Source of the DNA: an uncultured Bacteriovoracaceae bacterium
GTDB taxonomy: Bacteria > Bdellovibrionota > UBA1018
Assembly: GCA_964404365.1 (NCBI GenBank)
Contig: CAYOJT010000001.1
Span: forward strand, 1-41,450
Direction: 5' to 3'
DNA length: 41,450 bases
Below are positions 1 to 41,450 of the stretch, in pieces. A model generated the notes under the pieces. The model made no database searches. It was not told the origin of the DNA and was given only the letters and a program-made list of their open reading frames with translations. A program made the position numbers and the translations under genes. Numbering within the stretch: the first letter of the stretch is position 1; the number at the start of each line of letters is the position of its first letter.

Positions 1-671
1 GCCACTTCGCGCGCGATCATGATTTCTTCGCTCGCGGCGGGAACACCGCGTAGGCCCAATTCATTCGACAGTGCGCTTTCGTTCATCGCGGCCTTCGCGA
101 CCAAGTTCTCATCTTCCGCGTGCGAAATCACAGGAACACCGAAGGCCTTAGCGTAGTCCATCGCTTTTCGCATCAGATAGGAGTTCATCACGGGCTTTCC
201 ATCATCGGAAATGGCGACCGCGCCCTCTTGAATCATTCCGCCGATTTCAGCGAGTTCCTCGCCCTGGAGTCCCTTGGTTACCGCTCCAACGATGTGGACG
301 CGGCAGGAAGCGACAGCCTTCGCTTTTTCGCGAATGTAGGCGGTGATGTAGGGCGTGTCGTTCACAGGCATCGTGTTTGCCATGCAGGCGACACTGGTAA
401 AGCCACCAGCTGCGGCTGCACGTGTGCCGGTTTCGATATTTTCTTTGTACTCTTGTCCGGGTTCGCGAAGGTGAACGTGGAGGTCGATGAGTCCCGGCAT
501 GACCCAAGCGCCTTTTGCGTTTAGAACTTTTGTTCCAGCGTCTGCGGGGATGGAACCCGGTTTATCAATCGCTGAGATTTTTCCGTCCACGATGAGGATG
601 TCGCTCTCGCGGTTAATCTTTTGATAGGGATCGATCACTTTACCGTTACGGATCAGAATTTTAGTACTCAT
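1..671 (-). CDS. pyrC: dihydroorotase, N-terminal ~223 codons (3' end lies outside the window)
   Basis: This gene is absent from the ORF track because the frame stays open to the window edge. Hand translation of the minus strand from ATG (671-669) gives MSTKILIRNGKVIDPYQKINRESDILIVDGKISAIDKPG...AKGAWVMPGLIDLHVHLREPGQEYKENIETGTRAAAAGGFTSVACMANT... The DLHVHLREPG HxH metal-ligand motif is typical of cyclic amidohydrolases such as dihydroorotase. The ATG overlaps the pyrB stop (ATGA), giving the classic pyrB-pyrC order. Confidence 0.85.
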   Translation of the reverse strand, partial: MSTKILIRNGKVIDPYQKINRESDILIVDGKISAIDKPGSIPADAGTKVLNAKGAWVMPGLIDLHVHLREPGQEYKENIETGTRAAAAGGFTSVACMANTMPVNDTPYITAYIREKAKAVASCRVHIVGAVTKGLQGEELAEIGGMIQEGAVAISDDGKPVMNSYLMRKAMDYAKAFGVPVISHAEDENLVAKAAMNESALSNELGLRGVPAASEEIMIAREV

Positions 672-1618
672 TTTCCACCTCGGATCTGTCCGTCTTTCAT
701 CCAAGCATCAAGTTTTTTCGGTTCGACTACGGTTGCGAGTACGGCCATTCGAATCAGGACACCATTTAGCACCTGATCTAAAATCACGGAACGTGGTCCG
801 TCCGCTACTTCCGGATCAAGCTCCACGCCCCGGTTGACGGGACCTGGGTGCAGGATGATTGCGCCTGGTTTTAAAAGTTTCGCGCGTTCGCGATTCAAGC
901 CCCAGAACTGCGAGTACTCGTTGATGGACGGAATCTGCATGCGATTCTGACGTTCGAGTTGGATTCGGAGAGCCATCACCACATCGGCCTTTGGAAGAAG
1001 CTCTTCGGGTCGATAGGCGAAGTTCACACCCAAAGTTTCAGGTTTAGGTGGTAGAAGAGTCGGGGGGGCGCAGACCGAGACGGTCGCTCCCATTTTTCGG
1101 AGTAAGTGAATATTAGATCTCGCCACGCGTGAGTGGGCGATGTCACCCAGGATGACGACGTGTTTTCCCTGAACCGACCCAAGTTTCGACTCCATCGTGT
1201 AGAGATCAAGCAGACCTTGAGTTGGGTGTTCGTGAAAGCCGTCGCCCGCATTCACGACAGGGACGTTGACGTTCTTTGCAAGAGTGTGAGGAGAGCCTGC
1301 AGAGCTGTGGCGAACCACAATCGCGTGAGGTCCCATCGCTTCCAGGTTTTTAGCCGTGTCGATGAGCGTTTCGCCCTTCGTTGTCGAAGATGTGGAAGAC
1401 GCGAAGTTGAGTGACCCTGCGCCTAATTTCCGAATAGCCAATTCAAAAGAAGAGCGAGTACGGGTCGAGTTTTCGAAGAAGAGATTGACGATCGTTTTTC
1501 CCTGAAGGAGTGGAATGCTGCCGTCTTCTTTTACGATCGGAGCCATTTTCTTCGCGACATCTAAAAGGTAACGGATTTCGTCTTTTGAGAGGTCTGCAGC
1601 CGCTAAAAGATGCTTCAT
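668..1618 (-). CDS. pyrB: aspartate carbamoyltransferase catalytic subunit
   Basis: 316-aa ORF with the ATCase/OTCase signatures FFENSTRTRSSFE (carbamoyl-phosphate site), HPTQ and LHPGP. It is translationally coupled to pyrC. Confidence 0.93.
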   Translation of the reverse strand: MKHLLAAADLSKDEIRYLLDVAKKMAPIVKEDGSIPLLQGKTIVNLFFENSTRTRSSFELAIRKLGAGSLNFASSTSSTTKGETLIDTAKNLEAMGPHAIVVRHSSAGSPHTLAKNVNVPVVNAGDGFHEHPTQGLLDLYTMESKLGSVQGKHVVILGDIAHSRVARSNIHLLRKMGATVSVCAPPTLLPPKPETLGVNFAYRPEELLPKADVVMALRIQLERQNRMQIPSINEYSQFWGLNRERAKLLKPGAIILHPGPVNRGVELDPEVADGPRSVILDQVLNGVLIRMAVLATVVEPKKLDAWMKDGQIRGGK

Positions 1619-1663
1619 ATCCGTTCACTCCTTCTATCTGTTTCGGTCACTTCAACACGAAAG

Positions 1664-2356
1664 CTAGCGAATTGATTTTAGGATTCGGTCAAACCGGATC
1701 CTGGAAAACCAATCCCCACCTGCGCCCGTCGCTCCCGGAGGATTGATCGAGATCCAGATGAATTTTGCTTTGCCTTTAATCTTCGAAATGGGTGCCAGGC
1801 CGAAAAGCTTCAAGCGGCGTGGTTCGGTAGGAACGGAGCGATAATCTCCGACCACGAAAACCTGGTTCGCGGGAACCTCGACCTCAGGGGCGGCCTCCAT
1901 CAGGGGTTGTTCCATGCAGATGGTGTATTTCTCGCCGCTGGCAGCAGGCTCTTTCCCACAGAGGTCGTTCGCGTTTGCGAACTCGCTGATGAGGGTACCA
2001 TTTCGGAAGAGTCTACTGCCTTCGATTTTGATTTTATCGCCCGGAAGTCCAACAACGCGCTTGATGTATTCGCGCTTCGGTTCATCGGGAAACTCGAAAA
2101 CAATGACGTCTCCGAGTTTAGGTTTAGTCTCAAAAAGGCGCTCAGTATCTTCGCCTGGGAGCCGGATTCCGTAGGATAGTTTTGAAACGAAGAGTGTATC
2201 ACCCGCTTCAATTGTAGGTGCCATCGCACCCGAAGGCATTCGGTAGGCTTCAACGAGAAAAAATCGGATAAAGAGAGCGATAAAGACTGCGGCGCCGATT
2301 GCGATTCCGTAGTCCTTCAGGATGCTCTTTGACTCTTCCTGTTCTGCTTTCTCCAC
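1664..2356 (-). CDS. lepB: signal peptidase I family protein, atypical (nucleophile position is Ala)
   Basis: 230-aa ORF with one N-terminal TM helix (YGIAIGAAVFIALFIRFFLV). The SPase I boxes are recognisable: box B PSGAMAPT, box C GDVIVF, box D YIKRVVGLPGD (Lys99 present) and box E GDYRSVPTEPR (degenerate). It lies immediately downstream of lepA, the conserved lepA-lepB arrangement. Confidence 0.8.
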   Translation of the reverse strand: MEKAEQEESKSILKDYGIAIGAAVFIALFIRFFLVEAYRMPSGAMAPTIEAGDTLFVSKLSYGIRLPGEDTERLFETKPKLGDVIVFEFPDEPKREYIKRVVGLPGDKIKIEGSRLFRNGTLISEFANANDLCGKEPAASGEKYTICMEQPLMEAAPEVEVPANQVFVVGDYRSVPTEPRRLKLFGLAPISKIKGKAKFIWISINPPGATGAGGDWFSRIRFDRILKSIR

Positions 2357-2385
2357 GGGTTACTCACTCTCAGTCTGTCTGAAAA

Positions 2386-4182
2386 TTAATCAACCTTCAA
2401 TACCGCCAGGAAGGCTTCCTGTGGGATCTCCACCGAGCCGACCTGCTTCATCCGCTTTTTACCTTCTTTTTGTTTCTCTAAGAGTTTCCGCTTACGAGAA
2501 ATATCGCCACCATAGCACTTCGCCGTCACGTTTTTCCGAAGGGCGGAGAGGCTTTCGCGAGCGACGATTTTCGATCCGATTGCGGCTTGAATCGCGATTT
2601 CGAACATCTGGCGATCGATGAGTTCTTTCATCTTCTTCACGAGCTCGCGCCCGCGAATTGCGGCCTTCGCTCGGTGAATCATGAGTGAGAGCGCGTCGAC
2701 AGGTTCGCCGTTAATGAGAACGTCGAGTTTCACGAGATCAGCTTCATGATAGTCAGCTAACTCGTAATCCATCGAAGCGTAGCCTTTGGTTGCAGATTTT
2801 AATTTGTCGAAGAAATCAAAAACCATTTCGTTCAACGGCAAATCATAAAGGAGCGTGACACGATCCTTCGTGATGTAATCCATTTTGACTTGAGTTCCGC
2901 GACGATCATTTAGGATCTGCATCACAGCGCCAACGTATTCGGCTGGCATGTGAACGGTGATCTTGATGTAGGGCTCTTCGATCTTTTCGATAAGCGTCTG
3001 ATCAGGAAGTTTTGCGGGGTTGTCGACGAGCAGCGTTTCACCGTTCGTTTTTGTGACCTTATAGACCACAGAAGGAGCGGTCGTGATGAGGTTCAGGTTG
3101 TATTCGCGCTCGAGGCGCTCTTGAACGACTTCCATGTGAAGGAGGCCCAAGAATCCGCAGCGGAATCCGAATCCAAGTGCGGTCGAAGTCTCAGGTTCGT
3201 AGGTGATCGCAGAGTCGTTCAAGCGCAGCTTTTCAAGCGACTCTTTTAGGTCGTTGTACTGATCTGCATCGATTGGATAGACGCCGCAGAAAACCATGGG
3301 TTTTGCTTCTTTGAAGCCGCCGAGCGCCGCCTTCGCAGGATTATCGACATCCATGATCGTGTCTCCGACCTTCATGTCGCGAACGTCGCGAATTCCGCAA
3401 ACGATGGCTACGACTTCACCGGAAGCGACGGAATCGACGTCTTTGAATTTCGGAGTAAAGATCCCGAGGCGCTGAACTTCGAATTGTTTTCCAGCGTGGT
3501 GGAGATAAATCTTCGTGCCCTTCTTGATCTTACCTTCAAACACGCGCGCGAGTGCGATCACGCCTTGATAGGTGTCGTACCAGCTGTCGAAGATGAGAGC
3601 GCGAAGGGGTTCATCGTCTGCGTCTTTGGGTGCGGGAAAATTTTTTACGACGGCTTCTAAAATGTCGTCGATGCCGATTCCCGATTTTGCCGAACACATG
3701 ACCGAACGGGAGGTGTCGACAAGCCCAATCACTTCATCGATTTCTGCTTTCACACGCTCGGGGTCAGCAGAAGGAAGGTCGATCTTATTGATGGCGGGGA
3801 AGACTTCGAGATTGTTTTCAAGCGCCATGAAAACGTTTGCGAGCGTTTGGGCTTCAACTCCCTGAGATGCATCCACGACCAGAATCGCGCCTTCGCAGGC
3901 TGCGAGTGATCGCGACACTTCGTAAGTAAAGTCCACGTGTCCGGGCGTATCGATGAGGTTTAAGACGTAAGTCTGCCCGTCTTTTGCTTTGTAATTTAAG
4001 CGCGCGCTTTGTGCTTTGATGGTGATGCCGCGCTCTCGTTCGATATCCATCGAATCGAGGAGTTGGGCTTCCATCTCACGAGAACTCACCGTACCTGTTC
4101 GCTCGAGTAAGCGGTCAGCCAGCGTCGATTTACCGTGATCGATATGCGCGATAATGCAGAAGTTTCTGATGTTTTTAGACAT
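2386..4182 (-). CDS. lepA: translation elongation factor 4 (LepA)
   Basis: 598-aa ORF. It has the GTPase G1 motif [30 protein letters not shown] and the LepA-specific C-terminal domain (...[25 protein letters not shown]). Confidence 0.97.
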
Positions 4183-4254
4183 GGCGGAGCTGGTTTTAGG
4201 TACCAGAACTGCGAGCCGCGAGAAAGCTTAATACGGGTGACGAGTGGGGGTAGT

Positions 4255-4443
4255 TTAGGTGACTGCGCGGACTAAAAAATACAGGACGGTCAGTGGGAAA
4301 ATGATCAGGAGGGAGACTCCGCCTTCAGTAAAAAAGACCTCGGTCCAGAACCCAGCGGGTGCAGGCGTATCGACTTGCGGAGCGGTCTTTGAAGTCGCTG
4401 GCGTAGCCGTTTTTTCAGTAGATTGTGCAGTTGACTTTTTCAT
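4255..4443 (-). CDS. small hypothetical membrane protein (62 aa)
   Basis: The ATG is preceded by GGAG 7 nt upstream on the minus strand. A Thr/Pro/Ala-rich N-terminus is followed by one hydrophobic helix (GGVSLLIIFPLTVLYFLV). It is co-oriented with lepA, 72 nt upstream of it. No family recognised. Confidence 0.4.
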   Translation of the reverse strand: MKKSTAQSTEKTATPATSKTAPQVDTPAPAGFWTEVFFTEGGVSLLIIFPLTVLYFLVRAVT

Positions 4444-4469
4444 TCAACATCTCCATACCTGGCCCATTC

Positions 4470-5645
4470 ATGGACTCTAAGACCGTATCGGATAAGACCC
4501 ACCCAACCCTGAGAGTAGAAATCGAGGATCTTTCGCGTTCAGGGTCCGGCGTGGCGCGTCAAGACACCCCTCAGGGTCGCCGCGTCGTTTTCGTGCCTCA
4601 GACGCTTTCGGGCGATGTAGCCGAAGTTCGGATTGTCCGGGAGGAGAAACGATTTGTTGAGGCTGAACTCGTTGAACTCATCCAAGCGTCGCCTGATCGC
4701 GTTTCCCCGAAGTGTGAAGTTTTCGGTCGCTGTGGCGGCTGCGCGTGGCAACACGTCCCGTATAAAAAACAATGGCAAGTGAAACGCGATGGAGTTTTCC
4801 ACGCCCTCGCACGCACCCAAGTTTCGCTCCCTGAGAGTCACCAGGAATTTCCAGCTGAAAATCCATTCGGATACAGAAATCGAATTCAACTTCGTGGAGT
4901 CGGTGCAGAGGTGGGTTTTTTCTCAAAACGCTCCCGAAGCCTTGTCGCCATTCAGCGCTGTGAAATCGCACGCGAGGAGTTGAACCGCGTTCTTCCAGAA
5001 ATTCGGAAAAAGGGCCTAGAAAAAGGCGGAGAATTCAAAGTAGAGATCGAGGTTTTACCCGACGGACAGGTTCGCGAATCCTGGAATGATCGGCATGGCG
5101 CCTTAGGTTTTCGCCAAGTGAACGATGAGCAGAACGAAAAACTAAAACACTACGTTCAGGGCCACATCGAGGATGGTGCCCACGTATTAGATCTTTACGG
5201 TGGGAACGGGAACCTTTCTCTCGGGCTCGAAAAGCGCGTTGCATGGGTCGATTGCGTGGATGTGGGGGCGCCCCGTGGTGGTGGACCGGAACAGCCGCCG
5301 AACTATCGGTTCTTTCAAACCGATGCGCCGAAGTGGATGGATCGTCGCGCGCATGAGTTTGAAAAAGGAGTCTGGGCATTGAAAGGGCCGGGAGTCGCGA
5401 TCATTGATCCGCCTAGGGAAGGACTCGGAGAGCAGCAGAACAAGATTTCTCGAAGTCTCGATTTGACGGGAGTCCAGAAGATCATTGCGGTGGGGTGCGA
5501 CCCAGATTCCTTTGCGCGCGATGTGGCGCGGTTCCAGAAGCAGGGTTGGAAAATTGTCGAAATATCCATCTTTGACCTTTTTCCTCAGACCCCCCACGTT
5601 GAGGCGGTGGGTGTTCTGGTGCGAAGAGCTGAGACAAGAAATTGA
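4470..5645 (+). CDS. rlmD: 23S rRNA (uracil-C5)-methyltransferase, RumA/RlmD family
   Basis: N-terminal TRAM-like region (LRVEIEDLSRSGSGVARQD...VFVPQTLSGDVAEVRI). Fe-S cysteine cluster CEVFGRCGGCAWQH. SAM-MTase motifs LDLYGGNGN and IIDPPREGL, plus the nucleophile Cys in AVGCDP. I chose the start at the first ATG (4470); the ORF-track GTG at 4425 would overlap the divergent small gene. Start uncertain. Confidence 0.7.
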   Translation: MDSKTVSDKTHPTLRVEIEDLSRSGSGVARQDTPQGRRVVFVPQTLSGDVAEVRIVREEKRFVEAELVELIQASPDRVSPKCEVFGRCGGCAWQHVPYKKQWQVKRDGVFHALARTQVSLPESHQEFPAENPFGYRNRIQLRGVGAEVGFFSKRSRSLVAIQRCEIAREELNRVLPEIRKKGLEKGGEFKVEIEVLPDGQVRESWNDRHGALGFRQVNDEQNEKLKHYVQGHIEDGAHVLDLYGGNGNLSLGLEKRVAWVDCVDVGAPRGGGPEQPPNYRFFQTDAPKWMDRRAHEFEKGVWALKGPGVAIIDPPREGLGEQQNKISRSLDLTGVQKIIAVGCDPDSFARDVARFQKQGWKIVEISIFDLFPQTPHVEAVGVLVRRAETRN

Positions 5646-5693
5646 CGTTTTTGAAAAATTAAGAACGACATTCATTTAGCCGATTGAGAAGAG

Positions 5694-8600
5694 ATGCTAC
5701 TTTCTACTTCTTGTTGGCGCGTAATGCGAATGTCGGCTTCTGGCATTCACTTTATTACTTCTATCGCTTTCGCTTTAGCACTCGCTTCACCCATTTTTTC
5801 GGTCGAAGCGAAGGAAAAAAATTCGCCCGCAATAACCTCCTCTCAGGTCAAGCGGCTTCGAAAACCTGCAAGCGACGAGCTGAAGTTCCACGTCTATGAA
5901 AAATACGTTCGCGGACTTTCAAACAAAGAAGCATCTCACCTGAAGGGAATTTTTGATAGCTATGCAGTGATCGATCTGGAGGCGAGCGGTCTAACGGCCT
6001 GGAGATCTTGGTTAGACGAAGTGACGGAGCGCCTCACAGAGTCCGTTATGAAACACGGCGATCAATATCCGACCTATCGGATTGAAATCTTGGCGTCAGA
6101 TGAGCCGACCGCCTTTGTAGCGAAGTTTCGGAATGCTGGGTTTGAGAGTTATCGAGGTTACGTTTACTTCTCGACGGGCTTACTTGATAAAATGGCCGCT
6201 ACTCTACAGGGAGCTGGGAAAAAGGTTTCAGATTTGAATCCGGAACTTTTTCAGAAAGTCCTGGATGGTATGACGGGAGTCATCGCGCACGAGTTTGCAC
6301 ACCCGAAACAGGATGAAACCGTCAAGTGGAGTTGGAGAAGCGCCCAGGATAAATCGACTTTTAATCATGGTCAGGTGGACGAAGCGACTACTGACTTCTT
6401 AGGTATGCGACTTCTGAAAGACGCAGAACTTCCGCCCGATAACATGCTCACAGGTCTTCAGCTCTTATTTGGTGATAAACCCGAAAACTCGAATCGAGTT
6501 ATTCGAATTTTACAGGGCGGACTATCTACGCATCCTCAGGATAACTTACGCCTCAACTTGAATCGTGGAGCGCTTACTCAACTTCGAATGAAGGAAGGGC
6601 TAGTGGAAGCGAAGGCGATTTCGGTTCCCGTGGGGGATCTGTTACTCGAAAGTAAGATTGCCGAGACGGGTACAAGTTTACGGACGCAAGTTCGAGGCAT
6701 GTTCATTAGCGGATTACCAGAAAACGCGAGCGAGTTTTCGCGGGTCCTTGAACTATTGAAGCGCAACCTTCGAGAGAGTGGCTCAGCATATTCAAATCGC
6801 CGATACACGAAGCTATTGAATCAGATCGTTCAAGAAGGTTACGCCCCAAACTCCGACGAACAGAAGGCTTATCTCGCGTTTTACGATAGCATCTTGGCGA
6901 ACTCCGAAAATAAGCGTGAAGGAGTGCTCAGGTGTAAGTCACTGGCGCTCTCAGCGTTTAATACTTACGACGACCTGGTAGCGCCTGGGACCTATTTCCC
7001 AGATTCTTATAAGAAGAGACAGGTGCGCGTCTCTCCCTGGGCTAGAAGGCCAAATCAAGCGCGCGCTTTTAGATTACCGCTCGGTGAAACACCAAAAATC
7101 CTCTCGGATCTTCAGACTCAAGCATTTGAAAAAGCTTGGAGCGAGATGAGCGTTCCCGAAAAAGTTCATGCGATTGATCACCTCGACCCACTCTTTGAGC
7201 GCAATCTCATTGAGAAGGCTTTTGAGCAGTTGGCAACTGAAGTGGGAGCGCACGATGAGCTCATTCAAGTGGAGTTCCACTTAGCGAGATGGGCCCGTGG
7301 GATCACTTTCAATCAAACCGAGAAAATCGATCACTTTGCGTATGCGGAACTCAAAAAAATCATGTCACAGGTTCCATTTTCGGAACAAAAATTCATCCCA
7401 CGAATGATGAAGTATTTTCTCTATGAACGCGTTCCGCTCCTCTATTTGAAAGAACGCGCTAGGAAAGATGCAGCGTTTTTAGCGGTCTATAACGATGTAT
7501 TTGGCGTACCTGTCGAGGATTTACTTCGACACGCGGATAATCCGCCCGCATTGGGAATTGATCTTGCTCAAATGTTAACATCAAGTGAACGCCCAAGCCT
7601 TCTCAGTTGGCAGGTGTCGCCCTACAAAGAAAACCTCCCGATTTTACAAAAGGCTGATCGACCCTACCTGGGCGCGTACTGGAATCGGATTCAGGAAATC
7701 TTCAACAGCGATCAAAACCAAAAAGCGATCGTCTTTTACGCCGAATATTATCAGAAAGCAGATGAATTCGTGAAATCAAATTCTTCAGCCAGATTTTTCG
7801 GAAACTGGGCGAACTATGCGAACGCTCAGCCCGAAAAAGTCGCAGAACCGATTCACGAAGTTTTAATCGGCGGCCTCCCCGATCTTAAGAAGAAATTGAC
7901 CTACATTTATAACAGCGTGCCTAATGGTCCGCTCAACTGGCAGTTCTATGCAGATATGTTTCCGCTCATTAAAGCCGGGGAGGAGGAACTGTATTGGAAC
8001 TCTATAAAGCAAGGGACAAATAACGAGTTAAAGATTCTTGATATCCTGAGAAAGCGAAAACAGATTACGCCGGAGGTCTACGCGACTAGGTCTGCAAAAC
8101 TCCTTGAACCTGTCGAGGGGAAGATGCGCACAGCGGTGACCGCATTAGACCATTTTTCGACTCATATCATTTGGAAGGATCTCCAGGAAGGTGCTGAGAA
8201 AGCGCCCGGAACGTTCTTAAAATATGTTTTAGATAGTTTTGATCTGGGTAAATTTGATCGAGCACTCGATCAGCGTGAATCGACAAACAACGCCTTGAAA
8301 GTGAAATTGAAATATCATCCGGATTATGTAGAGCCGCTTGCAAAGGTGCACAAGGGGTTGAAGTCTGATTTTCTGAAGTACATCGGCTATACGAAACAGT
8401 TTAAAAACTTTTCAGTCACTGATCCAGAATTTAGACGGATCTTCGTGGAAAACTTTGCGAAAGCTCAAGAGTACCTCGCTTTGGTTTTCAATCCGGACGG
8501 AATGTGGTTGTCTGCGGAAATTCGACAACAGTTTAATGGCGGCCCATTCGATCGCCTGTTGTTCGAGTTTGTCCCTGTAGTTCCGGTCGAGGATCTTTCT

Positions 8601-10727
8601 CCGGAGCAGAAACTCACGCTCTGGAACATCTTTACTGCGAAACGTGCAAACCGATACACGGATGAGTTTTTTGAGGAAAACCTCCTGAAGGGTTGGCTGA
8701 ATGCGATCGAGCCTGAAAAGACTCGTATGGCCGAGGCTGTACTGGGTAGAGATCAGCTGCGCTCGGAGCGTATGAAGATGTTGATGACTCGACACCTGGT
8801 CGAACCAAAACTCGATGAGCTTTCGAAAGTCAAAGGTAAGGTTCCGGATAATGTAGTTTTCGACCTCGTCGGGACAATCCAGCGTTACAACCAACCTTCC
8901 TCGCGATTTAAAGATGATTTCATCGAAGAAATCGCCTGGAAGCTCGAGTTGAGTGAAAAACAATGCATGCGCTTCATCGAGCCAATGAAGAGTTTTAATT
9001 ATAAGGGGATTGATCCACGTACATTAAACGCGCTCTCGGCTCTTTCAGTTTCGCTCGAGTACTTGAGTGTGAAAGAAAAACTCCAGTTTCTTAGACACAT
9101 TCAAAACCCGGTGGATGATCTGATTCGGACGATTCCAAATTTAAAACGTGTGATCGAGACGGTGGGTAAGGCCTCAAATAAGACCGCCGAAGTTGAAGCA
9201 ATCTTCGATTATTTGGAGACCTTTATTCGTGATGCCAGCGATGGCGAAAAATTAGTGTTGTCCGAAGTCCTCATCGGAACAAGAGGGCATGGTTTATGGT
9301 TTAAGGGGCCTGAGGTTCGTAATGAACTCTACGAGCTTGCGGGCTTTAAAGGGAACGACGAGAAGCGACTTCTTTTTGAGTCCTACATTAAGGCTCTTCC
9401 AGCCCACGAGCATTCGCTTACCCTGTCTTACTTGATCAGTACGTATTCGCCGAAGCCTCAAAATGAACTTTTGAAGACTCTTGAGCTATTTGGAACTCCA
9501 GGAATCAAGTTCGCGCAAATGGCCTCTATCATGCAGGTTTTTGGTCCGGAGCGTTCTGCGGAATTGAGTAAGGCGAAAAATCGCGCGGCTCCTCCTACCC
9601 GCTCTGAAATCTACGGCTTGTTACGTGGGCGTATGAGTCCCGAAGAGTTTTCGAAAATTACGCGCGTAAAGAAACTCCTGGGCTCGGGTTCGATCAAATT
9701 TGTCGTGTCGGTTGAGTTTTCCGATGGCCGCTCGGAAGCGGTTTATATTCGTAGACCATTTCTGGATGACACGATTCGAGACACGCTCGACCTTTCTGAG
9801 AGATGGATGACAGAACTCAGGAAGGACGAGGGTTACGCGAACAAATTCGATTACGATTATTATATTCGGACTCTCAGGCAGCAGCTCGCGGATGAAATCC
9901 AGTTTAAACGTGAATTTGATCTCACGAAAAAAATGAACGAATTGTACGGAAAGGTTCGCTCTTATAAAGGGTGGCGTTTCCAACCCGTGAGCGCATCTTC
10001 GAAAAGTGTGCAGGGGGATAGCGTTCTTTTTTATTCGGAAGTTAAGGGCGCGGTTACATTCGACATGCTCACAGAAGCCCAGAAGCTTGAAGTCGGTCCG
10101 TATATTTTAAAAACGGAACTTGAGTTTCTATTTGCAGGCCAATTCGATGCCGATCGCCACATTGGAAACTATTTGATCGATGCCAGTTCGAAGAGGATTT
10201 ATCCTCTCGATCTAGCTCAGTCCTATTCGCTCAATCGGAATCGCTTTTTCACGGAGGGCGATCCGTATTATTTAGCAAAGATATTCTTGGGATTGGGTCA
10301 TGACGACAAGACAAAAGGTGCAAAAATTCTTTCAGAGACCTTTGTTAAACTCCACGACGCGCCCAACGTGATTTCGAGAGAAACTCAGGCGCTTCTAGCC
10401 TCCGAAATTGAGGCGATTCTGAAGTACGTGAATGCCGACGGTACACGTCTTCCGATGAACGAAGTATTTGTAAAAATTCTCGATCGCCTCAACTTCCATC
10501 GAGTCCGACTGCCAAGCCGCATGAGCTTAGGTGTTGTGAAGGATTTGTTGATTATTCTGAATGAGGAATACGCTAAAACTGTTCCCGCGAAGGTGCGAGA
10601 CGGGATCATCAAATCCTTTGTTCGGAAGCAAATAGTCTTGGGCGCGAGATACACCGTGTTTGATAAGATTGAAGATCTTTTCTCAACGAAGGTGAACTGC
10701 AGAGATATCACACACGATGTCCTTTAG
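5694..10727 (+). CDS. giant secreted multidomain protein (1,677 aa): signal peptide + M48-like zinc-protease module + long helical region + C-terminal ABC1/UbiB-like atypical kinase module
   Basis: Signal-peptide-like N-terminus (HFITSIAFALALASPIFSVEA|KE). The M48-type pattern is ...EPTAFVA...GYVYFSTGLLDKM...MTGVIAHEFAHPKQ (HEFAH = nt 6288-6302), followed by DEATTDFLGMRLL (E-x-x-x-D third-ligand region). The C-terminal ABC1-like motifs are GTPGIKFAQMASI (nt 9501-), LGSGSIKFVV, AVYIRRP, QFKREFDLTKKMNELY, FDADRHIGNYLID (nt 10143-) and PLDLAQ. ATG at 5730 (MSASG...) is an alternative start. Confidence 0.75.
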   Translation: MLLSTSCWRVMRMSASGIHFITSIAFALALASPIFSVEAKEKNSPAITSSQVKRLRKPASDELKFHVYEKYVRGLSNKEASHLKGIFDSYAVIDLEASGLTAWRSWLDEVTERLTESVMKHGDQYPTYRIEILASDEPTAFVAKFRNAGFESYRGYVYFSTGLLDKMAATLQGAGKKVSDLNPELFQKVLDGMTGVIAHEFAHPKQDETVKWSWRSAQDKSTFNHGQVDEATTDFLGMRLLKDAELPPDNMLTGLQLLFGDKPENSNRVIRILQGGLSTHPQDNLRLNLNRGALTQLRMKEGLVEAKAISVPVGDLLLESKIAETGTSLRTQVRGMFISGLPENASEFSRVLELLKRNLRESGSAYSNRRYTKLLNQIVQEGYAPNSDEQKAYLAFYDSILANSENKREGVLRCKSLALSAFNTYDDLVAPGTYFPDSYKKRQVRVSPWARRPNQARAFRLPLGETPKILSDLQTQAFEKAWSEMSVPEKVHAIDHLDPLFERNLIEKAFEQLATEVGAHDELIQVEFHLARWARGITFNQTEKIDHFAYAELKKIMSQVPFSEQKFIPRMMKYFLYERVPLLYLKERARKDAAFLAVYNDVFGVPVEDLLRHADNPPALGIDLAQMLTSSERPSLLSWQVSPYKENLPILQKADRPYLGAYWNRIQEIFNSDQNQKAIVFYAEYYQKADEFVKSNSSARFFGNWANYANAQPEKVAEPIHEVLIGGLPDLKKKLTYIYNSVPNGPLNWQFYADMFPLIKAGEEELYWNSIKQGTNNELKILDILRKRKQITPEVYATRSAKLLEPVEGKMRTAVTALDHFSTHIIWKDLQEGAEKAPGTFLKYVLDSFDLGKFDRALDQRESTNNALKVKLKYHPDYVEPLAKVHKGLKSDFLKYIGYTKQFKNFSVTDPEFRRIFVENFAKAQEYLALVFNPDGMWLSAEIRQQFNGGPFDRLLFEFVPVVPVEDLSPEQKLTLWNIFTAKRANRYTDEFFEENLLKGWLNAIEPEKTRMAEAVLGRDQLRSERMKMLMTRHLVEPKLDELSKVKGKVPDNVVFDLVGTIQRYNQPSSRFKDDFIEEIAWKLELSEKQCMRFIEPMKSFNYKGIDPRTLNALSALSVSLEYLSVKEKLQFLRHIQNPVDDLIRTIPNLKRVIETVGKASNKTAEVEAIFDYLETFIRDASDGEKLVLSEVLIGTRGHGLWFKGPEVRNELYELAGFKGNDEKRLLFESYIKALPAHEHSLTLSYLISTYSPKPQNELLKTLELFGTPGIKFAQMASIMQVFGPERSAELSKAKNRAAPPTRSEIYGLLRGRMSPEEFSKITRVKKLLGSGSIKFVVSVEFSDGRSEAVYIRRPFLDDTIRDTLDLSERWMTELRKDEGYANKFDYDYYIRTLRQQLADEIQFKREFDLTKKMNELYGKVRSYKGWRFQPVSASSKSVQGDSVLFYSEVKGAVTFDMLTEAQKLEVGPYILKTELEFLFAGQFDADRHIGNYLIDASSKRIYPLDLAQSYSLNRNRFFTEGDPYYLAKIFLGLGHDDKTKGAKILSETFVKLHDAPNVISRETQALLASEIEAILKYVNADGTRLPMNEVFVKILDRLNFHRVRLPSRMSLGVVKDLLIILNEEYAKTVPAKVRDGIIKSFVRKQIVLGARYTVFDKIEDLFSTKVNCRDITHDVL

Positions 10728-10765
10728 CTGAGGACTAGTGAGGTTCGCCTAAAACTCGGGCTATC

Positions 10766-11512
10766 TTACCAGTTTCGTTTTTCGGCTACACCACTCTTAT
10801 CCGCGGCGAGTAGCTGTTCCTGGAGGTCTTTAATCCCAGAGTCGGCTGCGCGACCAAACCACATCGAAAAGATGCGCCTTGAAGCTCCAATTCCTACGAG
10901 AGCTTTTTGAAGAAAGCCTTCGCCGTTCACGAAGAGCAAGGTCTGGTTCGCATCGCCATTTTTCTTAAGACCAATCCAAATCGTTTGGCCCTCTTTTATG
11001 TCCCCACTTTTTTTCACCATATCGAGGAGTTCTTTTGCGACAGGGTCCTTATCTGGAAAGAAGCGATTTTCAGCGAGCGAGTCGGTGAAGCCCGCGAGGA
11101 GTTTTGCGTTATCGACGTCGCGGAGGAAGGTCATCGACATTGCCGCGACAGAAGCCTTTTCAATTGAATCGAACGCAGCGGCGATCGTTGATTTCTGGAA
11201 GACAGCATCATCATTCATGAAGACCTGGCCGACGTAGACCTTAGGCCAAAGAATCGCGATCTGTTTTTTTCGAATTCCAGCCGCAACGCGTTTCAAACTT
11301 TCCTTTTTTCCATCCACATCGATCGTCAAACTTTTGGCGAGAGGTACTTTCTCTAACCGGATCTCACCCGGCACAGAACTGAAGATCGAACTTGGCTCGG
11401 CAGCCCTGCTAGGGGCGGATAGAGCGAGAAGTCCAAGCGAGGAAAGTAGAAGTACACTCAGTAAAATTAGGGATGAACTCTTATTTTTTGAAACTGTTTT
11501 CATAACGGACAT
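10766..11512 (-). CDS. secreted chalcone-isomerase-like family protein (function unknown)
   Basis: 248-aa ORF. AAGGAGAG lies 6 nt upstream of the ATG. Signal peptide LILLSVLLLSSLGLLALSAPSRA|AE. Core pattern LKRVAAGIRKKQIAILWPKVYVGQVFM matches the bacterial chalcone-isomerase-like fold (G-x-G-x-R-x-K...KVY...). Confidence 0.5.
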   Translation of the reverse strand: MSVMKTVSKNKSSSLILLSVLLLSSLGLLALSAPSRAAEPSSIFSSVPGEIRLEKVPLAKSLTIDVDGKKESLKRVAAGIRKKQIAILWPKVYVGQVFMNDDAVFQKSTIAAAFDSIEKASVAAMSMTFLRDVDNAKLLAGFTDSLAENRFFPDKDPVAKELLDMVKKSGDIKEGQTIWIGLKKNGDANQTLLFVNGEGFLQKALVGIGASRRIFSMWFGRAADSGIKDLQEQLLAADKSGVAEKRNW

Positions 11513-11524
11513 CGTAACTCTCCT

Positions 11525-11553
11525 TTGACACGTAAGGAAGCACCTCGTAAATT
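11525..11553 (+). promoter_or_regulatory. candidate sigma70-type promoter for the TPR lipoprotein gene
   Basis: Perfect -35 TTGACA (11525-11530), a 17-nt spacer, then -10 TAAATT (11548-11553; 4/6). The predicted transcription start is within a few nt of the ATG at 11563, which implies a very short or absent leader. Confidence 0.35.
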
Positions 11554-11562
11554 AAAAGAAGA

Positions 11563-12354
11563 ATGGTTTCGAGAACTTGCAAGACTTTAGCGTCTCTTCT
11601 AATCCCGCTTTTTCTTTTTGGATCATGTTCGTCTACTCCGAAGACTTCGTCCACTGAGGAAATCAAAGGCACTCCACGCGAGAAGGCCGCGATCCTCGTT
11701 GAGGCAGCAAATGGATCGATGATTGAAAAGGATCCGATCGGAGCGCTTCAGTATTTGAAAACGGCTGAAGGCTACGATCCGAATTATGCACCCATTTATC
11801 ATGCCAAGGCGCTCGCCTTTCATATGCGAAAGGACTACGCGCGCGCGCTTACTGAAATGAAGCATTCGGTCGAGCTCGATCCGAATAATTCTTACGCGAA
11901 TAACACTTACGGAAAACTTTTGATGGATGCTAACCGCATTCCCGAAGCGCAGAAATTTCTTAGAAAAGCCGCGAGTGATTCGACTTTCCGCGAGGCGTAT
12001 AAAGCAAACACAAGTTTAGGAATCATTGCGTATCGCGAAGGTAAACTCGAAGAAGCGACGATGGTTTTTGATAAGGCTATTACCGATAATCCTGCAAATG
12101 CGTGCATCGCCCTTTATTACAAAGGGCATATTGCATTGAAAAGAAACGAGCTATCGGCCGCGACGAAGTTTTACGAAAAGGCCTCCACTAAATTGTGTTC
12201 AGCTTTCCCGGATGCGCACCTTGCACTCGGTATGGCGCTTGAGCGCGAGAAGAAAAATGATTTAGCTCGTAAGAAATATTTAGAATTTCAGCAGAATTTT
12301 CCAGAAACCAAGGCGGCTCTGACGGCACAAGACCGCTTACGCAAACTGCAGTAG
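11563..12354 (+). CDS. TPR-repeat lipoprotein, PilF/PilW-like (type IV pilus biogenesis/stability family)
   Basis: 263-aa ORF with a lipobox-like LFLFGSC after a short basic N-terminus. It has multiple TPR units (e.g. YHAKALAFHMRKDYARALTEMKHSVELDPNN, NTYGKLLMDANRIPEAQKFLRKA). It sits immediately upstream of rodZ, the pilF/pilW-rodZ synteny known from proteobacteria. Confidence 0.55.
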   Translation: MVSRTCKTLASLLIPLFLFGSCSSTPKTSSTEEIKGTPREKAAILVEAANGSMIEKDPIGALQYLKTAEGYDPNYAPIYHAKALAFHMRKDYARALTEMKHSVELDPNNSYANNTYGKLLMDANRIPEAQKFLRKAASDSTFREAYKANTSLGIIAYREGKLEEATMVFDKAITDNPANACIALYYKGHIALKRNELSAATKFYEKASTKLCSAFPDAHLALGMALEREKKNDLARKKYLEFQQNFPETKAALTAQDRLRKLQ

Positions 12355-12381
12355 AGCAACGAAGGATAGAGACCAGGCTCG

Positions 12382-13533
12382 ATGGAAGATACCCCCGCAA
12401 CAGCAGAAAGTTTAGGAGAGTTTCTTCGTTCAGAACGCGAACGGAGAGGCCTATCCATTGAACAGGTGGCCTCTGCGACTAAGATTAGTCAGCGTGTGCT
12501 CTATGCGCTCGAGAGCGATCACTATTCAGACCTTCCGGCTCTCCCTTTCGTCCGAGGCTTTGTAAAAAACTACGCGAAATTTATCGGGCTCGATGGAAAT
12601 CAGGTTCTGAGTCGCTATCGCGCTTTTCTCGAACAGCATTCGAAAGAACGTCCGAATAAGGACGCGGGTCATAGCGGTTACGCGTTTGAGCGGCCAGAAG
12701 GCGAGCAGGCGAAGAAAGTTTTATCCGCGACGATGACTGGAATTCTACTTCTCGGCGCACTGGTGGTTTTTGTTTTTAAGCCGTCGCTCAAGAAAAGGCA
12801 CTCAGAGCACATTGAGAAAATTCAGGCGTCTGGCAGCCCGATTGCTTCGCCGGAAGGGACAGCCGTCGCTGGCAGTCCTTCGCCAAGCACTCCTGTTCCA
12901 AGTGCGTCTTTGGCACCGGCGACGGTTGTTGCTAAGTTTGTAGCGCCGAAAACTCCGCTTGTTCTTGCGCTCCCGACACCGACAGCTGCACCTGCGACCC
13001 CGGTTCCCGCGACCCCCAAACCGACCGCGGTTGCAAGCGCGACAGCTGCACCGACATCAGTTCCCGCGACACCAGCTCCAACCGCCGTTGCTGCCGCTTC
13101 GCCTGCGCCATCGACTGCTCCTGCCAGCGAAAAGCCCGACGAATTGCAGAGTGGTCTCGATTACGATCTGAAAGACGTGAAGTACAAGGTCATCGTGAGA
13201 GCCCTTACGGATGTGGTTGTTCGCTATCAGTGCGACGAAAAGAAGATTATGAAGTTCACCCTGAAGGCCGACAAAATCCTCGTATTACGCGGAAAGAACA
13301 CGATCCGCTTTCAGGTATCCAATCCCGACTCCGTTACTGTGAACGCCTCAGGAGCGATCTTTCGCCCAATGTCGAAGGCTCCGGGGCAGCTTTTGTTGAA
13401 TTCGACGGCTACATGGGTGTGGCCTCCGCAACCCGTTGAAAAGATTGATGAAAAATTCAAGTCTGGTGCTGAGCTCCCGAAAACCAAGGGTCCAGATTTT
13501 GAGACCCAGAGCGCCGCATCAACCGAGGGTTGA
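12382..13533 (+). CDS. rodZ: cytoskeleton/cell-shape protein RodZ
   Basis: N-terminal HTH domain (LGEFLRSERERRGLSIEQVASATKISQRVLYALESDHYSDLPALPFVRGFVKNYAKFIGLD). One TM helix (LSATMTGILLLGALVVFVF). A Pro/Ala/Thr-rich linker. The C-terminal beta domain resembles DUF4115 (VIVRALTDVVVRYQCDEKK...IRFQVSNPDSVTVNASG). Confidence 0.8.
   Translation: MEDTPATAESLGEFLRSERERRGLSIEQVASATKISQRVLYALESDHYSDLPALPFVRGFVKNYAKFIGLDGNQVLSRYRAFLEQHSKERPNKDAGHSGYAFERPEGEQAKKVLSATMTGILLLGALVVFVFKPSLKKRHSEHIEKIQASGSPIASPEGTAVAGSPSPSTPVPSASLAPATVVAKFVAPKTPLVLALPTPTAAPATPVPATPKPTAVASATAAPTSVPATPAPTAVAAASPAPSTAPASEKPDELQSGLDYDLKDVKYKVIVRALTDVVVRYQCDEKKIMKFTLKADKILVLRGKNTIRFQVSNPDSVTVNASGAIFRPMSKAPGQLLLNSTATWVWPPQPVEKIDEKFKSGAELPKTKGPDFETQSAASTEG
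12981..13100 (+). repeat. imperfect 60-nt tandem duplication inside the rodZ linker
   Basis: Units start at 12981 and 13041. They share the exact 12-mer gacagctgcacc and the 11-mer gttcccgcgac. They encode TAAPATPVPATPKPTAVASA / TAAPTSVPATPAPTAVAAAS. Confidence 0.6.
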
Positions 13534-13535
13534 TT

Positions 13536-13644
13536 TCATCCACACGATAAATTCAGTTTATCCACACGCCTTAAGTATATGATAGCTATACTTATTTTTC
13601 CTTAGATCCCCGGTTTTAAACAAGACCTGTGAAAGTTATCCCCA
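13536..13644 (+). promoter_or_regulatory. cluster of three same-orientation DnaA-box-like 9-mers
   Basis: TCATCCACA (13536-13544; 1 mismatch), TTATCCACA (13558-13566; perfect consensus) and TTATCCCCA (13636-13644; 1 mismatch). The first two share the extended 9-mer ATCCACACG, 22 bp apart. All lie in the 243-bp convergent rodZ/lptFG intergenic region. Confidence 0.4.
13573..13599 (+). terminator. weak intrinsic-terminator-like hairpin after rodZ
   Basis: AAGTATA-tgatagc-TATACTT: a 7-bp all-A/T-plus-one-G/C stem with a 7-nt loop, followed by ATTTTT. The stem is AT-rich, so predicted stability is low. Confidence 0.3.
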
Positions 13645-13776
13645 AAGGATGCGATTTCCTCGGGTTTTTCGGCGAGTTTCGAAAATCAAGTCAAAAATCT
13701 GACGAAATTCTAACGGAAAACAGGCTCTTTTTTAAAAAATTGAGAAATTCACATGAGGTGAAAGTTTTAGAAAATC

Positions 13777-14874
13777 TTACCAAGAAGCAGCTTTGAATGC
13801 TCGGTAGCCCACAATTCCTAAAATCACATTTGGAATCATGAGTCCCAGGGCGGCGGGAAGAAGGCCCATGTGAACGATTCGAATGCAGCCCGCCTGAATC
13901 ATCCAGTAGGGAACGATGATCGCAAGCGTGATGAGCGTCGCGCCCGAGCGAACCGCACGCGTGCGAGCCGTTCCGAATCCAATTCCGAGGAAAACGAAGA
14001 AGAGCGGAGCGAGCGCCATCGCGTGACGACGCCAGATTTCGGCTTCGTATTCGAGCACCATCTTCGGATTAGGTTCCGTCTTCATAATTTTTCGAAGCGA
14101 GTGGAAGGGGCGGGACTTCGGCTTCACTGAGGCGTCGTCACTTCCTGCTTCGACCTTCAAAAACAGGTTATATTCGCGAAAATTCACCTTTTTATAGATG
14201 TTCTCTTCGATATCGATGGAGTGAATATTCCCTGAGTAAAGCTTTAAGGCGGCTGAGCTTCCTAAATCATCCCTGCTTTTTACGGGAACCATCTCACCAT
14301 CACGCGCGACGACTGTGAGTGGACTCTTAGGATTTCTCTCGTCATAGATGAAGACCTTGCTCATGCGATTCGTGCGACTGTCCACTTTGTCGGCGTAAAT
14401 CAGTAGATCGAAGAATCCCGAGGTGAAAGTACCCTCGCGGATCGCCGCCACGGCCTTCGTATTACTGAGTTGAGTGATCGTGCGGCTGAGTTCTGACGAG
14501 CTCATCGGAACCCATTCCAGATAGAGCGCACTTGAGACCAGGGCTACCGCAGCGCCGAGCCAGAGGACGGGCTTTGTCAGGCGCCAGAGGCTCATCCCGT
14601 TCGCTTTCATGGCGACTAGCTCCGAGTCGGCCGATAAGCGGCCGAAACCCACGAGCACGGAAATGAGGAATGCCAGAGGTAAAGAGATCGGAAGGAAGCT
14701 GACAAGAAAGAGTCCAGTAATCTTGAGCAGGACGCCGCCTGGTGCGCCATGCACAATGAAACTTTCTGCAAGGCGTAATGATTGGAACATCAGAAAGATG
14801 AAGGAAAAGAAGATTAACCCACCGCCGAATGGTCCTAGGATTTCCGTCAAAAGGTAACGATCGATCTTCTTCAC
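13777..14874 (-). CDS. LPS export ABC transporter permease, LptF/LptG (YjgP/YjgQ) family
   Basis: 365-aa ORF with the typical family N-terminus MKKIDRYLLTEILGPFGGGLIFFSFIFLMFQSLRL. It has six hydrophobic segments with a large periplasmic insert between TM3 and TM4. It is divergent from pepA, as in the E. coli pepA/lptFG locus. Confidence 0.85.
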   Translation of the reverse strand: MKKIDRYLLTEILGPFGGGLIFFSFIFLMFQSLRLAESFIVHGAPGGVLLKITGLFLVSFLPISLPLAFLISVLVGFGRLSADSELVAMKANGMSLWRLTKPVLWLGAAVALVSSALYLEWVPMSSSELSRTITQLSNTKAVAAIREGTFTSGFFDLLIYADKVDSRTNRMSKVFIYDERNPKSPLTVVARDGEMVPVKSRDDLGSSAALKLYSGNIHSIDIEENIYKKVNFREYNLFLKVEAGSDDASVKPKSRPFHSLRKIMKTEPNPKMVLEYEAEIWRRHAMALAPLFFVFLGIGFGTARTRAVRSGATLITLAIIVPYWMIQAGCIRIVHMGLLPAALGLMIPNVILGIVGYRAFKAASW

Positions 14875-14934
14875 TGTTCTCTCATTTTAAGCCCTATGTT
14901 ATCAAAAATCCTCATCAATTTTATCGGAGACACC

Positions 14935-16449
14935 ATGATTAAAGTCGCACGTATTGAAGGTAAATCAGCAGCTGCTAAAAGCGATGCTGAAGTCGTTTTC
15001 GTGTTCCAAGATGGCGGTAAGAAGGCCATTGCCCCGAAAGGTCCTTACAAAGGGATCGTCGAAAAATATCGAAAAAGTGGAGACACCTTCACGGCGAAAG
15101 TCGGACAAGTTCAATACCTTCCTTTTCAAGGAAAAGGCGCTAAGCACGCGATCTTAGTCGGTGCAGGACAAGCGAAAGATTTAACGGCTGAAAAAATGCG
15201 GATCGCTGGATCCGCGGTTTTAGGAAAGTTAGCCGCTGAAAAGGCAAAAAGCGTATCCGTTCTTTTTGACGGCCTCATTGAGGACCCGAAATCTGTTCAG
15301 AGCGACATTGAAAACGCGATGCGCGGATTTGCAGAAGGCTTCGCTCTCTCCGCTTACCGTTTCGACAAATATAAGAAAAAAGAAGAAGGTCAGTCCGCAT
15401 TCGTCGGTCCAGAAAAAGTGACCTTGGTTTCTAAAAATAAAGCGCTCGCGAAATCTCTACCGGCGCTCGCTAAAGACGTGATGATCGTTGCGGAATGCGT
15501 GAACGTGACCCGCGACTGGTCGAACGAGCCCACCAACTACGGAACGCCAGAGTACTTCGCTGAAGAAGCGAAACGGTACGCGAAAGAACTCGGCATCACA
15601 TGCAAAGTTCTATCTGAAGCCGATGCGAAAAAAGAAAATATGAATCTCTTCTTAGCGGTTGGACAAGGATCCGAGCGCCAAGGAAAAATCGTGGTCTTGG
15701 ATTATCATCCGAAAGGCGCAGAAAAAACGATCGCGCTCGTCGGTAAAGGAATCACCATGGATACGGGGGGGATTTCGATTAAACCTTCCATGCGCATGGA
15801 AGATATGAAGCACGATATGACCGGCGCTGCGACCCTCTTCGGTGCGACGATCTTGGCTGCTCGCCGAAAACTGAATAAGCGCGTGATCTGTATTCTCGCA
15901 TTCACCGAAAACATGCCGGATGGTGATGCGATTACTCCGGGCTGCGTGATCACCGGACGAAGCGGAAAAACCGTTGAAATTATCAACACGGACGCTGAAG
16001 GACGCTTGATCCTGGCGGATGCTCTCGACTACGCCCAAGATTTTAAACCCGACTGTGTTGTGAACGCAGCGACGTTAACGGGTGCAGTGGTCGTGGCTCT
16101 CGGTAAACAGTGCTGCGGACTCATGACCAATGACGAAGCGCTCGGAGCTCAGCTCATCGCCGCTGGAAAAGAGACCCATGAGCGCATGTGGCAACTTCCA
16201 CTCTATGACGAGTACTTTGAAGACCTGAAGACAGACTGCGCCGACATGAAAAACTCCGCTAACGACGGTACCGGGGGCACCATTCGTGGCGGGATTTTCT
16301 TAAAACAATTCATTCGTAAGGGTCAGTCTTGGGCGCACCTCGACATTGCGGCCACCGCTTATGGAATGGGACACGTTCCGTACTATCCGAAAAAGGGTGG
16401 AAGCGGCATGCACGTTCGCGCGGTTGCGAAATTCATCGAGAATTATTGA
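14935..16449 (+). CDS. pepA: leucyl aminopeptidase (peptidase M17)
   Basis: M17 signatures VGKGITMDTGGISIKP and NTDAEGRLILADAL. I set the start at ATG 14935 (GGAG 5 nt upstream) rather than the ORF-track ATG 14896. Confidence 0.93.
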   Translation: MIKVARIEGKSAAAKSDAEVVFVFQDGGKKAIAPKGPYKGIVEKYRKSGDTFTAKVGQVQYLPFQGKGAKHAILVGAGQAKDLTAEKMRIAGSAVLGKLAAEKAKSVSVLFDGLIEDPKSVQSDIENAMRGFAEGFALSAYRFDKYKKKEEGQSAFVGPEKVTLVSKNKALAKSLPALAKDVMIVAECVNVTRDWSNEPTNYGTPEYFAEEAKRYAKELGITCKVLSEADAKKENMNLFLAVGQGSERQGKIVVLDYHPKGAEKTIALVGKGITMDTGGISIKPSMRMEDMKHDMTGAATLFGATILAARRKLNKRVICILAFTENMPDGDAITPGCVITGRSGKTVEIINTDAEGRLILADALDYAQDFKPDCVVNAATLTGAVVVALGKQCCGLMTNDEALGAQLIAAGKETHERMWQLPLYDEYFEDLKTDCADMKNSANDGTGGTIRGGIFLKQFIRKGQSWAHLDIAATAYGMGHVPYYPKKGGSGMHVRAVAKFIENY

Positions 16450-16494
16450 TTTCAAGCGGGCACGCGCTGCCTGATGAATCCGAAGGAGTAGACT

Positions 16495-17829
16495 ATGATC
16501 GGTGGACACGATCGTTTTTTCATCGAAAACGCCTCAAAATTTGAAGGCCAAACCGTCACGATGAAGGGTTGGGTGAACAACAAACGAAGCTCCGGGAAAA
16601 TCAAGTTCCTCTCGATGCGAGATGGAACGGGTTTGCTCCAAGGTGTTTTCTTTAAAGGCGAGTGCACCGACCAGGCGTTTGATGATTTCGAGAAAGTCAC
16701 TCAGGAGTCTTCAGTCGAAGTGACGGGAAAAATTCGTCGGCAGCAGCGTGATCCGAACATGTTCGAAATGGGCGTTGAGTCGCTCAAAATCGTTCAGATC
16801 GCCGAGCCTTATCCGATTTCCCCAAAAGAGCATGGTGTTGAATTTCTGATGCAACATCGCCACCTCTGGATTCGCTCCCAAAAACAATGGGCGGCTCTTC
16901 GAGTTCGCGCTGAGATTATTCGTGCGATCGGTGAATATTTCGATAAACAGGGATTCATCCGTTTCGACGCGCCGATTTTAACTCCGAACTCTTGTGAAGG
17001 AACTTCGACGCTTTTTCACACTCCTTATTTTGAGGAAGAAGAAGCGTTTCTCACTCAGTCGGGTCAGCTCTACGGCGAAACAGGCGCGATGGCGTTTGGA
17101 AAAATCTACACTTTCGGCCCTACGTTTCGCGCTGAGAAGTCTGCCACACGGAAACATCTGACCGAGTTCTGGATGATGGAACCGGAAGTGGCGTACGCAG
17201 ACTTAGAAGACAATATGAAGCTCGGTGAAGGGTTGATCGCGCACATCGCGGGTTCAGTCTTAGATAACCGCAAAAAGGAGCTTACGATCCTCGAGCGCGA
17301 TCTCTCAAAGCTTGAAGTGCTCCGTGGCCTACCGTATCCACGCATTTCTTACGATGAGGCTCTCAAGATTCTCGAGAAAAAGGGTGTTGGGATTCCTTGG
17401 GGCGAAGACTTCGGCGCCCCTCACGAAACAGCCCTCGGCGAAGAATTCGGTAAACCCGTTTTTGTTCACCATATGCCTTCTCAGATTAAAGCGTTCTATT
17501 TTAAACAGTCCGACTCGATCTTTGGTCCCGCTTCGACGACAACCGGAAAATACGCGTTTGGCTGTGATCTGATCGCGCCAGACGGATACGGCGAAATTAT
17601 CGGTGGCGGACAGCGCGAAGAAAACGTCGAAGTGCTCCAACGTCGGATTAAAGAACATGAACTGAATGAAGCCGACTATCAGTGGTACCTCGATCTGCGA
17701 CGTTACGGATCGGTGCCGCACTCTGGATTTGGTTTGGGACTTGAGCGAACGGTCGCTTGGATGACCGGTGTTCCTCATGTTCGCGAGACCATTCCTTATC
17801 CGCGCATGATGAATACGCTTCGTCCTTAA
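16495..17829 (+). CDS. asnS: asparagine--tRNA ligase
   Basis: 444-aa class IIb aaRS. N-terminal OB anticodon-binding domain (VTMKGWVNNKRSSGKIKFLSMRDGTG). Motif 2 FRAEKSATRKHLTEFWMMEPE. Motif 3 region GSVPHSGFGLGLERTVAWMTG, where the H-S-G-F-G form is AsnRS-like rather than AspRS-like. AAGGAG lies upstream of the ATG. Confidence 0.88.
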   Translation: MIGGHDRFFIENASKFEGQTVTMKGWVNNKRSSGKIKFLSMRDGTGLLQGVFFKGECTDQAFDDFEKVTQESSVEVTGKIRRQQRDPNMFEMGVESLKIVQIAEPYPISPKEHGVEFLMQHRHLWIRSQKQWAALRVRAEIIRAIGEYFDKQGFIRFDAPILTPNSCEGTSTLFHTPYFEEEEAFLTQSGQLYGETGAMAFGKIYTFGPTFRAEKSATRKHLTEFWMMEPEVAYADLEDNMKLGEGLIAHIAGSVLDNRKKELTILERDLSKLEVLRGLPYPRISYDEALKILEKKGVGIPWGEDFGAPHETALGEEFGKPVFVHHMPSQIKAFYFKQSDSIFGPASTTTGKYAFGCDLIAPDGYGEIIGGGQREENVEVLQRRIKEHELNEADYQWYLDLRRYGSVPHSGFGLGLERTVAWMTGVPHVRETIPYPRMMNTLRP

Positions 17830-17833
17830 TTTC

Positions 17834-18304
17834 ATGTCAACTGGACTTCACGTCGTATTATTCGAACCCGAGATTCCCCAGAATACGGGTACGATCGGCC
17901 GTCTTTGTTTAGGAATCGGAGCGACCCTTCATCTCGTCTATCCGCTTGGATTTACGATTACGGAGTCCGCGCTGAGGCGCGCTGGGCTTGATTATTGGGA
18001 GCATCTCAAGGTCATTGAGCATAAGAGTATTGAAGAGTTCCTAGAAAAACTTCCGGAGACTGCACCCCGAGTTTTTATTGAAACTCGCGCCGGAAAAACG
18101 ATCTATGAACATGACTTCGAGCCCGGTACGTATTTGATTTTTGGAAAAGAGACGACGGGTATTCCGGACTGGGTACAAAATAAACACGCAAAGGATTTTT
18201 TAAGAATTCCGATGTTTGACGCTCGAATTAGGTCATTAAACTTGTCGAATGCCGTTTCGATCTGTGTTTACGAAGCGATCAGGCAGTTAGAATTTAAGTC
18301 CTAA
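17834..18304 (+). CDS. trmL: tRNA (cytidine/uridine(34)-2'-O)-methyltransferase TrmL (SpoU/TrmH family)
   Basis: 156-aa ORF of the right size, with LHVVLFEPEIPQNTGTIGRLC, LIFGKETTGIP and SLNLSNAVSICVYEAIRQ (SPOUT knot motifs). Confidence 0.88.
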   Translation: MSTGLHVVLFEPEIPQNTGTIGRLCLGIGATLHLVYPLGFTITESALRRAGLDYWEHLKVIEHKSIEEFLEKLPETAPRVFIETRAGKTIYEHDFEPGTYLIFGKETTGIPDWVQNKHAKDFLRIPMFDARIRSLNLSNAVSICVYEAIRQLEFKS

Positions 18305-18309
18305 GTGAA

Positions 18310-18789
18310 TCAAGATTTTTTCTCGGCTTCCACATTAGTCATCGCTAAAACTTCGAGAGTCTTTGCCAAATCATCCTGGGGATCCAAACTTTGAATTTCG
18401 CTCGCGGTATCGCCTAATCTTATCTTTAGTTCATGGATCACGTCATTCGCATCGCGCAGACGGAGCGCGAGCGCCGTCATAATCTTCTTCATATAGTCCG
18501 GAGCGGGTTTAAACATCGGTTCAATCGCAGAAAATGGAATTTCGACTAGCTCAACTGAGGTGAGGGCGACAGCATCAGCCGAACGGGGTTTGCGATCGAA
18601 AAAAGCAAGCTCCCCGACGATCTGATTCGTACCGATTTGATTGATCTCGATCTGACCGCCCGTGACGATCGAGCGTCGAATTGATACCTTGCCCATTTTG
18701 ACGAGGTACATTGATTTGGCGTGGTCGCCCTCGCGAAAAATCGGCTCGCCAGCTTTGAATTTCAAGGGTTCGTTTGCCATTGATTTCAT
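18310..18789 (-). CDS. stand-alone cyclic-nucleotide-binding (cNMP/Crp-like) domain protein
   Basis: The cNMP-binding beta-roll pattern reads FKAGEPIFREGDHAKSMYLVKMGKVSI...VGELAFFDRKPRSADAVALT. There is no DNA-binding HTH, only a C-terminal helical tail. I set the start at ATG 18789 rather than the upstream TTG 18816. Confidence 0.75.
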   Translation of the reverse strand: MKSMANEPLKFKAGEPIFREGDHAKSMYLVKMGKVSIRRSIVTGGQIEINQIGTNQIVGELAFFDRKPRSADAVALTSVELVEIPFSAIEPMFKPAPDYMKKIMTALALRLRDANDVIHELKIRLGDTASEIQSLDPQDDLAKTLEVLAMTNVEAEKKS

Positions 18790-18825
18790 GGTGACACGGC
18801 CCCACCCATTCGGCAAGATGAGGTC

Positions 18826-19284
18826 ATGATGACACGTAAATTAGCCTCATATTTTACAGATTATGCCGAATACCATAGCACATCTGGGAATGTTGCCTGT
18901 CACTACTTGGGCATCCCCATGATCGTTGTGTCCCTGATTGGTCTCGCATCAATGGTGACCTTTGGAAACTCCTCGTTTGAAGCAGGGTTGATTCGTCCAG
19001 ATCTGGGATTCGTCCTCGTTTTGATGGGGATGGGTTTTTATCTGTATTTGGATTGGAAAATCGCCATTTCGTTCTTCATCGTCCTGATGGGCTGCTACTT
19101 CATTAGCCGCGCGCTTCCATTACCTGTTTTGATTGGTCTCCAGGTCGTCGGTTGGCCGATTCAATACCTCGGACATCTGCATTACGAAAAGAATTCGCCG
19201 GCATTCTATAAAAACCTGACCCACACGCTGATTGGACCGCTTTGGATTTTTGCAAAAGCGATCGGATATACAAAAGCCGAGTAA
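18826..19284 (+). CDS. DUF962 / Mpo1-like membrane protein
   Basis: 152-aa ORF with the family hallmarks YFTDYAEYHSTSGNVACHYLGIPMIV and YLGHLHYEKNSPAF (conserved His residues). It has 3-4 TM helices. GAGG lies upstream of the ATG. Confidence 0.7.
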   Translation: MMTRKLASYFTDYAEYHSTSGNVACHYLGIPMIVVSLIGLASMVTFGNSSFEAGLIRPDLGFVLVLMGMGFYLYLDWKIAISFFIVLMGCYFISRALPLPVLIGLQVVGWPIQYLGHLHYEKNSPAFYKNLTHTLIGPLWIFAKAIGYTKAE

Positions 19285-19287
19285 ATT

Positions 19288-20106
19288 ATGAATCGACCAA
19301 AATTTTTTCTCATCTCGTTGTTTTGCATTTTTTCCGCGAGCGCCGCAGCGGACCTTACTGCTCGTCAGATCATGGAGAAACACGAAGAAGCGCGAAAGTT
19401 TACGGATCAGTCCGCGGCCGCAAAGCTCGTCACTATCTCGATGGACGGTGGAAGTAAGTCAGAAAAAACTAAAGAGTTTCAGTGGTGGAGGAAACTTCAA
19501 GGTAATCAGGTTTATTTTTCGACCCTGACCCGTTTCAAAAAACCTGCTGAAGTGAAAAATGAGGCGATTCTATTCCTGGAAAATGCCGGTGGGAAAAACG
19601 ACGTATTTTTGTATCTCCCCAACTTTAAAAAAGTGCGCCGAGTCGAGTCTCAACAACAAAGTGGCTCCTTCATGAATTCCGATTTGAGTTACTCCGACAT
19701 GGCGACTCCGCACGTCGATGATTACCAGTACACTTTGTCGAAAACAGAAAAGTGTAGAAGTAGTGATGCGAAAAATCAGGATTGTTACGTTGTAGATGCC
19801 ATTCCATCCAACGAAGATGTAAAAACCCGAACCGGCTATTCGAAAAGTAAGATGTGGGTTCGAAAAGACAACTTCATGGTCACCTACGCGGAGTACGCCG
19901 ATCTCGAGGGAAAACCTCTCAAACAGCTTACGGCCGAGAAGATCGAAAAAGTCGATGCTAAAAACAATAAGTGGATGGCGCTCTCGATTTATATGAAGAA
20001 TGTGAAAACGGATTCCTCGACTTCCATTCTCTTTTCGCAAGTAAAGGTGAATGCCGGAATTCCCGATGCAACCTTTACCCAACAAAACATGATGAAAGAA
20101 AAGTGA
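19288..20106 (+). CDS. LolA-like outer-membrane lipoprotein-sorting family protein (periplasmic)
   Basis: Signal peptide FFLISLFCIFSASAAA|DL. Family pattern ARQIMEKHEE...FKKPAEVKNEAILFLEN...VFLYLPNFKKVRRVESQQQSGSFMNSDLSYSDM. It starts 3 nt after the DUF962 stop. Confidence 0.72.
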   Translation: MNRPKFFLISLFCIFSASAAADLTARQIMEKHEEARKFTDQSAAAKLVTISMDGGSKSEKTKEFQWWRKLQGNQVYFSTLTRFKKPAEVKNEAILFLENAGGKNDVFLYLPNFKKVRRVESQQQSGSFMNSDLSYSDMATPHVDDYQYTLSKTEKCRSSDAKNQDCYVVDAIPSNEDVKTRTGYSKSKMWVRKDNFMVTYAEYADLEGKPLKQLTAEKIEKVDAKNNKWMALSIYMKNVKTDSSTSILFSQVKVNAGIPDATFTQQNMMKEK

Positions 20107-20107
20107 G

Positions 20108-21430
20108 ATGAAAAAGGGCGGATTATTGCGGTTTTTCGTCCTATTTTTCGCTGTATACTCTTCAGCCGCAAGCGCGGCACAAGTTCAAAAACCAGATTGG
20201 ATCTCTGGGCGTGTCTACACCGACCAATACTTTGGCGTAAATGGCACTCGCTCTGGCGATTTCAATCAGAGTTCGGTCTCCGCGTGGCTGGGAGCGGACT
20301 ATACCTTTCAAAACACATTCAGTTTGAAAGGGATGACCCAAACGGATGTCCTCTTCAAATCTATTCAGGAGCCGAACACGACTGACGTTAGATTCCGTGT
20401 GAGGGAGGGTTATCTGAGCTGGGAGCCCACCGCGGGTGCTCAGATTCGAGTGGGCCAGGAGATGATTCCATGGGGAAAATCGGACGGGGTTAATCCGACA
20501 GACTACTTAACCGGGAAAGACTATACGCTCCTCAATCCAGAAGACGAAGCGCGGAGAGTTGGGGCATTCGGGGCTCATCTCTCGTTCACCCCGAACCAAG
20601 GAAACTCCCCGTATCTTTTTGAAGCCGTTTTGCAGGGAAATTATTCAAAGAACCAGATGCTCATTCCTTCAAGCTCCATTCCGAGTGGAGTGACTCTCTT
20701 GATGGATCGCGATTCTCCAAAAATCGGACACGGAAATACCCAGGGCGCGATCAAGTTTTCCTACCTTGGAACACGGTTTGATTTTTCACTGAGTTACTTT
20801 GATGGGCACGAAAAATTTCCACAGTTCTTCTATGAGGGCGGCACAACAGTACGCGCGAAAAATATTTTGATCAGGGCGATCGGTGGGGATTTTTCGACAA
20901 CGCTCGACGCCTATGTGTTTCGATTCGAGGGCGCCTACACCATGTCGGAGTACGGACCGCTCGGATATAAGAATCAAGGCGTGACGCAGCCGAATCATCT
21001 GGACTTAGTTGTCGGAGCAGAGCGACCATTCTACGATGATTTTCGAGTTAACTTGCAGTTTTTGGTGCGGCATCACCCGAAGTTTGCGAGCGCCGAAGCG
21101 TACAGTGGATCAAGCGTACAAGAAACTCTGATTACACGCCAAGTTGCGGCTGCGAATGCGCTCATCCTCAATTTTCAAAAACAAACTCGGCCCGGGATGA
21201 CTTTCCGAGTAGGTTACACTGAGCCAAAAAATATTTGGTCAGGAGATCTGAACTGGGTCGGTAATCTCGATGGATCCGATTATTTATTCCGCCCGCAGTT
21301 TTCCTGGACGAAAGTTGAGAACTTAAAGCTGACCTTGGGAGCTGATTTATACGGAGGAAATCCGAATCGTCCGTTCGGATCGTTAGCGCCCTACAACGCT
21401 GTTTTTTTCGACGCGAAGTATTTTTTCTGA
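20108..21430 (+). CDS. outer-membrane beta-barrel protein (DUF1302/AlgE-like pattern)
   Basis: Signal peptide FVLFFAVYSSAASAA|QV. The motif VREGYLSWEP...IRVGQEMIPWGKSDGVNPTDYL is typical of these barrels. The sequence has alternating amphipathic strands and a C-terminal aromatic residue (DAKYFF). The start overlaps the upstream stop (GTGAGATG). Confidence 0.6.
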   Translation: MKKGGLLRFFVLFFAVYSSAASAAQVQKPDWISGRVYTDQYFGVNGTRSGDFNQSSVSAWLGADYTFQNTFSLKGMTQTDVLFKSIQEPNTTDVRFRVREGYLSWEPTAGAQIRVGQEMIPWGKSDGVNPTDYLTGKDYTLLNPEDEARRVGAFGAHLSFTPNQGNSPYLFEAVLQGNYSKNQMLIPSSSIPSGVTLLMDRDSPKIGHGNTQGAIKFSYLGTRFDFSLSYFDGHEKFPQFFYEGGTTVRAKNILIRAIGGDFSTTLDAYVFRFEGAYTMSEYGPLGYKNQGVTQPNHLDLVVGAERPFYDDFRVNLQFLVRHHPKFASAEAYSGSSVQETLITRQVAAANALILNFQKQTRPGMTFRVGYTEPKNIWSGDLNWVGNLDGSDYLFRPQFSWTKVENLKLTLGADLYGGNPNRPFGSLAPYNAVFFDAKYFF

Positions 21431-21927
21431 AGCCCGTAGCGTCTTCGTCTCCATTCACGAACTAATAGAAATGCGCCGACGATCTCGGCGATAAAGACAA
21501 TGGGAGTGCTCCCACTTTCGAGGTGCTCACCGAAATTGTGAAACGGCATCTCAGCGAAATGTCCTGTGAACGGATAGAGGGCTGCCAAAAATGACGACGA
21601 CTCCCGTGTCGGGATGCCCATGAGAGCGTCTTGAACTCCATCCAAAACAAGGTGAGTCGCCATTCCAAGAGTGAGTCCTGCAACGGCTCGGGATCGACTG
21701 ATCCACGCTACGGCAGAAACAAAAATCACGATGAGCGCAGTATGGCCGAAGGTGCGAGAGCAGGAAATGAGGCCGGCTTCACCCACGTAAAACTTGTGCA
21801 GATAATAAAGGGGCTTATCGATCAAATCGGGAAGTACCGTTCCGAGAAGGATAGCGCTCCAGGGGAGTTTCCGACCCAAAGGTTTTGCGATCTGAGAGCC
21901 GATACCGAGGTGTCCAAACAACCACAT
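21391..21927 (-). CDS. membrane-bound metal-dependent hydrolase, YdjM/DUF457-like
   Basis: 178-aa polytopic ORF with MWLFGHLGIG..., FGHTALIV and THLVLDG His/Asp motifs. Its 3' end overlaps the convergent barrel gene by 40 nt. Confidence 0.5.
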   Translation of the reverse strand: MWLFGHLGIGSQIAKPLGRKLPWSAILLGTVLPDLIDKPLYYLHKFYVGEAGLISCSRTFGHTALIVIFVSAVAWISRSRAVAGLTLGMATHLVLDGVQDALMGIPTRESSSFLAALYPFTGHFAEMPFHNFGEHLESGSTPIVFIAEIVGAFLLVREWRRRRYGLQKKYFASKKTAL

Positions 21928-21934
21928 CGTTTCC

Positions 21935-22987
21935 TTAGCTCACTTTCAAGACGACTTTACCGAATACCTTACGGTCTTCGATGAGCTGGAGTGCTTTCGG
22001 AAGATCCGAGATCGAGAGAATTTGGTAGACGACAGTGCGAAGCTTTCGCGCATGGACGAGGCCTATAATTTTGATCAAATCAGCCTTTGAACCCATGGTA
22101 GCGCCGTGGAGGGCTAGGTTTTTAAAAAAGAGGAGCTTAAGATCGAGTTTTATTTCGCTCCCAGAGGTGGCGCCACAGCACGCAAGTCGACCGCCCCAGG
22201 TAAGGGACTTTACGCTATCAATAAACGTATCTGACCCCACGTGATCAATGACGACTTCGCAGCCTTTTTTCCCGAGGTTTTTAAGAATTTTTTTCAACTC
22301 TTCGCGAAAAGGCCGAATTTTGTAGGGGATAACGTGATCGGCGCCGAGTGCGATGGCTTTCAATTCCTTTTCTTCGCTCCCGGCAGTGGTGATGACCGTT
22401 GCTCCAATCATTTTTGCCATTTGAATTGCAGCGATGGAAACGCTCGATCCTGCAGCCTGGATCAAAACCGTTTCGCCTGGCTTCAGCTGAGTTTTTCGGA
22501 AAATCATCGTCCATGCGGTGAGAAAGGGAATTCCAATCGAAGCCGCCTCTTCAAAGGACATGTCATCCGGAATCGGAAGAATGTTCGCGACGGGTACGGC
22601 GATAAATTCGGCACAGCTTCCGTCCGTGGTTTCACCCAAAATACCGTATTCCGGACAGAGAGGATCGAAACCGCCCAGGCAAGCTTCACATCGACCGCAG
22701 GAAAGTCCGGGCTGCACGAGAACTCGAGAGCCAACTTTCAACTTCTTAAGCGCCTTTTCTGCGCCGGGTCCGAACTCGTGAATGGTTCCGGAGGAATCCG
22801 TGCCGAGTGTGAGGGGGAGAGGAAACTGATGTCCCGGAACGCCTTTTCGAACCCAGAGATCAAGGTGATTGAGTCCGACAGCTGCGACTTTAACGAGTAC
22901 CTGCATGGGTCCCGGCGTTGGAGTCGGGGTTTCTTCCCACTTTAATACTTCGTTACCGCCATGCTTATGAACTCGCCACGCCTTCAT
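21935..22987 (-). CDS. zinc-binding medium-chain dehydrogenase/reductase (alcohol dehydrogenase/quinone oxidoreductase-like)
   Basis: 350-aa ORF with GroES-like N-terminus (VLVKVAAVGLNHLDLWVRKG). Structural-Zn cysteines CGRCEACLGGFDPLC. Rossmann motif LIQAAGSSVS. Confidence 0.8.
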   Translation of the reverse strand: MKAWRVHKHGGNEVLKWEETPTPTPGPMQVLVKVAAVGLNHLDLWVRKGVPGHQFPLPLTLGTDSSGTIHEFGPGAEKALKKLKVGSRVLVQPGLSCGRCEACLGGFDPLCPEYGILGETTDGSCAEFIAVPVANILPIPDDMSFEEAASIGIPFLTAWTMIFRKTQLKPGETVLIQAAGSSVSIAAIQMAKMIGATVITTAGSEEKELKAIALGADHVIPYKIRPFREELKKILKNLGKKGCEVVIDHVGSDTFIDSVKSLTWGGRLACCGATSGSEIKLDLKLLFFKNLALHGATMGSKADLIKIIGLVHARKLRTVVYQILSISDLPKALQLIEDRKVFGKVVLKVS

Positions 22988-22988
22988 A

Positions 22989-23939
22989 TTAATAAAGATT
23001 AAAGCGCTTTTTTAACTGTTCAGCAATCGAGCGGCCCGAAATTCCGTGTTTTTCGTAAAGCTCTTCAGGTTCGCCGCTCTCACCAAACAGGTCTTGAACG
23101 CCAATCTTCATCAGTTTTGGATGAGTAGCTTGCTGGGAGAGCATTTCGGATACGCAGGTCCCGAGACCGCCGATTACGGAGTGGTCTTCGACGGTGATGA
23201 CAAGATCAGCGCCTTGTACCGCATTCCAAGCTCCTGCATCGTCAAAAGGCTTGAGGGAGTGAACGTTGTAGACCGCTATAGAGAGGCCCGAATTTTTCAA
23301 AAACTCATGCGCTTTCATCGCTTCTGCAGTTCCTGCTCCGGTTGCGAATGCCACGATCTTTCGTTTCGCGCTTGGGTCGAAATCAGTGAGCTTCAAAACT
23401 TTTCCGGCTTCCCATTTAGCGCCAGCAGGCATGAGGTTGGGTAGATTTTGACGGGTCAAGCGAAGGTAAGCTGGTCCTTGCCACTTCTCGACGAGATAAT
23501 CCATGACGAGCTCTGTTTCGCGAGCATCCATGGGTTGGAAAACCCCCATCGTAGGGAGTGAACGCATGAGCGAAACGTCTTCAAGCCCCATTTGGGAGTG
23601 GCCGTCATCACCGATTCCCACACCGGCGTGTGTTCCAACCAAACGAACGTTGGCCTGAGCATAAGCAACTGACAAACGAATCGTGTCGTAGCGACCCGTT
23701 AGAAAGCAGCCGAAGCTGCAGAGAAAAGGCATCTTTCCTGTGAACGCAAGTCCGGATGCTGCTCCGATCATGTTTGCTTCTTGAATGCCCATTTCGAAAA
23801 AGCGATCTGGAAATTTCTTTCCAAAAATTTCAGATTTAGTAGATTTCGCAAGGTCGGCGTCGAGGACGACGATGTCCTTTCGTTTTTCGCCCCATTGAGC
23901 CAGTGATTCACCGAACGCTTGACGTGTAGACTTTGACAT
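22989..23939 (-). CDS. transketolase, C-terminal (pyrimidine-binding) subunit
   Basis: 316-aa ORF (FGESLAQWGEK...FFEMGIQEANMIGAASGLA...THAGVGIGDDGHSQ). It has its own AAAGGAG RBS, 3 nt after the N-subunit stop. Confidence 0.9.
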   Translation of the reverse strand: MSKSTRQAFGESLAQWGEKRKDIVVLDADLAKSTKSEIFGKKFPDRFFEMGIQEANMIGAASGLAFTGKMPFLCSFGCFLTGRYDTIRLSVAYAQANVRLVGTHAGVGIGDDGHSQMGLEDVSLMRSLPTMGVFQPMDARETELVMDYLVEKWQGPAYLRLTRQNLPNLMPAGAKWEAGKVLKLTDFDPSAKRKIVAFATGAGTAEAMKAHEFLKNSGLSIAVYNVHSLKPFDDAGAWNAVQGADLVITVEDHSVIGGLGTCVSEMLSQQATHPKLMKIGVQDLFGESGEPEELYEKHGISGRSIAEQLKKRFNLY

Positions 23940-23942
23940 AAA

Positions 23943-24788
23943 TCAGACTCCTTTCATCGCGGAGAGGGTTTTATTGATTTCCTCAACTGCGCGGGTTTTT
24001 TCATCGACCTTCGGAGTGACTCCGTGCCATTCAATTTTGTTTTCCATAAAGGAAACTCCTTTACCTTTGACCGTACGTGCGACGATAAAAGTCGGCTTCC
24101 CAGAATTCTTCGCATCATTAAACTTTGAGAGTGCTCCCAAAATTTCTTTCATATTGTGGCCATCGATTTCGATGACATTCCAGCCGAAGGCGCGCCACTT
24201 ATCGGCGATAGGTTCAAGCGGCATGACCTGAGAAACCGGACCATCGATCTGGCCACCGTTCGCATCCAAGATCGCGCAGAGGTTTGAAAGTTTGTATTTT
24301 GCACAAGAAAGAGCGGCTTCCCAAACCTGCCCTTCTTGAATTTCACCATCGCCGAGTAAACAAAAAACGCGATGCGGTTTTTTATCGAGGTTAAAGCCCA
24401 TCGCTAAGCCTTGAGCGACCGACAAGCCCTGTCCTAGGGAACCGGTGGAGGATTCCATGATCGGCATGCGTACTCGATCGGGGTGTCCCTGAAGTCGAGA
24501 ACCTGTTTTTCGAAGAGTCATGAGCTCTTCGGAACTGATAAATCCTTTTTTCCAAAGGACCGCGTAGAGTGCGGGTACACCGTGGCCCTTTGAGAGCACA
24601 AAACGATCGCGCTCGGGTGTAATGTTCGGAGATTCGACGCCCTTCATTTCTGAAAACCAGAGTGCGGTCAGAAGGTCGATGCAGGATAAGCTTCCGCCCG
24701 GGTGTCCGGACTTCGCTTCGGTCAGCATTTCGATGATGGGGATTCGGAGCTCTTGGGCGAGGATACTTAAGTCTTTTTCGGATGCCAT
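23943..24788 (-). CDS. transketolase, N-terminal (TPP-binding) subunit
   Basis: 281-aa ORF with SGHPGGSLS, SKGHGVPALY and the LGDGEIQEGQVWEA TPP-binding motif. Confidence 0.9.
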   Translation of the reverse strand: MASEKDLSILAQELRIPIIEMLTEAKSGHPGGSLSCIDLLTALWFSEMKGVESPNITPERDRFVLSKGHGVPALYAVLWKKGFISSEELMTLRKTGSRLQGHPDRVRMPIMESSTGSLGQGLSVAQGLAMGFNLDKKPHRVFCLLGDGEIQEGQVWEAALSCAKYKLSNLCAILDANGGQIDGPVSQVMPLEPIADKWRAFGWNVIEIDGHNMKEILGALSKFNDAKNSGKPTFIVARTVKGKGVSFMENKIEWHGVTPKVDEKTRAVEEINKTLSAMKGV

Positions 24789-24927
24789 ATAGGTTCATTC
24801 ATCGCACACGAATGCCCCCTTGGTCGATGGGTCTGCAGATCAGGATTTGATCAGAAATTTTGCAACGCGTAATTCCATATTTCCGTCTCATTTGAGTGCG
24901 AGAAGAAGGGGATCAAAGGCATCGTTG

Positions 24928-24955
24928 TTGACCGGATTTGACGCCTTGCTAGACT
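24928..24955 (+). promoter_or_regulatory. candidate sigma70-type promoter for the MFS transporter gene
   Basis: -35 TTGACC (24928-24933), a 16-nt spacer, then -10 TAGACT (24950-24955). The ATG is at 24963, so the transcript would be nearly leaderless. Confidence 0.3.
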
Positions 24956-24962
24956 CTAACCT

Positions 24963-26354
24963 ATGCCCAAAAAGTGGTGGGTGCTCGCGACTGTCGCCTG
25001 CGGCACATTCATGGCGACGTTAGACTCGAGCATCGTGAACATTGCACTCCCCACGCTGACGAAAGCTCTGCATACAGACTTGCGTTCCGTGAAGTGGGTC
25101 ATCGTCGTTTATCTCCTCACGATCACGTGCACTCTTCTTCCTTTCGGGCGAGTTTCTGATCTTTACGGGCGTAAACCCGTCTTCCAATACGGCTTCCTGG
25201 TTTTCACCTTGGGTTCGCTCTTTTGTGGGCTCTCTCAGTCGATGACAACTTTGATTATCTCGCGGATTTTTCAGGGACTCGGCGCTTCGATGTTGATGTC
25301 CAATGGTCCGGCTATCATTACCAGCGCGTTTCAACTCCGGGGGCGAGGGAAGGCGCTTGGAGTTCTCTCGATGGTCGTGAGCGCGGGACTTGTCTCAGGA
25401 CCTTCGATTGGAGGTGCGCTGATCACGAACTTGGATTGGCGAAGCATCTTCTTAGTGAACTTACCGATTGGAGTATTGGGATTTAGTTTCGCCAGAAAAG
25501 TTTTAGAAGACTCAAAAGGCAAAGAAAATCCAGGTCCCTTCGACTTTGGTGGAGCTTTCCTTCTGATCTTAGTTCTTCTCTCATTTATTCTTTTTGTGGA
25601 TCCACCGACGCTCACGATCGCAGGATCCAAGCCGATCGTGATTTCTCGTCTTGCAGTGGGATTACTGTTTTCGTTTTTCACTTTTGTTTTCATCGTGATC
25701 CAACGTCAAGTTCCTGAGCCTATTCTGGAGTTTTCCCTTTTTCGCTACCGCACGTTCTGGGCCGCGAATCTTGCAAACTTTTTAAGTCTCGCATCATTCT
25801 CGGCGCTTCTGGTCCTCCTTCCGTTTTACCTTGAAGAAGTCATGGGCTACTCACCTGAACATGCTGGATATCTGATGAGCGTGATTCCCTTTACAGTGTT
25901 TGTGGTAGCGCCGATCAGCGGCCACCTAACTGACATCATGGGATCGAAATTTCTGAGTGTGCTTGGAGCATCGGTAGCTACATTTGGTCTGTTTTTTATG
26001 GGCGGCCTATTCGGAAGGGGCCTGAACGAGGCGACTCATGAATATTATATTATTCTGGCGCTTTGTATCGCTGGACTTTCATCCGGGCTCTTTCAGTCGC
26101 CTAATAACGTGGCGCTCATGAGCTCGATTCCATACGACAAGCTCGGTGTCGCTTCGGCTATGATGGCGACGATCCGAAACTTAGGACTTGTGACGGGAAC
26201 CGGCCTTGCCGCAAAACTTTTCTCGTGGAGACACGAAGAGACGGGCGACTTCGTAAAGGCCCTCCAAACTTCCCTGGTCGTTTCGGGAGGGGTCGCATTC
26301 CTATCGGTCCTGGCAGCAGTGGCAAAGGAGGACGTCGGTGAGCAAGAAAAATAA
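24963..26354 (+). CDS. MFS transporter, DHA2 (14-TMS drug:H+ antiporter)-like
   Basis: 463-aa ORF that is hydrophobic throughout. The N-terminus CGTFMATLDSSIVNIALP and the motif GRVSDLYGRKP are typical of the EmrB/QacA subfamily. Confidence 0.85.
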   Translation: MPKKWWVLATVACGTFMATLDSSIVNIALPTLTKALHTDLRSVKWVIVVYLLTITCTLLPFGRVSDLYGRKPVFQYGFLVFTLGSLFCGLSQSMTTLIISRIFQGLGASMLMSNGPAIITSAFQLRGRGKALGVLSMVVSAGLVSGPSIGGALITNLDWRSIFLVNLPIGVLGFSFARKVLEDSKGKENPGPFDFGGAFLLILVLLSFILFVDPPTLTIAGSKPIVISRLAVGLLFSFFTFVFIVIQRQVPEPILEFSLFRYRTFWAANLANFLSLASFSALLVLLPFYLEEVMGYSPEHAGYLMSVIPFTVFVVAPISGHLTDIMGSKFLSVLGASVATFGLFFMGGLFGRGLNEATHEYYIILALCIAGLSSGLFQSPNNVALMSSIPYDKLGVASAMMATIRNLGLVTGTGLAAKLFSWRHEETGDFVKALQTSLVVSGGVAFLSVLAAVAKEDVGEQEK

Positions 26355-27327
26355 ATTCCTCTCTCCGGAAGAAGTTCTGGAAGCGGCATTAAAAGAGTTT
26401 TCCGGTCATTGGCACAATAGCCCTCCACTTTTGTTTTGTGCGGAAACGCCCGAAGGAGAGCCTTACCCACAGCCGCTGAACGACGATTTACAGAAGGGGA
26501 ACTGGCTCATCTTCATCTCGAGTGCTACGGGGCCGTCTTTTTCGCGTACGCTTGATTTACTGCACCTTTTTCGAACGCGTTATGAGGAGCTTGGAATTAA
26601 GTTCGCGCTCATCCTGCAGAGTTCATATCCGATCCTGGGCCCCGTTCCGACGCGGAATATTTTATTGAAACATTACAACATCGGGAAAATTCCGGTGTGT
26701 TTTGATCCGACGGGACAAATTGCACGTGCATTTCGATGTGCCGAATACCCAAGTCAGGTTCTCATTTGTGAGGGTGAAGTGATCAGCGTTGTTTCCGGAA
26801 TGACTGAGTCCGCTCAGATGGAGGGGGAACTTCAGAAACAAATTCGCGTAGCGAATCCCGGTGTTCCCTTTTTTAGAAGTAAGGAATTCACCCCCTTCTC
26901 GTCGTCGGTCGTGAGTCCATACCGCATTCGAGTAGGTGAAGAGCTCGAAAATGAGAAACAGAAGGCGAAAGTTGAATTTATCGGACATTGGTCGGTCGGC
27001 GATCATGTCTATCAAACAATGGATCCCGAATCCCGAATTCGAATCGAGGCTGAAACCGGTTCGATTCATCTAGTAGCAGGCACAGTAACCGCCTCAATGG
27101 ATCCCACACGCATTTATATTTCGTTAAACCGAGGCGGGGTGCCCGCAGTAAATGCGGGTAGAGATTTCCATCCGGAAGATGATGGGAAGTCTTCGACTCA
27201 AATTTCCTTGCCCCGCTCGTATGAACTCATTACGGACCTCGATAAAAATCAAAAAACGGTAGTGGATCTTACTTTTCCGAATGCACGCGTAAATCCGGTA
27301 GCCGTTTACGGCGTAGAGTTTAGCTGA
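26338..27327 (+). CDS. thioredoxin-fold protein with C-terminal beta-sandwich (DipZ C-terminal-like), lacking CxxC
   Basis: GTG start with AAGGAGG 6 nt upstream, overlapping the MFS 3' end by 17 nt. The N-terminal half follows the redoxin pattern, but the CxxC position reads FISSATGPSF. The C-terminal half (FIGHWSVGDHVY...IHLVAGTV...IYISLNRGGVP...YELITDL...VVDLTFPN...AVYGVEFS) resembles the jelly-roll domain that follows the Trx domain in DipZ-type proteins. Confidence 0.4.
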   Translation: MSKKNKFLSPEEVLEAALKEFSGHWHNSPPLLFCAETPEGEPYPQPLNDDLQKGNWLIFISSATGPSFSRTLDLLHLFRTRYEELGIKFALILQSSYPILGPVPTRNILLKHYNIGKIPVCFDPTGQIARAFRCAEYPSQVLICEGEVISVVSGMTESAQMEGELQKQIRVANPGVPFFRSKEFTPFSSSVVSPYRIRVGEELENEKQKAKVEFIGHWSVGDHVYQTMDPESRIRIEAETGSIHLVAGTVTASMDPTRIYISLNRGGVPAVNAGRDFHPEDDGKSSTQISLPRSYELITDLDKNQKTVVDLTFPNARVNPVAVYGVEFS

Positions 27328-28310
27328 TTCTTTTCTGCGCGCTGAAGATTTCGCATAAAATCTGGGTATTTAATTCGCTCGATCGCGGAGCCTTTCGTTA
27401 GAGCGCCATATTCCTCTTCTGTCATCTTCTTCAGTTGATCGTAACTCATCGAGAGCAGTGAAGTCGTCGGGTCACTGGGCCAGGTTTCATCGAGTTTGAG
27501 AGGCTTTAAATTGAACGGACATACTTCCTGGCAGACATCACAACCTGCAACCCAATTACCGAGTTTTTCAGGTTGAGGCGATGTCACGGGATCGAGGACT
27601 CCACGTTTCTCGAGTGTGAGATAGGAAATGCATTTTCTTGAGTCGAGCGTGTGTGCTTCGGTGATCGCACGGGTCGGGCAACCGGAAATACATCGCTCAC
27701 ATTTCCCACAGTAGTCAGGAAGTAGATGCGGAGCCTTCTCGGATTTGAGATTTGTCAGGACAAAACCTAAAAAAAGATAACTGCCTAGTTTCGGATGAAT
27801 GAGGAGCGTATTTTTTCCAATCCACCCAAGACCAGCTATCGCGGCCCAGGAGCGCTCGAGGAGCGCACTCGTATCCACACATACTTTCCATTTGAGTGGG
27901 GCTGGGGTGTGGCCCGAAACGGTGCGCTCTAACTTTACAAAGATACGATCAAGTTTTTCCTTCAGAAACTCGTGGTAATCGGGTCCGCTAATGTAGCGCG
28001 CGAAACGAGGTCGGTTCGGGTCAAGCGCTACCTCTGAATTTCGGGCATAGGGAATCGCTATACAGAGGATACTTTCAGCGGAAGGAAGTAGCAGTCTAGG
28101 GTTTCCGCGGCGTTCAAGTCCGCGTTCTAGGTATTTCATTTCCCCGTGCATTCCATTTGCTATCCATTCGGAATATCGCGCGAAGTGGGCTGAAATGTTT
28201 TGTTGAGGAGTGGGAGATTGATTCGCAAGATCAATGTCGACCCAAGCCGCAAGCGGAATGCCTTCGTTGTGGCATTCCTCAATAGCCTGATCGAAAAACG
28301 TCTTAGTCAT
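27306..28310 (-). CDS. queG: epoxyqueuosine reductase
   Basis: 334-aa ORF with two 4Fe-4S ferredoxin motifs, CGKCERCISGCP and CDVCQEVCPFN, and the QueG-type N-terminal cobalamin-binding region (FARYISGPDYHE). Confidence 0.88.
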   Translation of the reverse strand: MTKTFFDQAIEECHNEGIPLAAWVDIDLANQSPTPQQNISAHFARYSEWIANGMHGEMKYLERGLERRGNPRLLLPSAESILCIAIPYARNSEVALDPNRPRFARYISGPDYHEFLKEKLDRIFVKLERTVSGHTPAPLKWKVCVDTSALLERSWAAIAGLGWIGKNTLLIHPKLGSYLFLGFVLTNLKSEKAPHLLPDYCGKCERCISGCPTRAITEAHTLDSRKCISYLTLEKRGVLDPVTSPQPEKLGNWVAGCDVCQEVCPFNLKPLKLDETWPSDPTTSLLSMSYDQLKKMTEEEYGALTKGSAIERIKYPDFMRNLQRAEKNQLNSTP

Positions 28311-28611
28311 GACCGTAAAAATCAGCGACTCCGCCGGTGAGTGAGCGGACGCGAGCGTACCCCATGGATTTTAGCCCCATGAGTGCATGCATGCTTCTTA
28401 CGCCATGCGCACAGTAGACAATGATTTCTTGATCTTGAGGAACTTCTTCTCGAGCGCGGGTCATAAGTTCATCGAGCGGAATGAGGGTGCAGCCCTCGAT
28501 TCGCTCTTCAGCAAACTCTTCTGGCTCGCGCACATCGAGTAGAAAAATCGATTTCGGTCGAGTTTTCAAAATCTCGCGCAGTTCTTCGGATGATATCGTG
28601 AGGTCTTTCAT
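28303..28611 (-). CDS. single-domain rhodanese (sulfurtransferase)
   Basis: 102-aa ORF with LLDVREPEEF and the active-site loop YCAHGVRS (C-x-x-G-x-R-S). It overlaps the queG start by 8 nt and begins 5 nt after the rimO stop. Confidence 0.85.
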   Translation of the reverse strand: MKDLTISSEELREILKTRPKSIFLLDVREPEEFAEERIEGCTLIPLDELMTRAREEVPQDQEIIVYCAHGVRSMHALMGLKSMGYARVRSLTGGVADFYGHD

Positions 28612-28616
28612 GAGGT

Positions 28617-30131
28617 TTAACCTGCAGTCATGCCTTTTTCGGTAGCAGGACGTTCAATCGGAGTTTCAACACGTAGACCAGGTTTGAAACTGATCTCATG
28701 AATGCTCTTCGCGCGTGAAACGATCTTCAGGGCTTTTGCAACCACGTCGTGCGGCATCGCTTCAGTGACTTCTGCTTCAATAAGGTCCCCTGGTCTCAGT
28801 GTTGAGCTCGCGTCTCCGAGAGCATCGACGTCATTGATGATGACATGTCCATCAATTTCTTGCGCCTGAGTCGGCATTCGTCCCTGGATGAGGAGTTCGG
28901 ACTCTTCGCTTGGTCCTTCAACCATGACAGAAATTCGAGTGCCGATAAGTTTTTCGTTTCTTGCGATCGACTGTTTCTGGAGCACTTCGATGAGTTTCTT
29001 AGCGCGACGGCGTTTGGTGGCGGGATGAATTTGTCCATCCATCGCGCCGGCTTTAGTGTCTTCTTCTTTTGAATAGCGGAATACACCTACGTGGTCGAGG
29101 TTCAACATCTCCAGATCGCGAACCATTTCTTCGAATTCTTCCTCTTGTTCGCCCGGGAAACCGACGATCATGGATGTTCTCAAAACGATTCCAGGAATCT
29201 TCTCGCGAAGTTTTTCGATCAGAGAAAAGAGGCGCGTTTTCGAGAGTCGTCGGTTCATCGAACGCAGAACACGATCGTTCGTGTGCTGAATCGGCATATC
29301 GACGTATTTAACGATTTTGGGTTCACGCGCGATAATATCGATGAGTTCATCGGAAAATTGATCCGGATAAACATAATGGAGACGGATCCATTCGATCCCA
29401 TCGATTTTACAGAGCTCCGGGAGGAGCATTTCGAGATTTTCTTGGAACTTAACGTCGATTCCGAAGTGGGTCAGGTCTTGAGCGACGAGGTTTAATTCGC
29501 GCACCCCACGTGCCGCCATTGCCGTTGCTTCCTGAACGAGCGAAGCAATGGTGCGAGAGCGCACATCACCTCGAAGTGTTGGGATGATACAAAAAGCGCA
29601 GCGGCGATTGCACCCTTCAGAGAGTTTCAAATAGCCGGTGTACATTGGGCCCGTGTGAACGCGTGGGTCGGTGTCCGAATGAATGAAGGCAGGTTGATCA
29701 ATGTAAGAGCGCTTCGGCATCGGAGCCCCCATTTCACGCGCTTTTTCGTTCGCGTTCAGTAATTCCGTGATTCGGTGGTACTGGCCCGTGCCGATAAAGA
29801 GGTCGACTTCAGGCATCTCGGTTTCAAGCTGTTTGTGATAGCGCTGCGGGAGACAGCCCGATGCGACGAGAACTTTGCAGTTTCCCTCGATCTTTTGATT
29901 CGCCATCTCGAGTATTGTGTCGATCGACTCTTCTTTCGAGGCTTCGATGAAGGAGCAAGTGTTTACGATGATGACTTCAGCGTCTTTCGGTTCGTTGACG
30001 ATGGAGTAGCGACCCTTTTCGAGCATTCCGAGCATGACTTGCGAGTCGACTAGGTTTTTTGGGCAGCCCAGCGAGACGAAGTAAACCGAGGACTTTGCTT
30101 TTTCTGATGAGGACACAGTGGTGTTATTCAT
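28617..30131 (-). CDS. rimO: ribosomal protein S12 methylthiotransferase RimO
   Basis: MTTase N-domain VYFVSLGCPKNLVDSQVMLG. Radical-SAM motif CNRRCAFCIIP. C-terminal TRAM domain (GTRISVMVEG...GDLIEAEVTEA). There is a ~50-aa C-terminal tail beyond the TRAM domain. Confidence 0.88.
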   Translation of the reverse strand: MNNTTVSSSEKAKSSVYFVSLGCPKNLVDSQVMLGMLEKGRYSIVNEPKDAEVIIVNTCSFIEASKEESIDTILEMANQKIEGNCKVLVASGCLPQRYHKQLETEMPEVDLFIGTGQYHRITELLNANEKAREMGAPMPKRSYIDQPAFIHSDTDPRVHTGPMYTGYLKLSEGCNRRCAFCIIPTLRGDVRSRTIASLVQEATAMAARGVRELNLVAQDLTHFGIDVKFQENLEMLLPELCKIDGIEWIRLHYVYPDQFSDELIDIIAREPKIVKYVDMPIQHTNDRVLRSMNRRLSKTRLFSLIEKLREKIPGIVLRTSMIVGFPGEQEEEFEEMVRDLEMLNLDHVGVFRYSKEEDTKAGAMDGQIHPATKRRRAKKLIEVLQKQSIARNEKLIGTRISVMVEGPSEESELLIQGRMPTQAQEIDGHVIINDVDALGDASSTLRPGDLIEAEVTEAMPHDVVAKALKIVSRAKSIHEISFKPGLRVETPIERPATEKGMTAG

Positions 30132-30142
30132 GAAGTTCTCGA

Positions 30143-30640
30143 TTAATCCCGGAAGTTTCCGTATTGCATAGGCACTTTGATTTGGTCTTCTTTGGATTTC
30201 AGGAGCGCAATCGCTGCCTGCAGATCGTCGCGACTTTTTCCAGTTACACGAACCTGTTCATCCTGAATTTGAGCTTGGACTTTCAGTTTAGATTCTTTGA
30301 GGGCGGCAATGATTTCTTTGCCTTTTTCTTTCGAGACTCCCGCCATGATCGTTACGAGCTGTCTGACGCTACCTCCAAACGCAGGTTCCGGATCCTTATA
30401 GGTGAATGAGAGTAACGAGATTCCGCGTTTGATGAGTTTAGTTTGCAGAATGTCTTTCAGAGCATCGAGCTTTCCTTCTTCGCTACACCAGAGCGTCAGG
30501 GTAGCAGCCTTTTGATCGAGCTTGAGTTCGGTTTTGATCGATTTGAAATCGTATCGGCTTTGAAGTTCTTTCGTCGCCTGGTTGATGGCGTTGTCGAGTT
30601 CTTGCCAATTCATTTCTGATGAAACGTCGAACGAAGGCAT
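30143..30640 (-). CDS. yajQ: YajQ family nucleotide/cyclic-di-GMP-binding protein (UPF0234)
   Basis: 165-aa [36 protein letters not shown]..., which is the canonical YajQ N-terminus and length. Confidence 0.9.
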
Positions 30641-30782
30641 ACGGATTGGATCCCCTGAAAAAGCGGGCGCGGAGCCCTAAAACTAAGTTGATTTGACGAG
30701 ACGTGTATAAATGAGGAGCCGGGGAAGCTCAAGGATAGAGTCGGAGGGAGTTATGGTTATAAACCATTGAAATAATTACTGA

Positions 30783-30813
30783 ATTATACGGGGAACATGA
30801 GGCGGCGCGTCAA
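30783..30813 (-). promoter_or_regulatory. candidate sigma70-type promoter upstream of yajQ
   Basis: On the minus strand: -35 TTGACG (30813-30808), a 19-nt spacer, then a perfect -10 TATAAT (30788-30783). This would give a ~130-nt leader before the yajQ ATG at 30640. Confidence 0.4.
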
Positions 30814-30829
30814 CTCTGAGTCGCCTCTA

Positions 30830-31507
30830 TTATTCTTTGATCTGATCAGTGCCCGGAGGGGTGACGAATTTAAAGAGGCCGGGCTCAACGGCGACACCCA
30901 GCTTTACGTCTTTCAACCGAACTTCTGCACGATTCCCGCCTTCATGCTCTAAAAGAACGCGCTCAATGACAGCATTCTTTTTCGAAATTTCAATTTCAGC
31001 TAATTTCACGGATCCAGCGACACCAGCTCCCGGAATGAGAGTGAATATATTCTTCGCCTTCTTTTTGATTTTCACGTTTTTGATCCGCGAAAAATTCCCG
31101 GTCAGCAAAATGGACGCGAGTTCCGACTGAATGTCCGAAGTTTTTTTCTCGATGACCTGGCCCCGTTCGCCATCCGCAAAAGGCGGCGTATAAAACCAGA
31201 ATTTCACGCCATCGCTCACTAAAAGATTCTTATCAGGCGAGAGGGTTTCCCAACGAAAGTGACTTGGAATTTGTAGAGTGACGACACCACTAGATTCCTT
31301 TTTAGCACCCGTAAGTTTAATTTCCTGGGTTTGAGAGAATTTCGCTTCGAGTGTTTTTGAGGCGGCGTACTTTGCTTCAATTTTCTTAAGTTCGCTTGGG
31401 ATGACGGTCGCAGTGGGAGCGGACGGGGTAGCCGCGAGCGCAGATAGCGGAAGCAAGAGTGCGATTTTTAGGCAGTAAGTCATGGGTAGGATTCGTCGTG
31501 TTGTCAT
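30830..31507 (-). CDS. lolA: outer-membrane lipoprotein carrier protein LolA
   Basis: 225-aa ORF with signal peptide (IALLLPLSALAA|TP) and the LolA pattern LEAKFSQTQEIKLTGAKKESSGVVTLQIPSHFRWET. ATG 31483 (MTYCLK...) is an alternative start. Confidence 0.8.
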   Translation of the reverse strand: MTTRRILPMTYCLKIALLLPLSALAATPSAPTATVIPSELKKIEAKYAASKTLEAKFSQTQEIKLTGAKKESSGVVTLQIPSHFRWETLSPDKNLLVSDGVKFWFYTPPFADGERGQVIEKKTSDIQSELASILLTGNFSRIKNVKIKKKAKNIFTLIPGAGVAGSVKLAEIEISKKNAVIERVLLEHEGGNRAEVRLKDVKLGVAVEPGLFKFVTPPGTDQIKE

Positions 31508-31568
31508 CTGAGACAGTTTAGCGTGAAAGGCGTTTCCGGGGAAGAAATCGCGGGTTAAAGCTATTTTT

Positions 31569-32384
31569 ATGCGGAATAGGGCTCAATTCGAAACCATTCG
31601 GAAACTAGCTAGAATCGTGGCTGTTTTTTCAGTCTCTTTGAGCGCCCAAGCGGCGGCACCGACAAAACTTTACCTCTTCGGCGGGGGTCCGAAGCCAAAA
31701 ATCGCACTTTCTTCATTTTTCAAAGAAGCAGATCAGGGATCGAAAAGGGTTCTTTTTATTACTTGGGCAACCGCTTACCCGGAGGAAACCTGTGAAGCCT
31801 TTAAAAGCGAGGCGGCGGAAATTACGACCGGTTCGATTGAATGTTCTCCGACCGCATCTGAAGTGAAATCGAATCCCTCGGCGATGCTCAAGAAATTGAG
31901 TCAAGCTTCGGCGATTTTTTTCTCAGGTGGAGATCAATCTCGCATCATGAATGTTTTCGATTCTGAACCTCATTTATTGAGGACTTTGAGGTCCGCGTTC
32001 AAATCAGGAGTTCCAGTGGCGGGAACGAGTGCAGGCACTGCTATTCAGTCGGATTGGATGATTGAGCGCGAAGTCATTCCCGGATCAGAGGAACCTGAGG
32101 CGGTTGAAGTTCGAACCGGTGTAGGACTCATGCGGGCAGGGTTCGTGGTTGATCAGCATTTTTTAAAGCGGAATCGAGATAAACGCCTCATAGCGGCGAT
32201 GAAAAAGACTTCCGAACCCAATGGACTTGGGGTCGACGAAGGGGCTGCGGCCCTGATTTTAAGTTCTCGGCACATGCTTGTTTTTGAAGGTACCGCGCGC
32301 CTGTACTACCGGGACCACGGCGGATTTAAGTACATTGATCGCACTCCCTCTGATCGTGTTTTTGATTTAGACGAAGTTCATTGA
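31569..32384 (+). CDS. cyanophycinase-like peptidase (family S51), with signal peptide
   Basis: Signal peptide IVAVFSVSLSAQA|AAP. S51/cyanophycinase motifs LYLFGGG, IFFSGGDQSRI, AGTSAGTAIQS (nucleophile Ser), VDQHFLKRNRDKRL and GLGVDEGAAAL. Confidence 0.75.
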   Translation: MRNRAQFETIRKLARIVAVFSVSLSAQAAAPTKLYLFGGGPKPKIALSSFFKEADQGSKRVLFITWATAYPEETCEAFKSEAAEITTGSIECSPTASEVKSNPSAMLKKLSQASAIFFSGGDQSRIMNVFDSEPHLLRTLRSAFKSGVPVAGTSAGTAIQSDWMIEREVIPGSEEPEAVEVRTGVGLMRAGFVVDQHFLKRNRDKRLIAAMKKTSEPNGLGVDEGAAALILSSRHMLVFEGTARLYYRDHGGFKYIDRTPSDRVFDLDEVH

Positions 32385-32489
32385 TTCTACACTCGTCAAA
32401 ACTTCAGTCAGTTCACTTATCTCAATCATCATATAGTCTAGTTCACTGGGGCTGCGCTGGCGTAGGACTTGCGAAAGCACGTCACAATT

Positions 32490-32828
32490 ATGCGTAACTA
32501 CTTAAAAATTTCAGCGTTGTTGGTCAGTTTCATTGCGAGCGCAGTCTACGCCGATGCCTGCAAAGAGGTCGCTACCCACAGTGACGATCAAAAGGTGCTC
32601 TCCGATTGTTTTGAAAAACTGTCGCTGAAAAAGCGCTATAGCAAACACATCGAAACCCACCAGACCTTCACTCTGTCGGGCGAAATGGTCTCCAATGCAT
32701 GCTATAAAGGTTGGTTTTCAAATCGCGAAACGAAGAAGGACGTGCTCCTCGCCCTTTGTGAATCTACGACCTACCTCGAACTTGGAACTTCCGTAAGTTA
32801 CGAAGCGACTCGGATCCGCGATCGTTGA
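32490..32828 (+). CDS. small secreted cysteine-containing hypothetical protein (112 aa)
   Basis: From ATG at 32490: MRNYLKISALLVSFIASAVYA|DACKE... It has a signal peptide and four Cys in the mature part. No family recognised. It ends 4 nt from the convergent smc stop. Confidence 0.4.
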   Translation: MRNYLKISALLVSFIASAVYADACKEVATHSDDQKVLSDCFEKLSLKKRYSKHIETHQTFTLSGEMVSNACYKGWFSNRETKKDVLLALCESTTYLELGTSVSYEATRIRDR

Positions 32829-32832
32829 TCTC

Positions 32833-35800
32833 TTAGTGTAATTCGATCGAAACCATCTTCGACACGCCCGGTTCTTCCATCGTCACGCCGTAGAGCGTGT
32901 CGTTCAGTTCCATCGTTTTCTTGTTGTGCGTGATGATGATGAATTGGGACTTCGTCGACATCTCACGAAGGAGCGCGTTGAATTTCCCGATGTTTGCGTC
33001 GTCAAGCGGCGCATCGACCTCGTCCAGAATACAGAACGGAGATGGCTTCACCATGAAGATCGCGAAAATGAGCGATACGGCGGTGAGAGCTTTCTCTCCC
33101 CCGGAGAGAAGACCGATATTGACGATCTTTTTCCCTGGAGGCTGAGCGAGGATGTCGACTCCCGCTTCTAAAATGTCGGTCACACCTTCTGGATAAACGA
33201 GCGAAAGTTTCGCCTGACCGCCACCAAAAATGATTGGGAAGAGGCGCTCGAAACGATCTGCGATCGCTTCGAAAGCTTTTTGGAAACGTTCGACCGAAGT
33301 CTTGTTGATGTGCTCAATCGCTTGATTGAGGTCATCCATGGACTTCAGAAGGTCGTTTTTCTCGCTCATGAGGTAATCGAAACGCTTTTTCTTCTCGTCG
33401 TATTCTTCGACAGCGGTTGGGTTTACATCACCCAAACGTCTGATTTTTTCACGAAGGCGTTCAACTTCTTCCGCTAGGATCTTCTCCTCTTCCGCAGACA
33501 TTTCGTGAGTAACGACCGGATCGTTCATCTCTTCTTGAATTGGAGAAACGGAAGGAGCGTCCAAGCAGCCTGGGCCGTATTTCTCTTCCAGGTTCTGGAG
33601 GAGGTGAGAAAGTTCTGCGGTCATGCGCTCGATATCGAGCGAGAACTGAGTTGCCGCGGCCGTCTTTTCATCGCCAGCCGAGTGAAGTTCTTTAATTCGA
33701 TCCATCGCGCCGTTTACTTTTGCAGAAACGGTCTCAAGACGGTCGCGCATTCCTGCGAATGCTTCACGTTTTTCTGAAAGCGCGCGGGTGAGTTCTTCGA
33801 TGCGAACAACGAATTCGCTGTCTCCACCGGAATGTTCTTCGTTTTCAGCGCGAGCACGCTCTAACTGGCGCTCGACATCCGAGAGGCGACGCTCACGATC
33901 GCGAATGAGGTTCATTCCCGCTTCAAGTTCGCGGTGAATCGAACCTGCGCGCTCTTTTAAGCCCGCTTCCGTTATTTTAAGAGCGTTAAATTCTTCTTCC
34001 ATTCCGCGGAGCGACATCTCGAGTTGCGCGAGGTCTTGTTCAGAGGAGCGAATTTTAGACTCAAGTTCGGCCTTCGCGGTTTGAAGCGCGGAAAGTTGTT
34101 CAAGAGTCGACTGACGCTCATGGATGGAGTTTTCTTCTTCGGACTTCATCTCTGCGAGTTCGTACTCTTCGAGTTCGAGCGCAGATTTCGCTTCATTCAA
34201 TGAGCGCGCGGTTGTTTGAACGTCGCGCTCGCAGGTTGCGGAGAGGATTTCAGCCGCATGGAGTTCGATTTTAAGAGCCGAAAGGTTCGCATCCATCATC
34301 TCGAGTTGAGAAGAGAGATTTTGAACGAGAGTTTCATGTTCTTTGTTCGCGATTTCAGCTTTTTCTACAAGCGCTTTCATCTCTGCGATCACGCGTTTGC
34401 GACCGAGGAGGGAAGCAGAGTTGTCGGATTGAGTTGCGCCGCCTTTCAGCGACCCATCTTGAGCGAAAACTTCGCCGTTTTTCGAAACGATGGAGAATCC
34501 GCCGAGAGACTGAATTCCGCCGTTTTGGATGAGGCTCGGGATCGCGTCGAAGTTTTCAACCACAAGCGCGTTCGAGAGGAGGCTCATCGCAGCTGAGCGC
34601 CCCGAGGAACCGAGCTTGTCGTTTACCTGAACGAAATCGGAAAGCGTTCCGACGACAGAGAAACCCGAAGCGGCGAGTTTTGATTTCGCGCTCGATGCGT
34701 CCATGGCGCCCAGCGTGTTCGAGCTGACGTAGATCGTCGCGCGACCTTGTCCGCCGTTTGACAGTTCGCGGAGAGCTTCAAGAGCAAATGCAGCGTCGTC
34801 CGAGGTCAGGTTTTCGAGTTTCCCTTCCAACCAACCTTCTACGGCTTTCTCGAAACCCGCTTGAATATCGAGTCCATCTGCAAGGGCTTTTAGGCTGCCA
34901 TCGCGGCCATTGTTTTTTGCCCAATCCAGTACGGATTTAGGTCCATCGCCGAATCCTTCGAATGCAGCGTCGAGTTCTTCGAGAGAGGAAAGACGTGACT
35001 TCATTTTCAGAAGTTCGTGTGAGGATTCTTCGAAGGCGCGCTTTTCAGCTTTCGTTTCTTGGTCTTTGCTTTCAAAAGTGGCCGAGAGCTCTTTGCACTC
35101 CGATTGAAGTGAAGATTTCTTCGACGAAGCCGCAGCGAATGCGCTTTGGGCGCGTTCCGCTTCTTGTGCGACAAGCGCGACTTTCTCTTGAAGAGAAATG
35201 ATCTGTTGATTCAAGCGCTCGACTTGAGCATGTGCGGACTCGGCTTTGGATGCGAGACCGGCCGCGCGTGAATTTAAGTCGGAATCGCGAGCAATAGACG
35301 CCATGAGTTCGCGCTTCAAAGTATCGACCGATTTACGTGCCGATTCGGTTTCAGAGCGAACGGAACGAAGCGCTTCTTCTTTAAGGGAGGCGCGTTCTTT
35401 TGCTGCCTCGAAGTCAGAGCTCGCGCTTGCGCTCTCAGATTCAAGACTCGAAATCTTCGACTTCTCATTTTCGATCGCAGCGCGAAGATCTACACGCTCG
35501 GACTCGAAGGTTTCCACCTGAGTTTGAAGGTCGAGCTGGCGGCGCTTCGAAAGATCGAGAGCCGACTGAGTGCGAGTCAGCTCGCCCGACATTTCGTTGA
35601 TCGCGTTTTGATAGTCTTCAGCCTGTTTCGAGAGTGTGAGTTGCTCGATACGGTCAGATTCGATCGAAAGTTCCGCGGTGGAAAGCTCTGCGCGGAGACC
35701 TGCGATTTCTTGTTCTAATGTTTCACGCTGAGAACGAGCGCTTTCTAGTTTTTCGCGCAAAACCTTATTTTTCCTTCGTCCCCAAGTCATTTCTTTATCG

Positions 35801-36510
35801 AGGAGTTCGGCTTTGAAGGTTTTGTACTGAGCGGCTTTATGCGCCTGACGCTCGAGAGAGTTCACGGAGCGTTCGATTTCGGCGATCACGTCGTTGAGGC
35901 GTGCGAGGTTTGCCGTCGCGCTTTCTAATTTTCTGAGAGATTCCTGTTTACGCTTTTTATATTTCGCAATACCAGCCGCTTCTTCGATCAGTGTGCGGCG
36001 ATCTTCGGGTTTAGCGTTAACGATTTTCTGGATCTCGCCCTGGGCAATGATGGAGTAGCCTTTTGCGCCGACCCCGGTATCCAAGAAAAGTTCATGAATG
36101 TCTTTCAAGCGAGCGGGAACACCATTGATGAGGTATTCGCCTTCGCCTGTGCGGTACACGCGGCGGGTGACGGAAACTTCTTTTGCTCTTAAGTGAATCG
36201 GAACGTCTTTTACGGTCGCGCCAGCAGGTGCGTTTTCGGTGTCTGGAGCGTCGGTCTCCATGACGAGAGTCGCTTCAGCGAGAGCGAGGGGTTGGTACTT
36301 GGAGGAGCCATTGAAAATGAGGTCGGCCGAGCCGCCTGCGCGGATGTGTTTATGAGACTGTTCACCCATGACCCAAAAGAACGCGTCGACGATATTAGAC
36401 TTACCGCACCCGTTGGGTCCGACAATCCCCGTAATATCGTGATCGAAGTGGATCACTGTTTTGTCTTTGAATGATTTAAAACCTTGTACTTCCAACCGCT
36501 TAACGCGCAT
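32833..36510 (-). CDS. smc: chromosome partition protein Smc
   Basis: 1,225-aa ORF with Walker A GPNGCGKSN. It has long coiled-coil arms around a central hinge (GGFSIVSKNGEVF...). C-terminal signature LSGGEKALTAVSLIFAIF and Walker B FCILDEVDAPLD. Confidence 0.96.
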   Translation of the reverse strand: MRVKRLEVQGFKSFKDKTVIHFDHDITGIVGPNGCGKSNIVDAFFWVMGEQSHKHIRAGGSADLIFNGSSKYQPLALAEATLVMETDAPDTENAPAGATVKDVPIHLRAKEVSVTRRVYRTGEGEYLINGVPARLKDIHELFLDTGVGAKGYSIIAQGEIQKIVNAKPEDRRTLIEEAAGIAKYKKRKQESLRKLESATANLARLNDVIAEIERSVNSLERQAHKAAQYKTFKAELLDKEMTWGRRKNKVLREKLESARSQRETLEQEIAGLRAELSTAELSIESDRIEQLTLSKQAEDYQNAINEMSGELTRTQSALDLSKRRQLDLQTQVETFESERVDLRAAIENEKSKISSLESESASASSDFEAAKERASLKEEALRSVRSETESARKSVDTLKRELMASIARDSDLNSRAAGLASKAESAHAQVERLNQQIISLQEKVALVAQEAERAQSAFAAASSKKSSLQSECKELSATFESKDQETKAEKRAFEESSHELLKMKSRLSSLEELDAAFEGFGDGPKSVLDWAKNNGRDGSLKALADGLDIQAGFEKAVEGWLEGKLENLTSDDAAFALEALRELSNGGQGRATIYVSSNTLGAMDASSAKSKLAASGFSVVGTLSDFVQVNDKLGSSGRSAAMSLLSNALVVENFDAIPSLIQNGGIQSLGGFSIVSKNGEVFAQDGSLKGGATQSDNSASLLGRKRVIAEMKALVEKAEIANKEHETLVQNLSSQLEMMDANLSALKIELHAAEILSATCERDVQTTARSLNEAKSALELEEYELAEMKSEEENSIHERQSTLEQLSALQTAKAELESKIRSSEQDLAQLEMSLRGMEEEFNALKITEAGLKERAGSIHRELEAGMNLIRDRERRLSDVERQLERARAENEEHSGGDSEFVVRIEELTRALSEKREAFAGMRDRLETVSAKVNGAMDRIKELHSAGDEKTAAATQFSLDIERMTAELSHLLQNLEEKYGPGCLDAPSVSPIQEEMNDPVVTHEMSAEEEKILAEEVERLREKIRRLGDVNPTAVEEYDEKKKRFDYLMSEKNDLLKSMDDLNQAIEHINKTSVERFQKAFEAIADRFERLFPIIFGGGQAKLSLVYPEGVTDILEAGVDILAQPPGKKIVNIGLLSGGEKALTAVSLIFAIFMVKPSPFCILDEVDAPLDDANIGKFNALLREMSTKSQFIIITHNKKTMELNDTLYGVTMEEPGVSKMVSIELH

Positions 36511-36701
36511 CTATATGGCCCCTCAAAGAATACAAGTCTGGTTGGATTTAACGTATCAAATGAGAGGCAAAAGGCAAGGAAACGTGTCGGGATTTTGGCG
36601 GTGCTCAGTGAAGGATAAAATTTAAAATTTCGCGCCGCATAAAATAGAAGTTCTTCCTTTGATTTCGTGCAGTTCGTCCGCACTTTCGCCGAAGAGAACT
36701 C

Positions 36702-39700
36702 ATGCGAATTCGTTTCGTAGATGGGGTCGTGTCACTTGCACTTGTGCTCACACAGGTGAGTGGCGCAGTTGCGAGTGGTGGGGGAGGTACTCCTTCTCCA
36801 GCTCCGAAAGTTCCCATGACGAGTTCTGGTTTAACTTACGCGGTTCGTTTTGCGCGTATGAATCCGAAAGTCACCGTCGACCAGAAAAAGGCAGTCGCTC
36901 AGAAGGCGTTTGAGTTTATTCGCGAAAGAGTGGCCAAGAACTTAGATCTTAAATCCCCCGAAGATCTTTATCGTGAGTTCGCAACTCACCCTGATCTGAT
37001 GAAGGGCTGGAACAAAACGAGCGATGGTAAACGGATTAAAGATCCGGATTTGGGTGAACTCGTTTCCGAGTTCAATTTGCTGATTTCACAACTGGACGTC
37101 GAAAAGACGCTTGGAAAATGTAAGGACTACAAAAGGAACTTGGGCGCGGCTCTTATGGAAGGCACCTGTTCCGTGTGCGGCTGTCGTGAAGGATTTGGTT
37201 GGGAAAATAATCTCCACTTAAGCTGGGCTGCAAAGCAAGGTCAGAAGAAAGGCAAGAGCGGCAAGAGCTCGAAAGAGCTAAAGGAACCTTCAAAACCCAA
37301 GGAGTATTCCGCTTGGATGCCCGGATTCGCATTCGGAAAGAATATTGAACAGCTCATCGGTATCTCGGATCTGGGCACCTACTTCGCGAGTAGTGCGCGC
37401 TCTGGCGATCCGTTTGCGCCTACGCTTGATGAAGTAAAAACGAAGAGACCGGATTTAAAGACGCCGGAAGATCTCGCTGCGGTCGCCATGATGGCGGAGT
37501 TTCGTGGAAACGCTTATAAGCGCGCGATGCTTTCCGGTCTGAAGAGCGAACTCGTGAACGAAATTCAATTTTCGGATAAATACCTTGGAAAATCTCAAGA
37601 CGAAATCGCCTCCCTCATCGACAAGCGCGTCGATGAAGAGGTTTCGAAGCAATGCAATCATTGTAGTCTGAGTCGTGCGATCGATCAGGACTTACGCACG
37701 AAACTCAAAAACACGATGCGCTCTGAGATTTACAGCGGATCCGCTGCGCCCTATGCGAGTCGTGATGCTGCTGCGCAGCTGTGTGGTGAATTAAAAGCAC
37801 TGAATTATGTCTTCGACACCGAATACCAAAAGCAGATGCGTGCTGCCTATTTAAGTGGGAACGGTGGAAAAGAACCGCGAGGCGGACTCCACAACACGCA
37901 GTTTTCGAATGCGGAAAATGCACAAGCGCCCGTGAAGCTTAGACTCGATCGCGAGCGCCGGAAAGTTCTCAGTACCGTTATCAATTCCTCTCAAACGGGA
38001 AAACTCATGCTGACTAAGGCGATGACTTGGTTGGATGGAAATAATGCCGGAAACACGCGCCTTAAGTGTACTCCCGGTTCCGAGAAGGAAGATGCAGAAC
38101 TTATCGTAAAAGCGGAAGCAGAGGCAGTAGAGGCCGGCAATAAATTTACAAAAAAGTTGAACGACAACGTTCACCCTAACGACTACTCCCTCAAGACTTT
38201 CAACGAAGACTTAATAACACTTCTTAAAATCTCACCGCACCCATTTGGCGAGGCAGTCATGCTTTCCTCATCGCCCGGGCAGGCCTCGAAGTTTGCGTGC
38301 GATCTCATTCAGGTGGTCAGCGACCAGGATCTTGCTGACGCCTATTTAGATGATGCGATTCTTTGGGGTACGGTGGGTTTGACGGTCTTGTCTTTAGGTA
38401 CCCTTTCGCCACTCTCGATGGCCGGTCTCGCTGTGAACGCAACCATCGGTGTAGCTTCGGCTACAGGATCTCTGATTCACTCGAATATCGCATACACGAA
38501 TGCGGCGAATTACAGGACTTGGTCGATCGCGCAGGATTTCGATCCTTATCTCAGGAACTTCAGTCAAAAGGAATATGAACGCTACCAATCGCTTCAAACG
38601 ATGGCCGTGATCGGTTACGGGTTTACCGTTTTAGATTTAAATTCGATCGTCATGAAAGCGATCAAGAGCGGTAAAACGACGAGCGAGGCCCTCGCCGAAG
38701 CGGAAAATCTACTCCGTTCGCCGCCTGAAAAAATCTACACCGAGGTATTAACCACAGATGCTGAGGTTGTCCTCGGTGGTGGAAAGACGGTCTCTAAGAG
38801 TCAGGGTAAGGCACTCTATAAAGCGGCCCAAGTCGACATCGAAAGCGCGAAAACCGTCCTCAAGGATGCCGGGTTCGCGGATAAAGAAGTAGAGTTACTT
38901 CTCGCGCGCCGGATTAAAGAAGAAGCGAAAGTTATTGTTGAAAAACCGACTGTAAAAGAACTGGATGGAGTGGTTGTCACTGGGACCAAACGGAAGCCAG
39001 TGACCGGGACGCGGACCGAGTTTGGTCCTGGGCTACAGCGAGATCTCTTTAAACCTGGAGAGTTCGACGAGATTCTTAAGACCAAAGGTGTTGTCGGCCT
39101 TCAAGAAGAGTTAGAAAAAATTGGACTTAAAACTAAGAAGGTGGTTCTAGAACGTGAGGTCGAGGTGCAGGGTGAAATTGTCACACGCAAGTATGACGCT
39201 TTGATGCTTGATCCAGCGTTGTTGTCAGAGTCGAACGTCACTACGAATCATCTCGTTAACTATTTGAGACGTGCTCAACAACGTGCGGGCTCAAATGCAC
39301 CTGGAGTTGATGTAATTTTTCGACTTGATGACTTCGGAATCAAAGAGCTCGGTGATTTCTCACAAATAGGAAAGGTGAAAGAAGCTACATTCAGCAAACA
39401 AGTTTTTGAAGAATACTTGAGAACGGGTGATGCGGGCCCAATCATCAAGCACGAATACCGCCATTATCTTTTGTACAATAAAGCGGGTGTCAGTGACGAT
39501 CTCCAGATTATTTTTGAAGGCATGTCAGTTTCTGGCTACGAAGACCGTTTGGTCATGCATGAATACTACAACTATCATCGCCAGGTGTGGGAAGAGTTCG
39601 CTACCGCAGATATGCGAAGTGCACGTTCGAAAATATTTTCGAAACTCGATGAAAAAAGTGTCTTAACCAAGTCCGACCTTACAGAACTTGTAAAGGATAA

Positions 39701-41150
39701 TGGACGCCTGAATGCGGCAGCCCGAAGGAGTAAACAAGCGGGAGCGACTGCGACTGAGATGAATGAAAATATCATTAGCTTTGTCCAAGAGTTTACAAAG
39801 ATTAAGTCCGGACTCAGCACAGAAACGGCGATTATTACGCCATCGCAGTATGGGGTGACCGTTGAGGCTAAAGTAAATGGAAAATGGGTAACTGCGGATG
39901 TTCCGTGTAAATCATGTGAGCTACTCACCGATGATCTCACTGGGCCGGCACGGACTGCAATCGAACAGCAGGTAAAAGAAGAAGTGGGGAAAAGTTTCGA
40001 GAATCTCTACAGCCGTGCGATCAAAGAGCGAGAGCTCTTCGCGGAACTGAAAGCAGTTGAGAACAAGATTGAATTCCAGATTTTTAGTGAAACCCCAGTG
40101 AATTCGAAGGAGCTCAAGGAGCTTTATCTTAGACAGGAAAAATTACGCCAACAGATATCTAGAGAGGTGGGCGTCGACGGAAAAAATACCCAAAACTTCG
40201 TCCGTCCATCTACCGGTCAATCCCGCATCACAACTCAGACCCGCGATCGCGCCTACGGAAATACCGAAGGCATCGGAAAAGTGGATTTCTCAGGAAATAA
40301 AAAGTACCTGGGCGGAACAAATATCCTAAAGACGGAGACTCAACCCGAGCGAGTGACGGCATTTCGGGATGCGTACAATCAGGGAAAAATTACGCGAGAT
40401 ATGAAAATTTCCTTCCAGTATGGAAACGGGGGCTCATGGGAAACAGCCCACATCGTCGGCTACGATAAATCAAAGGGTATTGTCCGTGTTCGAATTGGTA
40501 ATGATCCGCGAAATACGATCGTTTTGGATGAGTATCAGATCATGACGGCGAAGGAGATCCCTTACGCTCCTGGAAAATTTGAGAGTAAAGAATTCAAACT
40601 CGAACGTTTTTCGTTCGATAAAGAGCCTGAGCTTGTGGTGGAAAAAACAAACCCCGAAAGTTCGGTGAAAATTAATTCTGAAAAAAAGCATACAACCACA
40701 CCCTTAACGGTCGTCGATGTTCCAGTAAACTCGGGACCCGTCATGGCTGAAATAAAAACCGAAACTGGAATTTATAAAACTACCTTTAAACAGGAGCAAG
40801 CTTACCAGAAGTGGGTCGGCGAGACTCCGACCACACACCCTGGTGTAAGTGGATTAAATGCGACGAAATCCACCGAGAAATTTTATTATATGAATGAGAC
40901 TGAAACAGTTTATAAAAACTTGGTTTCCGTCAAATCTAACGAAGCTTTCGATTTGATAAAGGTTCGGGCGCCGGATGGAAAAATCGTAGAGTATAAGAAA
41001 CCCATCTTTCTCGAACGATCCAAATCATTTTTGAAAATCGAAGTTGATGGAGTGAAAAAGACATTTTACTGGAGAGAAGTCATGCAAATCGACGGAAAGG
41101 GTTTTAGTAGATCGTATCCTGACCCTAAGCCGTTCCAGCTTCAGCCTTAA
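36702..41150 (+). CDS. giant orphan protein (1,482 aa): signal peptide, central hydrophobic hairpin, candidate HExxH motif, beta-rich C-terminus
   Basis: Signal peptide VVSLALVLTQVSGAVA|SGGGG. Cys motifs CSVCGC (~37164-37190) and CNHC. Hydrophobic segments at aa 552-592 (nt 38355-38477) and aa 631-651 (nt 38592-38654). HEYRH at aa 917-921 (nt 39450-39464), followed by MHEYYNYH (aa 952-959). No family recognised by eye. It is divergent from smc. Confidence 0.7.
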   Translation: MRIRFVDGVVSLALVLTQVSGAVASGGGGTPSPAPKVPMTSSGLTYAVRFARMNPKVTVDQKKAVAQKAFEFIRERVAKNLDLKSPEDLYREFATHPDLMKGWNKTSDGKRIKDPDLGELVSEFNLLISQLDVEKTLGKCKDYKRNLGAALMEGTCSVCGCREGFGWENNLHLSWAAKQGQKKGKSGKSSKELKEPSKPKEYSAWMPGFAFGKNIEQLIGISDLGTYFASSARSGDPFAPTLDEVKTKRPDLKTPEDLAAVAMMAEFRGNAYKRAMLSGLKSELVNEIQFSDKYLGKSQDEIASLIDKRVDEEVSKQCNHCSLSRAIDQDLRTKLKNTMRSEIYSGSAAPYASRDAAAQLCGELKALNYVFDTEYQKQMRAAYLSGNGGKEPRGGLHNTQFSNAENAQAPVKLRLDRERRKVLSTVINSSQTGKLMLTKAMTWLDGNNAGNTRLKCTPGSEKEDAELIVKAEAEAVEAGNKFTKKLNDNVHPNDYSLKTFNEDLITLLKISPHPFGEAVMLSSSPGQASKFACDLIQVVSDQDLADAYLDDAILWGTVGLTVLSLGTLSPLSMAGLAVNATIGVASATGSLIHSNIAYTNAANYRTWSIAQDFDPYLRNFSQKEYERYQSLQTMAVIGYGFTVLDLNSIVMKAIKSGKTTSEALAEAENLLRSPPEKIYTEVLTTDAEVVLGGGKTVSKSQGKALYKAAQVDIESAKTVLKDAGFADKEVELLLARRIKEEAKVIVEKPTVKELDGVVVTGTKRKPVTGTRTEFGPGLQRDLFKPGEFDEILKTKGVVGLQEELEKIGLKTKKVVLEREVEVQGEIVTRKYDALMLDPALLSESNVTTNHLVNYLRRAQQRAGSNAPGVDVIFRLDDFGIKELGDFSQIGKVKEATFSKQVFEEYLRTGDAGPIIKHEYRHYLLYNKAGVSDDLQIIFEGMSVSGYEDRLVMHEYYNYHRQVWEEFATADMRSARSKIFSKLDEKSVLTKSDLTELVKDNGRLNAAARRSKQAGATATEMNENIISFVQEFTKIKSGLSTETAIITPSQYGVTVEAKVNGKWVTADVPCKSCELLTDDLTGPARTAIEQQVKEEVGKSFENLYSRAIKERELFAELKAVENKIEFQIFSETPVNSKELKELYLRQEKLRQQISREVGVDGKNTQNFVRPSTGQSRITTQTRDRAYGNTEGIGKVDFSGNKKYLGGTNILKTETQPERVTAFRDAYNQGKITRDMKISFQYGNGGSWETAHIVGYDKSKGIVRVRIGNDPRNTIVLDEYQIMTAKEIPYAPGKFESKEFKLERFSFDKEPELVVEKTNPESSVKINSEKKHTTTPLTVVDVPVNSGPVMAEIKTETGIYKTTFKQEQAYQKWVGETPTTHPGVSGLNATKSTEKFYYMNETETVYKNLVSVKSNEAFDLIKVRAPDGKIVEYKKPIFLERSKSFLKIEVDGVKKTFYWREVMQIDGKGFSRSYPDPKPFQLQP

Positions 41151-41450
41151 TTCGCGGTTTTTCCCGGTAACCGCTTTCGAAGCAGCATCAGATTCGTCGT
41201 AGGAAGGCGAAAGCGCTTCCCCATCTCGATGATCTGATCGACGCCCTCATGCATTTGCTTTTCAACTTTGGTGAAATGGACTCGGAAGAAGGACTCGGTA
41301 TCGAGAGGAGAAATCAGTGAAAAGATCCGCCAAGCGAGTCGAATAAACCAGGGCCTGAAAACGAGTTTCGCGCCAAGCGATTCGCCGGGATTCGGAATTT
41401 TTCGATCATGCGCTAAAATGGGGAGTGTCTCATGAGCCGCATCACAAACG
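41147..41450 (-). CDS. hypothetical protein, C-terminal ~100 codons (5' end outside the window)
   Basis: This gene is absent from the ORF track. The minus-strand frame stays open from the window edge to TAA (41149-41147): ...HETLPILAHDRKIPNPGESLGAKLVFRPWFIRLAWRIFSLISPLDTESFFRVHFTKVEKQMHEGVDQIIEMGKRFRLPTTNLMLLRKRLPGKTAN*. The other two minus frames contain stops. No family recognised. Confidence 0.4.
   Translation of the reverse strand, partial: VCDAAHETLPILAHDRKIPNPGESLGAKLVFRPWFIRLAWRIFSLISPLDTESFFRVHFTKVEKQMHEGVDQIIEMGKRFRLPTTNLMLLRKRLPGKTAN

Follow-up and report, generated by a model that had tools for sequence, protein, structure and literature searches.

What would an exported bacterial protein do with both a protease and a kinase-like fold? 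The question is raised by one gene in a 41,450-nucleotide stretch of DNA (the window) from an uncultured Bacteriovoracaceae bacterium, on contig CAYOJT010000001.1. Few members of the kinase superfamily are as poorly understood as the UbiB/ABC1 proteins, which to our knowledge have been described only on the cytoplasmic or matrix side, where they take part in the homeostasis of quinones and lipids. The gene, at 5694..10727 of the forward strand, is a complete open reading frame with an ATG start, encoding 1677 aa plus a stop; no interruption was found, in keeping with what an earlier sequence-only reading had claimed. Its product is one polypeptide of four parts: a signal sequence, an M48 protease domain, a helical solenoid and a UbiB/ABC1-fold domain. 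The same layout (signal peptide, M48-type zincin, helical stretch, ABC1/UbiB-like region) had been proposed from the letters of the gene, and every motif then quoted was recovered at its place. The account developed here, to which we assign a probability of about 0.5, is that of a protein that is exported and brings two enzymes to bear on the envelope or on prey; activity, location and substrate are all predicted.

The architecture is not peculiar to this genome. Word-indexed protein searches returned only 1-2 matches each and gave a false look of extreme rarity, which was corrected by an exhaustive profile search. The latter produced 661 matches at E<=1e-3 and 160 representatives (clusters at 50% identity) at E<=1e-30. 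Of the 150 matches listed, 121 reach a length of 1,400 aa or more; the M48-like N-terminal domain, and with it both domains, is present in 113 of them. Since so many long listed matches share the architecture, a one-off fusion is ruled out, and so is a chimeric assembly, the same order of parts recurring in independent assemblies. The family is conserved and uncharacterised, its members being proteins of ~1,550-1,750 aa with an identical order of parts. Family members have been seen so far in Bdellovibrionota, to which the named close relatives belong, and in Elusimicrobiota. Database names for them are limited to 'hypothetical protein' or 'AarF/UbiB family protein'. The earlier remark that no characterised protein has such an architecture holds for the literature searched, in which no description of an M48-UbiB fusion or of a Bdellovibrio UbiB-like secreted protein was found. 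One member, P0037, bears an additional SAM-dependent methyltransferase domain.

Base composition was the one feature pointing to a foreign origin. The gene has a G+C content of 46.7%, compared with 49.7% for the rest of the window, so the AT-richness noted earlier is numerically true, but it is marginal: the GC3 of the gene (0.504) falls inside the 0.456-0.615 spanned by its neighbours, and other genes of the window are equally low or lower in G+C. Horizontal transfer argued from a 3-point difference was rejected as too weakly founded, and the marginal bias makes no case for it. Furthermore, neither the plasmid collection nor PADLOC yielded a match to the gene, the flanking genes are housekeeping genes, and the two-domain architecture is that of the long representatives at large. 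That the locus is a toxin or defence gene gained by horizontal transfer, or two unrelated genes joined by an assembly error, is thus very improbable. A scan of promoters and terminators gave counts equal to the shuffled expectation.

Export is predicted from the N-terminus. The putative Sec signal peptide (5694..5810, + strand; aa 1-39, cleavage between SVEA and KEK) is assigned on hydrophobicity and on the signals of homologues. The segment at aa 13-40 is the only hydrophobic one in the protein, alternative starts at M11 or M13 yield the same signal, and close homologues have textbook signal peptides of the AxA type or with a lipobox, all of which bears out the signal peptide proposed in the sequence-only reading. 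Across 108 full-length members, the N-terminal segment is strongly hydrophobic in 80, some with lipobox-like sites, and the hydrophobic N-terminus is missing in about 20-28; an internal TM-like segment occurs in only two. The protein is therefore likely, judging from these features, to be translocated across the inner membrane.

A different reading of the same segment is that it is no export signal, or a mere membrane anchor, and that the enzyme, like canonical UbiB, faces the cytoplasm and draws on the ATP there. ATP is indeed cytoplasmic, about a quarter of members are without a hydrophobic N-terminus, and a methyltransferase domain was added in P0037. In Bdellovibrionota FG-1, moreover, the kinase half stands alone as an ORF that has no signal. 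That arrangement, however, looks like a deletion plus frameshift, because homology extends upstream of the ATG of the kinase-half ORF. The short h-regions of many members, followed by AxA or lipobox sites, are characteristic of cleaved Sec signals and not long enough to cross the membrane, and positive charges precede the h-region, which predicts a C-terminus outside. A cytoplasmic-side enzyme is accordingly improbable.

The M48-type, BepA-like zinc metalloprotease domain (5874..6623, + strand; aa ~61-310) was recognised by Pfam, family profile, alignment to BepA, AF2 modelling and Foldseek. Pfam Peptidase_M48 (PF01435) matches aa 105-210 with E 8e-6 and 26.2 bits, above the gathering score of 20.3, confirming the M48 module first suspected from its motifs, and a 49-sequence family profile searched against the PDB retrieved the M48 peptidase 3c37 (E 5e-6). 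In the AF2 model a three-stranded beta-sheet is followed by the active-site helix, with a pLDDT >90 for the protease domain. Foldseek matched BepA (6ait) with probability 1.00, but with an E of 6.5e-3 and a TM score of no more than 0.27, since the query was the whole 1,200-residue model.

The active site is well preserved. The HEFAH zinc-binding and catalytic motif (6288..6302, + strand; aa 199-203, with H199, E200 and H203) lies between the upstream motif GYVYFSTGLLDKM (aa 155-167) and DEATTDFLG (aa 229-237), and its residues are kept in 104-107 of about 111 aligned members. E230 (6381..6383, +), probably the third zinc ligand, aligns with BepA E201 and is kept in 107 members. In the STHP motif (6525..6536, +; aa 278-281), H280 aligns with BepA H246, the fourth zinc ligand; of 121 members, 109 have H280 and 115 have P281. 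Four degenerate members have lost HExxH and E230 together, three of them H280 as well, the fourth being gapped there. By alignment, all four zinc-site residues of BepA are thus retained (H199, H203, E230 and H280), and the zinc site appears complete, including the residue of the autoinhibitory 'histidine switch'; the roles of E201 and H246 are those described for BepA (10.1101/2020.07.07.192476).

Between the two enzyme-like ends lies an alpha-helical solenoid of ~930 residues. For its modelling, the homologue alignment over query aa 41-1240 was kept, and one over aa 41-842 was discarded because the query tail was pulled onto kinase columns. The resulting AF2 model (aa 41-1240; pLDDT 79.7, pTM 0.76) contains only helices beyond about aa 183, and the helical region drew nothing but generic alpha-solenoid matches in Foldseek, so that the helical character assumed earlier is borne out. 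The solenoid is of two kinds. A divergent part (6624..8219, + strand; aa 311-842) is all-alpha with a pLDDT of 40-85, includes a low-confidence linker at about aa 408-454, and is poorly conserved among homologues. The last ~400 residues, a helical pre-kinase domain (8220..9413, +; aa 843-1240) modelled with a pLDDT of ~90, are strongly conserved and contain the motifs RANRYTD, KDDxxE, FIEPMKSFNY and LPAHEHSL. Identity to homologues is 32-41% over aa ~843-1656, a span that also covers the kinase domain.

The C-terminal region (9414..10727, + strand; aa 1241-1677) comprises a UbiB/ABC1-type atypical kinase-like domain and a tail. Pfam ABC1 (PF03109) covers aa 1327-1508 with E 1.1e-5 and 25.2 bits against a gathering score of 22.9, and the 49-sequence family profile matches COQ8A, COQ8B and Rv3197 in the PDB with E 3e-17 to 5e-16, both in line with the ABC1/UbiB-like module of the earlier reading. 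The AF2 model of this part is of modest quality (pLDDT 61.6); its top 12 Foldseek matches are nevertheless all COQ8A, Rv3197 or MSMEG_1954 (E 1e-6 to 3e-4, probability 1.00). The UbiB equivalog model TIGR01982 aligns with aa 1253-1612 at 38.5 bits, far under its cut-off of 487.55, and the identity of a housekeeping UbiB was rejected.

Most of the UbiB signature is kept. Within GIKFAQ (aa 1270-1275), KFAQ (9507..9518, +; K1272, Q1275) corresponds to the UbiB 'KxGQ'-type motif with Gly replaced by Ala, and in the family K is found in 138, G or A in 143 and Q in all 148 of 148 members. The alphaC glutamate E1407 (9912..9914, +), in QFKREF (aa 1403-1408), is kept in 142 of 150 members. The catalytic loop FDADRHIGN (10143..10169, +; aa 1484-1492) supplies D1487, H1489 and N1492, conserved in 146, 143 and 145 of about 149 aligned members, and the DFG-equivalent LDLAQ (10206..10220, +; aa 1505-1509) supplies D1506, present in 149 of 149, and Q1509, present in 141. 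The UbiB/ABC1-fold nucleotide-binding domain thus retains, besides its KxGQ-type motif, the glutamate of alphaC, the catalytic Asp and Asn and the metal-binding Asp.

One catalytic residue has seemingly moved. AVYIRRP, which had been listed among the ABC1/UbiB-series motifs, is present at aa 1349-1355 but without the catalytic lysine: Y1351 (9744..9746, +) occupies the canonical beta3 ('VAIK') position, at which Rv3197 and COQ8A have an aligned Lys. Elsewhere in the family this position is M, L, A, Y, S or V. In the nucleotide loop GSGSIK (9681..9698, +), part of LGSGSIKFV (aa 1329-1337), K1335 replaces the loop glycine of UbiB 'SIGQV' in alignments to Rv3197 and COQ8A, and 140 of 150 members have Lys there. 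A single member, P0099, has Gly at the loop position (1335), and it alone has Lys at 1351. On the strength of the alignment and this one mutually exclusive case, we infer that loop K1335 stands in for the lysine absent from beta3, on the pattern of the WNK kinases, a precedent for a relocated catalytic lysine (PMC4718504).

The tail has a signature of its own. C1669 (10698..10700, +) is a conserved Cys near the C-terminus within the family motif C-x-x-[LAI]-[LF]; a Cys occurs within the last 30 aa in 102 of 121 full-length members, compared with a mean of 3.4% in control windows. A CaaX box was considered and rejected, as the C-terminal Cys is at position -4 in only 2 of the 102. As for the protein as a whole, both enzymatic ends are probably active rather than relics, since their catalytic residues are conserved over >100 clusters at 50% identity.

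The genomic setting is of a more ordinary kind. The gene is flanked by core housekeeping genes, including lepB, a gene for an LptF/G-family permease and a LolA-like gene. No neighbour from the window recurs at homologue loci, and shared neighbours are absent among nine loci; a conserved gene neighbourhood is lacking, and no pathway is supported by context. The gene is disrupted at 4 of about nine close-homologue loci and is thus dispensable in some lineages.

Such surroundings could suit a housekeeping envelope quality-control factor, in which the protease would act in the periplasm of the producer itself, with the helical body as a scaffold, much as the TPR domain is in BepA, and the UbiB-like domain as an ATP-independent binder of lipids or other hydrophobic ligands. 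The BepA-type zinc site and the Foldseek match to BepA speak for it, as do the predicted signal peptide, the core genes around it and the occurrence of the family in Elusimicrobiota. Retention of the catalytic Asp and Asn, metal-binding Asp, alphaC Glu and loop Lys in about 95% of members is, however, difficult to account for unless the domain carries out nucleotide chemistry; nor is the neighbourhood conserved, and disruption in several relatives would be unusual for a core envelope factor. This role is conceivable, if on balance unlikely.

In the preferred account of an exported two-enzyme protein, the UbiB-like domain would bind and hydrolyse ATP by means of the lysine moved to the nucleotide loop (K1335). 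It would spend that ATP in handling a hydrophobic or lipid-linked ligand, by analogy with COQ8 and with UbiB, an ATPase that extracts lipid intermediates (PMC13418538), or it would phosphorylate a protein. The M48 head would be kept latent by H280 and, once released, would cut a substrate protein that is unfolded or associated with a membrane. ATP is generally considered absent from the periplasm, and the action is for that reason placed in a compartment fed ATP by the target cell, which for a Bdellovibrionota producer would most likely be the prey cell or bdelloplast. We know of no predators among Elusimicrobiota, so a prey-directed role cannot be general. In its most specific form the proposal is a Sec-exported, active UbiB-type ATPase or kinase with a WNK-like loop lysine, working outside the producer's cytoplasm in prey or another ATP-containing target compartment. 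There it would use ATP to extract or phosphorylate a lipid-linked or membrane protein, a step coupled to proteolysis by the latent M48 domain of the same chain, and the C-terminal Cys tail would be a regulatory plug or attachment site. That full chain of steps is speculative and, taken as a whole, rather unlikely to be correct.

Taken together, a conserved UbiB branch that is joined to a BepA-like protease, and whose members mostly bear a signal peptide, would carry the fold to the envelope or to target cells, and an exported UbiB-type enzyme poses the question of its ATP source. With the loop lysine, catalytic-lysine relocation would have a second instance, independent of the first. In the predatory Bdellovibrionota, the protein is a concrete candidate, open to testing, for a large factor in predation or in the envelope that combines several enzymes.

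Among known systems, BepA (YfgC) and other M48 peptidases share with the query HExxH on the active-site helix and a signal peptide, predicted in the query, for the periplasm. As in BepA, a Glu in a Q-x-x-E-x-x-[AT]-D helix would be the third zinc ligand, an [ST]HP motif is present (STHP in the query aligning with LTHP in BepA) and a helical domain follows the protease domain. The spacing from HExxH to this Glu is 27 residues in the query and 61 in BepA, and identity is only ~15% in the Foldseek alignment. Pfam detects no counterpart of the BepA TPR domain in the query, whose helical part, unlike that of BepA, comprises ~930 residues and ends in a kinase-like domain.

UbiB, COQ8A and COQ8B (PF03109; PDB 4ped, 5i35, 9tvn) have the same fold by Foldseek and profile, with a KxGQ-type motif about 58 residues ahead of the nucleotide loop, an alphaC Glu, a D-x-H-x-G-N catalytic loop and a D-F/L-G/A-Q metal-binding motif. 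In contrast to these proteins, the query lacks the beta3 lysine and has a lysine in the nucleotide loop, which reads GSGS or GSAS in its family and AAAS in UbiB/COQ8. The query has a predicted signal peptide, whereas UbiB/COQ8 are cytoplasmic or in the matrix; it lacks the C-terminal transmembrane helices of UbiB, having only the N-terminal hydrophobic segment, and it carries about 1,240 extra N-terminal residues. The best single-sequence PDB matches are the mycobacterial soluble ABC1-family proteins Rv3197 and MSMEG_1954 (PDB 5yjz, 7cyr), with a gapless 27-residue alignment between Rv3197 and the query that spans the nucleotide loop and beta3. Both keep the beta3 lysine (VAVKIQYP), unlike the query, and their chains of only ~450 residues are without a protease or solenoid part.

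WNK kinases offer an analogy only, as an unrelated kinase family to which any likeness would be convergent. Their catalytic lysine comes from beta2 or the glycine-rich loop and not from beta3, and by alignment the same would apply to the query. The query loop is GSGSIKFV (family consensus GSASiKtV), with the lysine 16 residues before the vacant beta3 position; the WNK1 loop, which we take to be GRGSFKTV, presumably places its lysine 17 residues ahead of the corresponding vacancy.

The gene under study is a single unbroken frame of 1677 codons with an ATG start (5694..10727, + strand), and the motifs quoted in the sequence-only reading were all found where they had been placed. Word-indexed protein searches returned almost no relatives of its product. 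Scanning genome and metagenome collections by pattern yielded relatives with both ends in a single reading frame, and the sources of relatives from these scans were a Bdellovibrionia MAG (intact, 1656 aa), a Bacteriovoracaceae MAG, Bdellovibrionota bacterium FG-1, a Bdellovibrionales MAG and two metagenome contigs. Identity to homologues reaches 32-49% over aa ~59-400 and 32-43% over aa ~843-1656, while the region between aa ~400 and ~843 is divergent. An exhaustive HMMER search of 1.84 billion representatives, with a profile covering the last 835 residues as query, gave 661 matches at E<=1e-3, of which 311 also pass E<=1e-10 and 160 pass E<=1e-30. The 150 matches listed include 121 proteins of 1,400 aa or more in which the profile aligns to the C-terminal end; 113 of these 121 carry an M48-like domain, as detected by an HMM made from the N-terminal domain. 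Where organisms are named, the close branch comes from Bdellovibrionota and Bdellovibrionales and a distant branch from Elusimicrobiota; the source databases call the proteins only "hypothetical protein", "AarF/UbiB family protein" or "predicted unusual protein kinase". A chimeric assembly was excluded because the same two-domain architecture recurs across these long family members and in independent assemblies. The M48-UbiB fusion first noticed in this one gene is real, but it is no one-off, as the number of representatives at E<=1e-30 attests to a conserved family. Literature searches for a characterised protein of this architecture found none, in agreement with the sequence-only reading. 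What we rate as new is an exported branch fusing M48 and UbiB domains, each of a known kind.

The proposed M48-type zincin pattern was borne out by Pfam, in which Peptidase_M48 matches aa 105-210 at 26.2 bits against a curated cut-off of 20.3. Three motifs are kept in six close homologues and in the wider family, namely G-x-x-x-H-E-x-x-H-P (H199, E200, H203), Q227-x-x-E230-x-x-[AT]-D234 and [ST]-H280-P281 ... R286. Profile alignment to E. coli BepA equates H199/H203 with H136/H140, E230 with E201 and H280 with H246. In BepA, zinc is bound by H136, H140 and E201, with H246 as an additional, fourth ligand that keeps out the catalytic water, a "histidine switch" conserved across M48 (10.1101/2020.07.07.192476). 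Four members have lost HExxH; E230 is gone in all four and H280 in three, the fourth being gapped at that position. Such joint loss is what one shared zinc site predicts. In an AlphaFold2 model of aa 41-1240 (49-sequence alignment; pLDDT 79.7, pTM 0.76), the protease domain has confidence >90 and includes a three-stranded sheet that precedes the HExxH helix. Foldseek retrieved BepA (6ait) at probability 1.00, with E and TM values kept weak by the use of the entire 1,200-residue model as query, and the family profile matched the M48 peptidase 3c37 at E 5e-6.

Between about aa 183 and aa 1240 the same model is all helix. Its confidence is low in a linker (~aa 408-454), moderate to about aa 760 and high (pLDDT about 90) for a domain spanning about aa 770 to 1240, which coincides with the strongly conserved pre-kinase block and its motifs RANRYTD, KDDxxExxAW, FIEPMKSFNY and LPAHEHSLTLSYL. 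Nothing had been recognised in this middle from sequence, and Foldseek likewise yielded only generic alpha-solenoids (exportins, karyopherins) at E about 1e-4 to 1e-2 and TM 0.1-0.2. We read the modelled helical middle as a probable scaffold with no identifiable relative.

The C-terminal domain matches ABC1 in Pfam (aa 1327-1508, 25.2 bits vs a curated cut-off of 22.9). The NCBIfam UbiB equivalog model aligned to aa 1253-1612 at only 38.5 bits against its cut-off of 487.55, and the domain is UbiB-like but is not the housekeeping UbiB. A modest first AlphaFold2 model of aa 843-1677 (four sequences, pLDDT 61.6) had UbiB-family proteins as all of its best Foldseek matches (COQ8A, Rv3197, MSMEG_1954; E 1e-6 to 3e-4, probability 1.00), and the family profile matched COQ8A/B at E 3e-17. 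Conservation was counted family-wide over the matches listed (~150). The KxGQ-type motif is kept at K1272 in 138/148 and at Q1275 in 148/148 members, the alphaC Glu (E1407) in 142, the catalytic-loop residues D1487, H1489 and N1492 in 146, 143 and 145, the metal-binding Asp (D1506) in 149 and the Gln that follows it (Q1509) in 141. The ABC1/UbiB motif series originally proposed stands in Pfam match, fold and catalytic motifs, but fails at the beta3 lysine, where AVYIRRP carries a tyrosine. This residue, Y1351, aligns gap-free to the Rv3197 lysine (VAVKIQYP vs EAVYIRRP), the counterpart of the family consensus "avlvqrP" in COQ8A is "AMKIQYP", and the position varies among M/L/A/Y/S/V across the family. 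In 140/150 members a lysine (K1335) stands in place of the glycine of the UbiB loop "SIGQV", and in 123/152 the vacant beta3 position follows it after 16 residues. One family member, P0099 (1740 aa), is the sole representative with Gly in the loop and also the sole one with Lys at beta3 (ALKVQRP), an arrangement that could be either ancestral or the product of a reversion. By analogy, we infer that K1335 replaces the beta3 lysine in the style of WNK kinases, the known example of active kinases in which a beta2 lysine does so (PMC4718504).

The predicted signal peptide was upheld: the protein has a sole hydrophobic segment, aa 13-40, with SVEA/KEK after it, and close homologues have textbook signals (MKNFLILVLFSITSVCA/SSD; ...LQMPQAFA/AEG; ...LTLSFA/QDE). 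Lipobox-like sites occur in some distant members. Under a simple criterion of hydrophobicity, the N-terminal segment is strongly hydrophobic in 80 of 108 full-length members and borderline in several others; about 20 have no such segment, many of them bearing P/A/S/T/Q-rich N-terminal extensions. Only 2 of the 108 have an internal TM-like segment. Given these N-termini and the near absence of internal segments, most of the family, including the protein studied here, looks Sec-exported and either soluble or lipid-anchored. The median Cys count of the family proteins is three, and 102 of 121 full-length members place one within their last 30 residues (vs a mean of 3.4% in control windows), in a C-x-x-[LAI]-[LF] motif usually 4-10 residues from the end (here C1669, 10698-10700, + strand). 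A CaaX box was rejected, since only 2/102 of these cysteines are at position -4.

The gene had also been thought AT-richer than its neighbours. Numerically this holds (46.7% G+C vs 49.7% across the remaining window), but it carries little weight: its GC3 of 0.504 is within the neighbours' range, several other window genes are equal or lower in G+C, and the compositional signal is negligible. Core chromosomal genes flank it, including pyrB, lepB, lepA, a TRAM-domain methyltransferase, a TPR protein, an HTH_25-domain protein, an LptF/G-family permease, pepA, a class II aminoacyl-tRNA synthetase, a LolA-like gene and SMC. No neighbour is conserved across homologue loci that could help to place its function; PADLOC and plasmid searches gave no match for the gene. 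A convergent 247-aa ORF (10766-11512, - strand), separated by a 38-nt gap, has no Pfam match and no counterpart at the homologue loci. Farther away, a 1482-aa ORF (36702-41150, + strand) adjoins the SMC gene (32833-36510, - strand), and Pfam gives nothing for it at E<=0.001.

Four of ~9 close homologue loci are disrupted, which may reflect real decay or assembly errors. In FG-1 (L005:9899-12977), the ~640-aa middle is deleted and the frame is shifted, leaving two ORFs with a 14-nt overlap: a 454-aa ORF with signal peptide and M48 domain, and a signal-less 575-aa kinase ORF, named "AarF/UbiB family protein" by NCBI, which begins exactly at the conserved MKSFNF motif, with homology extending 5 codons upstream of its ATG. 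RIFOXYD1 (L006:~10168) retains a truncated, frameshifted remnant of the M48-like part only. Two otherwise full-length homologues each contain a single in-frame stop codon, TAG in one (L007:2651-2653) and TAA in place of AAA at a conserved Lys in the other (L008:9309-9311). On an Elusimicrobiota contig (L011:1589-12818), a family member lies in a tight same-strand cluster with proteins of 332, 624, 479 and 448 aa, none with a Pfam hit; this is possibly a lineage-specific operon, and the arrangement is not seen at other loci. The family member P0037 (1912 aa, ENA metagenome) has an added SAM-dependent methyltransferase domain at its C-terminus (MTS/PrmA-like, aa 1708-1845), a non-hydrophobic N-terminus and a strongly acidic stretch in its N-terminal region.

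The periplasm is generally considered to lack ATP. Near-complete conservation of the nucleotide-chemistry residues argues that the UbiB-like domain still uses ATP, and we favour a site of action where target-cell ATP would be available. For a Bdellovibrionota producer this would be the prey cell or bdelloplast, where the latent M48 head might cleave envelope or membrane proteins. Alternatively, the proteins could act in the producer's own envelope or in its cytoplasm, two roles with which the Elusimicrobiota members, the signal-less members and the methyltransferase-bearing P0037 are compatible. Taken together, the architecture read from the sequence was right, and the effector role remains a proposal.

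Both halves of the fusion depart from their known counterparts. The Glu equivalent to E201 comes 27 residues past HExxH, as compared to 61 in BepA, and no TPR repeats were detected, unlike in BepA. UbiB/COQ8 proteins are now mainly viewed as ATPases pulling hydrophobic isoprenoid intermediates out of membranes, with an N-terminal extension filling the protein-substrate site (PMC13418538). Unlike canonical bacterial UbiB, most of the family described here has the look of exported proteins that are soluble or lipid-anchored.

Follow-up and report, generated by a model that had tools for sequence, protein, structure and literature searches.

A family-conserved exported N-terminal module and a unique C-terminal region in a 1,482-residue protein of an uncultured Bacteriovoracaceae bacterium

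The 1,482-residue protein encoded next to smc in the window that we analysed (a 41,450-nucleotide stretch of DNA from an uncultured Bacteriovoracaceae bacterium) is real and only half an orphan. Over the first ~670 residues it falls into a family, so far undescribed, of exported proteins from Bdellovibrio-like (Bdellovibrionota-like) bacteria. In this family a conserved helical, membrane-hairpin module is fused to unrelated and interchangeable C-terminal domains, while the C-terminal 810 residues of the present protein are unique to this gene. The gene itself is a lineage-specific insertion, separating two conserved genes that lie side by side in related genomes. With about an even chance of being correct, we infer that the protein is a Sec-exported effector, wherein a conserved delivery or membrane-insertion module would be combined with a novel cargo. 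The locus is organised as follows:

32833–36510, minus strand: smc, one flank of the insertion (Pfam SMC_N, E 5e-64, and SMC_hinge)
36511–36701, no strand: intergenic region separating the divergently oriented smc and ORF (from the sequence)
36702–41150, plus strand: complete ORF with ATG start, 1482 aa and TAA stop (ORF listing)
41147–41450, minus strand: conserved gene cut off by the window end, 3' part only (tblastn, 41–44% identity)

The original prediction had described an open frame between smc and a truncated gene, and both the frame and its position were borne out. For smc we found 79 related loci, the organism being a MAG-like lineage whose closest SMC is only 67% identical, and the ortholog of the truncated gene lies directly upstream of smc in L001, L002, L062 and L014. 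In the window, the stop codon of this convergent gene (41147–41149, minus strand) overlaps that of the ORF. No strong sigma-70-like site was reported in the intergenic region, and neither an immunity-like gene nor secretion or delivery genes were found beside the ORF or in the homolog loci. Each sampled family gene sits in a different, unrelated neighbourhood, with the exception of the syntenic P0015/P0017 pair. The window encodes one other giant protein, which matches Peptidase_M48. The count of 46 G+C at 40801–40900 proved exact, but the composition that it had been taken to mark as low is not unusual, as the whole ORF (0.472) lies between the extremes of the other genes in the window (0.44–0.54). 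G+C falls along the ORF, from 0.497 in the N-module to 0.441 in the C-terminal third, and its codon usage is the closest of all genes to the window average (KL 0.063).

An exhaustive phmmer search of 1.84 billion representatives returned 20 distant homologs (24–36% identity, E 1e-33 to 3e-4), all of which match the N-terminal module only (aa ~300–720 of the full protein). Family alignments carry the homology across aa 1–672, signal peptides included, and the family HMM, which among the window ORFs matches this one alone (E 9e-191), stops aligning at aa 671. Every phmmer match scores best in the N-module and none extends homology to the C-terminal 810 aa. The label 'orphan' consequently holds for these 810 aa only and not for the N-terminal 45%, which has at least 20 homolog clusters. 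Likewise, the claim of no recognisable family stands for Pfam, NCBIfam, PADLOC, PHROGs and PDB sequences, where the 1482-aa protein found no family match, but not for uncurated sequence space.

The proposed layout of signal peptide, N-domain, hydrophobic hairpin and large C-domain is real, and its conserved part comprises the following features:

36702–36773, plus strand: Sec-type signal peptide, aa 1–24, putative cleavage AVA/S (sequence and hydropathy)
36774–36815, plus strand: Gly/Pro-rich linker, aa 25–38, SGGGGTPSPAPKVP (direct reading)
36816–38351, plus strand: all-alpha ectodomain, aa 39–550, conserved as part of the family N-module (alignment and AF2 model)
37653–37664, plus strand: invariant CxxC motif (CNHC, aa 318–321), both Cys being present in all 17 full-length N-modules
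38352–38483, plus strand: Gly/Ala/Ser/Thr/Leu-rich hydrophobic hairpin, aa 551–594 (hydropathy, invariant columns)
38484–38717, plus strand: amphipathic helices, aa 595–672, that follow the hairpin and end the conserved module (alignment, model)

The leader reads MRIRF, VDGVVSLALVLTQVSGAVA and then SGGGG, and its basic n-region, hydrophobic core (Kyte-Doolittle maximum 1.73) and AVA/S site agree with the cleavable-looking signal peptide and Gly/Pro linker that had been predicted. Comparable hydrophobic leaders, ending in the small-residue sites AFA, FAQ, WAQ or YAQ, are carried by family members whose N-terminus is present. The ectodomain has conserved cysteines at positions 140, 161, 318, 321, 361, 456 and 533, each found in 14–17 of 17 members. 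Both cysteine motifs noted earlier are present; in CSVCGC (at aa 156) the last Cys alone is conserved, whereas both Cys of CNHC are invariant. The AF2 model of the N-module is usable (pLDDT 77, pTM 0.76; aa 1–37 below pLDDT 50), and a search with it gave no structural relatives in PDB or BFVD, the best Foldseek match against PDB having an E of 0.87 and a TM-score of at most 0.12. The LegC3 N-domain was rejected as a relative, its match not being significant (E 1.6). Pfam, NCBIfam and PDB sequences likewise gave no match to the module.

The only invariant non-Cys residues of the N-module (W555, G556 and G566) gather at the hairpin and form the WG...G motif with which it opens. The 40-residue Gly/Ala/Ser/Leu-rich stretch of the original prediction was recovered by hydropathy at aa 551–592. 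Its best 19-mer has a summed Hessa dG of +3.5 kcal/mol in this protein, and the range across all 20 members (+1.0 to +4.6 kcal/mol) is marginal, by a crude hydrophobicity sum rather than a trained predictor. In P0005 a Glu-containing insert separates the two hydrophobic halves, which argues for two segments and therefore for a hairpin; the turn between them, as read from aligned sequences, is mostly uncharged and has no consistent Lys/Arg excess. Residues 557–583 form the only long internal stretch with pLDDT below 50 and, in this model, do not appear as the buried core helix that had been considered as a competing possibility. Helices were modelled in or after the hairpin at aa 581–610, 615–640 and 643–655, and the post-hairpin part includes the invariant A635 and the KSGK boundary. 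A second hydrophobic helix had been proposed at aa 631–651. It exists but is amphipathic and contains Asp, and its dG of +5.9 (+4.4 to +9.8 for the third helix across the family, usually with an acidic residue) shows that it is not transmembrane-like.

Downstream of this module, the family members diverge. In the pairs P0007/P0011, P0003/P0012 and P0011/P0016 the N-modules are 56–61% identical and the C-termini unrelated, and a kinase-like cargo rides on N-modules as distant as 27–36% identity. This FAM20/PI4K-II-like fold is found in P0007, P0010, P0013, P0015 (in three tandem copies) and P0017, its profile matching the C. elegans FAM20 homolog 4kqa (E 2.8e-8), PI4K-II (E 6e-6) and also FAM20C/A/B in PDB. 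The likeness is limited to the homologs' cargo; the kinase-like fold is absent from the protein described here, whose C-terminus has no similarity to FAM20/PI4K-type cargo. An HExxH domain with the motif HE[FY]QH occurs in the cargo, and not in the N-module, of P0015, P0017 and P0018, and a nucleotidyltransferase domain (NTP_transf_2) is weakly matched in the cargo of the family. P0020 and P0021 consist of the N-module only, so that the module may do something by itself that has no connection with cargo delivery.

These features could also describe a resident envelope protein, which we consider unlikely though plausible. With the signal peptide cleaved and the hairpin anchored in the cell's own inner membrane, both large domains would be periplasmic and serve the envelope biology of the producer, for example scaffolding or contacts with peptidoglycan or the outer membrane via SH3-like modules. 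Such an N-out/C-out topology follows from a signal peptide combined with two neighbouring hydrophobic segments, the conserved cysteines suit the periplasm, and both the N-module-only members and the location of family genes among housekeeping genes, without immunity or secretion partners, fit this picture. However, with dG above 0 throughout the family, the hairpin is no more than marginally hydrophobic, its turn has the charge pattern described above, and kinase-like and nucleotidyltransferase-like cargos would face an ATP-free periplasm. Swaps of whole C-terminal domains between close relatives and a lineage-specific insertion would moreover be unusual for a housekeeping envelope protein.

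The cargo of this protein contains these features:

38718–41147, plus strand: lineage-specific orphan C-terminal region ('cargo'), aa 673–1482 (no homologs, no domain match)
38778–38915, plus strand: short helical linker motif, aa 693–738 (..LKDAGFADKEVELLLARRI..), weakly common to P0002 and P0015
39450–39578, plus strand: HExxH motif (HEYRH, aa 917–921) and His cluster, a candidate metal site (regex)
39942–40169, plus strand: tentative long predicted helices, aa ~1081–1156, charged and coiled-coil-like (low-confidence model only)
40359–40562, plus strand: beta-module, aa 1220–1287, FRDAYNQG..ISF..AHIVGY..VRVRIG.. (family module HMM, alignment)
40941–41105, plus strand: second beta-rich segment, aa 1414–1468 (strands in a low-confidence model)

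The region has no Pfam, NCBIfam or PDB match and no recognisable toxin domain, and its single-sequence AF2 model is unusable (pLDDT 37.6), the best-modelled part being the linker motif (pLDDT 59–79), for which phmmer gave E 0.0024–0.0056 in a database of the 20 family sequences only. Two beta-rich peptides, beginning at aa 1246 and aa 1419, had been likened to SH3/Tudor folds; both are present, and the fold is backed by weak, mutually consistent matches only. The beta-module at aa 1220–1287 is possibly an SH3-like barrel common to family members, as its weak PDB and Pfam matches are all small SH3-like barrels and the family module HMM scores 4.1, a score matched by about 5 of 500 shuffles. For the second beta-rich segment no similarity was found.

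The HEYRH motif raises the question of a zinc metalloprotease toxin, in which E939, E947, H953, E954 and H959 would complete a zincin-type site that cleaves a target protein. We regard this as improbable. Among shuffles of matched composition, only about 1% contain an HExxH (1.1% of whole-protein shuffles), four of the protein's 15 His (H917, H921, H953 and H959) lie within aa 917–959, and both the HE[FY]QH cargos of the family and the Peptidase_M48 match of the other giant protein point in the same direction. Yet no Pfam, NCBIfam or PDB peptidase matched at E up to 1–10, and a profile of the P0015/P0017/P0018 HExxH domain found no domain-level homology in this protein, hhalign aligning the 8-residue motif alone (probability 1.3%). 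The region was modelled with pLDDT below 40 and no helix or fold support.

More doubtful is a transmembrane sensor or signalling protein, in which the N-domain with its conserved Cys would act as a sensor in the periplasm, the membrane would be crossed an odd number of times and the variable C-terminal domains would be cytoplasmic outputs. Receptor-type proteins do combine a leader, a large extracytoplasmic domain, a hydrophobic region and a variable enzymatic C-terminus; the cytoplasm would supply ATP to ATP-dependent cargos, and missing immunity genes would be expected. Against this, the hydrophobic region of ~40 residues in two halves, with the acidic insert of P0005 between them, argues for an even number of passes, and the third helix is unlikely to span the membrane. 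HAMP, PAS, HisKA, GGDEF and similar signalling domains were not detected in any family member, and SH3-like beta-modules and the tandem kinase-like triplication of P0015 would be atypical.

An assembly artefact, chimera or decaying pseudogene, to which the single copy in public data on one contig, the C-terminal half without homologs and the declining G+C might point, is hardly credible, given that the 4.4-kb frame is uninterrupted (probability of about 2e-22, from base composition, that the C-terminal 810 codons lack stops by chance), the codon usage is typical of the window, the N-module can be aligned with its homologs over the full length and has kept every conserved residue, the module-to-cargo boundary lies at the exact position seen in other family members and the flanks are colinear with related genomes.

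The combination of a conserved N-terminal part with exchangeable C-termini resembles polymorphic toxin systems, a concept reportedly due to Zhang, Aravind and colleagues. In these, a conserved N-terminal trafficking part is likewise joined to interchangeable C-terminal enzymatic domains across a sharp breakpoint, the relatedness of cargo and N-module disagrees, and lineage-specific insertions occur as for this gene. However, an adjacent immunity gene and RHS, filamentous or PAAR-type repeats are absent here, the protein has a Sec leader only and no T5SS, T6SS or T7SS link, its cargo matches no known toxin domain and its N-module does not correspond to any trafficking domain described so far. 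AB-type self-translocating toxins and pore-forming colicins, exemplified by the diphtheria toxin T domain and the colicin hydrophobic helical hairpin, share with the N-module a helical domain whose ~40-residue Ala/Gly-rich hydrophobic hairpin has amphipathic helices on either side, and with this protein a soluble, exported and potentially membrane-inserting character. They differ in that no sequence or structural similarity was found (see the Foldseek values above), the module is far larger here (about 630 aa), export would proceed via the Sec leader and the hairpin module is N-terminal, with the cargo C-terminal. Sec leaders are absent from chlamydial Inc proteins and hairpin-anchored Legionella effectors, which are substrates of a T3SS or T4SS and usually have the hairpin near the N-terminus. 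They resemble this protein in their bilobed ~40-residue hydrophobic stretch, predicted hairpin and flanking domains on the same side, and the family in the variability of those domains, whereas here the hairpin is preceded by a Sec leader, apparently cleavable, and by 520 aa of conserved ectodomain.

The original toxin- or effector-like reading gains indirect support from the fusion of the N-terminal 670 aa to differing C-termini, while neither a toxin activity nor an immunity gene or delivery apparatus came to light. It also counts against an effector that the HExxH motif is uncorroborated and that the same sequence features would be expected of a hairpin held in the inner membrane of the producer. 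If the protein is an effector, it would be exported through Sec, its hairpin would not stop transfer in the producer's inner membrane because it is too weakly hydrophobic, and the conserved cysteines could form disulfides outside the cytoplasm. The N-module would then serve as a delivery or anchoring device, with the hairpin inserting into a membrane of the target (prey or host) and either positioning or translocating the C-terminal cargo. ATP- or NTP-dependent cargo on the exported side argues for the cytoplasm of another cell as the site of action; FAM20-type kinases in eukaryotes, however, are active in secretory compartments, so that a kinase cargo need not imply a target cytoplasm. In the protein described here, the cargo would be a novel domain set. 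Its HExxH/His cluster may bind metal, and the helical segments and SH3-like beta-modules downstream of it would complete the set, the beta-modules having envelope components as possible ligands.

The giant open reading frame runs from 36702 to 41150 on the plus strand with an ATG start and encodes 1482 amino acids, exactly where the original prediction had placed it. Reading of this giant protein (hereafter the giant) also bore out most of the layout proposed for it: a leader (MRIRF-VDGVVSLALVLTQVSGAVA, then SGGGG) passes into a Gly/Pro linker, the motifs CSVCGC and CNHC are found at aa 156 and aa 318, an uncharged hydrophobic stretch spans aa 551-592, and the two peptides described as beta-rich start at aa 1246 and aa 1419. 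The count of 46 G+C at positions 40801-40900 was reproduced; the lower G+C content that it had suggested does apply to the gene overall (0.472), but lies within the 0.44-0.54 span of the neighbouring genes. G+C declines along the gene, being 0.497 over codons 1-672 and 0.441 over the final third, and codon usage is the nearest to the window average among all 29 genes (KL 0.063). Based on base composition, a stop-free run of 810 C-terminal codons would occur by chance with a probability of ~2e-22. This open-frame probability and the codon usage together indicate a real gene, and we consider an artefact of assembly extremely improbable. Recent horizontal transfer was unsupported by composition, as G+C and codon usage stay within the window's range, and neither a tRNA nor flanking repeats nor a mobile-element signature was found around the gene.

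The giant had been described as an orphan of no recognisable family. This was correct for the curated libraries, as searches against Pfam, NCBIfam, PADLOC, PHROGs and PDB sequences gave nothing better than E 0.05, but 20 uncurated homologs exist. When the whole giant was run against 5.8 billion clusters in a word-indexed search, its one match was its own sequence, on one 66.8-kb NCBI contig; the homologs emerged when 1.84 billion cluster representatives were scanned exhaustively by HMMER with aa 283-1482 as the query (E 1.6e-33 to 3.2e-4, 24-36% identity). They are 592-1644 aa long, lengths to be read with the proviso that one of them, P0002 (860 aa), is an N-terminally truncated call. The 90%-identity cluster of P0002 mixes full-length proteins of 1236-1246 aa with many fragments of 173-198 aa. 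In all 20 homologs the best-scoring stretch was confined to query positions 6-532, i.e. aa ~290-815 of the giant, and reading and aligning the homologs extended the similarity from the signal peptide to ~aa 672. The homology stops at a shared '..KSGK..' boundary, with the family HMM alignment ending at aa 671. The family HMM matched the giant ORF with E 9e-191, a value that is partly circular since the giant is included in the alignment. The term orphan thus holds for the C-terminal 55% of the protein, which is unique, but not for the N-terminal 45%, which belongs to an undescribed family. The giant has the features of this family, namely full-length homology over aa 1-672 (hereafter the N-module), the leader, the conserved cysteines and a WG..G hairpin. 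GTDB genomes scanned by pattern/tblastn for relatives of the giant yielded none, JGI metagenomes searched with a tighter family alignment gave no confirmed match, and literature searches turned up no account of a comparable family of polymorphic toxins or effectors in Bdellovibrio. As far as sampled, the family appears confined to Bdellovibrionota-like genomes. A phage or defence origin found no support, with no PHROGs or PADLOC matches and a best BFVD match of E 0.11.

Among the members whose N-terminus is present, the N-module begins with a hydrophobic N-terminal leader ending in a small-residue site. Seven cysteines (C140, C161, C318, C321, C361, C456 and C533) are kept in 14-17 of the 17 full-length modules and a GGDGLL.LT motif is conserved, the only invariant non-cysteine residues being G516, A635, W555, G556 and G566, of which the last three open the hydrophobic hairpin. 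An AF2 model of the module built on the 20-sequence family alignment (mean pLDDT 77, pTM 0.76) is nearly all alpha-helical, with long helices at 525-555 and 581-610 on either side of the hydrophobic stretch 557-583, which is the sole long internal region with a pLDDT below 50. Buried core helices would have spoken against the membrane-inserting layout originally proposed; the hydrophobic segments do not form them in this model. Foldseek searches with the model gave a best PDB match of E 0.87, with TM-scores of no more than 0.12, and thus no structural relative there, nor one in BFVD, and colicin, diphtheria-toxin T-domain and Bcl-2-like structures were absent among the PDB matches listed. The N-module (~630 aa) is without a known sequence family or PDB structural relative.

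In all 20 aligned members the hairpin region comprises 53-82 residues, is rich in Gly, Ala, Ser, Thr, Val and Leu, and falls into two halves joined by a short, mainly uncharged turn that often contains Pro. In the homolog P0005 the halves are parted by a Glu-containing insert, which argues for two segments, that is, a hairpin. When Hessa dG values were added up as a crude position-independent sum, rather than by a trained topology predictor, the most hydrophobic 19-mer of the hairpin reached +3.5 kcal/mol in the giant and +1.0 to +4.6 across the family, and the helix that follows the hairpin +4.4 to +9.8 across the family. The second hydrophobic helix that had been proposed at aa 631-651 of the giant is present, but is amphipathic, has an Asp and sums to +5.9. 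Compared with typical stop-transfer helices, the hairpin thus appears marginally hydrophobic. If the leader is cleaved and the hairpin makes two spans, or none, both the N-domain and the C-terminal region would lie outside the cytoplasm.

The C-termini that follow the module, hereafter the cargo, are interchangeable. The N-modules of the homologs P0007 and P0011 are 61% identical, those of P0003 and P0012 60% and those of P0011 and P0016 56%, and in each pair the C-termini are unrelated. Conversely, kinase-like cargo occurs in P0007, P0010, P0013, P0015 and P0017 on N-modules that are just 27-36% identical. Against PDB sequences, the profile of this kinase-like domain matched the C. elegans FAM20 homolog 4kqa (E 2.8e-8), PI4K type II (E 6e-6) and FAM20B, FAM20C and FAM20A (E 1e-4 to 6e-4). 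Further cargo features were as follows:
P0011 cargo: a weak match to NTP_transf_2
P0014 cargo: DUF5636
P0015, P0017 and P0018 cargo: a common HE[FY]QH domain of ~300 aa
P0003-P0006 and P0033: recurrent beta-modules of ~65 aa with the pattern FRxAYxxGxF..YVSF..AKVVG..
Several family C-termini remained without any match, single-sequence PDB searches of P0003, P0009 and P0010 gave nothing useful, and in P0020 and P0021 no cargo follows the N-module.

Some members carry further features of note. P0015 (locus L083, 8001-12935) has three tandem FAM20/PI4K-like kinase-fold domains followed by the HEFQH domain, and P0017 (locus L084, 8001-11507) one kinase-like domain plus the HExxH domain; a conserved 198-aa gene without Pfam match lies 31-42 bp downstream of both, on the same strand, and its product could serve that cargo as a partner or as an immunity-type protein. 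A 1579-aa ORF without Pfam match (L084, 1501-6240, minus strand) is found 1.8 kb from P0017. The contig that carries P0015, JAGTJX010000004.1 (loci L034/L083), is labelled Lysobacteraceae/Xanthomonadaceae; the SMC protein in L034 shares ~50% identity with numerous Bdellovibrionota SMCs, and this taxonomic assignment seems doubtful. The P0021 gene (locus L087, 7001-8920, 639 aa) and the beginning of the next ORF (8908-12276, 1122 aa, without Pfam match) overlap by 13 nt. A split cargo was rejected here, as the downstream ORF shows no similarity to the giant and has its own signal peptide, which marks it as a separate protein; the pair may be a two-gene version of the arrangement, with the module and a separately exported partner, or a coincidence.

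The cargo of the giant itself, aa 673-1482, had no match in Pfam, NCBIfam, PADLOC, PHROGs or PDB sequences and contains no recognised toxin domain. No relative of it was found among the 1.84 billion cluster representatives, and when every ORF in nine family loci was compared by phmmer with the giant's C-terminus, nothing matched. A single-sequence AF2 model of these 810 aa was unusable (pLDDT 37.6, pTM 0.24). Three regions nevertheless give weak leads to its nature. At aa 693-738 the giant has a short helical motif with weak similarity to P0002 and P0015. Residues 1220-1287 align over the full length of the family beta-module, where the HMM score of 4.1 is marginal, being equalled by ~5 of 500 shuffles. 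The beta-module profile has a designed SH3 barrel as its best PDB match (E 0.14), the copy in one homolog, not that of the giant, matches BPL_C (E 1.7e-4), and the weak PDB and Pfam matches are all small SH3-like barrels (designed SH3, Spt5 KOW, BPL_C, ProQ_C). This is consistent with aa 1220-1287 being an SH3-like module, as had been guessed at the outset. Finally, HEYRH at aa 917-921, with H953 and H959 close by, fits the HExxH pattern of zincins, and an HExxH is present in just 1.1% of shuffles of this His-poor protein. No peptidase family matched the giant in Pfam, NCBIfam or PDB sequences, however, and zinc-protease cargo is a distinctly unlikely identity for its payload. At the domain level, this region was judged not to be homologous to the HExxH domain carried as cargo by P0015, P0017 and P0018: the family profile found nothing in the giant, and hhalign aligned the 8-residue motif alone (probability 1.3%).

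The window belongs to an under-sampled Bdellovibrionota lineage; the closest SMC proteins to that of the window are 65-67% identical and come from MAGs labelled Bacteriovoracaceae, Bdellovibrionales or Oligoflexia. L001, L002, L014 and L062 are the four closest loci whose flanks extend far enough for comparison, and in each of them the ortholog of the window's truncated 41147-41450 gene stands immediately upstream of smc and is co-oriented with it. The window differs in that the 4.4-kb giant ORF separates this gene from smc (32833..36510, minus strand) in the opposite orientation, its stop codon overlapping that of the convergent, conserved syntenic neighbour. None of 79 related smc loci encodes a relative of the giant by tblastn, and this absence together with the adjacency of the flanks in four loci makes the giant gene a lineage-specific insertion. 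The gene preceding smc (L001, 8874-9881; window, 41147-41450, minus strand) is syntenic, 335-350 aa long and without Pfam match. On the other side of smc, the window has a Peptidase_S51 gene (31569-32384, plus strand, E 8e-16) and a 119-aa ORF without Pfam match and with a leader-like N-terminus (32469-32828, plus strand) between the LolA gene and smc; in L001 and L002 lolA follows smc within ~180-360 bp, and the two genes look like a second small lineage-specific insertion. The window also encodes a second giant ORF (5694-10727, plus strand, 1677 aa, G+C 0.467) with a leader-like N-terminus and Pfam matches to Peptidase_M48 (aa 105-210, E 8e-6) and to the ABC1 atypical kinase-like domain (aa 1327-1508, E 1e-5). 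These 41 kb thus hold a further large protein of several domains, here pairing a protease with a kinase; kinship between the two giants was rejected.

Elsewhere, family genes sit in unrelated neighbourhoods, such as a ribosomal-protein/SecY cluster or next to recA, recG/greA or a patatin gene, except for the syntenic P0015/P0017 pair. No recurrent immunity-like or secretion-system gene was found beside family members in the loci sampled, nor a consistent small downstream ORF in the homolog loci, and export genes of T5SS, T6SS, T7SS or PAAR/RHS type were absent from the window and from the 7-8 kb around family members in eight distinct contexts.

Sequence comparison thus establishes the giant as a modular protein with a predicted leader, whose N-terminal 45% derives from an undescribed family with shuffled C-terminal domains. 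We infer, at about an even chance, that it is a Sec-exported effector. Sec would export the protein, whose hairpin seems made for crossing Sec instead of halting in it; the conserved module would supply delivery or membrane insertion through this marginally hydrophobic hairpin, and the C-terminus would be the payload. Cargo shuffling and the sporadic insertion pattern argue for this reading, as do the apparent suitability of the hairpin for Sec passage and the extracytoplasmic placement of ATP/NTP-dependent cargo in the homologs. The family resembles polymorphic toxin systems in joining a conserved N-terminal trafficking-like part to variable C-terminal domains, but the giant differs from them in having no adjacent immunity gene, no recognised toxin domain and no dedicated secretion route, just a Sec-type leader. 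The first two of these differences, together with the members made of the N-module alone, count against the effector reading. A resident periplasmic protein anchored by the hairpin is somewhat unlikely; it would have both large regions outside the cytoplasm, and the favourable insertion energy expected of integral inner-membrane proteins was not seen for the hairpins of the giant or the family in the crude sum. A transmembrane sensor would use the hydrophobic segments to connect to a cytoplasmic output; the topology proposed above would have both regions on the same side, and we regard a sensor as quite improbable.

To return to the Sec-exported effector, its polymorphic-effector-like architecture is of a known kind, and what sets the giant apart is that the module on which it is built has no known relatives in sequence or structure. 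The hydrophobic hairpin of ~40 residues is all that it shares with AB toxins, colicins and Inc-type proteins, and no sequence or structural relationship to them was detected. A bolder version, which we consider rather unlikely, is that the N-module is a self-contained delivery device of Bdellovibrio-like predators, whose Gly/Ala-rich hairpin would, once the protein has left through Sec, enter the cytoplasmic membrane of the prey or host and ferry interchangeable enzyme cargo across without a dedicated injection apparatus.

According to a 2025 review, evidence is still poor for what the enzymes secreted by predators, and their secretion systems, do (PMC12428579). The family offers a concrete candidate set in which an exported membrane-hairpin module is combined with swappable enzyme domains (FAM20/PI4K-like kinases, an HExxH domain); the N-module is a new fold-level target, and the giant contributes 810 aa of sequence without relatives among the 1.84 billion cluster representatives. 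If the delivery-device reading were true, it would provide an AB-toxin-like answer to the question of how enzymes of predators living in the periplasm or as epibionts reach the cytoplasm of their prey, and the 810-aa cargo of the giant would be a completely new effector type. Even if the module is a resident envelope anchor, it would define a new family with unusual domain shuffling, seen so far only in Bdellovibrionota-like genomes.
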